Assembly: GCA_051313645.2 (NCBI GenBank) | Contig: JBNRSN020000010.1 | Location: 117,676,001-117,740,000 of the forward strand | DNA length: 64,000 bases | Direction of reading: 5' to 3' | DNA from: Centroscyllium fabricii | Taxonomy: Eukaryota | In this document: piece by piece, positions 1 to 64,000 of the stretch | Position numbering within the stretch: position 1 is the first letter of the stretch | Layout of the letters: each line of letters opens with the position of its first letter | Program-made: the position numbers and the translations under genes | Notes under the pieces: model-generated | What the model was told of the DNA's origin: nothing | What the model saw: only the letters and a program-made list of their open reading frames with translations | The model's database searches: none

Positions 1-417
1 ATGCCTCTGCAGTGGAACCAGTACATTTCACATCTTACACCTGCAACGTGTATTTTTAGACATATACCCATTTTTTTATCGTAATGTCGGAAGAACTTGG
101 TGGATATCTTACAAACAAAACATTGGAAATGTGAAAAATATTCCGGGGCAGACATGTGTTGTGGAACAAGTCAACTCAACCAGGAAAACGATTGTGGCCT
201 TACTGACATCATCACCAACAGCAGCCTATGAAATGTGTAGGAACTGAAGCGGAGTGCCAGAGTCTCGGAGGGTGATGAGGGGAAAGCAGCTCACAAATAT
301 TATGAAGTGGAAAAAAAATTATTTTGTAAATCCATTTAGTGATAGTTGGTTGGAGCTACAAGCTCTCAATGAGACATTTATGAAAGTCTGAAATGTTGTA
401 GAATTGTTACAAAATAA

Positions 418-1230
418 GGGGGGGATTTTCGGAGGGCTGTGAGGGCATGTTTCCGGCGGGGTGGGGCTTAAAATCCCGAAACCGGGGGGTCCCGACCCAT
501 CCCGCCAGATCCCTGCCGCTTTGCAGTTTTCGGCCGGCATGTCTAGTCGGCCCGAATCTTTCCCGCCCGCCATCGGCGGGGTTGATCCTTGTGCTTGTTA
601 GGGGCCCTTAACTGCCATGGGTAATCCCATTTTAAGGGCCCCTCACGATTTTTGAGCCCTTCCCACCCATACCCCACCATCCTGAAACCCCGCCGGTGAA
701 ACCTAGCAGGATCACAGTCGGCTTGGTCACTGTTACCTTCAAGGCAGAGAAGGACCTGTAGCAGAATGCCTTCCAGGCCTTCAACACCCTGGAGGTATAA
801 GTGACTCCCTTGTCTGAGGAGCGGCTGTGGAGAAAACCTTCCACAAACTTACCTGACAGATGAATGGAAATGCTTCACAGAGAGACGGCCGCTCACTGTG
901 AGAGCTTTCCAGCGAGTCCTTCGACCTGTCACTCAACCCACTTGGGCTTTGAGATTGGTTGCACGCCATTGTGATGTCACAATGCACTGTTTCCATAGAA
1001 ACTAACAACACGCAGTCCTTACCCCTGTCAATCAAACTTTCGGCTGTCAACTACAGCTCTGCCGTTTTCTGACTGGAATCAATCAATTGGCAGGGGCTCT
1101 GACACGCGGGCAATCAATTGGCCAATCAAGACAAAATTGCATGGGGCTCCCAGGCCCTTGAACATTCATGACTGAAACCTGGTCCGCCCAAAACCCACCA
1201 GCTTCCCACATCTTTGCGAAAATCCCCCTC
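418..1230. mobile_element. Non-autonomous Harbinger-type element
   Basis: TIRs GGGGGGGATTTTCG / CGAAAATCCCCCTC and TAA target duplication. Shares the TTTTAAGGGCCC and AAAATTGC(A/G)TGGGG motifs with the autonomous copy. Confidence 0.8.
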
Positions 1231-1254
1231 TAAGATTCTATTAAAAAGAAAGAG

Positions 1255-1469
1255 GGCTCTGGAATGCACTGACTGAAAGGATGGTAGAAGCAGATTCTGT
1301 ACCAACTTTCTGAAGAGTATTGGATAAATACTTGAAGGGAAAAAAATTGCAGAGCTATGGGGAAAGAGCGAGGGGAGAAGGACTCATTGGATAGCTCTAC
1401 CAAAGAGCCGGCATAGGCACAGTGGGCCAAATGGTCTCCATCTGTGCTGTATCATTCTGTGATTCTATG
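1255..1469 (+). mobile_element. Old CR1 3' tail
   Basis: GGGCCAAATGGTCTCC...ATTCTGTGATTCTATG end. Confidence 0.6.
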
Positions 1470-2690
1470 AAAGAGCGTTCTCTTTAAATATATCCTCAGG
1501 ATGTCCCAAAGTGCTCCACCACTAATCAATTACTTTCTGAAGTGCAGTCAAGTGGTCATATAGTCAAACATGGTGGCCAATTGATGCACAGCAAGCTCCC
1601 ACAAACAATAATGACATGAATGAGCAGATAATCTGTTTCTAATGGTGTTAGTTGAGGGTTAAATGTTGGCCAGAACACCAGAATAACTCCCTACTCTTCC
1701 TCAAAAAAATGCTATGGGATCGTGCATATTCATCTGAACAGGCAGACTTTTCCTCGGGCCGTGAGGCAGATTTCTGGGCGGGACTGCAGTGAAAATAGCC
1801 TCAGTCCCGCCCAGCATCGGTGGGGATACTCGTTAAGCTCATTAGGGGCCCTTAATTGGCATTGGTAATGCCATTTTAAGGGCCCCTTGCTACTTTCACA
1901 CTCTTCCCACCCAGAATCTGCCTGGTGGGAACACTGCCGGTGAAAGCTAGTGGGCACCCAATCGGCTGAGTGACTACCACCTTCAAGGCATGGGAAACAA
2001 CAGCCACACAGCAGCTTGCTAGCCTCCACCATGCTGGAGGTGTAACTGGCACCCAAGGGTGCAAAACTTCAGTGCCCAAAGAACTTAAAATCACTTACCT
2101 GCAGATGCGTCCCAGTCACTCACAGACAACGCGCTGCAAGCTGTGTCTGTGAAGCAAGCTGTCAGTCACCCAGTGGATCAGTTTCTGTTTACATTCCACT
2201 GAAACCACAAACAAGCAGAGCTAGCCGACTTAAAGCTGTCACTCTTAGATTTGTGGTTTCCTCTGTTGACATAGCATTATGACATCATAATGCCCTGAAA
2301 CCACAGAAAGAGAAGCAGCAAGCCTATCACTATGGCTGCCAATCAAAGGCTCTGCTGCAGACACAGGTCAAAACCCGCCCACTTTCGAGGCAAAATCCCT
2401 CAATTACTAGGATCTTCCCACACTCTGGGAATTAATTGGCCAATTAAGCCAAAATTGCATGGGGATTCCACACCCTTCAAAAAGTGGGAAGCTAGCATGA
2501 TCAGTGGGGATCCCACCCATTTCCCACACCTTCAGGAAAATCCTGCCCAATGTCTTATTCAAAAGACAACACCTCTGACAATGCAGCACTCCTTCAATAC
2601 TGCACTGACATATCAGCCTAGATTATGTGTTTTAAGTCCTACAACCTTCTCACTCAGAGGTGAAAGTGCTACCACTGAGGCAAGCTGGTA
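1470..2690 (-). mobile_element. DeuSINE split by a Harbinger MITE
   Basis: Reverse complement of the 11362 family at 1470-1740 and 2549-2690. Confidence 0.65.
1740..2548. mobile_element. Non-autonomous Harbinger-type element nested in a DeuSINE
   Basis: Ends AGGCAGACTTTTCCTC / CAGGAAAATCCTGCCC. Same internal GGGCCCTTAA...TTTTAAGGGCCC and AAAATTGCATGGGG motifs as 418-1230. Confidence 0.7.
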
Positions 2691-2902
2691 CTTGTACTGG
2701 GTAACATGTACGAATCTGCATGCTGGAAGCGGATGCAGAGATCCCACGGGATTTTTCCGTACATTTTGTCCACTCCTACATTAACAAAATGTGTTCTTGG
2801 TTCACGAAGCTCCACACTAGGAGCATAAATTCATAAAATCTATTCTTATCTCTAATATTATGGCAGAATAAGATTACATTACTAGAGTGAGCCTATAATA
2901 TT

Positions 2903-3608
2903 GGGCCAGAAATTCCGACCTGCGCATATCGCGTTTGAGCTCTGGTGCGATGGCGGCCAGCAGGGGGGGCAGAGTTCGTGCGATGGCTATCGCAGGAACC
3001 AATGCACCACAGGGTGCGCTGCAACATTCCGGGGGGGTTTTCACATTTTTCTACGGACCAAGCAAAGAAGATTGTACGCTTGAAAAAAGGAGTCGCAAGC
3101 ACCAGTTTTTATCAGCAAAGTCTGTATTTTATTGATTTTAAGTCTTGTTTTTTCAGGGTTTGAATTATTGTTACATTTAAAGACAGGTAAGTATTTATTT
3201 AGGTCTGTTAAACGTCGAAAAAAAATCCATAAATTTTAATTTTTTCTTTAAAATAGGTTATTTATGTTAGTTAAAGTAATGTTAAAAAAATGTGGTGTTT
3301 TTAAAACTTTAATTTTGAGTTTAGATGTGTTTTGGAAGATCTCTCTTTTGAAAACTTACACAGATTTCTGTGTGTAAGTTTTTAATGGAGGATTGCTTCC
3401 ATTGATTGGCTCCCTGCCGATCACGTGATCTCGTGCAAGACTTCGAACTAATTACGCCACTAAGTTGCCCACGGAGCACGCACAGAGCTCTGTCAAGCTG
3501 TGCTAATCGGAAAGTCACAGTGCAAAAACTCAAAACTGAAAAAGTGCTGGGTATGCGCTAATAAGAGCACTGCACCCGCACGAAAGCCCCAATCATAATT
3601 TCTGGCCC
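2903..3608. mobile_element. Harbinger-type MITE with AT-rich core
   Basis: TIRs GGGCCAGAAATT / AATTTTCTGGCCC with an exact ATT duplication on both sides. Confidence 0.8.
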
Positions 3609-3763
3609 ATTGTTGGCTGGCCTGTGGTTAGCATGGACTAATCAAATTCATGTTAACCATATGGCACCACAGACTAATCACATGACCAATTAGATAATTG
3701 AAAAGAATGTCAATTATGGCTTTTTAGAGACCATGATAGTCCCCTATCCCTTCCTCTGTTAAT

Positions 3764-4179
3764 ACATACATAGAAACATAGAAACATAGAATATAGGAGC
3801 AGGAGTCGGCCATTCGGCCCTTCGAGCCTGCTCCGCCATTCAATGAGATCATGGCTGATCATCCAAACCCAGTACCCTGTCCCTGCCTTGTCCCCATATC
3901 CCTCGATCCCTATCGAGCCTGCACTGACACATATCCCACCCTATTCCAGTAACCCCACATATGTAATCCCCCTAACACTAAGGGTCAATTTATCCTGGCC
4001 AATCAACCTAACCTGCACATCTTTGGATTGTGGGAGGAAACCGGAGCACCCGAAGGAAACCCACGCAGACACGGGGAGAATGTGCAAACTTCACACAGAT
4101 AGTACCCGAGGCCGGATTTGAACCCGGGTCCCTACTGCTGTAAGGCAACAGTGCTAACCACTATGCCACCGTGCTGCCC
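3764..4179 (-). mobile_element. HE1-like V-SINE, tail-B type
   Basis: tRNA-like head (GGCACGGTGGCATAGTGGTTAGCAC...GGTTCAAATCC), V-domain-like core, CR1 tail ending (TTTCTATG)n. Confidence 0.85.
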
Positions 4180-5038
4180 TTATCTTCTAACCTGGGCATT
4201 TTACCCACCATTTACTCCCTCACATACCTGCTCTGAATGCTCAATCTCTGCTTTCCTCCCTTCCCCTCTCTCTCTCATGCCCTACCCATCTGCTCTAGAT
4301 CTGCTCTAGCTTCCATCCCAGCGCAACTGAGTACTTTAGCTCCACCTCCACCCCATGGCGGTCCATACCCAGTACTCCAGCTTCCACCCCTCTCTCACAG
4401 TAGTTTTAGGTGCAGCGTCACTTCTTGCAGCTCCAGGCCATAACTCGCCCCCTGCCCCCCGACCCCTATTCTCCAGGCTCCAAGCCCAGGCAGGGTAGGA
4501 TGCAGCAGATTGGAAGTGCAAGTTTTGAATGGGCTGATAGGCCTCCTTGACTGTGCGACAGCTGGTTCAGCTGAGCAATGATCCTGCTGCTTCTAAAACT
4601 TAAAAGTACAAAAGCAGCAGGCTCAGTGCCCTGGAAACCAGCTCATCTGCCTGTTTGGACACTGATGCACCTTGCAAGCTCTCTCACAGAGTTCATGCTG
4701 CCATCCACTGCAGCCCCCTGCTGTAACTCCAGCTCAGGTACCAGTAACACTCCCCTGGCCGCCAAATACAAAGAAGGCAGCAATACACATGATATCCCTC
4801 TCCTCATGCCATGTTCAGTTGTCAATCTGCCTTCTACATTTGGCCCTTAAGGTCCACTCTGCACTCCCTCCAATCTCCAGTTTCCGACCTCATGCTCTGC
4901 TGCATTCTTTCCCCACTGTGCTCCCTTCCAATCTCAGATCTATCTATTTTTCATGAGTAACTAGGTTTCATAATATCAGAAATCAGGGGAAGCCACTTCA
5001 TTTCTGTTAGTTCCAACATTTACATTTCAGAATCATTA

Positions 5039-5885
5039 GGGGCAATTTTAACTGCAAAACAACAGGTGCATTTGGGTTGAGTGGGATGTTAAAATGTTAA
5101 AACTTTCATACCCGAACCCCACATGCCTCAAACCCACCCACTTCCGGTTTTAATGGAGGCAAGGCAATCACTGACCAACCCCGAGACAATCGACTGCCCC
5201 CGCGATCACCGGCCCCTCCCACAATAACTGACCCCCACCCATCTCTGCCCCCGATCTCTCTCCGACCCACCGTGATCATCCCCTGACCGTCCAAACCACG
5301 CAGTGCCTCCACTCCATTATGATCTCTACCCCAAGCAGTAGGAAACCCATCTGTTCCTGGGCCACAGCATCTTCTGCCATGTTCCCTGCCCAACAGGGAG
5401 CCAAGCCTGTCAATCAGGCTTTTTCATAGATAGGAAATAGGAGCAGGAGTAGGCCATTCGGCCCCTCGAGCCTGCTCCGCCATTCGATGAAATCATGGCT
5501 GATCATCCAAACTCAGTACTCTGTCCCTGCCTTCTCCCCATATCCCTTGATACCTTTAGCTCTAAGAAATATATCTAACTCCTTCTTGAACATATTTAAT
5601 GACTTGGCCTCAACTACATTCTGTGGTAGAGAATTCCACAGGTTCACCACTCGCTGGGTGAAGAAATTCTTCCTCATCTCTGTCCTAAATGGCTTACCCC
5701 TTATCCTTATACTGTGACCCCTCTTATCCTTAGACTGTGACCCCTGGTCTGGCTTCCAGGAGAGAAACCAGTTAAGAAGAAAACATGCACACTGTAGAGT
5801 TAAAACTCCACAGCATTCGAGGATGACCAGAACTCCTCCCCCCACCCTCCTGCTTGGAAATCCTGCCCCAGTAAAGACCGGGGCC
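5039..5885. mobile_element. Degenerate Harbinger-type MITE interrupted by a CR1 3' fragment
   Basis: GGGGCAATTTTAACT start and AGTAAAGACCGGGGCC end. The internal sequence is split by the CR1 tail at 5428-5750. Confidence 0.5.
5428..5750 (-). mobile_element. CR1 3' fragment (tail B)
   Basis: RGHSIRIRGKPFRTEMRKNFFTQRVVNLWNSLP plus UTR. Confidence 0.85.
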
Positions 5886-6192
5886 ATTGACTCTGTGCTC
5901 GATGGCAGGCAACAAAAGAAAAAACTAGCTTCCCAAGTAGGGGTAGTAACCAGGAACAAAAGTATTCATTTTTGGCATATATCAGATATTAGTGAAAAAA
6001 GAATCAGTTAAAATAAAGATGATTTAGTGTGATGTGTTAAACCTAATGAGTTGGAAGCACTTACCGAGTTATAAGATATCCAATTAAATATTCATAAAGA
6101 TTTTTAAATTAATTTGTAGGATCTTTTGGGACAAGCTTTAATCTTATAAATGAAATAATACTTTTAGAAAGGCTAGACTTTAACTACAAAAA

Positions 6193-6347
6193 GGGAAGAT
6201 TCTCCATTTTAGCCCTTCTGATGCGTGCTGGGACTGCATATCATGCAATTACACAACCCAAGCCCATGATTTTGTCTATTCATTTTAATGGGTGAAAAAT
6301 CACAGGCTATGGGTGCGTAATTTCCCGCTACGAAGCAGAAAACCTCC
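6193..6347. mobile_element. Small palindromic MITE remnant
   Basis: GGGAAGATTCT...GAAAACCTCCC ends and internal inverted arms around ATTCATTTTAATGGG. Confidence 0.45.
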
Positions 6348-6732
6348 CATAATGTTCTCACATCAATCTACATGGATGAAACTTAATAATAAAAAGAAAG
6401 ATAAATTCTATTTCAGTTCCCATGTTGCACAGCAAGAGAAATTAGTTAGAAGTACTAAATAGAATTAATTACAATTACTTTGGCCCTTCTCCAGAAAACG
6501 TAACAATCTAAATTGAAACCTTGTTGACAATGAGTCATCAAAGGCCCTCCATTTGTCATTACCTTAATTGACATTGAAATACCCTTGCTCATATATATCT
6601 CAATCTATAGATAGAGTTATATAGAGAGAGAACGTGTAGAATAGTAAAGATGTGCACCAATTTGATAAATCCCTGGTAAATATAAGCCTCTGATGGAATA
6701 ATTAGCAAAGCCTCAAGCATAGGGAGATATTA

Positions 6733-6975
6733 TGTGCAGGTTAGATTGATTGGCCATGATAAATTGACCCTTAGTGTTAGGGGGATTGAATATTGGGGTT
6801 ACGGGAATAGGGTGGGATATGTGTCAGTGCGGGATCGAGGGATATGGGGACAAGGCAGGGACAGGGTACTGGGTTTGGATGATCAGCCATGATCTCATTG
6901 AATGGCGGAGCAGGCTCAAAGGGCCAAATGGCCTACTCCTGCTCCTATCTTCTATGTGTCTATGTTTCTATGTTT
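6733..6975 (+). mobile_element. 5'-truncated HE1-like SINE, tail-B type
   Basis: Matches the 3' half of 14596-14992. Confidence 0.8.
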
Positions 6976-8995
6976 ATTAATATGTATTTCCAATGCAGAG
7001 CTGAGCATTGTATTTAACAATTGGCATCTTGATCATTTTGTACTCCAGTCTCTCTCTCCTACATTAGTGAAACCCAACAAAAATATATTGTACTCTGATG
7101 TAATTTATAGGTAGAATATAATTACGAGGCAGTAACACAATGAAGGAGTTTAGATTACACTTAAAAAATCATGAGATGAAGCTCGCGTGATTTTAAGGTA
7201 ATTCTTAGCAATTAGTATAATTTTTTAGTCTGTGGTTATTTTAAGTTATCAAGATTTAGTGCTATCTTTGAACCCTGTGACATTTTTTTGTCAGTGCTAG
7301 GGTTTTGGAATTTAACATTTTATTTTGCCCCAAAAAATGTGACTCAACGTCAGCCTCAGAACAGCACTCCCTCAGGCGGTAGTGAGGTTTTCTTATCCCA
7401 GCCACCCTTGAAGAATGTTTCTCTCCTCCAATTTCACTCTGGTTTTCTACCCTCGTACTCCTCTCCAGCACCTCTCTGATACCTCAACAAAGTGGCTTGT
7501 TGATAAAACTTTTCTGGACACATCTCTACATGATGTCTATCTCCAACCAGCATTTTAATTTTGTGTAATCAAGACTTCCTTGTCTAGAATGAGCATTTTT
7601 CTCTAGGTAATATGTGCAGTATTAGTATCAGATGGTGTTTGACAGATGAAAGGTTGGCAGTTGGCATTAGTTTTGGAGATAATTGGCAGGTGCATGATGT
7701 TGTGACTGACAACTCAACCACTATTAAGGACATTAAAGTTCAACATAAATATGGATCATTGCTTCACAAGCAGGCTGCCACAAGAATTATTCCATGTCAC
7801 CAGATAATGAGAAAACCATACATCCCATCCCTTTTTTGGCAAATGCTCATTTCAAGGGCTGTTACCATGACAAACCAGCTATCACTCAAAGTGCATAAGT
7901 CAGTTTAGTTCCTGTGATGCATCACAGACCGAGGAGTAATTTCCTTATGCTGCTGCAGAGATCACCCCATGTAAGGTCAAATATCTGCCTCACTTCCCAC
8001 TTAATATTTTGCTTTGTGCAATTCAGGCAGTCACCAAATAGCTGATTTTATCTTTAGGGAGCCCTCTTCAAGGATCACTTACAGCAAGCCTACTATTGAC
8101 TGAACTTATTTGAGTTTTAATACTGGAGATGCTGTAAGCGCACAATTCTTTCCATCAATTTGTTTTACCAAGGTCTATTGTCACGTGCCAATGTATATTA
8201 TTTTAATGTTTGGAGGTTGCTTGGGAAGGGCTGTTACATACAAGATAAAAAGATTGACAGAAATAAAATTGATCGAGCATTTTGTTTCCCGCCCACTTCC
8301 CCTAGATATTTTTTCTCTTAGCCCTTCCTCTCCTGAATGTGGCGACTCCGGTTTGGGGTACAGTTTCACAGGCAAAAGCAACTCTATGGTATCTGAACCC
8401 AATAGCAATTTTAACTCAGGCCTGAGTGGGAAAGCCACTTGGCCAGCCCATGACAGAAGAGGGTCAGCCCCAGAAGAGACAATAAAAGGTAAGGTCCTGA
8501 TTATAACTCTGGGCGGGGTTTTGAGCGGGTGGATGGCAAAGGGAGTTCGAAACTGACCCGGTACTGCAGAAATCCGGGCCGGAGGATTTCAACACCTGGG
8601 CCTCATTGACATGCTGCCAGTTCACATCCAGGTAGGAAATCGGCAGGAAGCAGAGGAAAATCGCATGGCATGGAGACCACCTGCCCACACAAGGTAGGAG
8701 GTGAAATTGGGCTCCGGGGTGTCTTGCAGTGAAAGGAAAGAAAAACACTTAACGTTTTCAGTCACATCTGGGTCTGATCCATCTTCTGTGTTGCATTTAT
8801 ATATTAGCTGTCAGAATCACCTTGCAGTGCTTCATAAACAATGAATTACTTTAAAATGCAGTGAACGCTGTTATGCAAACATAGCAACTCAAATGCACAA
8901 ACTTCTGATATAAAGATGTGTGTACACGCATCCTTCTGTTTCAAAATTTGACTTAACCACTATGTATTTCTAACAGTTTTCTGTTTTACATAATA

Positions 8996-10799
8996 CAGGT
9001 TGAGCACTGGTAATCCAGCACCCGATGGTCCGGCACCCGATGGTCCGGCACCTTCAGTGGTTCGGCACGAATCGAAACCGGTGGTCTTCAGTTTGCGGAG
9101 CAGCCGCTCGATGGCGCCACCATTTCTCACGAAGGGTGGGCGAGCACCGAAGGCGTCGGGTGTTTAGGTTTCTGCTTTTTAGTGTTCTATCCCCGGGCTC
9201 CCTCCCGGGGAGTGTTCTACCCGCGCGCTCTGGACCCCGGGGAGTGTTCTACCCGCGTGCTCCAGACCCCGGAGAGTGTTTCTCAGCAATTGCAGCGGAC
9301 CTGTGCAAACGTCAGTGGCTTGTAAATCGTCCCGCGGACAACCACAGGAAACGGCAGCTGCGGGATCTCACCAACAATGCAGCAATTCTCGTTAAAAGTT
9401 TTTCTCGGCTCTTCACAGGTATAATCCTTGCTTCTTTTAGTGTTGGATAAGGACCGGCTCATTATACTCCAGCTAGTAAATACACACTTTGAGGGGGATT
9501 TTGCCGTTAGTGCGGGAACCTGGCGGGGATTGGTTGGGGCGGGTTCCTGTCCCACCCGCCCAAAGACCTGGGAACCCCACGCAATTTTAATTTGATTGAG
9601 TAATTAAATCCCCGCGTGCGGCAGCCGGTGGTAATTGACTCAATTGAGTCGGAGCTGTAGCCGGCTGCGAGGAGCTTGATTGACAGTTCCAGCACTGGTT
9701 GTTAACAGTTCCCATGGAAACACTCCACTGTGACATCACAGTGGAGTGGAACCAATGGGAAGGTCAAGTGCTGGTGACTGACAGGTGGGCGGGCGGGCTC
9801 CAAATCCTTGACAGCTCGGCACCGGCTGTCAGGAAATGTGCAAAGCTGAGATTTCTCAGTTTTTGCCCATCGCTAGTGTATCCACCACGGAGTGACTTAC
9901 AGGTGCTGAAGGCCTGCGAAGCATTTTGCAGCATGTCCTTCAACACCTTGAAGGAGAAAATAATGAACAGCGCTGTGCTCCCGCTGGGTTTCACCAGCGG
10001 GGTTTTAGGCTGGCGGGGTTAGGGTGGGAATGGGGTGAAAATTTGGAAGGGCCCTTAAAATGGCCGCCGGCGGGGATGGGTTGTAACCTCGTTAAGGGCC
10101 CTTAATTAGCATGTTTAATGCCATTTTAAGGGCCCTTCCAAATTTTCATGCCATTCCCACCCTAACCCCGCCAGCCTAAAACCCCGCTGGGTGAAACCCA
10201 GCGGGAGCACCGCGCTGTTCATTACTTTCTCCTTCAAGGTGTTGAAGGACATGCTACAAAATGCTTGGTATGCCTCCAGCACCTTAGAGGAGTAAGTCAC
10301 TCCATGGTGGGTGCACCAGCTGTGGGCAAAAACTGAGAAATCTCAGCTTTGCACATTTCCTCACAGCCGGTGCCGAGCTGTCAAGGATTCGGAGCCCGCC
10401 CGCCCACCTGTCACTCACCAGCACTTGACCTTTCCCATTGGTTCCACTTGACTGTGATGTCACAGTGGAGTGTTTCCACAGGAACTGTCAACAACCAGTG
10501 CTGGAACTGTCAATCAAGCTGCTCGATCCCCACTGGAGCCCCGACTTGATTGAGTCAATTACCAGCGGCTGCCGCAGGCAGGGATTTAATTACTCAATTA
10601 AATGAAAATTGCGTGGGGTTCCCAGGTCTTTGGGCAGGTGGGACAGGAACCTGCCCTGACCAATCCCCGCCAGGTTCCCGCACTTCCGGCAATATCCCCC
10701 CCTTTATGTCTATAATTGTAAAGCTTCAGTGGTTCGGAATTTTCAATGGTCCGGCACCGGCCTGGTCCTGAGGGTGCCAGGTTACCGGTGCTCAACCTG
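8996..10799. mobile_element. Tc1/mariner/pogo-type MITE hosting a nested foldback element
   Basis: TIRs CAGGTTGAGCACTGGTAATCCAGCACCC / GGGTGCCAGGTTACCGGTGCTCAACCTG with TA left and CA right. Subterminal ATGGTCCGGCACC repeats. Confidence 0.8.
9491..10702. mobile_element. 1.2-kb foldback (hairpin) Harbinger derivative
   Basis: Arms ~9491-10064 and ~10120-10702 are near-identical inverted copies with a ~55-bp spacer. G-run/C-run termini and a TTT duplication. Confidence 0.85.
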
Positions 10800-11696
10800 C
10801 ATTATATAGATATCATCTGTATGCTGAATTATCTCGTAGTACTTCACTGGTGAAGAACGTAGGTGCATGTGCTGTATTTTTAATTTATTTATTTATGCTA
10901 TTGTCAGACTCTGTTTTAAATGACTGCCTGCTTATGTATTTAAACAGAATGCACAGTATTTAATGTACAAAAGATACTCACCCACAGCCAATATACAAAA
11001 CCAAGCCCAACTGTGAGCTTTTTAACTGTAGAAATGTAATGGTGTAAATGTTTTTATGCTGATCTCAATTCACAATATAAATGTGGACCTTACTCCCAAC
11101 CACAAAATGTTGGACCTTCTCTCCCGGCCTGCCCCAGCATCGTGCTGTTGTAGTCATTTGCTTTTTAGCTAGGAACTACCAACCCTTTCAGGGTATAAAA
11201 CATTAACTGTAGCTTTATTCCACTTCAATTATCTGACACAGGGACCATTTTAGAAATTATTGTCAGTAGTTTGAAAGCTTCCCTTTCTTTAGACAACTTG
11301 TTTGGCAAGTGCAAGCTGTGTTCCTTCATGTTCATGAAAAGTAGCCATTGTTAGTAAGTAAATGGTGTCAGTGGTAGCACTCTCACCACTCCAAAGACTT
11401 GAGCACATAATCTCGGCTGACAATTCAGTTCAGTCCTGAGGGAGTGTTGCTCGGTCAGAGATGCCTTTTATTGAATGAGACATTGAACCGAAGCCCTGTC
11501 TGCCCCCTCAGGTAGGTGTGAAAAATCCCATGGTATTAGTCAACGAAGAGCAGGAGAGTCCGCCCGATGTCCTGCCCAATATTTATCCCTCAACCAACAT
11601 CACTAATAAAGAATATCTGGCCATTTATCTCACTGCTGTTTGTGGGACCATGCTGTGTGCAAATTGGCTGTTGGGTGTGCCTACATATCATACAAT

Positions 11697-11994
11697 CATC
11701 ATAGAATCGCTACAGTGCAGATAGAGGCCATTTCGGCCCAACAGCATATCCCACCCTGTCCCCGTAACCCCACATATTTAATCCCCCGAACACTAAGGGT
11801 CAATTTATCCTGGCCAATCAACCTAACCCGCACATCTTTGGACTGTGGGAGGAAACCGGAGCACCCGGAGGAAACCCACGCAGACACGGGGAGAATGTGC
11901 AAACTCCACACAGATAGTACCCGAGGCCGGATTTGAACCCGGGCCTCTAGCGCTGTGAGGCAACAGTGCTAACCACTATGCCACCGTGCCGCCC
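11697..11994 (-). mobile_element. HE1-like V-SINE, tail-A type, nested in a DeuSINE
   Basis: Same head and core, with the GGGCCGAAATGGCCTCTATCTGCACTGTAG tail. Confidence 0.85.
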
Positions 11995-12013
11995 ATATGA
12001 AGTACTTTGGGAT

Positions 12014-12447
12014 CAACAACGGAAAATGCTGGAAAAACTCAGCAGGCCAGGCAACATCCGTGGAGAGAGAAACAGAGTTAACGTTTCAGGTCGAAACCCT
12101 TCATCAGAACTGAGAAAAAAAGGCAGGAAATGAAACAGATTAAAAAGCAGGTTTCGGGGCTGGGAAATGGGGGAGGGGATTAAAGAACAAAAGGGAAGTG
12201 AAGAGACATTAAGAGATATTCAAGACGAGACGAGATGGTAATAGGACAGGTAAAAGAGACAAAAGATGGCTCGAGATGAAATGTGAAATGCGCTGGCAGA
12301 ATGAGAGACAGCTGCCATGGGGAGAGAGAAAAAACCAAAAGGCACAATCCAAAGGTGTTGATAAAAATATATAAAAATATAACAGGGGCTGAGGTTATGA
12401 TCTGAAATTGTTGAACTCGATATTGAGTGTGGAAGGCTGTAAAGTGC
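12014..12447 (-). mobile_element. Penelope-like 3' fragment (ORF end, UTR, hammerhead)
   Basis: Encodes GTLQPSTLNIEFNNFRS*, like the 50965 ORF end. Flanked by a CTTTGGGAT duplication (12005-12013, 12448-12456). Confidence 0.85.
12076..12111 (-). ncRNA. Minimal type-I hammerhead ribozyme motif, intact
   Basis: AGTT-CTGATGA-A-GGGT-TTCG-ACCT-GAAA-CGT-T-AACT: stem I AGUU/AACU, UUCG-capped stem II, palindromic ACGU stem III. Confidence 0.75.
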
Positions 12448-12827
12448 CTTTGGGATGTCCTGTGAATGTGAAAGGCACTATATAAGTGCTCATTCTTTCC
12501 TTTAAGGTTTGTAACAACAATAACAATAATGAGCCTTTAAAGTGACTTTAAGATACTTCAAAGATTGGATTTTAAACAAAACAGATGTGTAGCCAGGAGG
12601 GTGAGTATGGCCAAAAGTTTGGTCAACGAGATGGTTTTAGAAAGGTTTTAAAGGAGGAGCGAGAAATGGACATTTTGGAGCGCTATAGGGAGGTAATTCC
12701 AAAGAGTAGGACTCGGGCAGCTGAAGGCTCCGCCATCGATAATGGCCAAAGGGGGGGGGGGGGGGGGGGGTGAGTAATGCAGTGTTCAGGAGGGGATGCA
12801 GGGCTGGAGGAGATAGGGCGAGTGTGA

Positions 12828-13622
12828 ACATACGATCATAGGAACAGGAGTAGGCCATTTAGCCCTTCGAGCCTGTTCTGCCATTCAATGAGATTATGGC
12901 TGATCTGCGACCTAACTCCATGTACAGGTTGTGCACCATTAATCCGCCACGGGCGGGACCAGGCCCGTGCCGGGAAATGGAAAAAAAACGGGAGAACGAG
13001 GTTGGACACTGCGCATGCGCACCATTCAAAATGGCCGCGCGCATGCGCGCAACATTGAGATTGGCTGGCGCGTGCATGCGCAGATCGGGCCCGGGTCCGC
13101 CGTCTCTCTCCATCGCCTTTCGGGTTGCTGCTGCTGCCGCCGAGCTGGACTCAGGCTGACAGCTGTTGCCTAGTGACTGTCCGCCTCAGTCACGGGGCTC
13201 AGCTGTCGAAAATAACCGGCGGCCGTATTGAATTATCTGCGCATGCGCTAACCGTCCGGCAACGCATGCGCAGATCATTCACTGAAGCCACGATGGCGGC
13301 GGCCATCTTGCGCATGCGCAGTGCAGTCGGGGCAATTTGTGCCGGCAGACTGAAGCTGCCGGCTATTCGGGACATGGATTTTCGGTGCACAACCTGTACC
13401 CGCCTTTGGCCCATATCCTTTAATCTCTTTGGTTAACAAAAACCTACCAATCTCAGATTCAAAGTTAACAATTGACCTGGCATCAACTGCCGTTTGCAGA
13501 AGAGAGATCCCAACTTCTACCACCCTTTGTGTGTAGAAGTGTTTCCTAATTTCACTCCTGAAAGGTCTGGCTCTAGGTTTTAGACTCTGCCCCCCTGGTC
13601 CTAAACTTCCCAACCAGCGAAA
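12828..13622 (-). mobile_element. CR1 3' fragment split by a MITE
   Basis: RPFRSEIRKHFYTQRVVEV plus a CR1 3' UTR stem-loop. Confidence 0.8.
12925..13396. mobile_element. Tc1/mariner/pogo-type MITE, CpG-rich, inserted in a CR1 3' end
   Basis: TA|CAGGTTGTGCACC ... GGTGCACAACCTG|TA. CR1 sequence resumes on both sides. Confidence 0.9.
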
Positions 13623-14595
13623 ATAGATGGATGGATTTGAAGACAAGAATGAGAATTTCAAATGTAATGCTTTGGGGGATCTCACCCTCCTAGCTTGGCA
13701 TTTGCTTTTTGAAGTGGGGAGACTGTAGCAGCAGTTTTGAAGACGAGAGGGAAGATGCCTGAGGAGAGGGAAACATTGTCAATGTCAGCTAGCATGCAAG
13801 CCAGGAAGAAGCATTGTGTCATCAGGAGTTGCTGGGAAGAGGATCAAGGGAGTAGGAGAATGGTATTTGAGATGAGGTAAGCTTGGAGATAACGGGGTGG
13901 GAATAGATGGGAATGCGGCTGCAGACATTCAGGTAGAGTGGGTTGGAAACTGGGGGTGAAGGAGCCGGGCTCTGCTGGGGGAATGGGTGTGAAGGCAGCT
14001 ACACAGATAGCCTTGATCTTAGTGATGAAGAATCCATGAGCTCCTTGCACAATGCTTGAGATGAGGGTGAAGGAAGAGGGCTTTAAGGAGGTGATTAGTC
14101 ATAGAGGAAAAGGAGCCTGGGTTTGCATACATTGATCCATCCATGGGAACTTTCCTACCGGGTACTGGATAGTGACCAGGAATGGGAACCCTAGCTGATT
14201 TTTCCCATGCTAGTCCATCAGCACCGAGACCAATTACAGAGCTTTAGCAGATGCCAGCTAACTCAAAACAGACTAGAAACGAATATTTGGGCCATTTTTC
14301 TCTGTAGGTCTAATTAGTGTACCAGGGCGAGCATTCACCCACTAGGTAGCCATGACAACAGAAATGGTGGCAGATAGAGCCAGCAAAGGGGAAAGAAATG
14401 ATCAAATATGAAAACTGGGCATTCCTTGCAGAAGCACAACCCCTGCCTGCAGATCATGTAATGGACCAAATAATAAAAATGGAGAAGCCCACAGCACAGT
14501 AAAAAGTAAATTACAAATAAGATGCCTGGTGGAAATAAATCTGTAAACCAACCTGTATGAGTCTTCTGAGTAAACAATGAGCTTTGCAATCAATG

Positions 14596-14992
14596 GGGTG
14601 GCACGGTGGTGTAGTGGTTAGCACTGTTGCCTCACAGCACTGGAGACCCGGTTCAAATCCAGCCTCGGGTGACTATCTGTGTGGAGTTTGCACATTCTCC
14701 CCGTGTCTGCGTGGGTTTCCTCCGGGTGCTCCGGTTTCCTCCCACAGTCCAAAGATGTGCGGGTTAGGTTGATTGGCCATGATAAATTGACCCTTAGTGT
14801 TAGGGGGATTGAATAGGTGGGGTTACGGGGATAGGGTGGGATATGTGTCGGTGCAGGCTCGATAGGGATTGAGGGATATGGGGAGAGGGCAGGGGCGGGG
14901 TGTTGGGTTTGGATGATCAGCCATGATCTCATTGAATGGCGGAGCAGGCTCGAAGGGCCGAATGGCCTACTCCTGCTCCTATCTTCTATGTT
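14596..14992 (+). mobile_element. Full-length HE1-like V-SINE, tail-B type
   Basis: Pol III A/B boxes, GTGTGGAGTTTGCACATTCTCCCCGTGTCTGCGTGGGTTTCCTCCGGGTGCTCCGG core, CR1 tail. Confidence 0.88.
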
Positions 14993-15034
14993 TAACACCT
15001 TTTAATAACCAGACACTACTAAAGAGATATAACT

Positions 15035-15135
15035 TTCTAACGAAAGGTCATCGACCTGAAACGTTAACTCTATTTCTCTCTCCACAGATGCTGCCTGACC
15101 TGCTGAGTATTTCCAGCATTTTCTGTTTTTATTTT
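15035..15135 (+). mobile_element. Penelope tail fragment with a core-mutated hammerhead (CTAACGA)
   Basis: AGGTCATCGACCTGAAACGTTAACTC...GCTGCCTGACCTGCTGAGT, the same tail as the other copies. Confidence 0.7.
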
Positions 15136-16501
15136 ATAATTTTAAAAATCCTGTTTTGTTATTTTTCTGCTAATTCTGCTCACTTAAAAAGTACGTATTT
15201 GAATGTGAGCACTGAGTGCTGATTACATTGTTTGAGAAACTGGCTGCAGGATTTCCTAAGCCTGACAGAGTGAGGAGCTGAATTAATGATAGTACAGACT
15301 GTCATTAACAGAAGATGCTTCGGTAATTTTCCCATTTTAACTGTGAGTGTTTAATTCAGCTTATTCACGTGTCTCTTTATATGGATTCCAACAGTGAATC
15401 TCTCCGTATACCAGGGAAGCCCTCATGGGAAAACTCTACTTTATTTTTAATACTGTTCTGCACAATATATAAATGTTTAAATCACTATGTGGCTTTACTT
15501 AGCACAAACAAGCAAGACTTCCGAAGCCTCAACAAGATGCACATATCTCAGTGCAGGCATGTTCTTTAGATAATTACCATGCAGAATCATTAGGAAACAG
15601 TATCGCTTTGGCTTGGATCTCTTTTACTATTTGGGCTCACATTTCACAGTTCTACTGTGTCAGGTTGCTGTGATTTAGTTGCTTTGCTCTCATGACCACC
15701 TTCAGCTAACAAAATTCCCTTCCACCTGTTTTGCTCCTGGTCAGGGTTTTGAAATCCTATACTTGAATGCGAAAGCAACTTTAGCAAAGGTCATGGGGTA
15801 CCAATAAGAATAAAAAAAGGTTATAGGTGGCTGCAGATAATAAATGCAGAACACCAGCATGAAATTTGATGTAAAGGGCCTCAAGCACTCTCTATACTGG
15901 TGTAAAGGGATTACGATGCGATTGGAAACCATGTTTACAAATCAGAAACAGAGCCCTGTGTATTGGAATTTTATTTTTAGATCGTCATAATTTAGCAATT
16001 GATTGCATGTTTGCACAAGTGTAAGTTAAAACTACAATATGCCATAATGAAGGACATTTTCCCCTCATATCATGTCGGAATATTCCAATCGTAGCTGCAA
16101 ATGCTTCATATGGCTGATGGAGCAGGAAAAAGGTGTATTTTCAACTCCAACTTGCTCTCATTTGTAATCAATTTCAATTAGCAGACAAATGAAGTTAAAC
16201 ACCAACAGATGGAACCCGTGCAATCAGGTAACTGCAATAGGAATGTGTTTCTATGCTTTTACTTCTCTCAGGACTGAAGCCCCTTTTGAATATAATCTAT
16301 TCTTTTTCTCACCTGCACTTAGCCTCCAATAAAGGGCAGATGCCTTCAGGGCTTTATTTCCATATCCCCACCGCCTCCCACCCCCACCTTAAGTAGCTAT
16401 TATCCAAACTAAAAGGAAGGGCAGGAGGCCAACTCACAGAACAACTCATGTACTGTTATTGGCCCAACATCCAGGGTGCACAATCATTATCCGGTGACAT
16501 A

Positions 16502-16851
16502 CAGGAAACTCTTTATTATCCGGCACCTAAATATCCGGAATTCTCTACTAATCGGCAAAATTCTCATCCGAAAACAACACCTCAATAACCAGCAATGTTG
16601 CCGAGTCCGAGTCGCCTGTGGTGGCTGAGTTAATCAGTGGGGGTAGTTCTCCAAACTGCCACAATCCACATCTATTTAACACAACATTCTGTAGGTGAGT
16701 ACCCAATTACTGTACACTGCAGATTCCTTGATTTTTTATTTTTCTTTGTTAAAAAAAAACCCTCAGTAGATAACCCTCTCTGTTATCCGGAAATTTTGAT
16801 AAACCGGCAGCACGCCAGTGCCATCGCTGCCAGATAATAAAGCATTTCCTG
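16502..16851. mobile_element. Tigger/pogo-like MITE
   Basis: TA|CAGGAAACTCTTTATTATCCGGCA ... TGCCAGATAATAAAGCATTTCCTG|TA. Confidence 0.85.
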
Positions 16852-17434
16852 TATCTACCATTTATCCCTTTCCTTTCTCTCCTCCACTCTCCCTCAATAT
16901 GGTCATCGTGACTATGTTCAGCACATCTGTGTGCAGCATGGCACAGCCGCAAGCTGAGTCGAGTGGAGGATTGAACCAGCATGGTGTGCACTGATGCTCC
17001 AACATGCAGCCCCACAGCTCTCTTTTAACAAATGTAACTTCTTTATCTCTGTGTTAAGCTGTTGGTTGGACATTTGCACAGCAGATTTCCTGGACAGTAC
17101 AAAGAGAGAAAATCATTAAACTATTCACCCTCCCCCAACAATCATTTTGATGTTAGCTCCCCAACATTAGGAAAGCTAGGATGGTAAAAATACTTTGGCC
17201 ACAGCCGTTGGTGAAACTCCTTTTTTTCCCAAAAGCTTTATATTTTTTGCTTCCAATTTTCTCCCATCTTCTCCCCAAAAACTCTTTGCTTGTCCAGCAA
17301 AGAGGCGCCAGAATTTCTGTTCAGTGATGCAGACAATGGTTTCACATTGCATTAATGGGACAATTTAGCCCTAAGTGTATACCTTTATAATGTAACTATG
17401 TGGTTGTGATACCAGTATCATTGTAAGAGTGAAA

Positions 17435-17550
17435 GAAAAGAGTTGCATTTGTATAGCGCCTTTCACGACCTCAGGACGTCCAAAACCGCTTTACAGTCAA
17501 TAAAGTACTTTTTAAGTGTAGTTACTGCTGTAATGTAGGAAATGTTGCAA
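17435..17550 (-). mobile_element. DeuSINE 3' end fragment
   Basis: TTGCATTTGTATAGCGCCTTTCACGACCTCAGGACGTCC... Confidence 0.6.
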
Positions 17551-18779
17551 GTGGACAACATATTTGTACTTTTCTGTAATCAGGGAAAGGAAAGTTTCAT
17601 GCACATGTACCTGAGAGGCATGTGCCGAGGCCCATGCATCAACTTAGTTAGATTAATGTTTAGAGAGAACTGTCAGGATAGTCAGTTTCTGGTACCACTA
17701 GAAACTTTAAGACACTGAAGGGACTGCATGAGTTCTTTTCTGATAAGCCTCCATATGGACATAAGTGAGCACCATTAGGGGCTCCAGGCCATGGCAATGG
17801 TCGCCTCCAATGAGCAATTTGTCAATTGGTCCCCTTAGGGGACATTACTGAGGCCTGGGGTTGGAGGGAGGCTTGTCAACCTTCCTCAATTAGTGGACAG
17901 CCACTGAATTTTCTTTTTTGCAGCGGGCAAGTGGGTTCCAGAGATGTGCCCACATGTACATGGGCACAAGGTAAATTAGGTGCCCTTCCACTGACTCCAC
18001 TAACTTGGGCGGGCAGCACTGCAGGGAACTGACAGGCATAATCTTGGCATAACTGCCAGGATCACAGCCACGGACTATCAGGGTCAGGACCTGTATGTTT
18101 TTCTACCTGAGATAAAGACCATTTAATATATGTTTTGGTGCTGACTCCCATTCTGCACCACTAAAAACCAGCTGCTTTAAATGACATTTGATGTTGAATG
18201 AAATTATTTAACAGTGAACTTTTAAACTATTACATTCAGCTTTAATATATTAACTTGCTGCGTGATTTAAAAAAATAATAATTGCTTGTGCTAATTGCTC
18301 TTAAAAGAGAATGATAAGCATTCAGGAAAAATAATGCATGGAAGCCTTTTTTTCAGGTTGCAAATGCTGAAAACTTTCATTTATTTTACTGTGTAGCTAA
18401 TTAAACAATATGGATTGTAAATACTTTGAACAAATTGCAATTTACTTCATTGTGTCCTTTGTTTGTACAATCCATATCTGATCAATACATTATTACTACT
18501 TTACTAATAGATACAGAGAACCAATCATATTAATCTACTAAAATCACTCAGATACTCGCAAGCTTTTCCATGACACTGTTTAAAGACTTTTTCATGATTT
18601 CCTTGTAAGTGGTTTGGATTCCACAGCACAATCCAGTAATGCATGCATTACACAGAAGATTTCTAATGACGGCACTGCACATTATACTTGAGAGTTCTAT
18701 CTAGCATATAATATAAAGATCAAAACAAGCTTGGTGTCTGTGACCGCATGCAGCGTTTCAGTTGTTCACTGCACTGTTA

Positions 18780-19908
18780 CTTGGATAGCAAAGATACGTA
18801 TGTCAGAATGCTGTTTATTGACTACAGCTCAGCATTCAACACCATCGTCCCCAGCAAATTGTCTAACAAACTCCTCACCCTCGGCCTGAACACCTCCCTC
18901 TGCAACTGGACCCTGGACTTCCTAACCAACAGACCACAGTCTGTGAAGTTAGGCAACCTCACCTCCCCCCCCCTTACCCTGAACACGGGGGCCCCACAAG
19001 GCTGTGTGCTGAGCCCCCTCCTCTTCTCCCTCTTCACTCACGACTGTGCGGCTGTCCATGGCTCCAACACGATCATCAAGTTTGCGGATGACACCACGGT
19101 GGTTGGCCAGATCACCAACAACGACGAGTCAGCCTACAGGGATGAGATCCAGCGCATTGTGGGATGGTGTGCCGACAACAACCTGGCTCTGAACACCAAG
19201 AAAATTAAGGAGATCATAGTGGACTTCTGGAGGACTGGAAGCAGAAGACACACCCCCATCTTCATCCAAGGGGCTGAGGTGGAAAGGGTGTCCAGCTTCA
19301 AGTTCCTCAGGGTCCACATCTCGGAAGATCTCTCCTGGTCACTAAACACCTCCTCTCTGGTTAAGAAGGCCCAACAGCGCCTGTACTTCCTAAGGAAGCT
19401 GAAGAAAGCCAGGCTGTCATCCGGCATCCTCTCCAACTTCTACCGCTGCACAATCGAAAGCATACTGACAAGCTGCATCACAGTCTGGTATGGAAATTGC
19501 ACCATCTCGGACCGGAAGACCCTGCAGCGGGTAGTCAAAACTGCCCAACGAATCACCGGTACCCAGCTACCGTCAATGGAAAGCATCTACCTCAAACGCT
19601 GCCTACGGAGGTCTCTGAACATTATTAAAGACCCCACACACCCCAGCCACAGTCTGTTCGCCCCCCTGTCCGGGAGATGCTACAGATCAATTCGCACCCG
19701 CACGACTAGATTTAAGAACAGCTTCTTCCCCAGGGCTGTCAGCCTCCTGAACTCTAAAAATAAACTCCGGTACCTGCACACCTGAAAATGTACTTTACTG
19801 TATGCAATTTGCATGTAATTTATTTGCACTATTCTCGGGAGTGTCGAGTCTTCGTCTCGTTGTATTGTACTAGTACTCTGCAATGACAATAAAACTTGAA
19901 TTGAATTG
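18780..19908 (+). mobile_element. 5'-truncated Rex1/Babar-like LINE (RT and C-terminus)
   Basis: Open ORF to 19785 with [56 protein letters not shown] and RFKNSFFP. Short 3' UTR with AATAAA and a (TTGAA)n tail. Confidence 0.85.
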
Positions 19909-21526
19909 TGTAAGTCCAGAGTTGGAGACCAGAATAGTGGCTTACTTGAACCATTAGTTCTATCAAACAAAACTTTGCCTTAACAAAGGCTCAAGTGTGT
20001 GTTAGAACATTAAAGCAAAATAAAATTAATAAATTAGCACTTAAATATAATATCCACAGGACTATATCATCAATTTCAGTGATAAATGAGATCAGAACAA
20101 TCTCACCTTTAAAATGAGATACTCTACCTAGCTACAAAGGTTGAGTTACATTTTAATGATCGAGGAGAAAACATTCTTTGCTCATACATTTGAACTTCTG
20201 AAGAATATATTATTTGGTTTAGTCGCCATATGGCCTAAGGCAAATGGTAAAAGGTTAATAAAGGCTTTAATTGAACCTGTCTCTAAAGTTGTGACACAAC
20301 GGCAGTTTTCTGTCTAACTTTCCTTGGGATTTACATATGGCATTAGCATTGCTACTGTAGAGTGCTTAGACAAACAAGCCATTGTTCGGAATACTTTTTA
20401 CAAAAAACAATTCTACAAGTGTAATTTACAGTGAAGGCTGCATTTGTTTGGAATAACAACAATATACTCAGTTTAGCTAGGAAACGTTAGGTGAGGACAA
20501 AATACTATGAACTGCAGAAGGAAAAGGTTGGAACACATTTATGCCCACGGTGATTTAGGGTTGACTTGGACACAAAGTAGTAAGATTGCATTATGTATTT
20601 CTATCACTTATAAATGTTGCAGTGTGAAGACTTATTTAGTAGCATGCCAATATATATGTCCAATTCCTACTAGTGTTTGGACACAGGTCAATGATTCCTG
20701 TAACAATCATGCTGGTATCTTATGATTCATTTTTCTGTTCCTTTCTTTTAGCTTCCTATGCCAGCATTATCTTCATTCAAAAGAGCAAGCAGGGAAAATA
20801 AAAGCCACTCTAAAACCATTCACTAAGAGGTGAGACCAACCTGCCTGTTACCATTTTGTGCCACAGACACATCCAGGGGTGTCATCTACAGCTCAGGAAT
20901 TACAAGGCAAGTGAGGCTAAATGGGGCCGATTTTCCTCTTTCCTCCTCCTCAGCCAGAGCAGAAGTCAGGCGCACTACAGTCAATATGTGCTCCACTCAG
21001 TAGGTGAAATATCTGAAACTGACTATATTTGTGGGCTCAGGACATTATAATCTGCTCCCCCCCCCCCCCTCCCAATGCCACCCTATCTCAGGAATACCCC
21101 TTCAAAGGGGGTTCCTACCAAAAGTGGGAGAGGAGACATCTTCAGCAACAATAATGGCCATTTCTTTTGGGGCCTTCTGGCTGCTATTCAGAAACAGCAG
21201 CCAGAATGCCTTCAACCCCAAACGCATCCTGCTTGCCCTGAAAAAATCACATTTTGGAGCCTCCAGGGGCTTGCTGTCTGCCCATTCACTGGCCCTCTGA
21301 TATGAGGGGGCTGGGTGCAAGCACTAAGAACCATTTCCTATGGATGTCACTGCATTTGTGTCTCTGCCAAGTGGAAATACAGGAAAATGAGACACGTTGG
21401 TGTCACGCCCATCTTATTACCATCCAATTTACACCTGTTCACGATAAAGGCACTTTGCTGAATCATATGGCCAAATCAGTAGAGTACAAGTGGAAGGAAG
21501 TGCACAAACAGTATAATTCTCAATTA

Positions 21527-22310
21527 CAGTCAAACCTGCACAGTAAGGCCACTCACAGGAAATGCAAAAAGTGGCCTTTATAGACAGGTGGCTTTTCTAT
21601 ACAGGTTTATGGTGGCCATTTTGTTTTTATGTACAGTACATGTATATGTATATGTATATGCACATGTAGTGACAGTGTATTCTTTGTGTTAGAATCATTT
21701 TTAATTGAATTGTAAAGTTTAGTCGAAGGCGACCCCAGGCGACAGCCAAGAAATTTTTGAATTCTTCGCCGATGTCGGACATTTTGTTTCGCTGCACGGC
21801 AGGCTCCGACACTCGGCAGCACTTTAAATGCCCATATCTCCGCACTCAGGCATTGGAGCGATGCACTTTTGTCACCGTTAGACTTGGCTTTGTCTGTTTA
21901 GTCGAAGGTGATCCCGGGCGACAGCCAAGAAATTTTTGAATTTTTCCCGATGTCGGCCACTTTGTTTCACGGTATGGCAGGCTCCAACACCCGGCGGCAC
22001 TTTGAATGCCCATATCTCCACACTCAGGCATCGGGGCGATGCGCTTTTGACACTATTAGACTCAGCTTCTCCTGTTTAGTCGAAACAGACCCCGGGCAAC
22101 AGCCAAGAACTTTTTGAATTTTTCGCCGATCTTGGACATTTTGTTTTGCGGCCGCTGGCTGCGACAAAACAAGTGACCACTGGTCGTGTTGAACAGGTGG
22201 TCGTTGTGTACAGGGCTTATAATACCGTATTTCTCTGCGGGGGAAACTGATGTGGCCACTATGAACAGGTGGCCGTTCTGTAGAGGTGGCCACTAACACA
22301 GGTTTGACTG
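21527..22310. mobile_element. Tigger/pogo-like MITE with an internal ~179-bp tandem array
   Basis: TA|CAGTCAAACCTG ... CAGGTTTGACTG|TA with subterminal CAGGTGG repeats. Internal units start at 21717, 21896 and 22074. Confidence 0.88.
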
Positions 22311-23199
22311 TACTTCAAATTATACCATAACAGTAGGACACAGGTTTAAACTAGTGGGACTGGCATCTGGAAATACTTCTTCACATAAATAGTCAGGAAT
22401 ACAAAGACTGGACTTCTGGGTAGATAGTGGAAGCAAAGATCCTGCAATTATTTAAGAAACAGTGGAATGCCATTATGGGGGGATGGATCCTCATCCGTTT
22501 CTAGCTTGAAATTTTGCCAGTAAATCATTGTTCAAAATATTCTAACAAACTGACTAAAAAGTACCAGATTCCAAACTTGACTCATTTTCAACTTGTACAG
22601 TACTATTCAGAACTTAAAAAATTCCAAATCCTCTCTGTCAGCAACAAAAATTAAATAGTCTACAACAACTAAAATTATAGTCACAGATATCCCATATTAT
22701 ACACAGTGAGCCTGTTGGTTCTTTAGAAAATTATTTAAGTAACAGAATATTCAGATCTTTGTATTTTACTTTTATCCTCAGTCATCATTTTAAGCATCAT
22801 TGTGCAAAAATGCTGTGCATAAATGTGCAAACTAACCATTGCCTAATGTAAAATAGATTTGGATGGTCTGAGCTGAAAAATTTAGAAACACAGTTCCTAA
22901 TGCTAACAAGTCTAACTTCCCAACCAGATGCTTATGAATGCACTCCACTGTTGCCTATCACTTGAAGCTGCCTGCTTCAGTTGGGGCACATTTATTCAGT
23001 TTTCTACTAGGCCACTTGTAGCAGTCTTATGCAAAATGCTCCACCTCAGGAAAAGAACAACTCTTGCAGGTATTGTCTACCTCAACTTAAAGCATGTCTT
23101 TGTAGATTACATAATGTGGAGGTGCCAGTGTTGGACTGGGGTGGATAAATGCAAGAAGTCACACAACACCAGATTATAGTCCAACGGTTTTATTTTAAA

Positions 23200-23237
23200 T
23201 CACAAGCTTTCGGAGCTTCTGCCCCTTCGTCAGGTGA
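23200..23237 (-). ncRNA. Minimal type-I hammerhead ribozyme motif (mirror copy)
   Basis: Exact reverse complement of 23251-23288. Confidence 0.75.
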
Positions 23238-23250
23238 AAGAGAGTCTCTT

Positions 23251-23288
23251 TCACCTGACGAAGGGGCAGAAGCTCCGAAAGCTTGTGA
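23251..23288 (+). ncRNA. Minimal type-I hammerhead ribozyme motif
   Basis: TCAC-CTGACGA-A-GGGGC-AGAA-GCTCC-GAAA-GCT-T-GTGA: stem I UCAC/GUGA, core CUGAnGA...GAAA, palindromic stem III AGCU, predicted cut after CUU (23284). Confidence 0.75.
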
Positions 23289-24264
23289 TTTAAAATAAAA
23301 CCGTTGGACTATAATCTGGTGTTGTGTGACTTCTTGCATTTGTAGATTACAGAGCGATATTGGTGGTGATCAGGAAGAAGCCCATGGCCTAGGCTGTCCC
23401 ACCTACCTCCTCTCTGAGGGAAACTGCATGAGGGTGAACTGAATACTAGTGGAAATAACACATTTCGCAATAAAAATGAAATGGGTTGCTTAGAGTGATC
23501 AGTAAAATGTTGCTTTAATTATTTGAAGAAAACTAAATGTGCAAGATATAGCCTATAATCACAGTTGTGTTAGAAACATTGTATTGCACATAATTATCAA
23601 TGTTACTGTTTTCATGCAGTCTTGATCAAAGCATTAATTTATATTCCAATCATTGATTTATTCCCATATGGCATTTCCTGCAGTTAAAAGTAGACAGAAA
23701 ATTACATTACAGCTTATAGTTGCAATTTGTCAAAACTGATTTTCACTATTATCTGCTAGAGTTTTTGCTGACCTATGTAAAACTTTGCATCCCAATTATA
23801 TCCCTTCAAAATCACACTATCTACATTAGATCAATAGAAAACAACCTGCTTATTGAGTGGACAATTTCACTAAACCACTGCAGGTATTGGCATATGTTGA
23901 TGTTACTGGCTCCCCGTGCAGAGCAATAAATCAGTGGACAAGAATAAACAATGCACAAGTGACAGAAGAAAGAGAGAACTTAATTCCCTCGCCAGCTACA
24001 TGGAGATCTGGAAGTTGAACTCTTGATTGTAAACTGTTTCCCAGCTTAATCATCCTACCACATCTTATCTGTGTTTGTCATCAACCATCTTTATTACACT
24101 GCACAAGCCTTTATAACCCACCACTGATTCTGTTATCAGTAATCAATTCTGAGTAAAATATGCGTGAAAATGGTGCTATTTTGTAATATCCAAGACTAAC
24201 AAAATTATCAAAATGCAAAATCCTTAATCTAATTAGAAGCATTACTTACAGTGAACTTTAAATC

Positions 24265-25029
24265 GAGAAATTCGGTGGCTTGCGCCTGCCGTTAGCGCCC
24301 AAAGCGGGTGCTAATGGGGCACAAGACACATAGCGCCTGCGCTGCCGCCTCCCGCAGTATTCAGTGGGGCGTTAAGGTGGGCGGTAACCGGTAGTGCCCC
24401 ACTGAATATTACACGCTGCTTGCCGCCGGGGATGACATCATCAGTGCGCGCAGCGCCACTCTGGTGCCAGCGATTGAAATTGGGTAGCGCCCGCTGAGTT
24501 TTCGACGGGCGCTGGCCGCGACAGCTTCTTCCAGCCGTAACTACAGCAGGGGAGCTCTGCTTAAAGGGGAGGGTGCCGGGTGGCCATTTTTATTGCTGGC
24601 CGACTGCCAGCACCTTCCCCCTCTGCCACCCCCAGCCTCCCCCGCTACCCCGCCGCGGTGTCCTACCTCCGATCACTGAGCCCGGCACTCCCCTGGAGTG
24701 ACGGGCTCCTTCGGCAGCATGTCATCCCACGGCGGCCCCGCGGGGCTCCGGCCGCAGCCGCACTAGGGCCCCTCCCCTTTAATCGGGGAGGAAGGCCTGC
24801 AGTACCACGGGCCGTCACTCAGTGCTGCATGTTGCAGCGACCCCCAGCGCCTGGAACTTCGGCTGCAGCGCCTGAGAACGAGGTCGGGCGTCTGTTTTAG
24901 CACCCGACCTCCTGCTATGGGCGCTACAACTGAATTTCAGCACTAATGGCACCAGCGGTTGGCAGGCGCTAAAAGTAGCGCTGCGCCAAGGTTAGTGCCA
25001 GGAAATGTGCGCTACCGAATTTCTAGCCC
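24265..25029. mobile_element. Non-autonomous Harbinger-type element (same family as 49320-50072)
   Basis: GAGAAATTCGGTGGC ... ACCGAATTTCTAGCCC. Colinear and clearly similar to 49320-50072 by eye. Confidence 0.8.
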
Positions 25030-27410
25030 ACTATGTTTATTCATTTCAAAAAATGTTCCTAAACAGTACAAGGAACTGGACCGCAGTTATTCTAAAGTTT
25101 CACATCACCATATTAGGCCAGTGCTTAATATTTAGGATGAGCACTTCTTTACTGAACAACTATTTGTTGCTACCCACACGAATATGTCTTTATAAGACTT
25201 AATAGTCTATTTTTGTGATGGGCAATGAATTAAAAGTCTTGTAGCAAGTAATGAAAAATGGGGAATAGTCTTTTCAGTGACTTGTCATAAGACAGAATGC
25301 AGACTTCCTTCAAACTACCCCACACACCCACCCACCCACCAGCAGCAAAGAGTATTCCGAACCAGATATAAGGTAGTTTCAAAGCCATCGTTGAAAGATC
25401 CCATGATTATTATGGCAAACAAAGCAGATCCATTCAACCTTTAATTTGTTAGGAGAAATAGCTTATTGGAGTATACCATTATTATTGACTTTTAGCTTCC
25501 TTCTCAAGAGAAGTTGAATGGATCATTTTAAACCACACCAGAATAAAAGCTTATTTGTGGAGAATATTTGGATTGTTAAACCTAAGAACAAAGTAAAATC
25601 AGCAGGAACCCTATGTAAACATTAGAGAATAAGCCACTCAGTTCGAAGAGGCGAATTGTCCTATTGCACAGCATCGGTACTTTAACTGTCAATAAGACAA
25701 TAGGTATTGCTGAGAAGTCTACGGAAATATATTTTAACAAGTTAGATCTGTGATCAGTCATATTTCTAAAATGTGCACCAGACCACATGTAGGATTTATT
25801 TTCATCTTTATAAAAAGTACAATAACAACCTTGTTTGAATCAGAATATCCTACCATTGAAGGCTGGACACTAGGTTCCTTTCATTGTGAAGATGAAAACA
25901 ACATTGTAATGTGTTTTGGAAATAAAGGCCAAATATATCATTCAACCCTACCCTACTGCACCACCAAACAAGAAGAGACCACACAGGGTGGCCTTGAGAG
26001 AAAGGTCTCCTCACCTGGACACCTGCTTGTGAACCATTGCCTTCCCAGAATGTGCTTTTTTCCCATGACTAGAGTCCCCTTTACGTGACAGGGACAGATA
26101 AAGCCTCGATTATAATTCAGAAGAATTTGCTCATTGTGCACAGCTAGAGAAGTCAGTGTAGTCTGCATAGTGGACAATGGGAAACGGTAACCTTCATTGA
26201 CAGTTAATGGCAGAACGGTAGACAGGGCAGTTAGCTTTAACAAATGAAACTTAAGATAGGTACAAGACCTTCAGCGCAGACGAAATCAAACCCTGATCCT
26301 GTGTCATGAAATAGGGCACAATAAACGTCTGAAGGCCTTAATTTATGGGCAGGGCAATTACACAAGGTCGTTGTAGTGCAGGTAGCATTGGGTAGAGTTT
26401 AATTTCCTTTTACGGACCTCAATTATTGAAAGACTTACGAGAGACGGGGCATTATTGTGTCCCTGTAATGTGCGTGTTTGAATATATCCCCTTCAACGGC
26501 AATCTGTTGTAAAGAAAGTTTTTGCAATTGGTGGAAACAGTAAATATTTCTCCCCTTTTAAACTCCCGACATTTTCAATCACATGCGCCCAGGGATGAAC
26601 ACAATTAGTGCAAATCGATAGCAGGAAATTGGCGTCTTTCAATCCAATCAAACCGAAGAAGTTCCAGTTGCCTGGCCGCTTTTTAGTGTGTGCTCGCGTC
26701 AATCATGTCACTGAAGCCCCCAACACGCCATCTACATTTTTAAACTTGTATCTGACGTGCCAAGGTCACTCTCCTCCCCCGTTGGGAATTCTTGATGTTT
26801 AGAACAACTCCAACTGCATCAACAGGGGTCGCTGGCTTTTTTTTGTTGGGGGGGGGGGTGCGGTTACCTGTTTCTAACCTCTGTGGGAAAACTCTCAGAA
26901 GTAGGTCAGTGCTGACTGGTGGGGAACCAGTGCCCTCCAGTTTGAAGCACACTAGAGGTGCCAGTCAGCAGGCCGTGGCTCGGTGCCACCGCTCTCATTT
27001 CGGCCACTGTCGGCGTTTTGTTCGACGCTTCAGTCCCCCCTCGGCCAGTGTGAGTGATCTGCTAGTCAGACTCGCCTCACACACTGAGCGGCGGCCAACG
27101 CCTCATCTCCCTGGCTGCCGGCTATGAAAGCGCGGGGCCGTTAGTAAATACAGAGAGCTGCCTGCAATAAACATTAAAGGGGCTGGAAAGGAGGGCAAAA
27201 GATCTCGCTGAAATTATCCCAACTCAAACAAACCACGTAGCTTAAGCCGGATCCCAATAGTTGGAGATAGCCAAGTTTGGGGGGGGGGGGGGTTACTCAG
27301 AGACTGGGAGCTTTGCCAGAGGGCAGACTGTGTTTACTGAACTCATAATAACAACAGAAAACGCTGGAGAAACTCAGCAGGCCAGGCAGCATCGGTGGAG
27401 AGAGAAAGAG

Positions 27411-27447
27411 AGTTAATGTTTCAGGTCGATGACCTTTCTTCAGAACT
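27411..27447 (-). ncRNA. Minimal hammerhead motif in a ~100-bp Penelope tail (27350-27449)
   Basis: AGTT-CTGAAGA-A-AGGTC-ATC-GACCT-GAAA-CAT-T-AACT. Stem III is ACAU, a likely CpG decay of ACGU. Confidence 0.6.
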
Positions 27448-27466
27448 GGGATTATTGAACTCATAC

Positions 27467-27715
27467 CTTGATGGACCCGGGGATGACGAGCTTCATGGCT
27501 TGTCTTTTGAGCTCTGCCAGCTTGAGCTGGCAATTCTTACACCAGGTTCCTTTCTCTTCCTTCTCGAAGGAGCAAGACTCGGTCCCGGAGCCGGCTCCTG
27601 CTCCCTCGGGAGCGGGCCGTCTGCCACAGTGATCTTCCTCGGCCGCCTGGCATCTCTTCCTGACACCGGACTCCAGGGGCATCGTCGTCTCCTTGCCTGG
27701 GCTCCCATCCAGCAC
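27467..27715 (-). CDS. KIF26A: KIF26A coding exon 2 (83 codons, phase 0/0): VLDGSPGKETTMPLESGVRKRCQAAEEDHCGRRPAPEGAGAG...WCKNCQLKLAELKRQAMKLVIPGSIK
   Basis: The translation matches the recalled KIF26A N-terminus (human ...RKR...DPCGSRPAPEGAGAG...[20 protein letters not shown]; KIF26B has [17 protein letters not shown]). Acceptor tttgcag|GTG at 27716/27715, donor AAG|gtatga at 27467/27466; length 249 nt. RPAPEGAGAG favours KIF26A over KIF26B. Confidence 0.88.
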
Positions 27716-28225
27716 CTGCAAACATATCAGAAAAGGGAACGAGAAATGCAGTGAGTTGTGCTGGCAGGGACGCGAACTCGGGCTGTCAAGTGGAAAGGGG
27801 GCAACCGTTAAATGTAACTATGCGAAACTGCCCCCTCTCCGACAAACTGAGAAGTATTATTAACACACACAAGAGTCACTCCTGAAACATCGCTTCAAAC
27901 TGTCTTTCAACTAGTTCAGTTTGTTTCGTGTCAGCGAGCCTGTTGCTGTGGGGAGTTACTGTAAACTCCCGCATAATACTCGGTGTGGCTACTTGTTAAC
28001 AAGCCGAGTAAGGGCTGTGATTCTTGGAGTTAGGGAGCATTGGTACATGTGTCATGTAGTCGCGATGCGCCTGTTGGTTTTAAAGGTACTCTAATACTGG
28101 GACCATCTGAAACACTGCAAATCAGCTCCCCGTACGGTATAGCTCAGACCTAACACAGCCAGCCTGAAACTTTACTCAGCATTGACCCAAGTACAGTCAC
28201 TCTCTCCCACAGCCTCGTTACTTAC

Positions 28226-28276
28226 CGCCAGTCTGCGGCACTCCGACTCCAACGCACCAGATTTGCTCCCTGGCAT
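28226..28276 (-). CDS. KIF26A: KIF26A proximal first coding exon (MPGSKSGALESECRRLA)
   Basis: caaaATG with A at -3 and an in-frame TAA 8 codons upstream. 17 codons, then a strong GCG|gtaagt phase-0 donor, in frame with exon 2. The ...RLA|V junction resembles the recalled KIF26B N-terminus (KERLAVS). Confidence 0.7.
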
Positions 28277-31068
28277 TTTGGATAAAGTCACTTTCGATTA
28301 TTGCAGGAACACATCAAGTCGGGGCCAAAGCCAAAAATAATTACTGTGACCAGTCCCGTCTCTCCGCTGGAAAGTGTGGATTCATATCAACAGACTAAAT
28401 GCCAGTGAATGAATCGTCTGGTCATTACTAGGAATGCAATTGTCATTAAACTACTTTTTTTTTTTCAAATGCCCCTGAAAAGTCTAAACCGGTATTTGTT
28501 CAGAATGCGCTTCCACATGCGTGGACCATCCATGTCCTAAAGGAAACAAGAGTAAGTTTGAGTTTCAAGTTTGTGTGGGTTCGGGGAAGCGGCAGCGTGT
28601 CTTCCAGTGGGTGGAGCACAAACTGGATTGAAACCACTGATCGGTCAAGGAGTTCCCGTGACTGACAACAGTAAAGTGCTCAAATAGCACAACCCTGCAA
28701 CAACTTCAAACTCCCAGCGTCGACTTTCAAACCGGCGCTCTCGTCAATTTCACATGTAGCCATTTCAAATGACAGAACATCTGGGCATTGTTTGTGCGAC
28801 CCATTCACAGAGTCCGCAAGCCAAGCCCGCATGACTTTAGTAAATTAATTTTAGAATCTGTGAAGTTGTCAACAATCTCTTGGTTTATTTCGCTGTGCGA
28901 TTTATTACTGCAATTGCCATTCAAAACGGAGCATTGCAGAAATCATCACAATAAGACAGGCGTGCTCTTGCAGTGCCCGCGGTACCTGCTTCAGTTCATT
29001 TAGCTGTGTCAATGAACAAGCTACTCGAAACTGAACTGTAAACGGCTTGAGATTCAAATTCACTCTAAGGTTCAATTTACAGCTTTATTTTGTCTGCAGA
29101 ATGGTTCAGAGCTTTCATTCAAGCTAGCTGTATGCGGCGTGTGATACGTTGTATTTATTATGTTTGGGTTAATTTAACACTAAGGTTTGACCAAGTGATG
29201 CTGTTGGATGATGTTTTGCACCCTTCCCCCCCCCCCCTCCCCACCAAATAACGAGAATCATTTTTCAAAACGCAAAAAATATACTAGTACTCTTCAACCT
29301 GAATAACTTATTCTTAACCTCAAAGCCAACTCAAGCTGCTAAACACTCTACCGCTCACAGTGTTTTGTGTTAACCCGTGCTCTATTAGTCTGGGAAGTTG
29401 TTCCAGCTTTCAGCCTCCCTCCCAGAGTCATTCTGTGCCGAGAGCGATCGTTGCTGTAGTTGCAGCGCCACTTGTTGGCCGTAGTTCAGAATCCGCACAA
29501 AGGACCAAATCCTCAGAAAAGGAAAAACTTGCTCCACGGGAAGAACTATGAGCCGGGTATTCGTGTGTGCATAGGAAAATCCTGCTCACACTTTGCTCAG
29601 CGTAGGTACAGTTGGGCCCTCAATGCTTATCTGAGTCGGTCTCCTCTCAGTGAGTGCGAGTTCTCCAACTCGGGAATAATGGGCTATGCATGGGCTGGAA
29701 GAAGGCAGTACAAATTACAGTATACATCAGTACACATTAACTGGGAGTAAAAGAAATCGCTTTAAAACAAAATGGCACCACAATTACTATTTCCATGTTG
29801 TTGGGCCATGGTCAATTTTTTTTACAGCATACAGGAAACGGACACATTTAAAACTAGGCAGAAACGCAATGGAACATTTTGATCAAAAAAGTTCAGACTG
29901 GGGGGACATTTTAAAGTGCTGTGTTTACTCGTTTATTGCAAAAGTTATCTGGAATACTTTATTATAAGATTACATTAATCACAAATGTCAAATCTATTAC
30001 AGCCATTGAGATGGAGCTGGAGAAACTTGGATAAATACCAGATGTCGTTAAAATACTTTAGTGTCAATATAAAAGTCTCCCCCCCCCCCCCCCCCCCCAC
30101 CACCCCCCAAAGCATAGTAGGTGCATATTTAGTACGAGCTTTGAGTTTGAAATTGTTTCAACGTTGGCCACTTTGTCCTCCACTTGATACCCAACTGAAG
30201 TAATAGAGTAGCTTCGGTGTGCTGCCCAGAGGATTGAACTGGGCAGGCTTTGCATACTTGGTGGTTGAAGACCCTCACAAGACCCTCATAGGTGTGAAAA
30301 CGCTACGTGGACGGTCGAAGGTGAGCTGGTGGGGGGCTGATTGCAAGAAGCAGCGGCAATGGATAGACTACTGTGGAAGCTGGAAGAGGGCGTAGTGCGA
30401 TTGTGAGATGTCTGGTCAAAATAGATGGGTGGTGCGTTTCAAATGACACGCCTTTCTAAAAAAAAAAGCTGAATTTTAGTTATATCAAGTCTCACAGGTT
30501 CTATAAACCAAAACGACCCCCCCCCCCCCCCCCCCGTACAGCGTCTGCTAAATAGCAATGGATTAGCATGCAGGGGAGTACCGAAAACAAACGTGGCTCT
30601 GTGCTTGTGCTTAAGTTGCAGGAAGGTGCCTCATCCTCTGCAGACTTTACCGGTTAAGAAATTACAAGAACTCTATTCATAGATTTAAGTATAAAAAGGA
30701 CCTTTGGCTCGAAACGTAAGAACAAAAGAACTTTATGAATCAAAAAAGGCCAGTAAACCTAGAAAGCCAGTTCCAACCCGACTACAAGCACAGAGCCCCG
30801 TGTGATTTCACGAATCAGCCAAAATCCACGGATTCCTCCCCTCCCCAGAATTGCCTCTTGAGCTCACTTCACAGTCAGCTCATGACTCCCACGGATTTGT
30901 TCTTAAAAGCAAAATAATGTTTAAAAAGGGAACAAATCTTTGCCTCTGCAAGTATTTCTGATCCTGTGTGCCTAACACTGAGCTGAGGCACCGTGCGCCC
31001 CGGTGTGATTCTCAGTGTTGGGGAGCTGCTGATCCGCTCAGGAGCCGATTGTTCGGCGGCCGGGGCCA

Positions 31069-31215
31069 CCCTCCCTCTCCCCGGTGCTGCCCTCCCTCTC
31101 CCCGGTGCTGCCCTCCCTCTCCCCGGTGCTGCCCTCCCTCTCCCCGGTGCTGCCCTCCCTCTCCCCGGTGCTGCCCTCTCTCTCCCCGGTGCTGCCCTCT
31201 CTCTCCCCGGTGCTG
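31069..31215. repeat. Minisatellite, 7 x 21 bp (CCCTCCCTCTCCCCGGTGCTG)
   Basis: Direct reading: five identical units followed by two units carrying a C>T variant. Confidence 0.95.
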
Positions 31216-31524
31216 CCGCGCCCAGGCTCCCGCGGAAAGCGCGCTCCCCAAGCATGGGCGCGGACAACCCACGCGGGAGTGCGCACATCCTAGCTCTGAG
31301 CGCACCCCCAGCCCGGGGGCGGGGTCGGGTCTGTCTCCGACTGGCGGCGCTGTGCCGGGAGCCGGGCGCCGCCCTCCCGCAGGGCTCGGGGCTCCGGGGG
31401 AGGATTCACGGGCGGCACCGCCGCGCCCGGCCATTCATCAACGTGTGACTCCCCCCGCCCCCCACCGTCCGCCTGAAACCTGCCGCCTCCCAGCCTCGGT
31501 ATCCTCAGGCCAAAGCCAATCTTC

Positions 31525-31960
31525 CGCGCGCCCCCAGCACCGCTCCATCACGCGCGCTCCCGGCATAAGCGACCGCGCACGCTCTATACAGTAATGCGCG
31601 CCCATCGCAATGCGCGCTCCCGGCAGCAATATACGCGCGTCAACATCGCTCAACCACGCGCGCTCTCGGCAACAATGCGCGTCCCAGAGTATCGCTCCAC
31701 CAAACGCGCTCCCGGTAGCAATGCGCGCTCCTGGTATCAATGAGCGCGCCCCAGCACCGCTCCGAGATGCGCGCGCCAGGTCGTAATGAGCGAGCCCCAG
31801 CACCGCTCCACCGTGCGCGCTCCGTGTAACAAGGAGCGCGCACCCGGTAACAATTAGCGCGCCCCAGCACTGCTTCGCCGTGCGCGTCCACGAGAACCGC
31901 GCCACCATACGCGCGTCCGGCAGCAATGCGCACGTTCCCGAGCATCGCTCCGCTCGGCGC
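31525..31960. repeat. Degenerate GC-rich repeat of two interspersed ~20-bp units (GCGCGCCCCAGCACCGCTCC / GCGCGCTCCCGGYAGCAAT)
   Basis: Roughly 20 recurrences of GCGCGC-like cores at about 20-bp spacing. Confidence 0.7.
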
Positions 31961-32440
31961 ATTCCCGCCCCCTGCACTCTGCGCGCACCCGCCTCCTGGT
32001 CACCGTTGTTCCGGGCGCGCCTCCGAGCCCCCGCTTTGCCATGCGCGCCGCCGATCTCCCCCTCTGTGCGCGCTCCCGGGCCATTTCTCTGGGCTGCTCT
32101 TTTGCCAGTCCTGGTGTCTCCGGCTCTCCTGCTGTCAGTGACAGGAACTCTGCACCGACCCAGGCGGCCGGGCCGCCCTTGCACCGAAGCAGCAGGTGCT
32201 GGTTGCTCTTACACTTTAAAACACTTACATTGCTGAGAATCTCACACTTCAAGTATGGTTTTTATCCTTCTCACGTTCCAGGATGCTTTGTAATACATTC
32301 ATGACTTGTGAAAATATCAGCTCTGGTAATATTTTGAAATGAACACTGACCTGAAGTTTCTATTGTTTTATTTCGGCCGGTTTCTATGCAACTTGAAGGC
32401 TTCTGCTACTGCTTATCTGCACTGAACGTGAAGCCCAATA

Positions 32441-32527
32441 CTTAAAATAAAACTGTTGGACTATAATCTGGTGTTGTGTGACTTCTTGCAATTGTCCACC
32501 CCAGTCCAACACCGGCACCTCCACATC
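32441..32527 (+). mobile_element. Solo tail of the 23112 Penelope-type family, without the ribozyme core
   Basis: TTAAAATAAAACTGTTGGACTATAATCTGGTGTTGTGTGACTTCTTGCA...CACCTCCACAT is near-identical to the reverse complement of 23114-23200. Confidence 0.75.
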
Positions 32528-32956
32528 AATACTTTGTAGGCACGTCTACTCTGTCAACCGGCGAAAGACCTGAATTGCTGAGAAGTTCAAAGCAAACTCC
32601 GAGCAGCAGCGGAGCAAAGATCTTTAAACAAATGTGAACCGCTCTCCGGGCGCTTTGCTTTTGATGCAGAACAAAATAAACTGGTGTCTGGAAGCTGAGG
32701 TGTTCTGATCGCATTGCCTAAAGATGAGGTGTTCGCAGCAACAATCAAACAATCCGTTCAGATCATTTAACATCAACTAAAGCGCAGTCGAAGCAACACA
32801 TTGGAAAGTTAGCCCCGAAACACGGGAATAATTTCAGAACACACACTTAAACAATTTTCATTGTGGTCAAATGTTGTTAAATGAAGATAACTGGAACGTG
32901 TCGTTTTAAAAGACAGGTCGCAGTATAATAGTACATAAGATTTATGGAACACTCAC

Positions 32957-33085
32957 CTTATGTTTTCTCCTTAAAAGGTGACTGGTGAATCCAAATAGGA
33001 TGTCAGGGTCCAGGCAAAAGGTGCCGATTTCTAGCAAGTTTGTGTTTTTCCTGGAAGGGGACTCTGGGGTTTGTTGTGAAGACAT
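32957..33085 (-). CDS. KIF26A: Candidate distal alternative first coding exon of KIF26A (MSSQQTPESPSRKNTNLLEIGTFCLDPDILFGFTSHLLRRKHK)
   Basis: catcATG with A at -3, 43 open codons, then a consensus AAG|gtgagt phase-0 donor compatible with exon 2. Lies in a CpG-rich, TE-free context. Splicing to exon 2 is inferred. Confidence 0.6.
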
Positions 33086-36000
33086 GATGCTCTGCGATCT
33101 TCGAGCCTGGTCCCTGAGCCGCACCCTGGTACACAAGACACTTCATTCACTCTGAACTGGCATGTTGGCTGCCACGGGTTGTTCCAGGCCCGGGCGCGGT
33201 GCGTGCAATCCCGCTAATCTGCAGTCAGACGAGCTCCGGTCTCTCTTTACCACTCCCCTCAATAACGTCCCACCAAAGTAACCTATTCCAGCAGGGAATC
33301 TTTTTGCATCCACTCGCCCCACTGTATGAAAAAACATCAATATCCATCAGCAAATCTTCTTCAGATTCCCCTCGGTTTCTTCTTCCTGCAGTGTGGGAAG
33401 AAAAGTGTCCAACGCGTGGCTCGCAGCTCCCTTGGTCTCTGCCTGTGTATTTTTAAGAGTGATGCCCGCAGAATTGAACGTTCCGCCGTGGACTGAGAGA
33501 AATGGCAAATGAATAGAGCGAAGTAATATTGTTGTGGATGATGGTAAAAGCTCTCCTCATATCACATCGTTCATTAGTTGTGTCTTGAGGAAAAGCTGCA
33601 TCCCTTTAAAGTGTGCCAATTGTTGGCTGACAGCCTGGAAATGTGCTGCAGGAGCTGGACTCCCAGAGAATCCAAAGACGCCAATCCCACTGTGGGCAGC
33701 TCGGTGACAGAAACTACTGACAGGATGAAATCACGCTGAATAATCGATTTAGCCCTATTTTTTCTGAGAAATATAACATAGTCTTATGATTCTTTCAGCG
33801 ACACCAGCAAGTATCAGCTTCTAAAAGTCCGATCCTAATTTCTGGGCAATAGGCGAATGTTTATTAGTTTTTTAGGTTAATCTGTGATCATCAAACAGAA
33901 AAATCAATTATGTTCTGATTATAGCAAACGTATTCTGCATTCTATTCAGTTTTTATCCTCATTAATTAACATTTCATACCAGACTGATAGAGAAAGGAGA
34001 TATTTCATTGAATTTTATTCAATTACAGTACACAATTATTTACACAATTACTTTTTATAAATTACAAAGTAGGACTTTAGTGAGGCAATAATCTAATCCT
34101 GTTGCAGTAGTATGTTCTGACAGTTATTTATCGCCTTGGAATCGCTGCAGAATACTTTAGAAAAAATGATGGTGTTAGCGCAAAGCTGTTCGTCTGATCC
34201 ACGGAAAGCTGGGCAAAATGATAACAGGACAGCGATCGCAAAGTTATTAACATTGTCCGCTTTTGTTGTTCCAAATAAAGTAAAACATCAACGGATCGAT
34301 TGTACACAAAGCCTATTAGAGCAGATAAAGTCCATTATTTATATGTTTTGAAAGCGATCCTCAGACATTAACATTAGTCTGTTAATAAAAATCTTATCAC
34401 CAGGACACAGAGGAGTAGTCTACAGATAACCAGACAGTCATTACCTTTATAATAAAGAAATTTGTGTCAGTGATTTAAAGAATGCCTCTTTCCCCATTGC
34501 CAGCTCTTGGTGAAATATGTCGTTTTGGTTTGCTGATTATTTATACAGCAGTCATTTAAGACAGTAACTTGTCTTTAGATAGGACTTCTATAGTGATTGG
34601 TCCAAATGAAGTTTGATAAAAAAGATTCACAGGGTGAACTGACGATATGTATTGCAAGCCTCGCCTTGATGTACAATGCTTGTGAGGCGCAAGAAGGAGA
34701 AATCCTGCCCCTTAAGTTGAACGTGCATTGATTTAATGTAAAACCGAGCTTTTGAAGAACCACAAACCCATTCGTTCCGCTACCACCCAATACTTCCGCT
34801 TCACACGAGAAATAATGCCCTGTTTAATGGGTCTGGGGCGAGCAGAACTATAACTGGACATTAGCATTACATCACCTCCGCTAAGTTAGGCAGTCACGCT
34901 TTCTGGCTCAACTCACTGGAGAACTTTTTAGCTTTGAGCTCACTTCGCACTTCTGTCAGAAACTAGCAGATGGTATTAATTTAGCATAACTAGTTACATT
35001 TCAGAATTCTTACAAATAAAACCTGCCACACCCGCCTCCCAGTTCAATCGTGCGACTGTTCACTACGCCTTCCGCTTGCAAAACGACGATGAAACACAAA
35101 TAACGAGAGCGTGTGTAAATCTTGCAGTAATTGACTGCTGTTTCTTGAGGGCGAGGAGGGGGCGCTCAATGAAAACAGGAAATATAGCATAAGGCGTAAA
35201 GCACTTATAGTACATATGTTAAATATTTAATTAAACGTTTGTCTAATCCACAAACGCTTTCATAACATTGGTATAATGGTAAAATAAGGGTGTTACTTCC
35301 CTGTGCTAAAAGTTAAACGTCACTCTTAAATGAACGCTATTTGCTTACAGTGCATCATATGGTTACTGTATTCTGTAGCTGCTGTACAATTTTACATTTA
35401 ATTTGCTAAGAATACAATAGATTGCAGTCTAGAGGACCCTAGGGAAATCTACACGACAGAGCCCAAGAATCCATGAAATTCAATGTAATGCACTAATCAT
35501 GGAAGTATTATGGTATTAATTGCTATAATGCTTACTTGTAATCCTATCATACGATGCAGAACACACTTTCGCTGAAGATGAATTCGATTTAGTCTGGCCA
35601 TTGGGTAAATTAACAGTATATATTCAGGCTACACACGGAATCAGGCTTTAACGCCAGGCGAATATGCTACAACCCGCGTGTAAAAGTCAAAGTCGCCGCT
35701 GACGTTCCTGGACAGAAATGGTGGAAGTATAAGAAGACGTGTTAGAATTTCACTTTTCAAGAGGCACACAGGCCACATAAACGATAATTAGAATTCGTTG
35801 TAAAGATGATTTATCGTGTCTATCATCGTGGTTGAAAAGCCTGGGTCACCGATGAATGCTGATGAAATTCCAAAGATCTGCTCCCTAAAGACTCCCCGCA
35901 TCTGCTGTCCTCTAGGTTGGAAGGAAATAGCCCAGGGCGCGCATCTTATTAAAGCGAGCTAAAAATTTAGACATTTTGTCAAGCAAAACATTTCTTTGTG

Positions 36001-39000
36001 CAGCAAGAGTATGTCATCCAAATATAGTTAAACTGGGGGGGGTGGGGGGGGACAGTTAAGCCCATGTCTCTGACCGACATCCCTCTGCATCAGTATATCA
36101 AAATGGATTGTTTGATATGATTCATTATTTATAGCATTTAAGCAGACCTAGCAACAGGAAATGTGGACATATTAAAAGCGCATTTGAATATGTTTGATGA
36201 GCTATTCAAATGCCCCGCAGGCCCGCAAGTTACTCAAAATAAGCCCCATTCCTGTTATCACTGTAGTTCTACTCGATAATGTGTTTGAGTTGGTTCATAC
36301 AGGAACTTTAGACAGCCACAGGTCATGTATCGCCAATTATTTTGCTTGCAATATTCAACCGACGTGAAACAAAGAATTGGCGAAGGCCACAGATCCGCAG
36401 AAGGCTGACAGCCCCTAATGGGAAACAGTTACACGCGGTACTTGTTTGAGATTGTTTGCGTCCAGTTGACATGTTGCTGCTTGTACCGGGCTTTTCAATT
36501 TCAATTTCCTATTTGCAAGTCATAGAGAGAATGACGAGGAACAATTTGTAATCCACGATCCTCCATTTAATTTCCTGTCAGCCTAATCAGGCTGCTTTCA
36601 CCCAAAGCTGCTTTGGTGGTTTGGTTGGCTGGATGCAATGCTCCTGTGGGTGGGGGAGGGGGGATAACTGATGATAACTCCTTGAAAGCAAATATCTCAA
36701 CTTTCATCACTTGTTTAAAAGCAGGCAGAGGATCGTGCATTGTATTGCTTCGTTCATGTGGGCTTGAGTTTTAATACAAGTTAAACGGTCTCTGACCAAA
36801 TTGATTTTGTGCAGTTATCCATATCACAAGGAACACGTTTTAATTTCGTCCCAGTTTAACTGTCTGAATGATTTTGCTGTTCCAGGCCCCAGTAAAAATC
36901 GTTATTAAATGGATTCAGGAGTATGGCACTGTGAGAAGAAAATAGAAAATGCTTGACTCTGGAATTGTAAATTGGAAGATCTCTAATGTGACCTTTCTCT
37001 AAGATTGGCGCACAGAGCTATTTTTTTGTTAAACATGAAATCAGTCTTTCCTTTCATTATCACAGGAATGGAGCATGTTACTATTTTCCTAATCACATTA
37101 TCCGTCTGAGCCAAGTCCATTTCAAAACCAAAGACTGTTTTGCTCGCCACGCTCTCTTAATGCAACAGACGTCTATTTACTTGGCGTGTCTCTTGAGCTC
37201 AGATATATTCTCTGTGCGTGTGTGTGTGTGTGTACGTCCCAGTTCCCGAAAGCTTTGGAGGTCTCAGTCGATACTAATGAAAAGTTTGAAAAATAATTAG
37301 ACTGTGCATTCATCAAAGCGACACGAATTATCATTGGAGCTCTGATAGTTAATAAATACGGACTGGCGACAGCTTGACGGCTCTGATGAGCGCTGTTGGA
37401 TTCAGCACCATGGCCAGCGCTGCAAACCCCGCTCTCTCATCCCCCTCCCCCAGTGCTCAATAGAGTGTTGAAGCATTAAAATGTTATAGCAATTATACGA
37501 CCTCCGTAACCCAGAATGCTCAGACCGTATCCAAGCGATTATATACAATCAATTACGGTGTTTAAATATTGCGTTTACGATCATTTAAATTAATGCTGTT
37601 CCAATGAAGGGATATCTGTGATAAATGTGCACTACCTTTCATCTTGCTGCTCCTACAATGCTGATTCCAGCAGAGGTTTGCTTATATTTGGTGCTGAAAC
37701 CAAAGTCTTTATAGAGATAGTTTTCCTTATTCCATCAGGATATTTCTCCCAATTGCAACTCATATGTTAATCCAATTCATCGTTATCCCCTCTACTCATA
37801 TAGACATCTTTATGCATTCATCTAGCTCCGATTGGAACATGACCATGAAACTGACTAATAGTAAAATAAAACGGAATTCTGCAGGCCAGACTAAGAAATG
37901 GACAAGGAGTGCCATGGTGAGACAGCGAGAAGGCCAATGAAAATTCGTGAATGAGAGAGGGAGAGCAACAGGAAATCGGAGAGAGAGAAAACAGAATGTC
38001 AGAGTTAAGAGATGAAGAGTGAAGCTGGCGAGAATGACAACAGTTGGAAGGTGTGATTTGAAAATGAGTACAGAAACAATGAGAAAGATGGACAGGGGAG
38101 GATGGGATAGGAAGGGAGCAGCCCAGAGAATGACTGAGGGACAGGGGAGCGAGCAAAATTAAAGCAGATTAAAGCAGAGCCTGGAAAAGTATTTAAGAAG
38201 AAGCGAGTCTGGCAGTGAAGAGATCTAGAAAGCAGAAGAGCAATCAAAGGTTGAGTTCTTTTCATTCGATTCATTGTTTTATTTATTATGGCAACATCGT
38301 TATTCCTATGTTTTTTGTAATATTATTATTAGTATACTGTACGTAAATTATGGACAATTGTTATTTTTGTTGCATTCACATCGTGCATAAGGCAAACAGA
38401 TTGTTTTGGTTTGCAGAAGCTATAATGAAATCGTTTGGTGGAATTTCGAAATGAGCCAATGGAAGGTGTGAGATATAAACAATGTGAGCTCGGAAAAACT
38501 GAAAACTAATTGTGAAATCATTTTGAGATAAAGAGATTAGGAATAATATCTGGACACTTTCAGAAAAGGAGAACCTGATTAAATCTCAATAAATAATTGA
38601 AAAGGCGCTGCAGACAGAATGGAATGGATTTGATCCTTAACTGGTTTTAGGGTTGTCACGAAGCTTTTAGAAAGAAGACTTGCCACTATAATTACTTGGC
38701 TAGGGAGATGGACCGGAATATGAGATAAAGCAATTTACACTTAGCAAAGGGAAAGACTGAAAAGTATTGCACATTAAGTACCCAGTGGGAGACACATTTC
38801 CATGGCCAGGAGGATGCCAGATGAGCTGGTCTCAAGCTCCTACTGATCTTGCAAAATTTTCCAATTGGATATCAGTCTGTTTAGTGCTTTCTTCTGACAT
38901 CTTTACCATTGTCGGGAATTCACTATATGGTGAATTATCAGTGCAAACTAAGCGATAGCACATTAGTACAACACCATGTTTTAATCCATCAGTACATGCA

Positions 39001-39344
39001 TAAATTTAAAACAGAAATAGACCGTTTCCTAGTAGTAAAAGGGGCGGGGAGCGGGCAGGAATTTGGACATTAGTCTAGGTTCGGATCGGCCATGGCCCTG
39101 TGGGTAGTGGAGTGGGCCCAAGGACCGTGTAGCCTGATCCTGCTCCTATTTCGTGTGTCTAATTCTGTTAGATTCAGGAGATGGTTCTGTGATAGTAGAT
39201 TGGTGGTTAGGATCAGATCAGCCATGATCTTATTGAATGGCAGAGCAGGCTCGAGGGGCCGAGTGGCCTACTCCTGCTCCTATTTCTTATGTTCTTAGTA
39301 CACATTGACAAATATAAAATGAAACTTGACATTCCTTTTCTTTT

Positions 39345-39712
39345 TTTAGGATGTAAATGTCACTGGCAAGGCCAGTATTTATTGTCCATTCTGAGTTGCC
39401 CTAAGAAGGTAGCAGTGGGCCTTCATCTTAGAATCATAGATCTTGAACCACTATTCTTTGTAACAGTTTTTTGAAACAATGCCCTTTAGAGCCAGCCGCG
39501 TTGGTGCGGGACTGGAGTTACTATAAGCCAGTTTCCTTCCCGACAGGGTTTTTAATGGCAATCCAACACCTTCGTGCTCACTTTTACTGATACCAGCTTT
39601 ATATTTCCATATTTTTAAACCGAATTCAAATGCTCAAACTGCCATGCGTGGGATTTGAACCCACTTTCTACTAGATTAGTAATCTAGCAAGCTAACCACT
39701 ACACTACCGTGT
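39345..39712 (-). mobile_element. Old tRNA-derived SINE
   Basis: Reverse-strand head GGTAGTGTAGTGGTTAGC...GGGTTCAAATCCCAC and an A-rich end. Confidence 0.5.
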
Positions 39713-41182
39713 CCTGTTTATCATTACATCTTTTTAGTGAATTGGAAATAGTAGTAATTCAAAAATCACACCTAACTTTAAGCACAGGTGATACACATCA
39801 TAGATAAGCCAATCCCTAGGCATAAGACAAAGCAACTGAACAGACCTATAAAGAAAAGGCAAATGGACAAAAAGTATCAAAAGTCAAGAACCACAGGGAA
39901 TGAAAGTTGAATATAAAAAGCAGTTGAAAGTGGACAAATTTAGGATAAAAGAAGACCCCAAGGTGTAAAGGGGAATGTGAATTGTTATTTGTTTGATCTG
40001 TTCATAACAGACAAAAGGTTTGAGAACACCGGTGGGCCTCTAAGGGATGAAATTGCCAGAGTAGTTATAGAAAATCAGGAATGGTAGAATTTTCATTTTT
40101 AGTGGAATCTTCACAAAAACAGACAGTAGGATTATCATGGATCCATTAACAAGATGTTTGGAGTATCAGGGGAATGTGTCGAGAAGCCAATTAATAATGG
40201 AGAAATACTTATTTAAAAAAGCTGGAGGCAAAGAGGGTAGATAAGGCAGCAAGAGCTTGTAACATGCACATAGAGATTCCTAAGGATGTATAGGAGGATT
40301 GGAGGATTGGGGAAGTTTGGCAAATATAGTCAGTATTAGTAATTATATAAAATTGGAGAAAAACCAGAGGACTTAAAATGTTAAATATTGTATCAATGTA
40401 TCTTTAAAAACACATTTTATTTTGTTTTGTCTTCTTTATGTCCCCTTATGCCATGCACCAATCCTCACCCAAATGATTGCTCCCAGGGTCTTTATAAATG
40501 CCATTCTCTCACTAGCCATGAGTCCCGAATTACTCACTTTTAATTCTCCCTCCTTACCTTTGGGGGAAGCATCCCAAGACCACCTCTTGCCAACCTTTAA
40601 CAGCACAGTTAAAATCAGTAACTTTTTTCCCACTCCATTTTTCTTTCTTTTAATTTTATAAGAAGGAGTAATAATCATGCGATTTACGCTAAACTATTCA
40701 CCAGGTTAAAAATAGTCTCATGCATTGCTACAAAACACGTTTTGAATTGGCAGATATTAAACATAAACTAAGCCAAAGTAGCTATTTTATTTAATTACAG
40801 CAAAATGAAAATAGACACAAAAAATTCAGCAAATACAAGAAGTGTAATATATAACCAAATGTAAACACGCAACAAGAAAAGTCAATAATGAGTCCATTAC
40901 CCTTGAAAAATTCTTCAACTCGAAAATTAAAAAAACATTTTAGTTTCAGAAAATACTGATTACTGGATTCAGTTGGTTCCTTTTCTCATACAACTTTCAA
41001 TAACAGCATGCCATCATACAGTGGCCCTCAAGTAGAGAACAACTGAATTAATCACCAGAATTTCAAAACAACTGTTGAACCATGTACTGATAGAGGTTTA
41101 CAGCATTTGGCCCATTGTGTCTGTACCAACTCTTCACCAGAGCAATCCAATACTAATCCTGCTGCCCTACTTTATTCTCATA

Positions 41183-42020
41183 GGGGGGAAAATTGGGTAT
41201 TGCCCATTTTGGGGCGCTAATATTGGTCGGGCGCAAAGTTTAGTGCCTGCCGCTAATTATCACCTCCGACTGCAAAATTCGCCTCTATTGCCCCTGGAGG
41301 TAATTTGAGCGCTAAATCAAGCATGACACGCCTCTCTTAAGGTGCAAACGTCAGGGAGCGAGGCGCTACCTCAGAACACTATCGAAGATCAGGCAATGCC
41401 AGTTACTATGGAAGCCAGACAGACTGGTACCATCCAGTTCTTAAAGGGGAGGGGCCCTCTTGCTGGCCAGCCAACCCTACTCATTGCAGCCTTGAATCTC
41501 AGCCTGGAGAGACCTCTAAAGCAATTTGTTAGAAGCACTAATGGATAGGCCCAGGGAAAGAGCTCAGCGCTTAGGAACCTCAAGTGGTGCTGAGGGCCAA
41601 AACTCCTTAGGACAGCATTAAATCTCTCCAGACATCTCTCTCACTCTCAACTGCATGTAGCAAAAGCTTTGCCAACAAGAAAAGGCAGGAAGTACCCGCC
41701 TGTAAATAGCGCTCCCCCAGCTCCTTCTCGACTTGAAAACGTTCCCCTCTACCTGTCATTCCTAGCGGCAGGTGCTGAGGCAGGGGGGCGAGAATCAATA
41801 TCCGGTCCGGGGTACTACCAGGGTGTTGCACGCTCGACTGACATCATGATCTGTGGGCGCAGGAGATAGTGGTGGTAGTGTTTAGCAGCGCCGCAAAAAG
41901 GACTGGTCAATTTCGCACACGGAGCTAAAAATCGCCACGCTCAGGCACTAAGTTCCTAGCACCCCGTTAGCGTCCCCGGAGGCGCTAACAGGAGGCACTA
42001 ACCAACCAAATTTTTCCCCC
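41183..42020. mobile_element. Non-autonomous Harbinger-type element
   Basis: GGGGGGAAAATTGG / CCAAATTTTTTCCCCC with an exact ATA duplication. Interrupts an old CR1 3' region. Confidence 0.8.
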
Positions 42021-42044
42021 ATAGCCTTGTATGTTCATTTGATT

Positions 42045-42800
42045 TAAATATCCATCCACTTTCTCTTAAAAGGTGCAATGATCTCTGCCTCCGCTATTCC
42101 CCATGGCAAAGGAATCCACGCTTCAACAACTCCCTGATAAAGTCATTTCTCCTAACTGTTCTCACCACCCCCTTATTGACTATATTAAATTGATGACTCC
42201 TCATCACTGACTGCCAACCAGAATAAGTAGTCCATCCTTATTCACCCTATCAAGACCTCTATTGAATCTCCTCTTAGCCTTCTCTGCTCCAGTGGAAATA
42301 GTCCCAGTATCTAAAGTCTCTCCTCATAACTATAGTTTCCTATCCCTGCCAACATCCCGAGGAATCCATGTCTTCTATGGTTTTAATTACTTTTTTTATA
42401 ATGAAACACCCAAAACTACACACTGTACTCCAACTGTGGCCTGACCAATGCCTTGTATAAATGAATCATTGTCTATTCTTATATCCTATGCTCCTGTTTA
42501 TGAAACTCAAAATGCTATTGGATTTTTTCAAGGCTTTATCTACCTAAGTTTGCACTTTCAAGGATTTTAATTAAGTATTTAACCCCTAGGTGTCTCTGTT
42601 CATCAATACCCTTCTGTATCTTTCAATTGAGGTTGGACTCACCTTCCATATTTTCCTGCCAAAATGTATTACTTCACACTTTTCCTCATTTGATTGCATC
42701 TGCCATCTGTTTGCCCATTCCACTAACTTGTGTATATCCTCCTGAGGTCTTTTACAGTTCTTTTCCAAAACCCTACCCTACTTTTGCATCATCGGCACAG
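42045..42800 (-). mobile_element. Old degenerate CR1 RT/3' fragment
   Basis: EWANRWQMQSNEEKCEVIHFGRK and a KFADDAK-like remnant. Confidence 0.6.
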
Positions 42801-42814
42801 TTTGATATTGTACT

Positions 42815-43140
42815 CAAACAAAAGCAAAATATTGTGGATGCTGGAAATCTGAAATAAAAACAGAAAATGCTAGAACTACTCAGCAGGTCAGGCAGCAACT
42901 GTGGAGAGAGAAACAGAGTTAACATTTCAGGTCGATGACCCTTCATCAGAAGTGGAAAAAAGTTAGAGATGTAACAGATTTTTAAGCAAGTGCAGGGGCA
43001 GGGAAGGGGGGAAGGGAGGTCTGTGATAGGATGGAAGGCACGGCAAAAGGAGATGGTAATGGGACAAGTTAAGAAACAAAAGATGAGTCTCAAAGAAGTG
43101 TAAATGGGAATGGCAGAATCATCTACAGCTGCTATTGTGC
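42815..43140 (-). mobile_element. Penelope-like 3' UTR fragment
   Basis: Same UTR and tail as 50690-50900, including the hammerhead motif. Confidence 0.75.
42917..42953 (-). ncRNA. Minimal hammerhead motif, partly decayed
   Basis: ACTT-CTGATGA-A-GGGTC-ATC-GACCT-GAAA-TGT-T-AACT. One stem I mismatch; stem III AUGU. Confidence 0.5.
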
Positions 43141-43408
43141 CATTGCCAGTTGATTTTGTACTACCTATGCCCAAGTCCAACCCATCTATGTCTACTGAGA
43201 ACAAAACATTGACCCTTTTAGTGCACTATTTCCAACCCTTCGCCAATCTCAGCAACATCCCATGCCCATTGGATCAGAGACCACATGTAATATGTTAACT
43301 ACTGCCCCTGCTATCAGTTAACTCCATATAACCCAGGAATCAAATTGGAGAAGCTCTGGTTTGTATGTCTTAGTGTTATACTGAGCAGAGCCGTTACACA
43401 CTAAATGA

Positions 43409-43724
43409 ACATAGAATCCATAGAATCCCTACAGTGCAGATAGAGGCCATTTCGGCCCATCGAGCCTGCACCGACACATATCCCACCCTATCCCCATAAC
43501 CCCACATATTTAATCCCCCTAACACTAAGGGTCAATTTATCATGGCTAATCAACCTAACCCGCACATCTTTGGACTGTGGGAGGAAACCGGAGCACCCGG
43601 AGGAAACCCACGCAGACACGGGGAGAATGTGCAAACTCCACACAGATAGTACCCGAGGCCGGATTTGAACCCGCACCCCTGGCATTGTGAGGCAACAGTG
43701 CTAACCACTATACCACCGTGCCGC
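43409..43724 (-). mobile_element. HE1-like V-SINE, tail-A type
   Basis: Same head and core as the other copies, with a (GATTCTAT)n end. Confidence 0.88.
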
Positions 43725-44139
43725 CTTCCAAAATCAGAAATTCACCATTGAAGGGGGATTACAAATACAAAGGCTGTCCTACCATGAATCATCTTGCTGC
43801 ATCATCTGTTCAATGATTTTTAAGAATGGGCAGAGGAATGACTCTTGAAATTATTGGTTGGTTAACTTGACATCAGCAGTAGCATAAATATGAAAGCACA
43901 GAAAGGTGTACATCATGAATACAAATTTATTTTGCAGATGCAACTGAACTGCTACTGCACCACAGTCCTATCCCTAGTGCAAAGCAATCACTGAGCTTAC
44001 AGACTGCCCTAAGCAATTTATCAAATTAGAAAATCTCTATCAGTGTTGCCTTACTGTAGCAGGGGAATGGTTGGAGGGATTCGGGCCATCACTTGTTCCT
44101 GTGCTGATGATGACTTTTTCTAATGTGAGTGTTTTTTCC

Positions 44140-44830
44140 CCGTTGGCGTTCAGAAGAATGAGAGGCGATCTTATTGAAACATATATGATTGCGAAGGGGC
44201 TTGATCAGGTGGATGTGGTGACGATGTTTCCAATGGTGGGTGAAACTAGAACGAGGGAGCATAGTCTTAGAATAGGGGGCTGCCCGTTCAAAACTGAGAT
44301 GAGGAGAAACTTCTTCACTCAGAGGGTGGTAGGTCTGTGGAATTTGCTGCCCCAGAGAGCTGTGGAAGCTACAACATTGAATAAACTTAAAAACAGAGAT
44401 AGACAGTTTCCTAGAAGTAAAGGGAATTAGGGGTTACGGTGAGCGGGCAGGTAAGTGGACGTGAGCCTAGGTTCGGATTGGCCATGGTCCTGTGGGTGGT
44501 GGGGCGGGCCCAGGGGCCATGTGGCCTGGTCACCTCTTACAGAAGGTAGGTTCTGCAGGAAATTCAGGGCCAGAGTGATCTCCTGGATGAGTTTCGATCA
44601 TCTAGAGAGTCAGAGAGGAATTTCCCAGATTTTTTCTCCCAAATTGGCCATTGGGTTTTTTATCTGATTTTTCGCCTCTCCCGGGAGATCACATGGGTTC
44701 GGGTGGAATGGAGAGTGAAAGTAGATTTGAGGTTAGGATCAGATCAGCCATGATCTTGTAGAATGGCGGTGCAGGTTCGAGGGGCCGATTGGCCTACTCC
44801 CGCTCCTATTTCTTATGTTTCTTATGTTCT
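44140..44830 (+). mobile_element. CR1 3' end with an extended, double-tail UTR
   Basis: RRMRGDLIETY...FFTQRVVGLWNLLP. A similar UTR arrangement occurs at 39000-39296. Confidence 0.75.
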
Positions 44831-46302
44831 TATGGATGAGCAAGTTGTATGTTAAGAAGCTGAAAGACACCAAGCTGCAGCAAGCACTGTCGTTGCAGGG
44901 CCCCAGTAACCATGACCTGAAGGCCACGTTCACCCAGTGGCTCCAGGAGGTGCTTGGTGCTTAGGTGCAGTCCAGGGAAAGAGGGGAGGTGACTGAAGAC
45001 AACAAAGAAGAGGAGAATAAGTCCAAGTAGCCCAGCAGTCAGTTATACAGAGGCCCTTGCAATCATTTGCACATATGCAGGAGGGCCAGCTCCACACATC
45101 CTTTAGAGTTAATTGTCTTTTATGCATCAGTGTCAACAGAGATCTTCACACTACTAGCAAGACAATGGTTGCTAAAAAACCCTCCTCCAAATCAGACTGA
45201 AATACCTGACAAAGATCTAATATTTGTGTTACTGGCACAGTTAGCCAGTCTTTGAGCATTAGAACGCTGAAATGGTGTTTGTAAGAATATTGCTAGAAAC
45301 TACAGAATCTTAGAATTTGCAGCACAGAAGGAAGCCATTTGGCCCATCATGCCAGTGCCGGTGCTAGCTCTTCAACTGGAGCGATCTACTCTTACCTCAT
45401 TTTCCTACTACAGGATGATAGAAATTACAGCACAGAATGAGGCAATTCTTACTTGATGGTGCTGCAATTAAGTCTGTCCTCTTATTTCACCAGTTCCCAA
45501 TAAACATTTCAGAAGATTTGCTTGTATGTTTCATGTCCTGATAAATGTATTTTATAAATGCTCTGTCCTCACTTTAGACAAGTATCTCAGAAGGTCTGCA
45601 CTATCTTCATAATTTTATTTACTCAAAACACTCCACAAGATGTACTCCCTTTTTAAGATATTCTGGATATATCCACGATTTTTGTCACAATACTTTAGAC
45701 ATTAGCAAATGATGGACAGTAGAATTTTGTGAGGATGCACACTAACCATTAAACTGGCATCTATAGCTATCAGAAATAGTATATATGATAGATGGTGGGG
45801 GAGGAAACCACGCAGCCCTATATAGCTTAATTTCCAAAACCCATTTCCCAAAGGAAATAAGAGACAGATTGCAAAGGTTGGGGACAAGTCATGAATTGGG
45901 TCAAAAACTAACTTAACCCTTTGCCTGCTCCATATGGATTTCTATCGTATATTCAAATGGATGTTCAGACCTTTCAGCAGCTTCCATTTGAGTTTGGATA
46001 GAAATTCAGGGTAGTCCCTGAGGCTTATCTCTTTGACTGACACTTTTCACAATCTACATAAACAACCTGGATAAATAGAGCAACATTGAATTGCTACATT
46101 GGCTAAAGACACATATTTTTCAGGCTAACAAAATATGTGGCCAGGTAGATATTATTTGAAAGAAATGCTCAGCATTTGGGCCGATGATGGTCAAGTGTGT
46201 CCTCTAACACAGTTTGAAAAATATTTAATTACAGATGAATGGTCTTGATTAGATAAAAATGGTGGGGCAGAACATTTAGATGTACATGCTAACCCGTCCT
46301 TA

Positions 46303-48877
46303 GGAATAGGAAGGGGGCGGTAACGTTAGTGGGAGTCTTTTATAGACCACCAAATAGTAACAGGGAGGTGGAGGAGGAAATTGCGCGACAAATAAAGGAA
46401 AGATGTGGGGGACAGAGGGTAGTTATAATGGGAGATTTCAATTTCCCTAATATAGACTGGAATCTAGGTAGGTCAAAGAGTGCAGAGGGAGAGATTTTCT
46501 TACAATGCGTACAGGAAGGTTTCCTGACACAATACGTGGAGGAACCAACAAGGGCGGGGGGCAACGTTGGACCTGGTTCTGGGAAATGAACCAGGCCAAG
46601 TGGTAGAACTGGGGGTAAGGGAGCACTTTGGGGACAGTGACCACAACTCGGTGACGTTCACAATAGTAATGGAGAAGGATAGGAGCATGAGGCAGGGTAA
46701 GGTATACAGCTGGGGGAGGGGAAATTACGACAGGGTTAGGCACGATTTAGCTAACACCAATTGGGAACGGGAACTTGCTGGGAGAGGAACGGAAGAAAAA
46801 TGGAGAGTGTTCAGGGAGCAAATTATGAAAGCCCTGGATAAGCATGTCCCGAGTAGGATGGGAAGCAAGGGTAAGAGGAGAGAACCATGGATCACGAAAG
46901 AGGTAGAACAATTAGTAAAAAAGAAGAAGGAAGCATATGATAGAATGAGAAAACAGAGTACAGAAGGGGCGGGAAGGGAGTACAAAGAAGCAAGGAAAAA
47001 TCTGAAGAATGGGCTAAGGAAGGCAAAGGGAGGGCATGAGAAGGCATTAGCGGGAAGGATAAAGGAGAACCCTAAGGCTTTCTATGCTTACGTGAGAAAT
47101 AAAAGGATGACTAGGGTAAAAGTAGGGCCGATCAAAGACAGCAAGGGAGAAATGTGCACGGAGCCAGAGGAAATTGGGGAAGCACTAAATGAATATTTTG
47201 CGTCCGTGTTCACAAGGGAGAGGGAACTAAAAGTAGAGGGGGAGTTCAAGATACAAGGGGAAAGGATGGGGGAAGTAAATATTCAGAGGGGGGAGGTATT
47301 AGATATTTTGGAGAAACTGAAGGTAGACAAATCTCCTGGGCCGGACGGGATATATCCAAGGATTCTCTGGGAGGCGAGGAACGAAATCGCAGAGCCACTG
47401 ACCTCTATCTTTAGATCATCGCTATCCTCGGGGATAGTCCCTAAGGACTGGAGAGAGGCGAATGTGGCTCCCATATTTAAAAAGGGGAGCAGGGACGTGC
47501 CAGGGAACTACAGACCAGTCAGCCTCACCTCAGTGGTCGGAAAGGTGATGGAAAGGGTCCTGAGGGACAGGATCTACGACCATCTGGAAAGGGGCGAATT
47601 AATCAGAAGCAGTCAGCACAGATTCGGTAAGGGCAAATCGTGCCTGACCAACCTGATTGAATTCTTTGAAGAGGTGACCAAGAGTGTGGACGAGGGAAAG
47701 GCGGTTGATGTCATATATATGGACTTCAGCAAGGCGTTCGACAAGGTCCCGCACGGTCGGCTCATGAGGAAAGTAAGGAGTTGCGGGGTAAGCAACAAAG
47801 TGGTGGGATGGATTGAGAACTGGCTGGCTCAGAGGAAGCAGAGGGTAGTGGTAGAAGGCCAATACTCGGGCTGGAGACTGGTCACCAGTGGGGTACCACA
47901 GGGGTCGGTGTTGGGGCCACTACTGTTTGTAATCTTCATCAATGACTTGGAGGAGGGGACTGAGGGGTGGGTCAGCAAATTTGCGGATGACACAAAGATT
48001 GGGGGAGAAGTGGATGAGGAGGAAGGAAGTAGAAAGATTCAGAGGGATATAGATAGGATGCAGAGCTGGGCTGAAGAATGGCAAATGGAGTTCAACACGG
48101 GGAAATGCGAGGTGATGCACTTCGGTAGGGCAAATAGGAAGAGGGAATATAGGGTCAACGGCAGGGTCCTGAGTGAAGCAGAGGAGCAAAGGGATCTGGG
48201 AGTATATGTACACAGATCACTGAAGGCTGCCACCCAGGTGGACAAGGCAGTAAAAAAGGCCTATGGTGTATTGGCCTTCATCAACAGGGGAATAGAGTTT
48301 AAGAACCGGGAGGTCATGCTGCAGCTGTACAGGTCGTGAGACCACACGTGGAGTACTGTGTGCAGTTCTGGGCACCATACTACAGGAGGGATGTGGAGGC
48401 GCTGGAGAGAGTGCAGAGGAGATTCACCAGGATGCTGCCGGGAATGGGGGGAAAGTCATACGAGGAACGGTTAAGGGAACTGGGACTCTTCTCCCTGGAA
48501 CGGAGAAGGAAGAGGGGGGACTTGATAGAGATGTTTAAAATGATGAAGGGGATCGATAGAGTAAACGTGCAAAGACTGTTTCCCCGGGTGGGAAGAACGA
48601 CAACAAGAGGACACGAGCACAAGATTCAAGGAGGAAGATTCAGAAGGGATGGCAGGGGCAAGTTCTTTACACAGAGAGTGGTCGGGGAATGGAATAGGCT
48701 ACCATCTGAAATAGTGGATGCGGACAGTCTGGGTGCTTTTAAAAGGATGATAGACAGGTACATGGAGGGGAAGGAACAGTAGGGGGGACAGGAAAAATCA
48801 GAGACGGACTAAGGGCGGCACTACATTGAGGGCCCAAGGGCCTGTACAGTGCTGTATGTTCTATGTTCTATGTTCTA
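46303..48877 (+). mobile_element. 5'-truncated CR1 (HER1-like) LINE: APE endonuclease C-terminal half plus RT
   Basis: GVFYRPP, MGDFNFPNIDW, SDHN, NYRPVSLTS, YMDFSKAFDKVPH, GVPQGSVLGP, KFADDTK. Two frameshifts (~46555, ~48336). 3' GGGCC..GGGCC motif and (TTCTATG)n tail. Confidence 0.95.
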
Positions 48878-49319
48878 CATCAGCAGTGAGAGATTGCTGA
48901 AAACAAGGGAAACTGAATATGACCTGAAGGATGTAGTCCAAATTCAGTGCATTAGTAATATTGCATTTAGTTTTGGACAGCACTGTCACCAAAGATGATT
49001 GTAGATTTTAGAAAAGAAGGATAAGTATTATTTCTAGGGTTGTATCACTGTGCTATAGACTACCAGAAAAGAGCAAAATAAAGGGCCAGATAAATACTCC
49101 AGTTTTATTTTCTCAATGAGATAAATCGGGAATGCAGTGGTACAGCATGGTGGCACCAGTATGGTGCTATGGTGTGAAAGGGAAAACTAGTTCAATTTGG
49201 GAGGTCTGGGAGAGACTAGCAAGGGAAAAAACTGAGGTACAGTAATCAGAGGGCATGTATCCTCAAAATTAAAATAATTAGTGACTGGAGTAGATAAAGT
49301 GAAAGCTGATAAATTCTAC

Positions 49320-50072
49320 GGGGGAGAAATTCGGTGGCTTGCGCCAGCCGTTAGTTCCCTCAGAGGGCTGCTAATGGGATGCAAGCATTGCCTGGCGCCT
49401 CCCACGATATTCAGTGGGGTGCTGGTGTGTGCAGAAGCCGGTAGCGCCCCGCGGCTCCACGCCGCTGGGGATGACATCATCAGATTGCGCAGTGACCCTC
49501 TCACGCCCAGGGCGTGAATTGAGTCGTGCCCGCTGACGTTCCACCTGACGCTGCCCATGACAGCTTCAGGCTGTTGTACATGCAGCGGGGGAGTGCTGCT
49601 TAAAGGGGAGGGTGCCGGGCAGCCATTTTTGTTGCTGGCCGACTGCTAGCACCTTCCCCCTCTGCCGTCCCTGGCCTCCCCCACTGCCCCCCCACCCCGC
49701 GGTGTGCTGCCTCTGCTCACTGAGCCCGGCACTTCCCTCGAGTGCTGGGCTCCTTCGGCGGCATGGCGTCCCATGGCGGCCCCGCGGGGCTCTAACTGAA
49801 ACCACGCTAGGCCCCTCCCCTTTAATCAGGGGAGGAAGGCCTGCAGTACCGTGGCGCTGCACTCTGTGTAGCATGGCGCTTCAGCGCACAGCGCCGGAAA
49901 TTCGGTTGTAGCGCCTAAAGAACGAGGTCAGGCGCCTGCAGTAGCACCCGACCTCCTACTATGGGCGCTACAACCGAATATCACGAGGAACGGTGCCAGC
50001 GTTAGGCGGGTGCTAAAAGTAGCGCTGCGCCGAGGTTAGCGCCCAAAAATGGGTGCCACCGAATTTCTCCCC
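49320..50072. mobile_element. Non-autonomous Harbinger-type element
   Basis: GGGGGAGAAATTCGGTGGC / GCCACCGAATTTCTCCCC TIRs; flanks TAC/TAA. Confidence 0.85.
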
Positions 50073-50751
50073 TAAAATTTAAAATCGAGAATGCAACATA
50101 TGTTTTCAAAGTTAAGGAACTGGTCAGTGAGAAATACATTTTTTTAAATGGTCCCTTGTATGGGAAGCTTAACTTGTGGGAGATGGGGAACTGCCACCTC
50201 CTACAGTTTGTGATTCCTTTCAGAAGAGAATTTGACAATGTTCTGTTGCTGGGCGATGTAGAGGAATAAAGTTTAAACCTAGATGCTGGTCGGTTGAGGC
50301 GCTGAAAGATAATGGACTCCAAATGCTTGAAGCATTTTTTATGTTATAGAAGATCCTTACGTAATATGGAGGAGAGTACATTTTTTCACCTATAGCCAAA
50401 CTTAATTTTTTCCCTCACACCCACCATCTCAATTAACTCTCCCCCTCACCATTTATTCTTACTCACACAAGGCCCAACCAAACCTTGAACCATGGTTCCA
50501 TCTGAACTTTACCCTCTTCCCCAGCCTGGGTGGATCGATGGAAAGATTTCATGCACTCATATTTAGCACTGTTTTAATTTCATATTTCAAATTTATCATT
50601 TGTTTACATTTGGGTTTATCATTTCATGCAACAACACATGTAATCATGGAGGAGGAGTTCTAAATAAGAGTCCTGAATTTAAACATAAATAACAACAGAA
50701 AATGCTGGAAACACTCAGCAGGCCAAGCAGTATCCGTGTAGAGAGAAACAG

Positions 50752-50788
50752 AGTTAAGGTTTCAGGTCTGTGACCCTTCATCAGAACT
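50752..50788 (-). ncRNA. Minimal hammerhead motif in the 3' end of the GIY-YIG Penelope element
   Basis: AGTT-CTGATGA-A-GGGTC-ACA-GACCT-GAAA-CCT-T-AACT, about 180 nt downstream of the ORF stop. Confidence 0.6.
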
Positions 50789-51769
50789 GGAAAAAGTTAG
50801 AGGTGTAACAGGTTTTAAGCAGGTGCAGAGGCAGGGAAAGGGGTGAGGGAGGAAAGAAAAAAAGGGACAATCTGTGCTAGAATGGAAGGCAGGAGAGATT
50901 AAATGTTGCAAATGGGGTTGGCAGAATAATCAACAGATGCCATGTGAAAAAATAAGGGCAGGGGTTATAGTCTGAAATTGTTGAACTCAATGTTGAGTCC
51001 AGAAGGCTGTAAAGTGCCTAAGCGAAAGATGACGTGCTGTTCCTTGAGCTTACGCTGAACTTCATTGGAACAGTGTAAGAGGCTGAGGACAGAGAGATCA
51101 GAGTGGGAGTGGAGTGGAGAATTAAAATGACAAGCGACCGGAAGTTCGGGGTCACCCTTACGGACTGAACGGAGGTGTTCTGCAAAGCGGTCGCCCAATC
51201 TGTGTTTGGTCTCCCCAATGTAGAGGAGACCACATCGTGAGCAGTGAATACAGTATATTAAATTGCAAGAAGTACAAGTAAATCGGTGCTTCACATGGAA
51301 AGGGTGTTTGGGGCCCTGGACAGTGGGAAGGGAGGAGGTAAAAGGGCAGGTGTTGCATCTCCTGCGCTTGCACGAGAAGGTGCCGTGAGGAGGGGAGGGG
51401 CTGTTGGGGGTAATTGAGGACTGGACTAGGGTGTTGTGGAGGGAGCGGTCCCTTTGGAATGCTGAAAGGGGAGGGGAGGGAAAGATGCGTTTGGTGGTGG
51501 GGTCACGCTGGAGGTGGCAGAAATGGCGGAGAATGGTGGGGTGAAAGGTGAGGACAAGGGGAACCCTATCGTGGTTGTGGGCAAGAGAAGGGCTGAGAGC
51601 AGAAGTGCAGGAAATGGAATGGACACGGTCGAGGGCCATGCCAACCACAGTAGAGTGGAATCCTTGGTTGAGGATAAAGGAAGACATATCAGAAGCACTA
51701 GTATGGAAGGTGGCATCATCAGAGTAGATGCAGTAGAGACGGAGAAACTGGGAGAATGGAATAGAGTCG

Positions 51770-52283
51770 TTACAGCCCTTATCTGAGGAAGGATATTCTT
51801 GCCATGGAAGGAGTTCAGTGAAGGTTCACAAGGCTGATACCTGGGATGGCAGGAATGACGTATGAAGAGAGATTGGGTCCATTGGGCTTATACTCACTGG
51901 AGTTTAGAAGAATGACAGGGGATCTCATTGAAACTTATAAAATTCTGACAGGTCTGGAAAAACTAGATGCAGGAAGAATGTTCCCGATGGTTGGAGAGTC
52001 CAGAACCAGGGGGCACAGTCTAAGGATAAGGGGTAAGCCATTCAGGACAGAGATGAGGAAGACTTTCTTCACCCAGAGAGTGGTGAACCTGTGGAATTCT
52101 CTACCACAGAATGTAGTTGAGGCCAAGTCATTAAATATATTCAAGAAGGAGTTAAATATAGTTCTTAGAGCTAAAATTATCAAGGGATATGGGGAGAAGG
52201 CAGGTACGGGGTACTGAGTTTGGATGATCAGCCATGATCTCATCGAATGGCGGAGCAGGCTCGAGGGGCCGAATGGCCTACTC
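51770..52283 (+). mobile_element. CR1 3' fragment (tail B) inserted in the Penelope element
   Basis: YEERLGPLGLYSLEFRRMTGDLIETYKIL...FFTQRVVNLWNSLP. Confidence 0.88.
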
Positions 52284-52747
52284 CTGCTCCTATCTTCTAT
52301 GTTATCTATGTACAGGAAGCGGGTGGGAGGAAGTGTAGTCCAGGTAGCTGTGGGAGTCAGTGGGCTTGTAGTGGATGTTTGTCGATAGCCTATCCCCAGA
52401 AATGGAGACAGGGAAGTCAACAAGTGGAAACTGTTAAAGTGGCGGAGGGCGTCAGAAGTGTTGTCAATGTAGGTGGGAAGGGACTGGACAAGGGGAGAAA
52501 AAATAGAATTGAGATAGGAAGCAATCTTGGGAAGGAGATCCCCTACCATGACGGCCTGAGGGCGCTCCGCTTCTTCCTTTAATAGAGGCCCAACCAGTCC
52601 CCATCCACCACCACCCTCCTCCACCTGGCTGAACTTGTTCTCACATTGAACAACTTCTACTTTAACTCCACTCACTTCCTCCAAATTAAAGGTGTTGCTA
52701 TGGGAACCCGCCTGGGCCCTAGCTATGCCTGCCTGTCCATGGGATAT

Positions 52748-53057
52748 CATAGAATCATAGAATCCCTACAGTGCAGATAGAGGCCATTTCGGCCCATCGA
52801 GCCTGCACCGACACATATCCCACCCTATCCCCGTAACCCCACATATTCAATCCCCCTAACACTAAGGGTCAATTTATCATGGCCAATCAACCTAACCCGC
52901 GCATCTTTGGACTGTGGGAGGAAACCGGAGCACCCGGAGGAAACCCACGCAGACACGGGGAGAATGTGCAAACTCCACACAGATAGTCACCCAAGGCCGG
53001 ATTTGAACCCGGGTCTCTCGTGCTGTGAGGCAACAGTGCTAACCACTATGCCACCGT
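52748..53057 (-). mobile_element. HE1-like V-SINE, tail-A type, inside the Penelope RT
   Basis: GATAT target duplication; the RT sequence resumes after it. Confidence 0.88.
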
Positions 53058-55825
53058 GATATGTGGACCATTCTTTGTTCAGTCCTACTCAGGTCCCCTC
53101 CCTCACCTCTTTTTCCAGTACTTTGATGACTGTATCGGTGCCGTTTTCTGCTCTTGCTCTGAACTAGAAATTTCCATTCACTTTGCTTCCAATTTCTACT
53201 CTTCCATCACCTTCACCTGGTCCATCTCCGACTCTTCCCTTCCCTTCTCTGACTCCTCTGTCTCCACTGGCAGTAGGGATGGAATTGGGGCTAGGAGGAT
53301 GGTGAGGTCATAGCTTTCGTGACCACCATAGCCCCTGTCCAGAATGGCTGAAGACAGAGCCATGACCAAAAATGTGCTGGTGTGTCCCCTGATGGCTATA
53401 GTTTGCAAGCACTCATCTGACAGGAATACGTGGGATTTACAGAGTTTATATAGAGTGAGGTATGCATAGTGGAGATTTTCATCTGACCCTTGCAAATCTA
53501 AAGTGGAGAGGGCAGCCTCAGTGCTTCCTTGATGGTTCATCTGGGAGTGGGTGGCCCAGATCATGTTCCCAGAATCTACACTGGCTTTCTGTGAAATATG
53601 CTGACTTGCAGCACAGTGCTGATTAGAGGCAAGAGATATCCCATAGGGAAGTTTTAAGGGGGTCGGTTTGTACTGGATTTTAGGTAGCATAGCCTGCTTC
53701 CAGAGGTAGTCCAAAATCTGAGTATAGCTGAAGAAATTCTCTCAGTAGAATGTCAGACAGCTGTTGGAAGGATATGATTTGACCATTTAAAAGCAGTTTG
53801 CCTATTTGAGTGATGTAATTCTCATGCTGTGCCTTGACACCAGTTCTGACAGGAGCCTCGGGAAGGTAGAGACACTATATTGAGATTATAATAGGCCTTG
53901 GGCCACCTTCAGTGCAATGTATACTTTCCTCCAAATTGCCAGAGTTAGTGATACTATTGGGTGTGTTAAGACGTAACCTGGTCTTTTCTGTATGCAGAGA
54001 GGACTAGGTTTTCTGCTGCAATTCCACCTGAGAGCTGGCATAACCCTGGATTGAAAGCAACAGAAAATTGCTTGTAAGTCATTCTGCTGGCTCTCTGCTT
54101 ATACCTGCCTCTTATTAAAGCGTACACAGCCCAGAAATAATGGGATGGGCGGATATATTCAAACGCCATGCAAACAACATATTTCATGTCATTTGCACCA
54201 CAGAAATAATTGATGCAATGGATATTTGTTCATCCCTGAGGAGCCCTTGAAGATTCAATGGCCAAAAAGACTATATAATCAATCAATCAATCAATCTTTA
54301 TCAAAGTTGAAAATGGCAGCAAAGAAGCCACCTGTCACACCAATCAATTGCCACCGCTCTCCAGGGAGCATCATGTGGCAGGCACAAATCCTTCCATGTT
54401 GCACTTCCGCAAGCACAATGGCCAAGTCGAAGTTTTAAGCTAAGGAGTGCAGTGAGGTTGATCAGGCAGTGTTTGCATCCATTCCTGGCCAGAGTTTTGT
54501 GAGAACGCATTGTTACAATGACACCCAGTGGTTATGAAGCCCAATAGTAGTGATAGAGGTTTGGGAAATTTAGGAAGCCTTTCCTCTTGGGGAGATATAG
54601 ATGTCATGATCGTATCCCTGGCTGGCTCCCTCCCCATAGAAGCTGAAGGATGCACTTGCTGAGACTGCAGAATTTCTGTTTGGAAATTCAGATGGGCAGC
54701 TCTAGATCAGGTCTAGAAGATGTAGGAATGGCTTCATTTTTAAAGTGCTTTCTCTTTCTAGCAGTGAGACAGGATGTCTATTCAATTTGTTCCGTTCTGA
54801 ATACTCACCGTATTGGAAGAAGGCAGAACATTATTTTTCTAAAGTGCTAGGAGTTTGTGTATCGCATATATACCTAGGTAATTGAAGAGCATATATCTAG
54901 GCAAAGGGGTAGACCTCTTAGATTTGTTTTGGGGTATCCTAGGTCATAACTAAAACTGTTGTATATAAACCTACTCTTCTGTTTGCTCTCTAAATCACAG
55001 AAAGAATGATCATTGGTGTATAACAAAATGATAAAACCTTCACTCTTATTAAAATATACCTCCATAAATATTTAATGCAAAAAATATAATCTCAGGATCA
55101 GGTAACATTTATAAAGACCTCATTTTACATTTGGAATTGATAACATCATCTGAAGAATTGGAATAATGCTGTGTAACTAATTTATACATAATGTATTATG
55201 TATTATGTATTATGCTCTACCAAATGTATGCTTTACATTTTTCTGTGCAATCTGCAAGTTTTAAAGGATTCAGAATCTTTTGGGAATGATGAAAGCCCCA
55301 GAAGAACTATAGGTCAATTCACCACAACATGAATTGTAAATGACGCAACAATGCATTTCAATGAATTTGCTGTCATTGCATCATGGGTTTATAAAATGAA
55401 ACAAGAGTTTCCGGATGCTTTATCATCAAGATGGTGGAACTTTAAAATGAAAGTATTATTGGAGTATTGCAAAGGAGGTTACAGTAAGTGCCTCTTCTAA
55501 TCATCTAACATCTAATAGTCCTGAGGCACTGGAACTTCTCGGACAATGGAAAGAAATAGATCTCCAATTCAAAAAATAGCATATCAGTGAGTGGGTTCAT
55601 GACTGTAATCCAATCTTAAAAGTTCAAATGACATTTATTAAATTGCTCCAAGCTTTGCTGTTGCACTTTATGACATTATCTGAACCTTTCAATTACAGCC
55701 TTGAATTACTCCCAGGATATAGTCCTTCATTGTCACCTTATGTAGAAACCAATCTGGCCACCAGATGGTGATATAACAACAGTGAGAACACATTTCCATA
55801 GTATGTCACCTTCTTATTTCATATA

Positions 55826-56135
55826 TCATAGAATCCCTACAGTGCAGATAGAGGCCATTTCGGCCCATCGAGCCTGCACCGACACATATCCCACCCTATC
55901 TCCGTAACCCCACATATTTAATCCCCCTAACACTAAGGGTCAATTTATCCTGGCCAATCAACCTAACCCGCACGTCTTTGGACTGTGGGAGGAAACCGGA
56001 GCACCCGGCGGAAACCCACACAGACACGGGGAGAATGTGCAAACTCCACACAGATAGTCACCCGAGGCCGGATTTGAACCCGGGCCCCTAGAGCTGTGAG
56101 TCAACAGTGCTAACCACTATGCCACTGCGCCGCCC
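55826..56135 (-). mobile_element. HE1-like V-SINE, tail-A type
   Basis: Same head, core and tail as 43409-43724. Confidence 0.88.
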
Positions 56136-56908
56136 TATAAAGCTGAAATTTGAATCAGTGATGTCCTGAAGCAAAGTTGATCACTTTCATAATGTACTTG
56201 CTAATAAAACAAATATGACACCTATTCTTTCAACTGTCGATGCTGCCATTAGCTTCAATTATTGGTCTACAAACCTTTGGAGTTTTACAACTTTTGTAAG
56301 CTATTTCCACTCTTTCAGGTTCCGCAGCTAAAATGGTAGATAAGTAACCAGCTCCCCGTCCTTTGTCACTGGTAGTTGGCTGCCAATAAGTACATGGGGT
56401 GGGGTGTCTCAGTCTCTGACCTTTTCTCCATCCCTATGATGATCTGACCTTAATTCTATGGCTCCCTCTGACAACCCAGCGAGATCAAGAAAAGAAAGAA
56501 CTTCCATTTATATAGTACCTTTCATAACATCAGGGCATCCCAAAGCATTTCACAATCAATGAAGTACCTCTGAAGTGTAGTCACTGTTGTGAGGCAGGGA
56601 AACGCAGCAGCTAATTTGCACATAAACAGCAATGAGATAAATGTCTAGATAATGGCCTCGATCTTCCCTGAGGTGTGGGGAATTGGCGGGTTTCCGGCGC
56701 GGCAGATTGCCCACATGAATCCTAAAGGGCCTGGGAGCCCCACGCAATTTTGGCTCAATTGGTCAATTGATTTCCAGCATGTGGGAACCCTTGGTAGGTG
56801 AGTATTTCCAGTCAGAAAGTCGCACAATATGATGTCACCACTGCTGGTGCTTTTAAGGCAGACAGCAAGCCTTCCTCACTCTGCAGGTTTCCAGGCGCTT
56901 TCTTCAAG

Positions 56909-59340
56909 ATAGAACAGGAGCCTGCAGCAGCTGTGGCCAGCAGGAGGGCCCGACCCTCACCCAAGTTTGACAACGCTTCACTACAGGCATTGCTAGAGGG
57001 GGCTAGGGCCCACAGGGAGGTTCTCTTCCCTTCCTCAGGGAAGAAGAGACCTCCCAGTCAAACCAAGGCTACTTGGCTGGAGGTGGCTGAGGAGGTGATC
57101 TCCGTGGCCCTCACAACATGTACATGGATGCAGTGCAGGAAGAGATTCCATGACCTTCATCGAAGTGGAAAAGTAAGTATAGAGTTTCCATCACCCTCAA
57201 TCTGATCCCCATTGCCTTTCCTCACCAACACTTAGCTTCACCAATCTCTTCCTCCACATTCCACTTGACATTCACATCCATGCACCCTTACCCATTCCCT
57301 CTCTCTCTAAGCTCACATTCACATAACTATTCCACTTTGCAGCCCTCACACTCCCTCTCAATCTGATGCTTTGACCACAACTGACAACACACAGGGAGGG
57401 CCCTTGGTCTTGCAACCTCACTCCATCTTTGTCTCCCTCTAAGTTTCTATGCTGTGCAATCTCTGAACTCACTCCTTCATTCTCATTCAACCTCCACTTG
57501 TCTCCCTCATTGCAGGAAAAGAGAGCTCACAATAAAAGGGAAAGAGCCAGGCCAGGAGGAGGCCCACCCTCAATAGCATTCCTCACCACCTGGGAGGAAG
57601 GAGTGCTGGAAATAGTCGGGGATGATGCGGCTGCGGAAGTTGGGGAAGGAGAGACGGGCATCCTCATAAGCTGGTGACAGAATCGTTTTCTATCTCTCTC
57701 ATTGACATCGTATGGCTCGCAGATAATGATTCTGAAGCTACATCATATGGACTTATGATCATCTGCAAAATACAATGTGCATGTGACCTTACCATCACAT
57801 CTCTAACTCTTTCCGTTACTCCCACACAGGACCATCGAGAGCCTCCGTCCCCACTGTGGAGGAGGAAGAGGCTGAGCAGCCAGACTCCTCAGAGGAAGCT
57901 GCAACCACTGAGGGCGCAGCGTCAGCAGAATTCAGCGCACCCAGCACCAGTGCAGACACTCACACCTCGGGGGGACCTTCGGGACATAGAGTAGTGTTGT
58001 CACCTGGTGTATCACAGCTCACAAGTGAGCCTCAGTAGATTGTGGAGACAGGGACAGCAGTGCAGAGTCCTAATCGGAGGGCGCAGGACTCTCCCAGCTC
58101 GGCTCAGCTGCATGTTGACCCTCTGCCTCTGGGTCAATCCGAAAGATCAGGGGTGATAGAACTCCATGCACAGATGCAGGAGTCTCTGGTAGGTTTGGTC
58201 TCCAGGGTCGCTGCGAGTGCGGAGCGAATGGAGGAGTCCATTGAGAGCATGAGCAGAGCCTTTGTGGAGTCAGTGGCGCATGAACACATCACCACGGAAA
58301 GGATGGCTTCCTCCGTGGAAATGATTGCTGCCTCCGTGGTAAGGCTGGCTACGGTAGAGGAGAGGATGGCTGTGGCAGAGGAGAGGAGGGCTGCAACCAT
58401 GAAGGAGGTTAGTTGCCAGGGTATGGAAAACATGGTCATTATTCATAGAAACATAGAAGATAGGAGCAGGAGTAGGCCATTCGGCCCTTCGAGCCTGCTC
58501 CGCCATTCAATGAGATCATGGCTGATCATCCAAACCCAGTACCCCGCCCCTACCTTGTCCCCATATCCCTCGATCCCTATCGAGCCTGCACCGACACATA
58601 TCCCACCCTATCCCCGTAACCCCACATATTCAATCCCCCTAACACTAAGGGTCAATTTATCATGGCCAATCAACCTAACCTGCACATCTTTGGACTGTGG
58701 GAGGAAACCGGAGCACCCGGAGGAAACCCACGCAGACACGGGGAGAATGTGCAAACTCCACACAGATAGTACCCGAGGCTGGATTTGAACCCGGGTCTCT
58801 AGTGCTGTAAGGCAACAGTGCTAACCACTATGCCACCGTGTTGTTCAGAATAGTATGACATCTCTTGAGGAGCAATGGGCATCTATTGAGCAGAGAAACC
58901 AGACCTTCATGGAAGTCCTTCTGAGTAGGACTGCCATTGCAGATATGGGTCCCCATGGCCCCCCTGATGTGCAGCAAGGTGCTCTCCAGCCATTTGCAGG
59001 CACTGAGGGGGAGCTGATCCATGAGAGGGAGGTTGGTGGCACACCTCAAGGAAGTGGGGCCTCCTCTCCACACGCTCACACTTCTATGCCACTGCAGAGC
59101 CCTCGGTCAGAGCCCCGCCAGAGTCCACACCCAAGTGAGATAGGCATCTCAACCTCTGCACAGCCACAGGAGCAGCAGACTGCTGGCGAGCCCTCACAGG
59201 CTCGCCACCCCAGAGGACGCCCACCAAAGGTGTTGAGACAGGAGCAGCAGGAAAGTGAGCAAGGGGCCTCCACATCTGCTGAAGCCACAGTGGAACCATG
59301 ACGTAGGAGCACGTGTAAGAGGAAGATAAAGCACTATTAA
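56909..59340 (+). pseudogene. Harbinger Myb/SANT-like DNA-binding gene, three exons (~56909-57172, 57516-~57673, 57830-~59340), disabled
   Basis: PKFDNASLQALLEG...WLEVAEEV...TWMQCRKRFHDL, then gtaagt at 57173. Acceptor tgcag|GAAAAG gives EKRAHNKRER..GGGPP; acceptor acacag|G at 57830. Premature TAG at 58036, SINE insertion 58446-58840, TGA at 59299 before a basic RRSTCKRK tail. The start appears mutated to ATA, and the exon 2/3 phases disagree by 1 nt. Confidence 0.8.
58446..58840 (-). mobile_element. HE1-like V-SINE, tail-B type, inside the Harbinger Myb gene
   Basis: TTATTCA/TTGTTCA flanks. Confidence 0.88.
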
Positions 59341-59597
59341 TCACAAGGGTAGTCACTTGGGTGAAATGTTGTGTATATTTTAAGTATGCCGTCAGTTGTT
59401 TGCTGCGCATAAACATTCTGATGGCAACTGTTGCAGTTGTGGCGTGTGTCAATTCGCGAATGGAGCTTTCACATTGAGGGCTTATGAGTACTTGCAATTG
59501 TCAGTATGCTGGAGAAATAGCAAGGAATCCGTAGGGTCTTGGCCATTGCCGATGCTCAGTTAAGAAGCTGCAAGTCAAAAGTGTTTGATTGAGTAGG

Positions 59598-61302
59598 CTA
59601 AGCAAATCTGCCCAGGATGATTGCGTTGCTTGCATCCCAGGCAGCAATGTTCTCGGGTAATGCTGGCGCTGGTTGATGGGCTTCTGCAGGATCTTTGTTT
59701 TTAGCCTCCTCCTCCTCCTGGGATGGCAGGAATGATGTATGAGGAGAGATTGTGTCGATTGGGATTATACTCACTGGAGTTTAGAAGATTGAGAGGGGAT
59801 CTCATCGAAACCTATAAAATTCTGTCAGGCCTGAACAGACTAGATGCAAGAAGGATGTTCCTGATGGCCGGGGAGTCCAGAACCAGGGTTCATAGTCTAA
59901 GGATAAGGGGTAAGCTATTTAGGACAGAGATGCTGAGGAATTTCTTCACCCAGAGAGTGGTGAACCTGTGGAATTCTCTGCCACTGAAGGTGGTGGAGGC
60001 CGATTCATTAAATATATTCAAGAAGAAGTTGGATATATTCCTTAAGGCTAAAGGGATCAAGGGATATGAGGAGAAGGCAGGGACAGGGTACTGAATTTGG
60101 ATGATCAACCATGATCTCATTGAATGGCGAAGCAGGCTCGAGGGGCCGAATGGCCTACTCCTGCTCCTATCTTCTATGTTTCCTCCTTCTCCTCCGCATC
60201 ATCATCATCTGAGGAGGGTATGCGAGGAGCCACTTGGTTCTCAGGAATCTGCAAGCTATGACACTGTGCCATGTTGTGAAATGCACAGCAAACCACGACG
60301 ATTTTGGAGACCCTGGCCGCTGAGTACTGGAGGGCTGCACCTGGACTATCCAGGCATCTGAATTGCATCTTCAGCAAGCCAATGGTTTGTTCATTAATGC
60401 ATCTGGTGGAAATGTGGCTGGAGTTGTAGCGCTCCTCAGCCTCGTTGGATGGCCTCCTCAAGGGCATCATTAGCCAAGTCCTCAGGGGATAGCCTTTGTC
60501 TCCAAGTAGCCATCCCTGAAGTTCGTCTGGCGGACTGAAGAGCGGAGGCACACTAGACTGACGCAGGATGAAGGAGTCATGGCAACTGTCAGGGTACTTG
60601 GCACAAACATGCATAATCTCCTTCTTGTGGTCACACACCAGCTGAACATTGAGGGAGTGGAAGCCCTTGCGGTTGACAAAAACACCTGGATTGTGATGGG
60701 GTGCCTTAAGGGCCACATGTGTGCAGTCAATGATGCCCTGCACCCTTGGGAAGCCTGCCAGATGAGCTAATCCAATCGCTCGTGCCCTCACACTTGCACG
60801 ATCCTTGGTGAAATGGATGTGATTGTGCATGAGGACAAAGAGGGTATCGGTTACCTGCATGATGCAAGTGTGTGCGGCCGACTGGGAAATGCCACTGATG
60901 TCTGCTGATGATCCCTGGAATGAGCCTGATGCAAAAAAGTTGAGTGCGGTGGTGACTTTGATGACTACTGGTAAGGAGTGTCCACCTGTTGCTCTGGGCT
61001 CCAGGACTTGCTGTAGCATTGCGCAGATGTCAGTCACTACCTGTCGCGAAAGTCGGAGCCGCCTTTGGCACTGCTGCTCAGTCATGTTGAGGTAGCTGAC
61101 CCTGCGTCTGTAGACCCTGTTTGGGGGTATCTCCTGCACTGATGGGCTTCCATGCTTTGGCCCCTTCTGGCCTGTACTGCCTCCGGAGGGTGAGCAGGGG
61201 CTGTGGCTCCTGCTGCTGCTGTTGTTCCTGGTTCTGCTGCTGCTGCCTCTGCCACTGGAGATCATCTAAAGCCAAGAAGGAAAGGAAAAAAAGGCCTCCC
61301 AT
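59598..61302 (-). pseudogene. Harbinger (HARBI1-like) DDE transposase, frameshifted near the N-terminus and split by a CR1 fragment
   Basis: ORF 60174-61265 has [19 protein letters not shown] (D), [24 protein letters not shown] (D) and [12 protein letters not shown] (E). The C-terminus ...NAIILGRFA* resumes at ~59717-59598. Probable native ATG at 61302 (MGGLFFLSFL). Confidence 0.9.
59719..60180 (+). mobile_element. CR1 3' fragment (tail B) inserted in the Harbinger transposase
   Basis: YEERLCRLGLYSLEFRRLRGDLIETYKIL, flanked by TCCTCC repeats. Confidence 0.88.
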
Positions 61303-62579
61303 GCTTCTGGTGGCTGCCTCCACTGAGGAAGCACTGAGTGAGGATGGAGAGAGGGCTTTCCTAGGAGGTCACAGTGGAGAAGTGTGTGAGGCTCCAACCT
61401 TCCGCAGGAGTGGTGAAGCCTGGAACAAGTTGCCCCAGGCCTGAGACAACAATGTCCTGCCGGCTGCAAATGATGGCTTTTTAAATCTATTCCTTAATGA
61501 TTGACCTATTGCTAAGAGTCAGCAAGCCAATTGTGTCCCCGCCAGGTTTCAGTGGTGGGGTTTCCAGCTGGCGGGTTTTGTGTGGGAAAAGTCTGAAAAT
61601 TGCAAGGGCCCCTTAAAATGGCATTATAGATGCCAATTAAGGATGATTAAGTTGCCTAAAGACCATTCCCGTCGGTCGCAGGCGGGACTGAATCGGGTCG
61701 ACCAGACACAGCAGGGGAAAATCGCAATGCGTCGGCAAGCCGGGGGGGAGGGGTGGCGACCCCCCGGTTCTGCAATTTTGCAGCCCGAGCCGCCAAAAAG
61801 CCTGCCTGACGGCTCACGGAAAATTGACCCCAAACTGTTTCAGTGGTGTTGATTAAGGGATAAATGTTGGTCAGTAAACCAGGAGAACTCCACTGCTCTT
61901 CTTCAAATAGTGCCATGGGGTCGTTTACAGGCATCTGAGCAGGCAGCCTGGACCATGTAATTCATTATTGTGGCATATCTCTTCCTCGCCACAAATTGCT
62001 GGGCTTTTTACGCCTTAATAATGGTGAGTGCTGTGAACTCGCCATTATTTTTCCACCAGTTTTTGGCCCATGGTGTAAATGCTTCTTGTCAATAAAGATG
62101 TGCAATCTTCAGTCTCATTCACATCTGGAACTTTTCAATACGTTCAAAATTTATGGTTAGCTTACTTATAATTCACAAAAATAAAAGTCAATCATTATTT
62201 TATTTCTAAATGATGAATCATTTATAATGTAGCGACTCAGAGTGGTCTGAATTCATAGATCAAACACAGCAGTGGAACTGACAAAAATCTCAAAGCTGGA
62301 AAAGGGCTTAACATAATTATAGATTAAAGTTTATTTAAAAAGTGACACTTCTGTTCACTGAGACCCTCCTGCTCTGGATGTTTAATGTGCCGTCACTTCA
62401 GATCTTAGATCAGCGCTGTGTGTCTGATTGGCCGCTACCTCGCTGCAGAAAATTCTAATTAGACTAAACAGAAACATTTGGAGCAAGTTAGCCATGGCAA
62501 GAAGGCGAGATTCATAGTGAGCATCGCCAACCTTGCCATTGTAAGAAATTCTGGGCCATTATATAAATGTAATTTTATA

Positions 62580-62850
62580 CCAACTTCTTTACCCAGAGAG
62601 CGGTTAGAATGTGGAACTTGATGCCACGAGGAGTAGTTGAGGCCAATAGCATAGATGCATTTAAGGGGAAGCTAGATAAACACATGAGGCAGAAAGGAGT
62701 AGAAGGTTATTTCTGATATGGTTACATAGAAACATAGAAACATGGTTAGATGAAGAGGGATGGGAGGAGGCTCGTGTGAAGCATAAACACCGGCATAAAC
62801 CAGTTGGGCCGAATGGCCTGTTCCTGTGCTGTAAAAGCTCTGTAAATTTG
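62580..62850 (+). mobile_element. Old CR1 3' fragment
   Basis: TTCTTTACCCAGAGAGCGGTTAGAATGTGGAAC...GGGCCGAATGGCCTGTTCCTGTGCTGTA. Confidence 0.6.
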
Positions 62851-63129
62851 TCATTACATTGTTTATCTAATCTGGCCTCAGGATCCTCATCTGGCACCAG
62901 CAGCAGGATTGTATTCAGCCTGCAGAAATGGGATCAATTCCTGCTATTTCTCATGGAATATGAGCACAGTCAACTAATGCTACTTTCACCCCAGTTCTGT
63001 AATACTTGAGGCAAAGGTGTAGTTGCCAAGTATATATGCGGCACTATGCCATAAACCCATTTTTAATTTCAGGAAAGTAGCAGTTGTCCACTATTCAGCT
63101 GGAAGTATCTTCTTACAGTTCTTCACTCA

Positions 63130-63380
63130 ATTGGATCAGGGCCCTTGCCCTTCAGTGCTAATTCCTTAGTGCTTCCATTAACGGACCAGTCCTTTCTCCC
63201 CTCAGTGCTACTCTCTGACTGTTGCTGCTAATGGACTGGATCCCTTTCCCTTCAGTGCCGCATCCCAAGTGCTTCCACTAATGGACAGGACTTCCCTCCC
63301 TGAGTTATGCCCTCCGAGTGCTGTCGCTAATGAATCAGACCACTCCCCGAGTGCTGCTGCTAATGGAAAGAATCCCCACC
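63130..63380. repeat. Degenerate ~50-bp tandem repeat, about 5 units
   Basis: Recurring CCCTTCAGTGC...AGTGCTKCY.CTAATGGA. Confidence 0.55.
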
Positions 63381-63690
63381 TCTACAAACTGTAGTTGGAA
63401 CTATCATGAGAAGAGGAAAGGCAGGAATTCCTTCCAGTAGCCACAGGAAAAATGGGTTTGGTTCACTGGCACCAGCAATCATGTTGGAGCAATAGTGAGG
63501 GAAGACAGGAGGGAGAATGGATGGCAAGGAAGTGGGGTGGGAAAGAGGCAGAAGCTGGGAGTGATGCTTTTGGGGAGGAAGGACAGTGCCAGAATTAGTT
63601 GAGATGGAGTGGGGAGGGAGGGTGTCAGCATTAACTAAGGAAGGTAGGATGGAAAAGTGATAGCAACTTAGGGATTGGAGGGGTAATCCC

Positions 63691-64000
63691 TACATAGAAA
63701 CATAGAAACTAGGAGCAGGAGTAGGCCATTCGGCCCTTCGAGCCTGCTCCGCTATTCAATGAGATCATGGCTGATCATCCAAACCCAGTACCCCGGCCCC
63801 TGCCCTCTCCCCAAATCCCTATCGAGCCTGCATCGACACATATCCCACCCTATCCCCATATATTCAATCCCCCTAACACTAAGGGTCAATTTATCATGGC
63901 CAATCAACCTAACCCGCACATCTTTGGACTGTGGGAGGAAACCAGAGCACCCGGAGGAAACCCACGCAGACACGGGGAGAATGTGCAAACTCCACACAGA
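63691..64000 (-). mobile_element. HE1-like V-SINE, tail-B type, cut by the window edge
   Basis: Same core and tail as 58446-58840. Confidence 0.85.

Follow-up and report, generated by a model that had tools for sequence, protein, structure and literature searches.

An inserted palindrome in a long KIF26-family intron

The window, by which we mean the whole 64,000-nt stretch of Centroscyllium fabricii DNA analysed here, carries a palindromic insertion of 240 nt within a kinesin gene of the KIF26 family. Two 97-nt arms (23147-23243, minus strand, and 23245-23341, plus strand) are 100% complementary around a single unpaired G at position 23244. On the sense strand of the element this base is a C, which lies 11 nt upstream of position C3 of a hammerhead motif and forms the middle of a self-complementary word of the parent element, AGA-C-TCT (seen in copies L001, L003 and L004). 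A 13-bp target site duplication (TSD), TTTGTAGATTACA, flanks the insertion at 23099-23111 and 23339-23351; the right arm and the right TSD copy overlap by 3 nt. The left arm is separated from the left TSD by 35 nt (23112-23146, minus strand) that have no mirror partner and represent the "tail" of a Penelope element, present on one arm only. The tail-bearing or long arm is thus the left one, a pLTR end that is sense on the minus strand, and the right arm is the tail-less or short inverted arm. In full-length copies the tail runs up to the ATG of an 890-aa open reading frame (ORF), and here the first two bases (TG) of the left TSD, read on the minus strand, extend this start codon of the parent.

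The insertion is lineage-restricted, as three related organisms lack it at the orthologous position. In three of the four sequencing runs from these organisms, contigs join position 23098 directly to 23339 and skip exactly 240 nt; 13 letters fit both sides of the joint, as in a pre-insertion allele with one TSD copy. The fourth run aligns on both flanks and has no listed joint. An assembly artefact is ruled out by these empty-site contigs. Four runs from the same organism (two samples, one study) provide contigs of unique flanking sequence that enter the insert from both sides, by 25 nt on one side (22 nt in a single run) and by 17 nt on the other; these entries fall under our 31-letter bridging rule, and the palindrome centre is spanned by no contig. 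An earlier note, made from the letters alone, had described the locus as a perfect palindrome inserted in one event with a 13-bp TSD. Self-comparison of the sequence and the empty site, where the TSD is single, bear out the palindrome, the TSD and the single event, and add the one-sided 35-nt tail that the note had overlooked.

The host gene, a kinesin gene of the KIF26 family, has an exon within an open frame at 27461-27814 (minus strand), which matches model positions 1-27 of Pfam HTH_KIF26A_B_1st. A motif scan of the window for the next KIF26 exon found none; the next matching exon (PF23081 positions 30-84) lies about 130 kb downstream of this frame, and the insertion is therefore intronic. 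The position within a KIF26A intron claimed in the earlier note thus holds at the level of the gene family, with PF23081 exons on either side. A very long intron interrupts PF23081 at the same point in the two KIF26 paralogues, measuring approximately 130 kb in one and 185 kb in the other (C2:117573674 and C1044:25439809-25624866). The interval 30875-32300, upstream of the KIF26 exon on the minus strand, is rich in G+C and in 21-nt repeats and is possibly a promoter or first-exon region.

Parent Penelope family and hammerhead motifs

The left arm and tail match many genomic loci at 95-99%; the exact tail motif has 75,289 matches in the genome and the hammerhead-edge anchors have 33,987. A second, shorter copy of the same family, consisting of part of the arm and the tail, is located in the window at 32442-32526 (plus strand), and neither a hammerhead nor an inverted arm was found in it. 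Of ten long copies retrieved, nine contain an uninterrupted 890-aa ORF that begins with an ATG straight after the tail (L201-L209 carry intact ORFs of this kind), and the arm from the window matches both sides of the ORF in L201, L203, L204, L205, L207 and L208, which gives the order pLTR-ORF-pLTR. Searched against Pfam, the whole ORF matches RVT_1 only (E 6e-10), with no match to GIY-YIG, and three ORF fragments gave no match; the endonuclease is thus called from motifs, without Pfam support. These motifs comprise ADKG, YIDD, a C-x4-C-x2-C linker and VVYLIRC...YIG, in the order reverse transcriptase (RT), linker and two cysteines between VVY and YIG. Neptune/Nematis-type Penelope-like elements (PLEs) are reported to have a C-terminal GIY-YIG domain, a CX2-5CxxC linker and a CCHH motif (PMC8557442). 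The parent ORF is likened to them by its motifs, including the linker between RT and endonuclease (CHSNLCKTC at aa 752), which is also a Nematis feature.

Endonuclease-containing (EN+) Penelope-like elements are described with an adjacent inverted 5'-truncated copy, a one-sided tail of 30-40 bp and a TSD (PMC8557442, PMC3846280). All three are present here. The parent family has a single ORF that contains an RT and, by motif, a C-terminal GIY-YIG endonuclease, and the pLTR has a hammerhead motif that was recognised by inspection. Judged from these features, the insertion comes from a Neptune-like (Neptune/Nematis-type) EN+ Penelope-like element, of which it represents the pLTR end with the hammerhead. 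The Penelope origin surmised in the earlier note is thereby upheld, by the tail matches as well as by the ORFs. As nine of ten long copies have an uninterrupted ORF, the family may have been active recently. The inserted copy itself is likely dead; taken by itself the locus is of little weight, being a single case among tens of thousands of dead ends of Penelope elements. A 286-aa frame at 50965-51825 (minus strand), which ends in a YIG-type nuclease motif, is a fragment of a second, different Penelope-like family.

Each arm carries on its own strand the sequence UCAC / CUGACGA / A / GGGGC-AGAA-GCUCC / GAAA / GC / UU / GUGA, that is stem I (UCAC/GUGA), the core CUGACGA, an extra A, stem II (GGGGC/GCUCC), GAAA and a palindromic AGCU, with CUU as the cleavage triplet. 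The motif in the long arm extends over 23200-23237 (minus strand; C3 at 23233, predicted cut 23204/23203) and that in the short arm over 23251-23288 (plus strand; C3 at 23255, predicted cut after 23284). Descriptor features were taken from PMC4209133. An Rfam scan of the window at gathering thresholds gave no hammerhead match, so that the motif rests on sequence inspection, which agrees with the earlier note in finding a minimal type-I hammerhead in both arms. Minimal hammerheads are known from metazoan PLEs, including pairs on opposite strands 100-700 bp apart (PMC4209133). Ours resemble those reported there in the short stem I, the extra nucleotide (A9/G10.1), the G10.1-C11.1 pair and the palindromic stem III; they differ in that the cores are only about 20 nt apart, stem II has 5 bp and the triplet is CUU.

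The whole insert is predicted to fold at -185.9 kcal/mol (z = -29), and none of 200 shuffled sequences was equally stable. Hammerhead pair probabilities are predicted as 0.32 in a lone arm and 0.00 in the full insert; the predicted minimum of the monomer is a rival hairpin over the core, with a hammerhead-like state of about 32%. These predictions support the earlier proposal that the hairpin would block the ribozyme fold. A self-locking function, as the name given to the structure in the note implied, is not supported: the locking is a by-product of where the join falls, and in the explanation preferred below the blocked ribozymes would be a side effect. A perfect hairpin is predicted from either strand, and with the intronic position this would fit an insert co-opted as a dsRNA regulator of the KIF26-family gene, serving as a substrate of ADAR or Dicer. 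We regard this as extremely improbable, since related organisms do without the insert at the orthologous site, the genome contains thousands of like hairpins, and dsRNA may form passively without any function.

Positions of palindrome centres and junctions

The exact 41-nt centre of the palindrome occurs at 114 loci in the genome. In a sample of 30 of these, this locus included, 25 have a TSD of at least 9 nt and all of these TSDs are different, as expected for independent insertions; L051 and L052 are duplicates of one insertion, and L043 is a same-centre palindrome without a tail on either arm. Taken alone, these copies would speak for a non-autonomous hairpin element with a "double hammerhead", transcribed as a whole and retrotransposed as such, in which the hairpin would mask cleavage; a family of this kind is what the earlier note had envisaged in case the centre recurred. 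However, the note had also stated that variable centres would contradict such a family, and the centres vary. A spacer of 0-30 nt between the same anchors is found at 1,533 loci, so that the 114 loci make up 7.4% of such joins and 0.15% of tail copies; among the first 50 of the 1,533 joins listed, three have this centre. Inside the ribozyme there are 1,900 short-spacer joins, and among the first 50 listed, counted by eye, 20 centre on GGAGCTCC and nine on AAGCTT. The GGAGCTCC centre, which deletes both catalytic cores, is present at 546 exact loci and is about five times commoner than the centre studied here. Further upstream there are 373 joins, with repeats at CATATG and ACATGT among the matches listed, and spacers reach up to about 1.4 kb. 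The recurrent centres thus mark short self-complementary words of the parent element.

The same-centre copies do not share one orientation or one lineage either. On the strand of the long arm, 21 of the 30 loci have a C at the centre and nine a G. The outer end of the long arm falls at C3+120 to +132 in 27 of the 30 loci, that of the short arm at +77 to +91 in 29. Variants mirrored on both arms were counted in 27 loci (the 30 less one duplicate, one locus with an indel and one with a short arm): 12 were found against 2.4 expected (maximum of nine in 5,000 permutations), next to 31 one-arm-only variants. Several of the mirrored variants are subfamily markers that are present in non-palindromic copies too, and the same centre therefore arose on several backgrounds. 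Since the centres vary, sit on self-complementary words and belong to different subfamilies, their recurrence is best read as convergence and not as descent of a unit family, for which a recurrent identical centre is no proof. A few of the 114 loci may conceivably be re-duplications of a unit. The mirror join itself was likely rebuilt afresh at each insertion.

An unselected sample consisted of the first 90 of 100 tail matches listed, all within the first 24 Mb of one contig. An inverted arm was found within 1.5-2.5 kb in 55 of them and was not seen over that distance in the other 35. Of the 55 inverted-arm copies, 47 are flanked by a TSD of 8 nt or more, which measures 12-13 nt in 35 copies. 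Wherever the centre lies, the outer end of the inverted arm falls at C3+76 to +100 (53 of 55). This holds even with the centre 0.7 kb upstream, a pattern not expected of a unit copied with 5' truncation. A double-hammerhead element that moves as a unit is thus very improbable. Junction midpoints range from -684 to +54 in the 55 copies, and 28 of them lie between -30 and +10, compared with six and five in the flanking 50-nt windows (p = 4e-8). In the whole genome, short-spacer joins involve about 9% of the anchors immediately upstream of stem I, 3.3% of those inside the ribozyme and 3.0% of those further upstream; these percentages are rough, because anchors differ in length and subfamily coverage. 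The joins cluster at the 5' edge of the hammerhead and not at its cut site. Because they are enriched just upstream of the hammerhead, double-hammerhead palindromes are common, which a unit element would account for as well. Hammerhead cleavage was considered as the cause of truncation and rejected: by eye, none of the first 50 joins listed inside the ribozyme is cut-to-cut, and of the 84 arm ends a single one comes within 2 nt of the predicted cut site (+30). L115 and L160 have two or more inverted segments each.

Two-ended priming as a proposed model of integration

The combination of head-to-head arms, a tail on one side and a TSD is the layout already published for Penelope, and head-to-head palindromic junctions are reported in PMC3846280. 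With the inverted-pLTR EN+ insertions of that report (Pen2a_Av and others; scheme in PMC8557442) our insertion has in common the palindromic head-to-head pLTR, the 30-40 bp tail at one end, the short TSD and the strong 5' truncation. It differs from the Pen2a_Av type in that both arms have only about 100-130 nt and no ORF, that the ORF of the family starts just after the tail and not inside the pLTR, and that the copy number is very high; its TSDs of 12-13 bp compare with 8-10 bp in the rotifer examples (PMC3846280). In the publications considered here the origin of inverted structures in Penelope-like elements is left unresolved, and in the open-access literature on Penelope hammerheads and inverted pLTRs we found nothing on the present family or on junction positions.

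We consider it probable that the insertion is a 240-base head-to-head Penelope end with a one-sided tail and a 13-bp TSD, the mirror half of which stems from two joined cDNAs. This explanation builds on the family identity, layout, TSD, variable centres and convergence at self-complementary words established above and adds the two-cDNA step, which we infer from genomic end products. The element protein would nick both target strands 13 bp apart, and each nick would prime reverse transcription, starting at one or the other of two sites within the RNA; the distance of approximately 35 nt between these sites would explain why only one arm has a tail. Both cDNAs would stop near the 5' edge of the hammerhead, and their ends, each reading AGAGTCT, could anneal by microhomology around one G-G mismatch. 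Repair of this mismatch to C or G would predict both centre bases observed.

The two arms of single copies bear on this step. Arm 5' ends were mapped on natural long copies for those 42 of the 55 copies whose midpoints lie at -124 or higher. In 17 of these the tail-less arm extends beyond the tail arm at its 5' end by 8 nt or more, the reverse applies to six, and 19 are symmetric (17 vs 6, p = 0.035). In 17 of the 42 copies each arm holds sequence missing from the other, so that neither arm is a DNA copy of the other unless a deletion followed. These asymmetric joins favour two separately primed cDNAs; they could also result from post-insertion deletions at unstable palindrome centres. The mirror arm of the same Penelope stub might alternatively have been made by fold-back self-priming of one nucleic-acid strand, and self-priming on an antisense template has already been proposed for Penelope inversions (PMC3846280). 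The preference of joins for self-complementary words, the variants mirrored within copies and the 19 symmetric joins are in line with fold-back. It cannot, however, yield extra sequence of each arm's own, nor does it explain C as well as G centres (21:9), without later deletion or repair, and AGA-C-TCT would require a loop of 1 nt. We therefore judge fold-back self-priming unlikely.

For the stop of the two cDNAs at the hammerhead edge, the 5' end of the RNA is one candidate and stalling at an RNA structure or a bound protein the other. A TCAGT/TCAGA word, which we take to be initiator-like, is situated about 14-18 nt upstream of C3. Internal promoters have been reported for Penelope (PMC2377424). 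Tentatively, and with clearly less confidence than in two joined cDNAs as such, the stubs may be regarded as a genome-wide record of symmetric integration, in which a dimeric protein would start one cDNA on each of the two target strands, at RNA sites separated by 35 nt; both cDNAs would run off the 5' end of a transcript starting just before the hammerhead, like strong-stop DNAs, and their ends would anneal. If true, such symmetric run-off would account at once for the tail, the head-to-head order of the arms and the hotspot of junctions, with no need of an antisense template. The value of the material is statistical, as thousands of junctions favour two-ended priming and place the stop at the 5' edge of the ribozyme.

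Biochemical work on a related system concerns Poseidon of Anolis (PAc), the purified protein of which nicks and extends both strands in vitro (PMC11167929). Two internal RT start sites bound the tail, and uncleaved RNA is the main template (PMC11167929); the joins described here, which avoid the cut site, resemble PAc in this respect. PAc belongs to the Poseidon clade and thus to a clade different from the present family. As its start sites were alike on both strands in vitro, the PAc work does not show one site per strand, and the sections of PMC11167929 considered here say neither how the inverted arm arises nor where junctions fall. The intact 890-aa copies in the genome studied here could serve for in vitro tests of two-ended priming. 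Non-LTR retrozymes (bioRxiv 10.64898/2026.07.22.740005) are likewise short, non-coding, hammerhead-bearing and derived from PLE pLTRs. They consist of head-to-tail tandem units, whereas ours is a single head-to-head insertion of a dispersed kind, rebuilt at each insertion.

The window contains further repeats. A 1.2-kb stretch at 9493-10700, 88% self-inverted and with related pieces at 425-1242 and 61513-61824, resembles a non-autonomous DNA transposon with long inverted ends. A 363-aa frame at 60174-61265 (minus strand) is presumably like Harbinger transposase, and a short frame at 56798-57205 (plus strand) like the Myb-like partner of Harbinger. Two LINE-type reverse transcriptase fragments of different families are located at 46528-48782 and 18712-19785 (both plus strand), and about 2.5 copies of a 178-bp unit (21717-22152) lie within a repeat bounded by short inverted sequences (21522-21538 / 22299-22315). 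The sole Rfam match noted in the window is a weak tRNA match (35.7 bits) at 39640-39713 (minus strand), probably a SINE head or a pseudogene.
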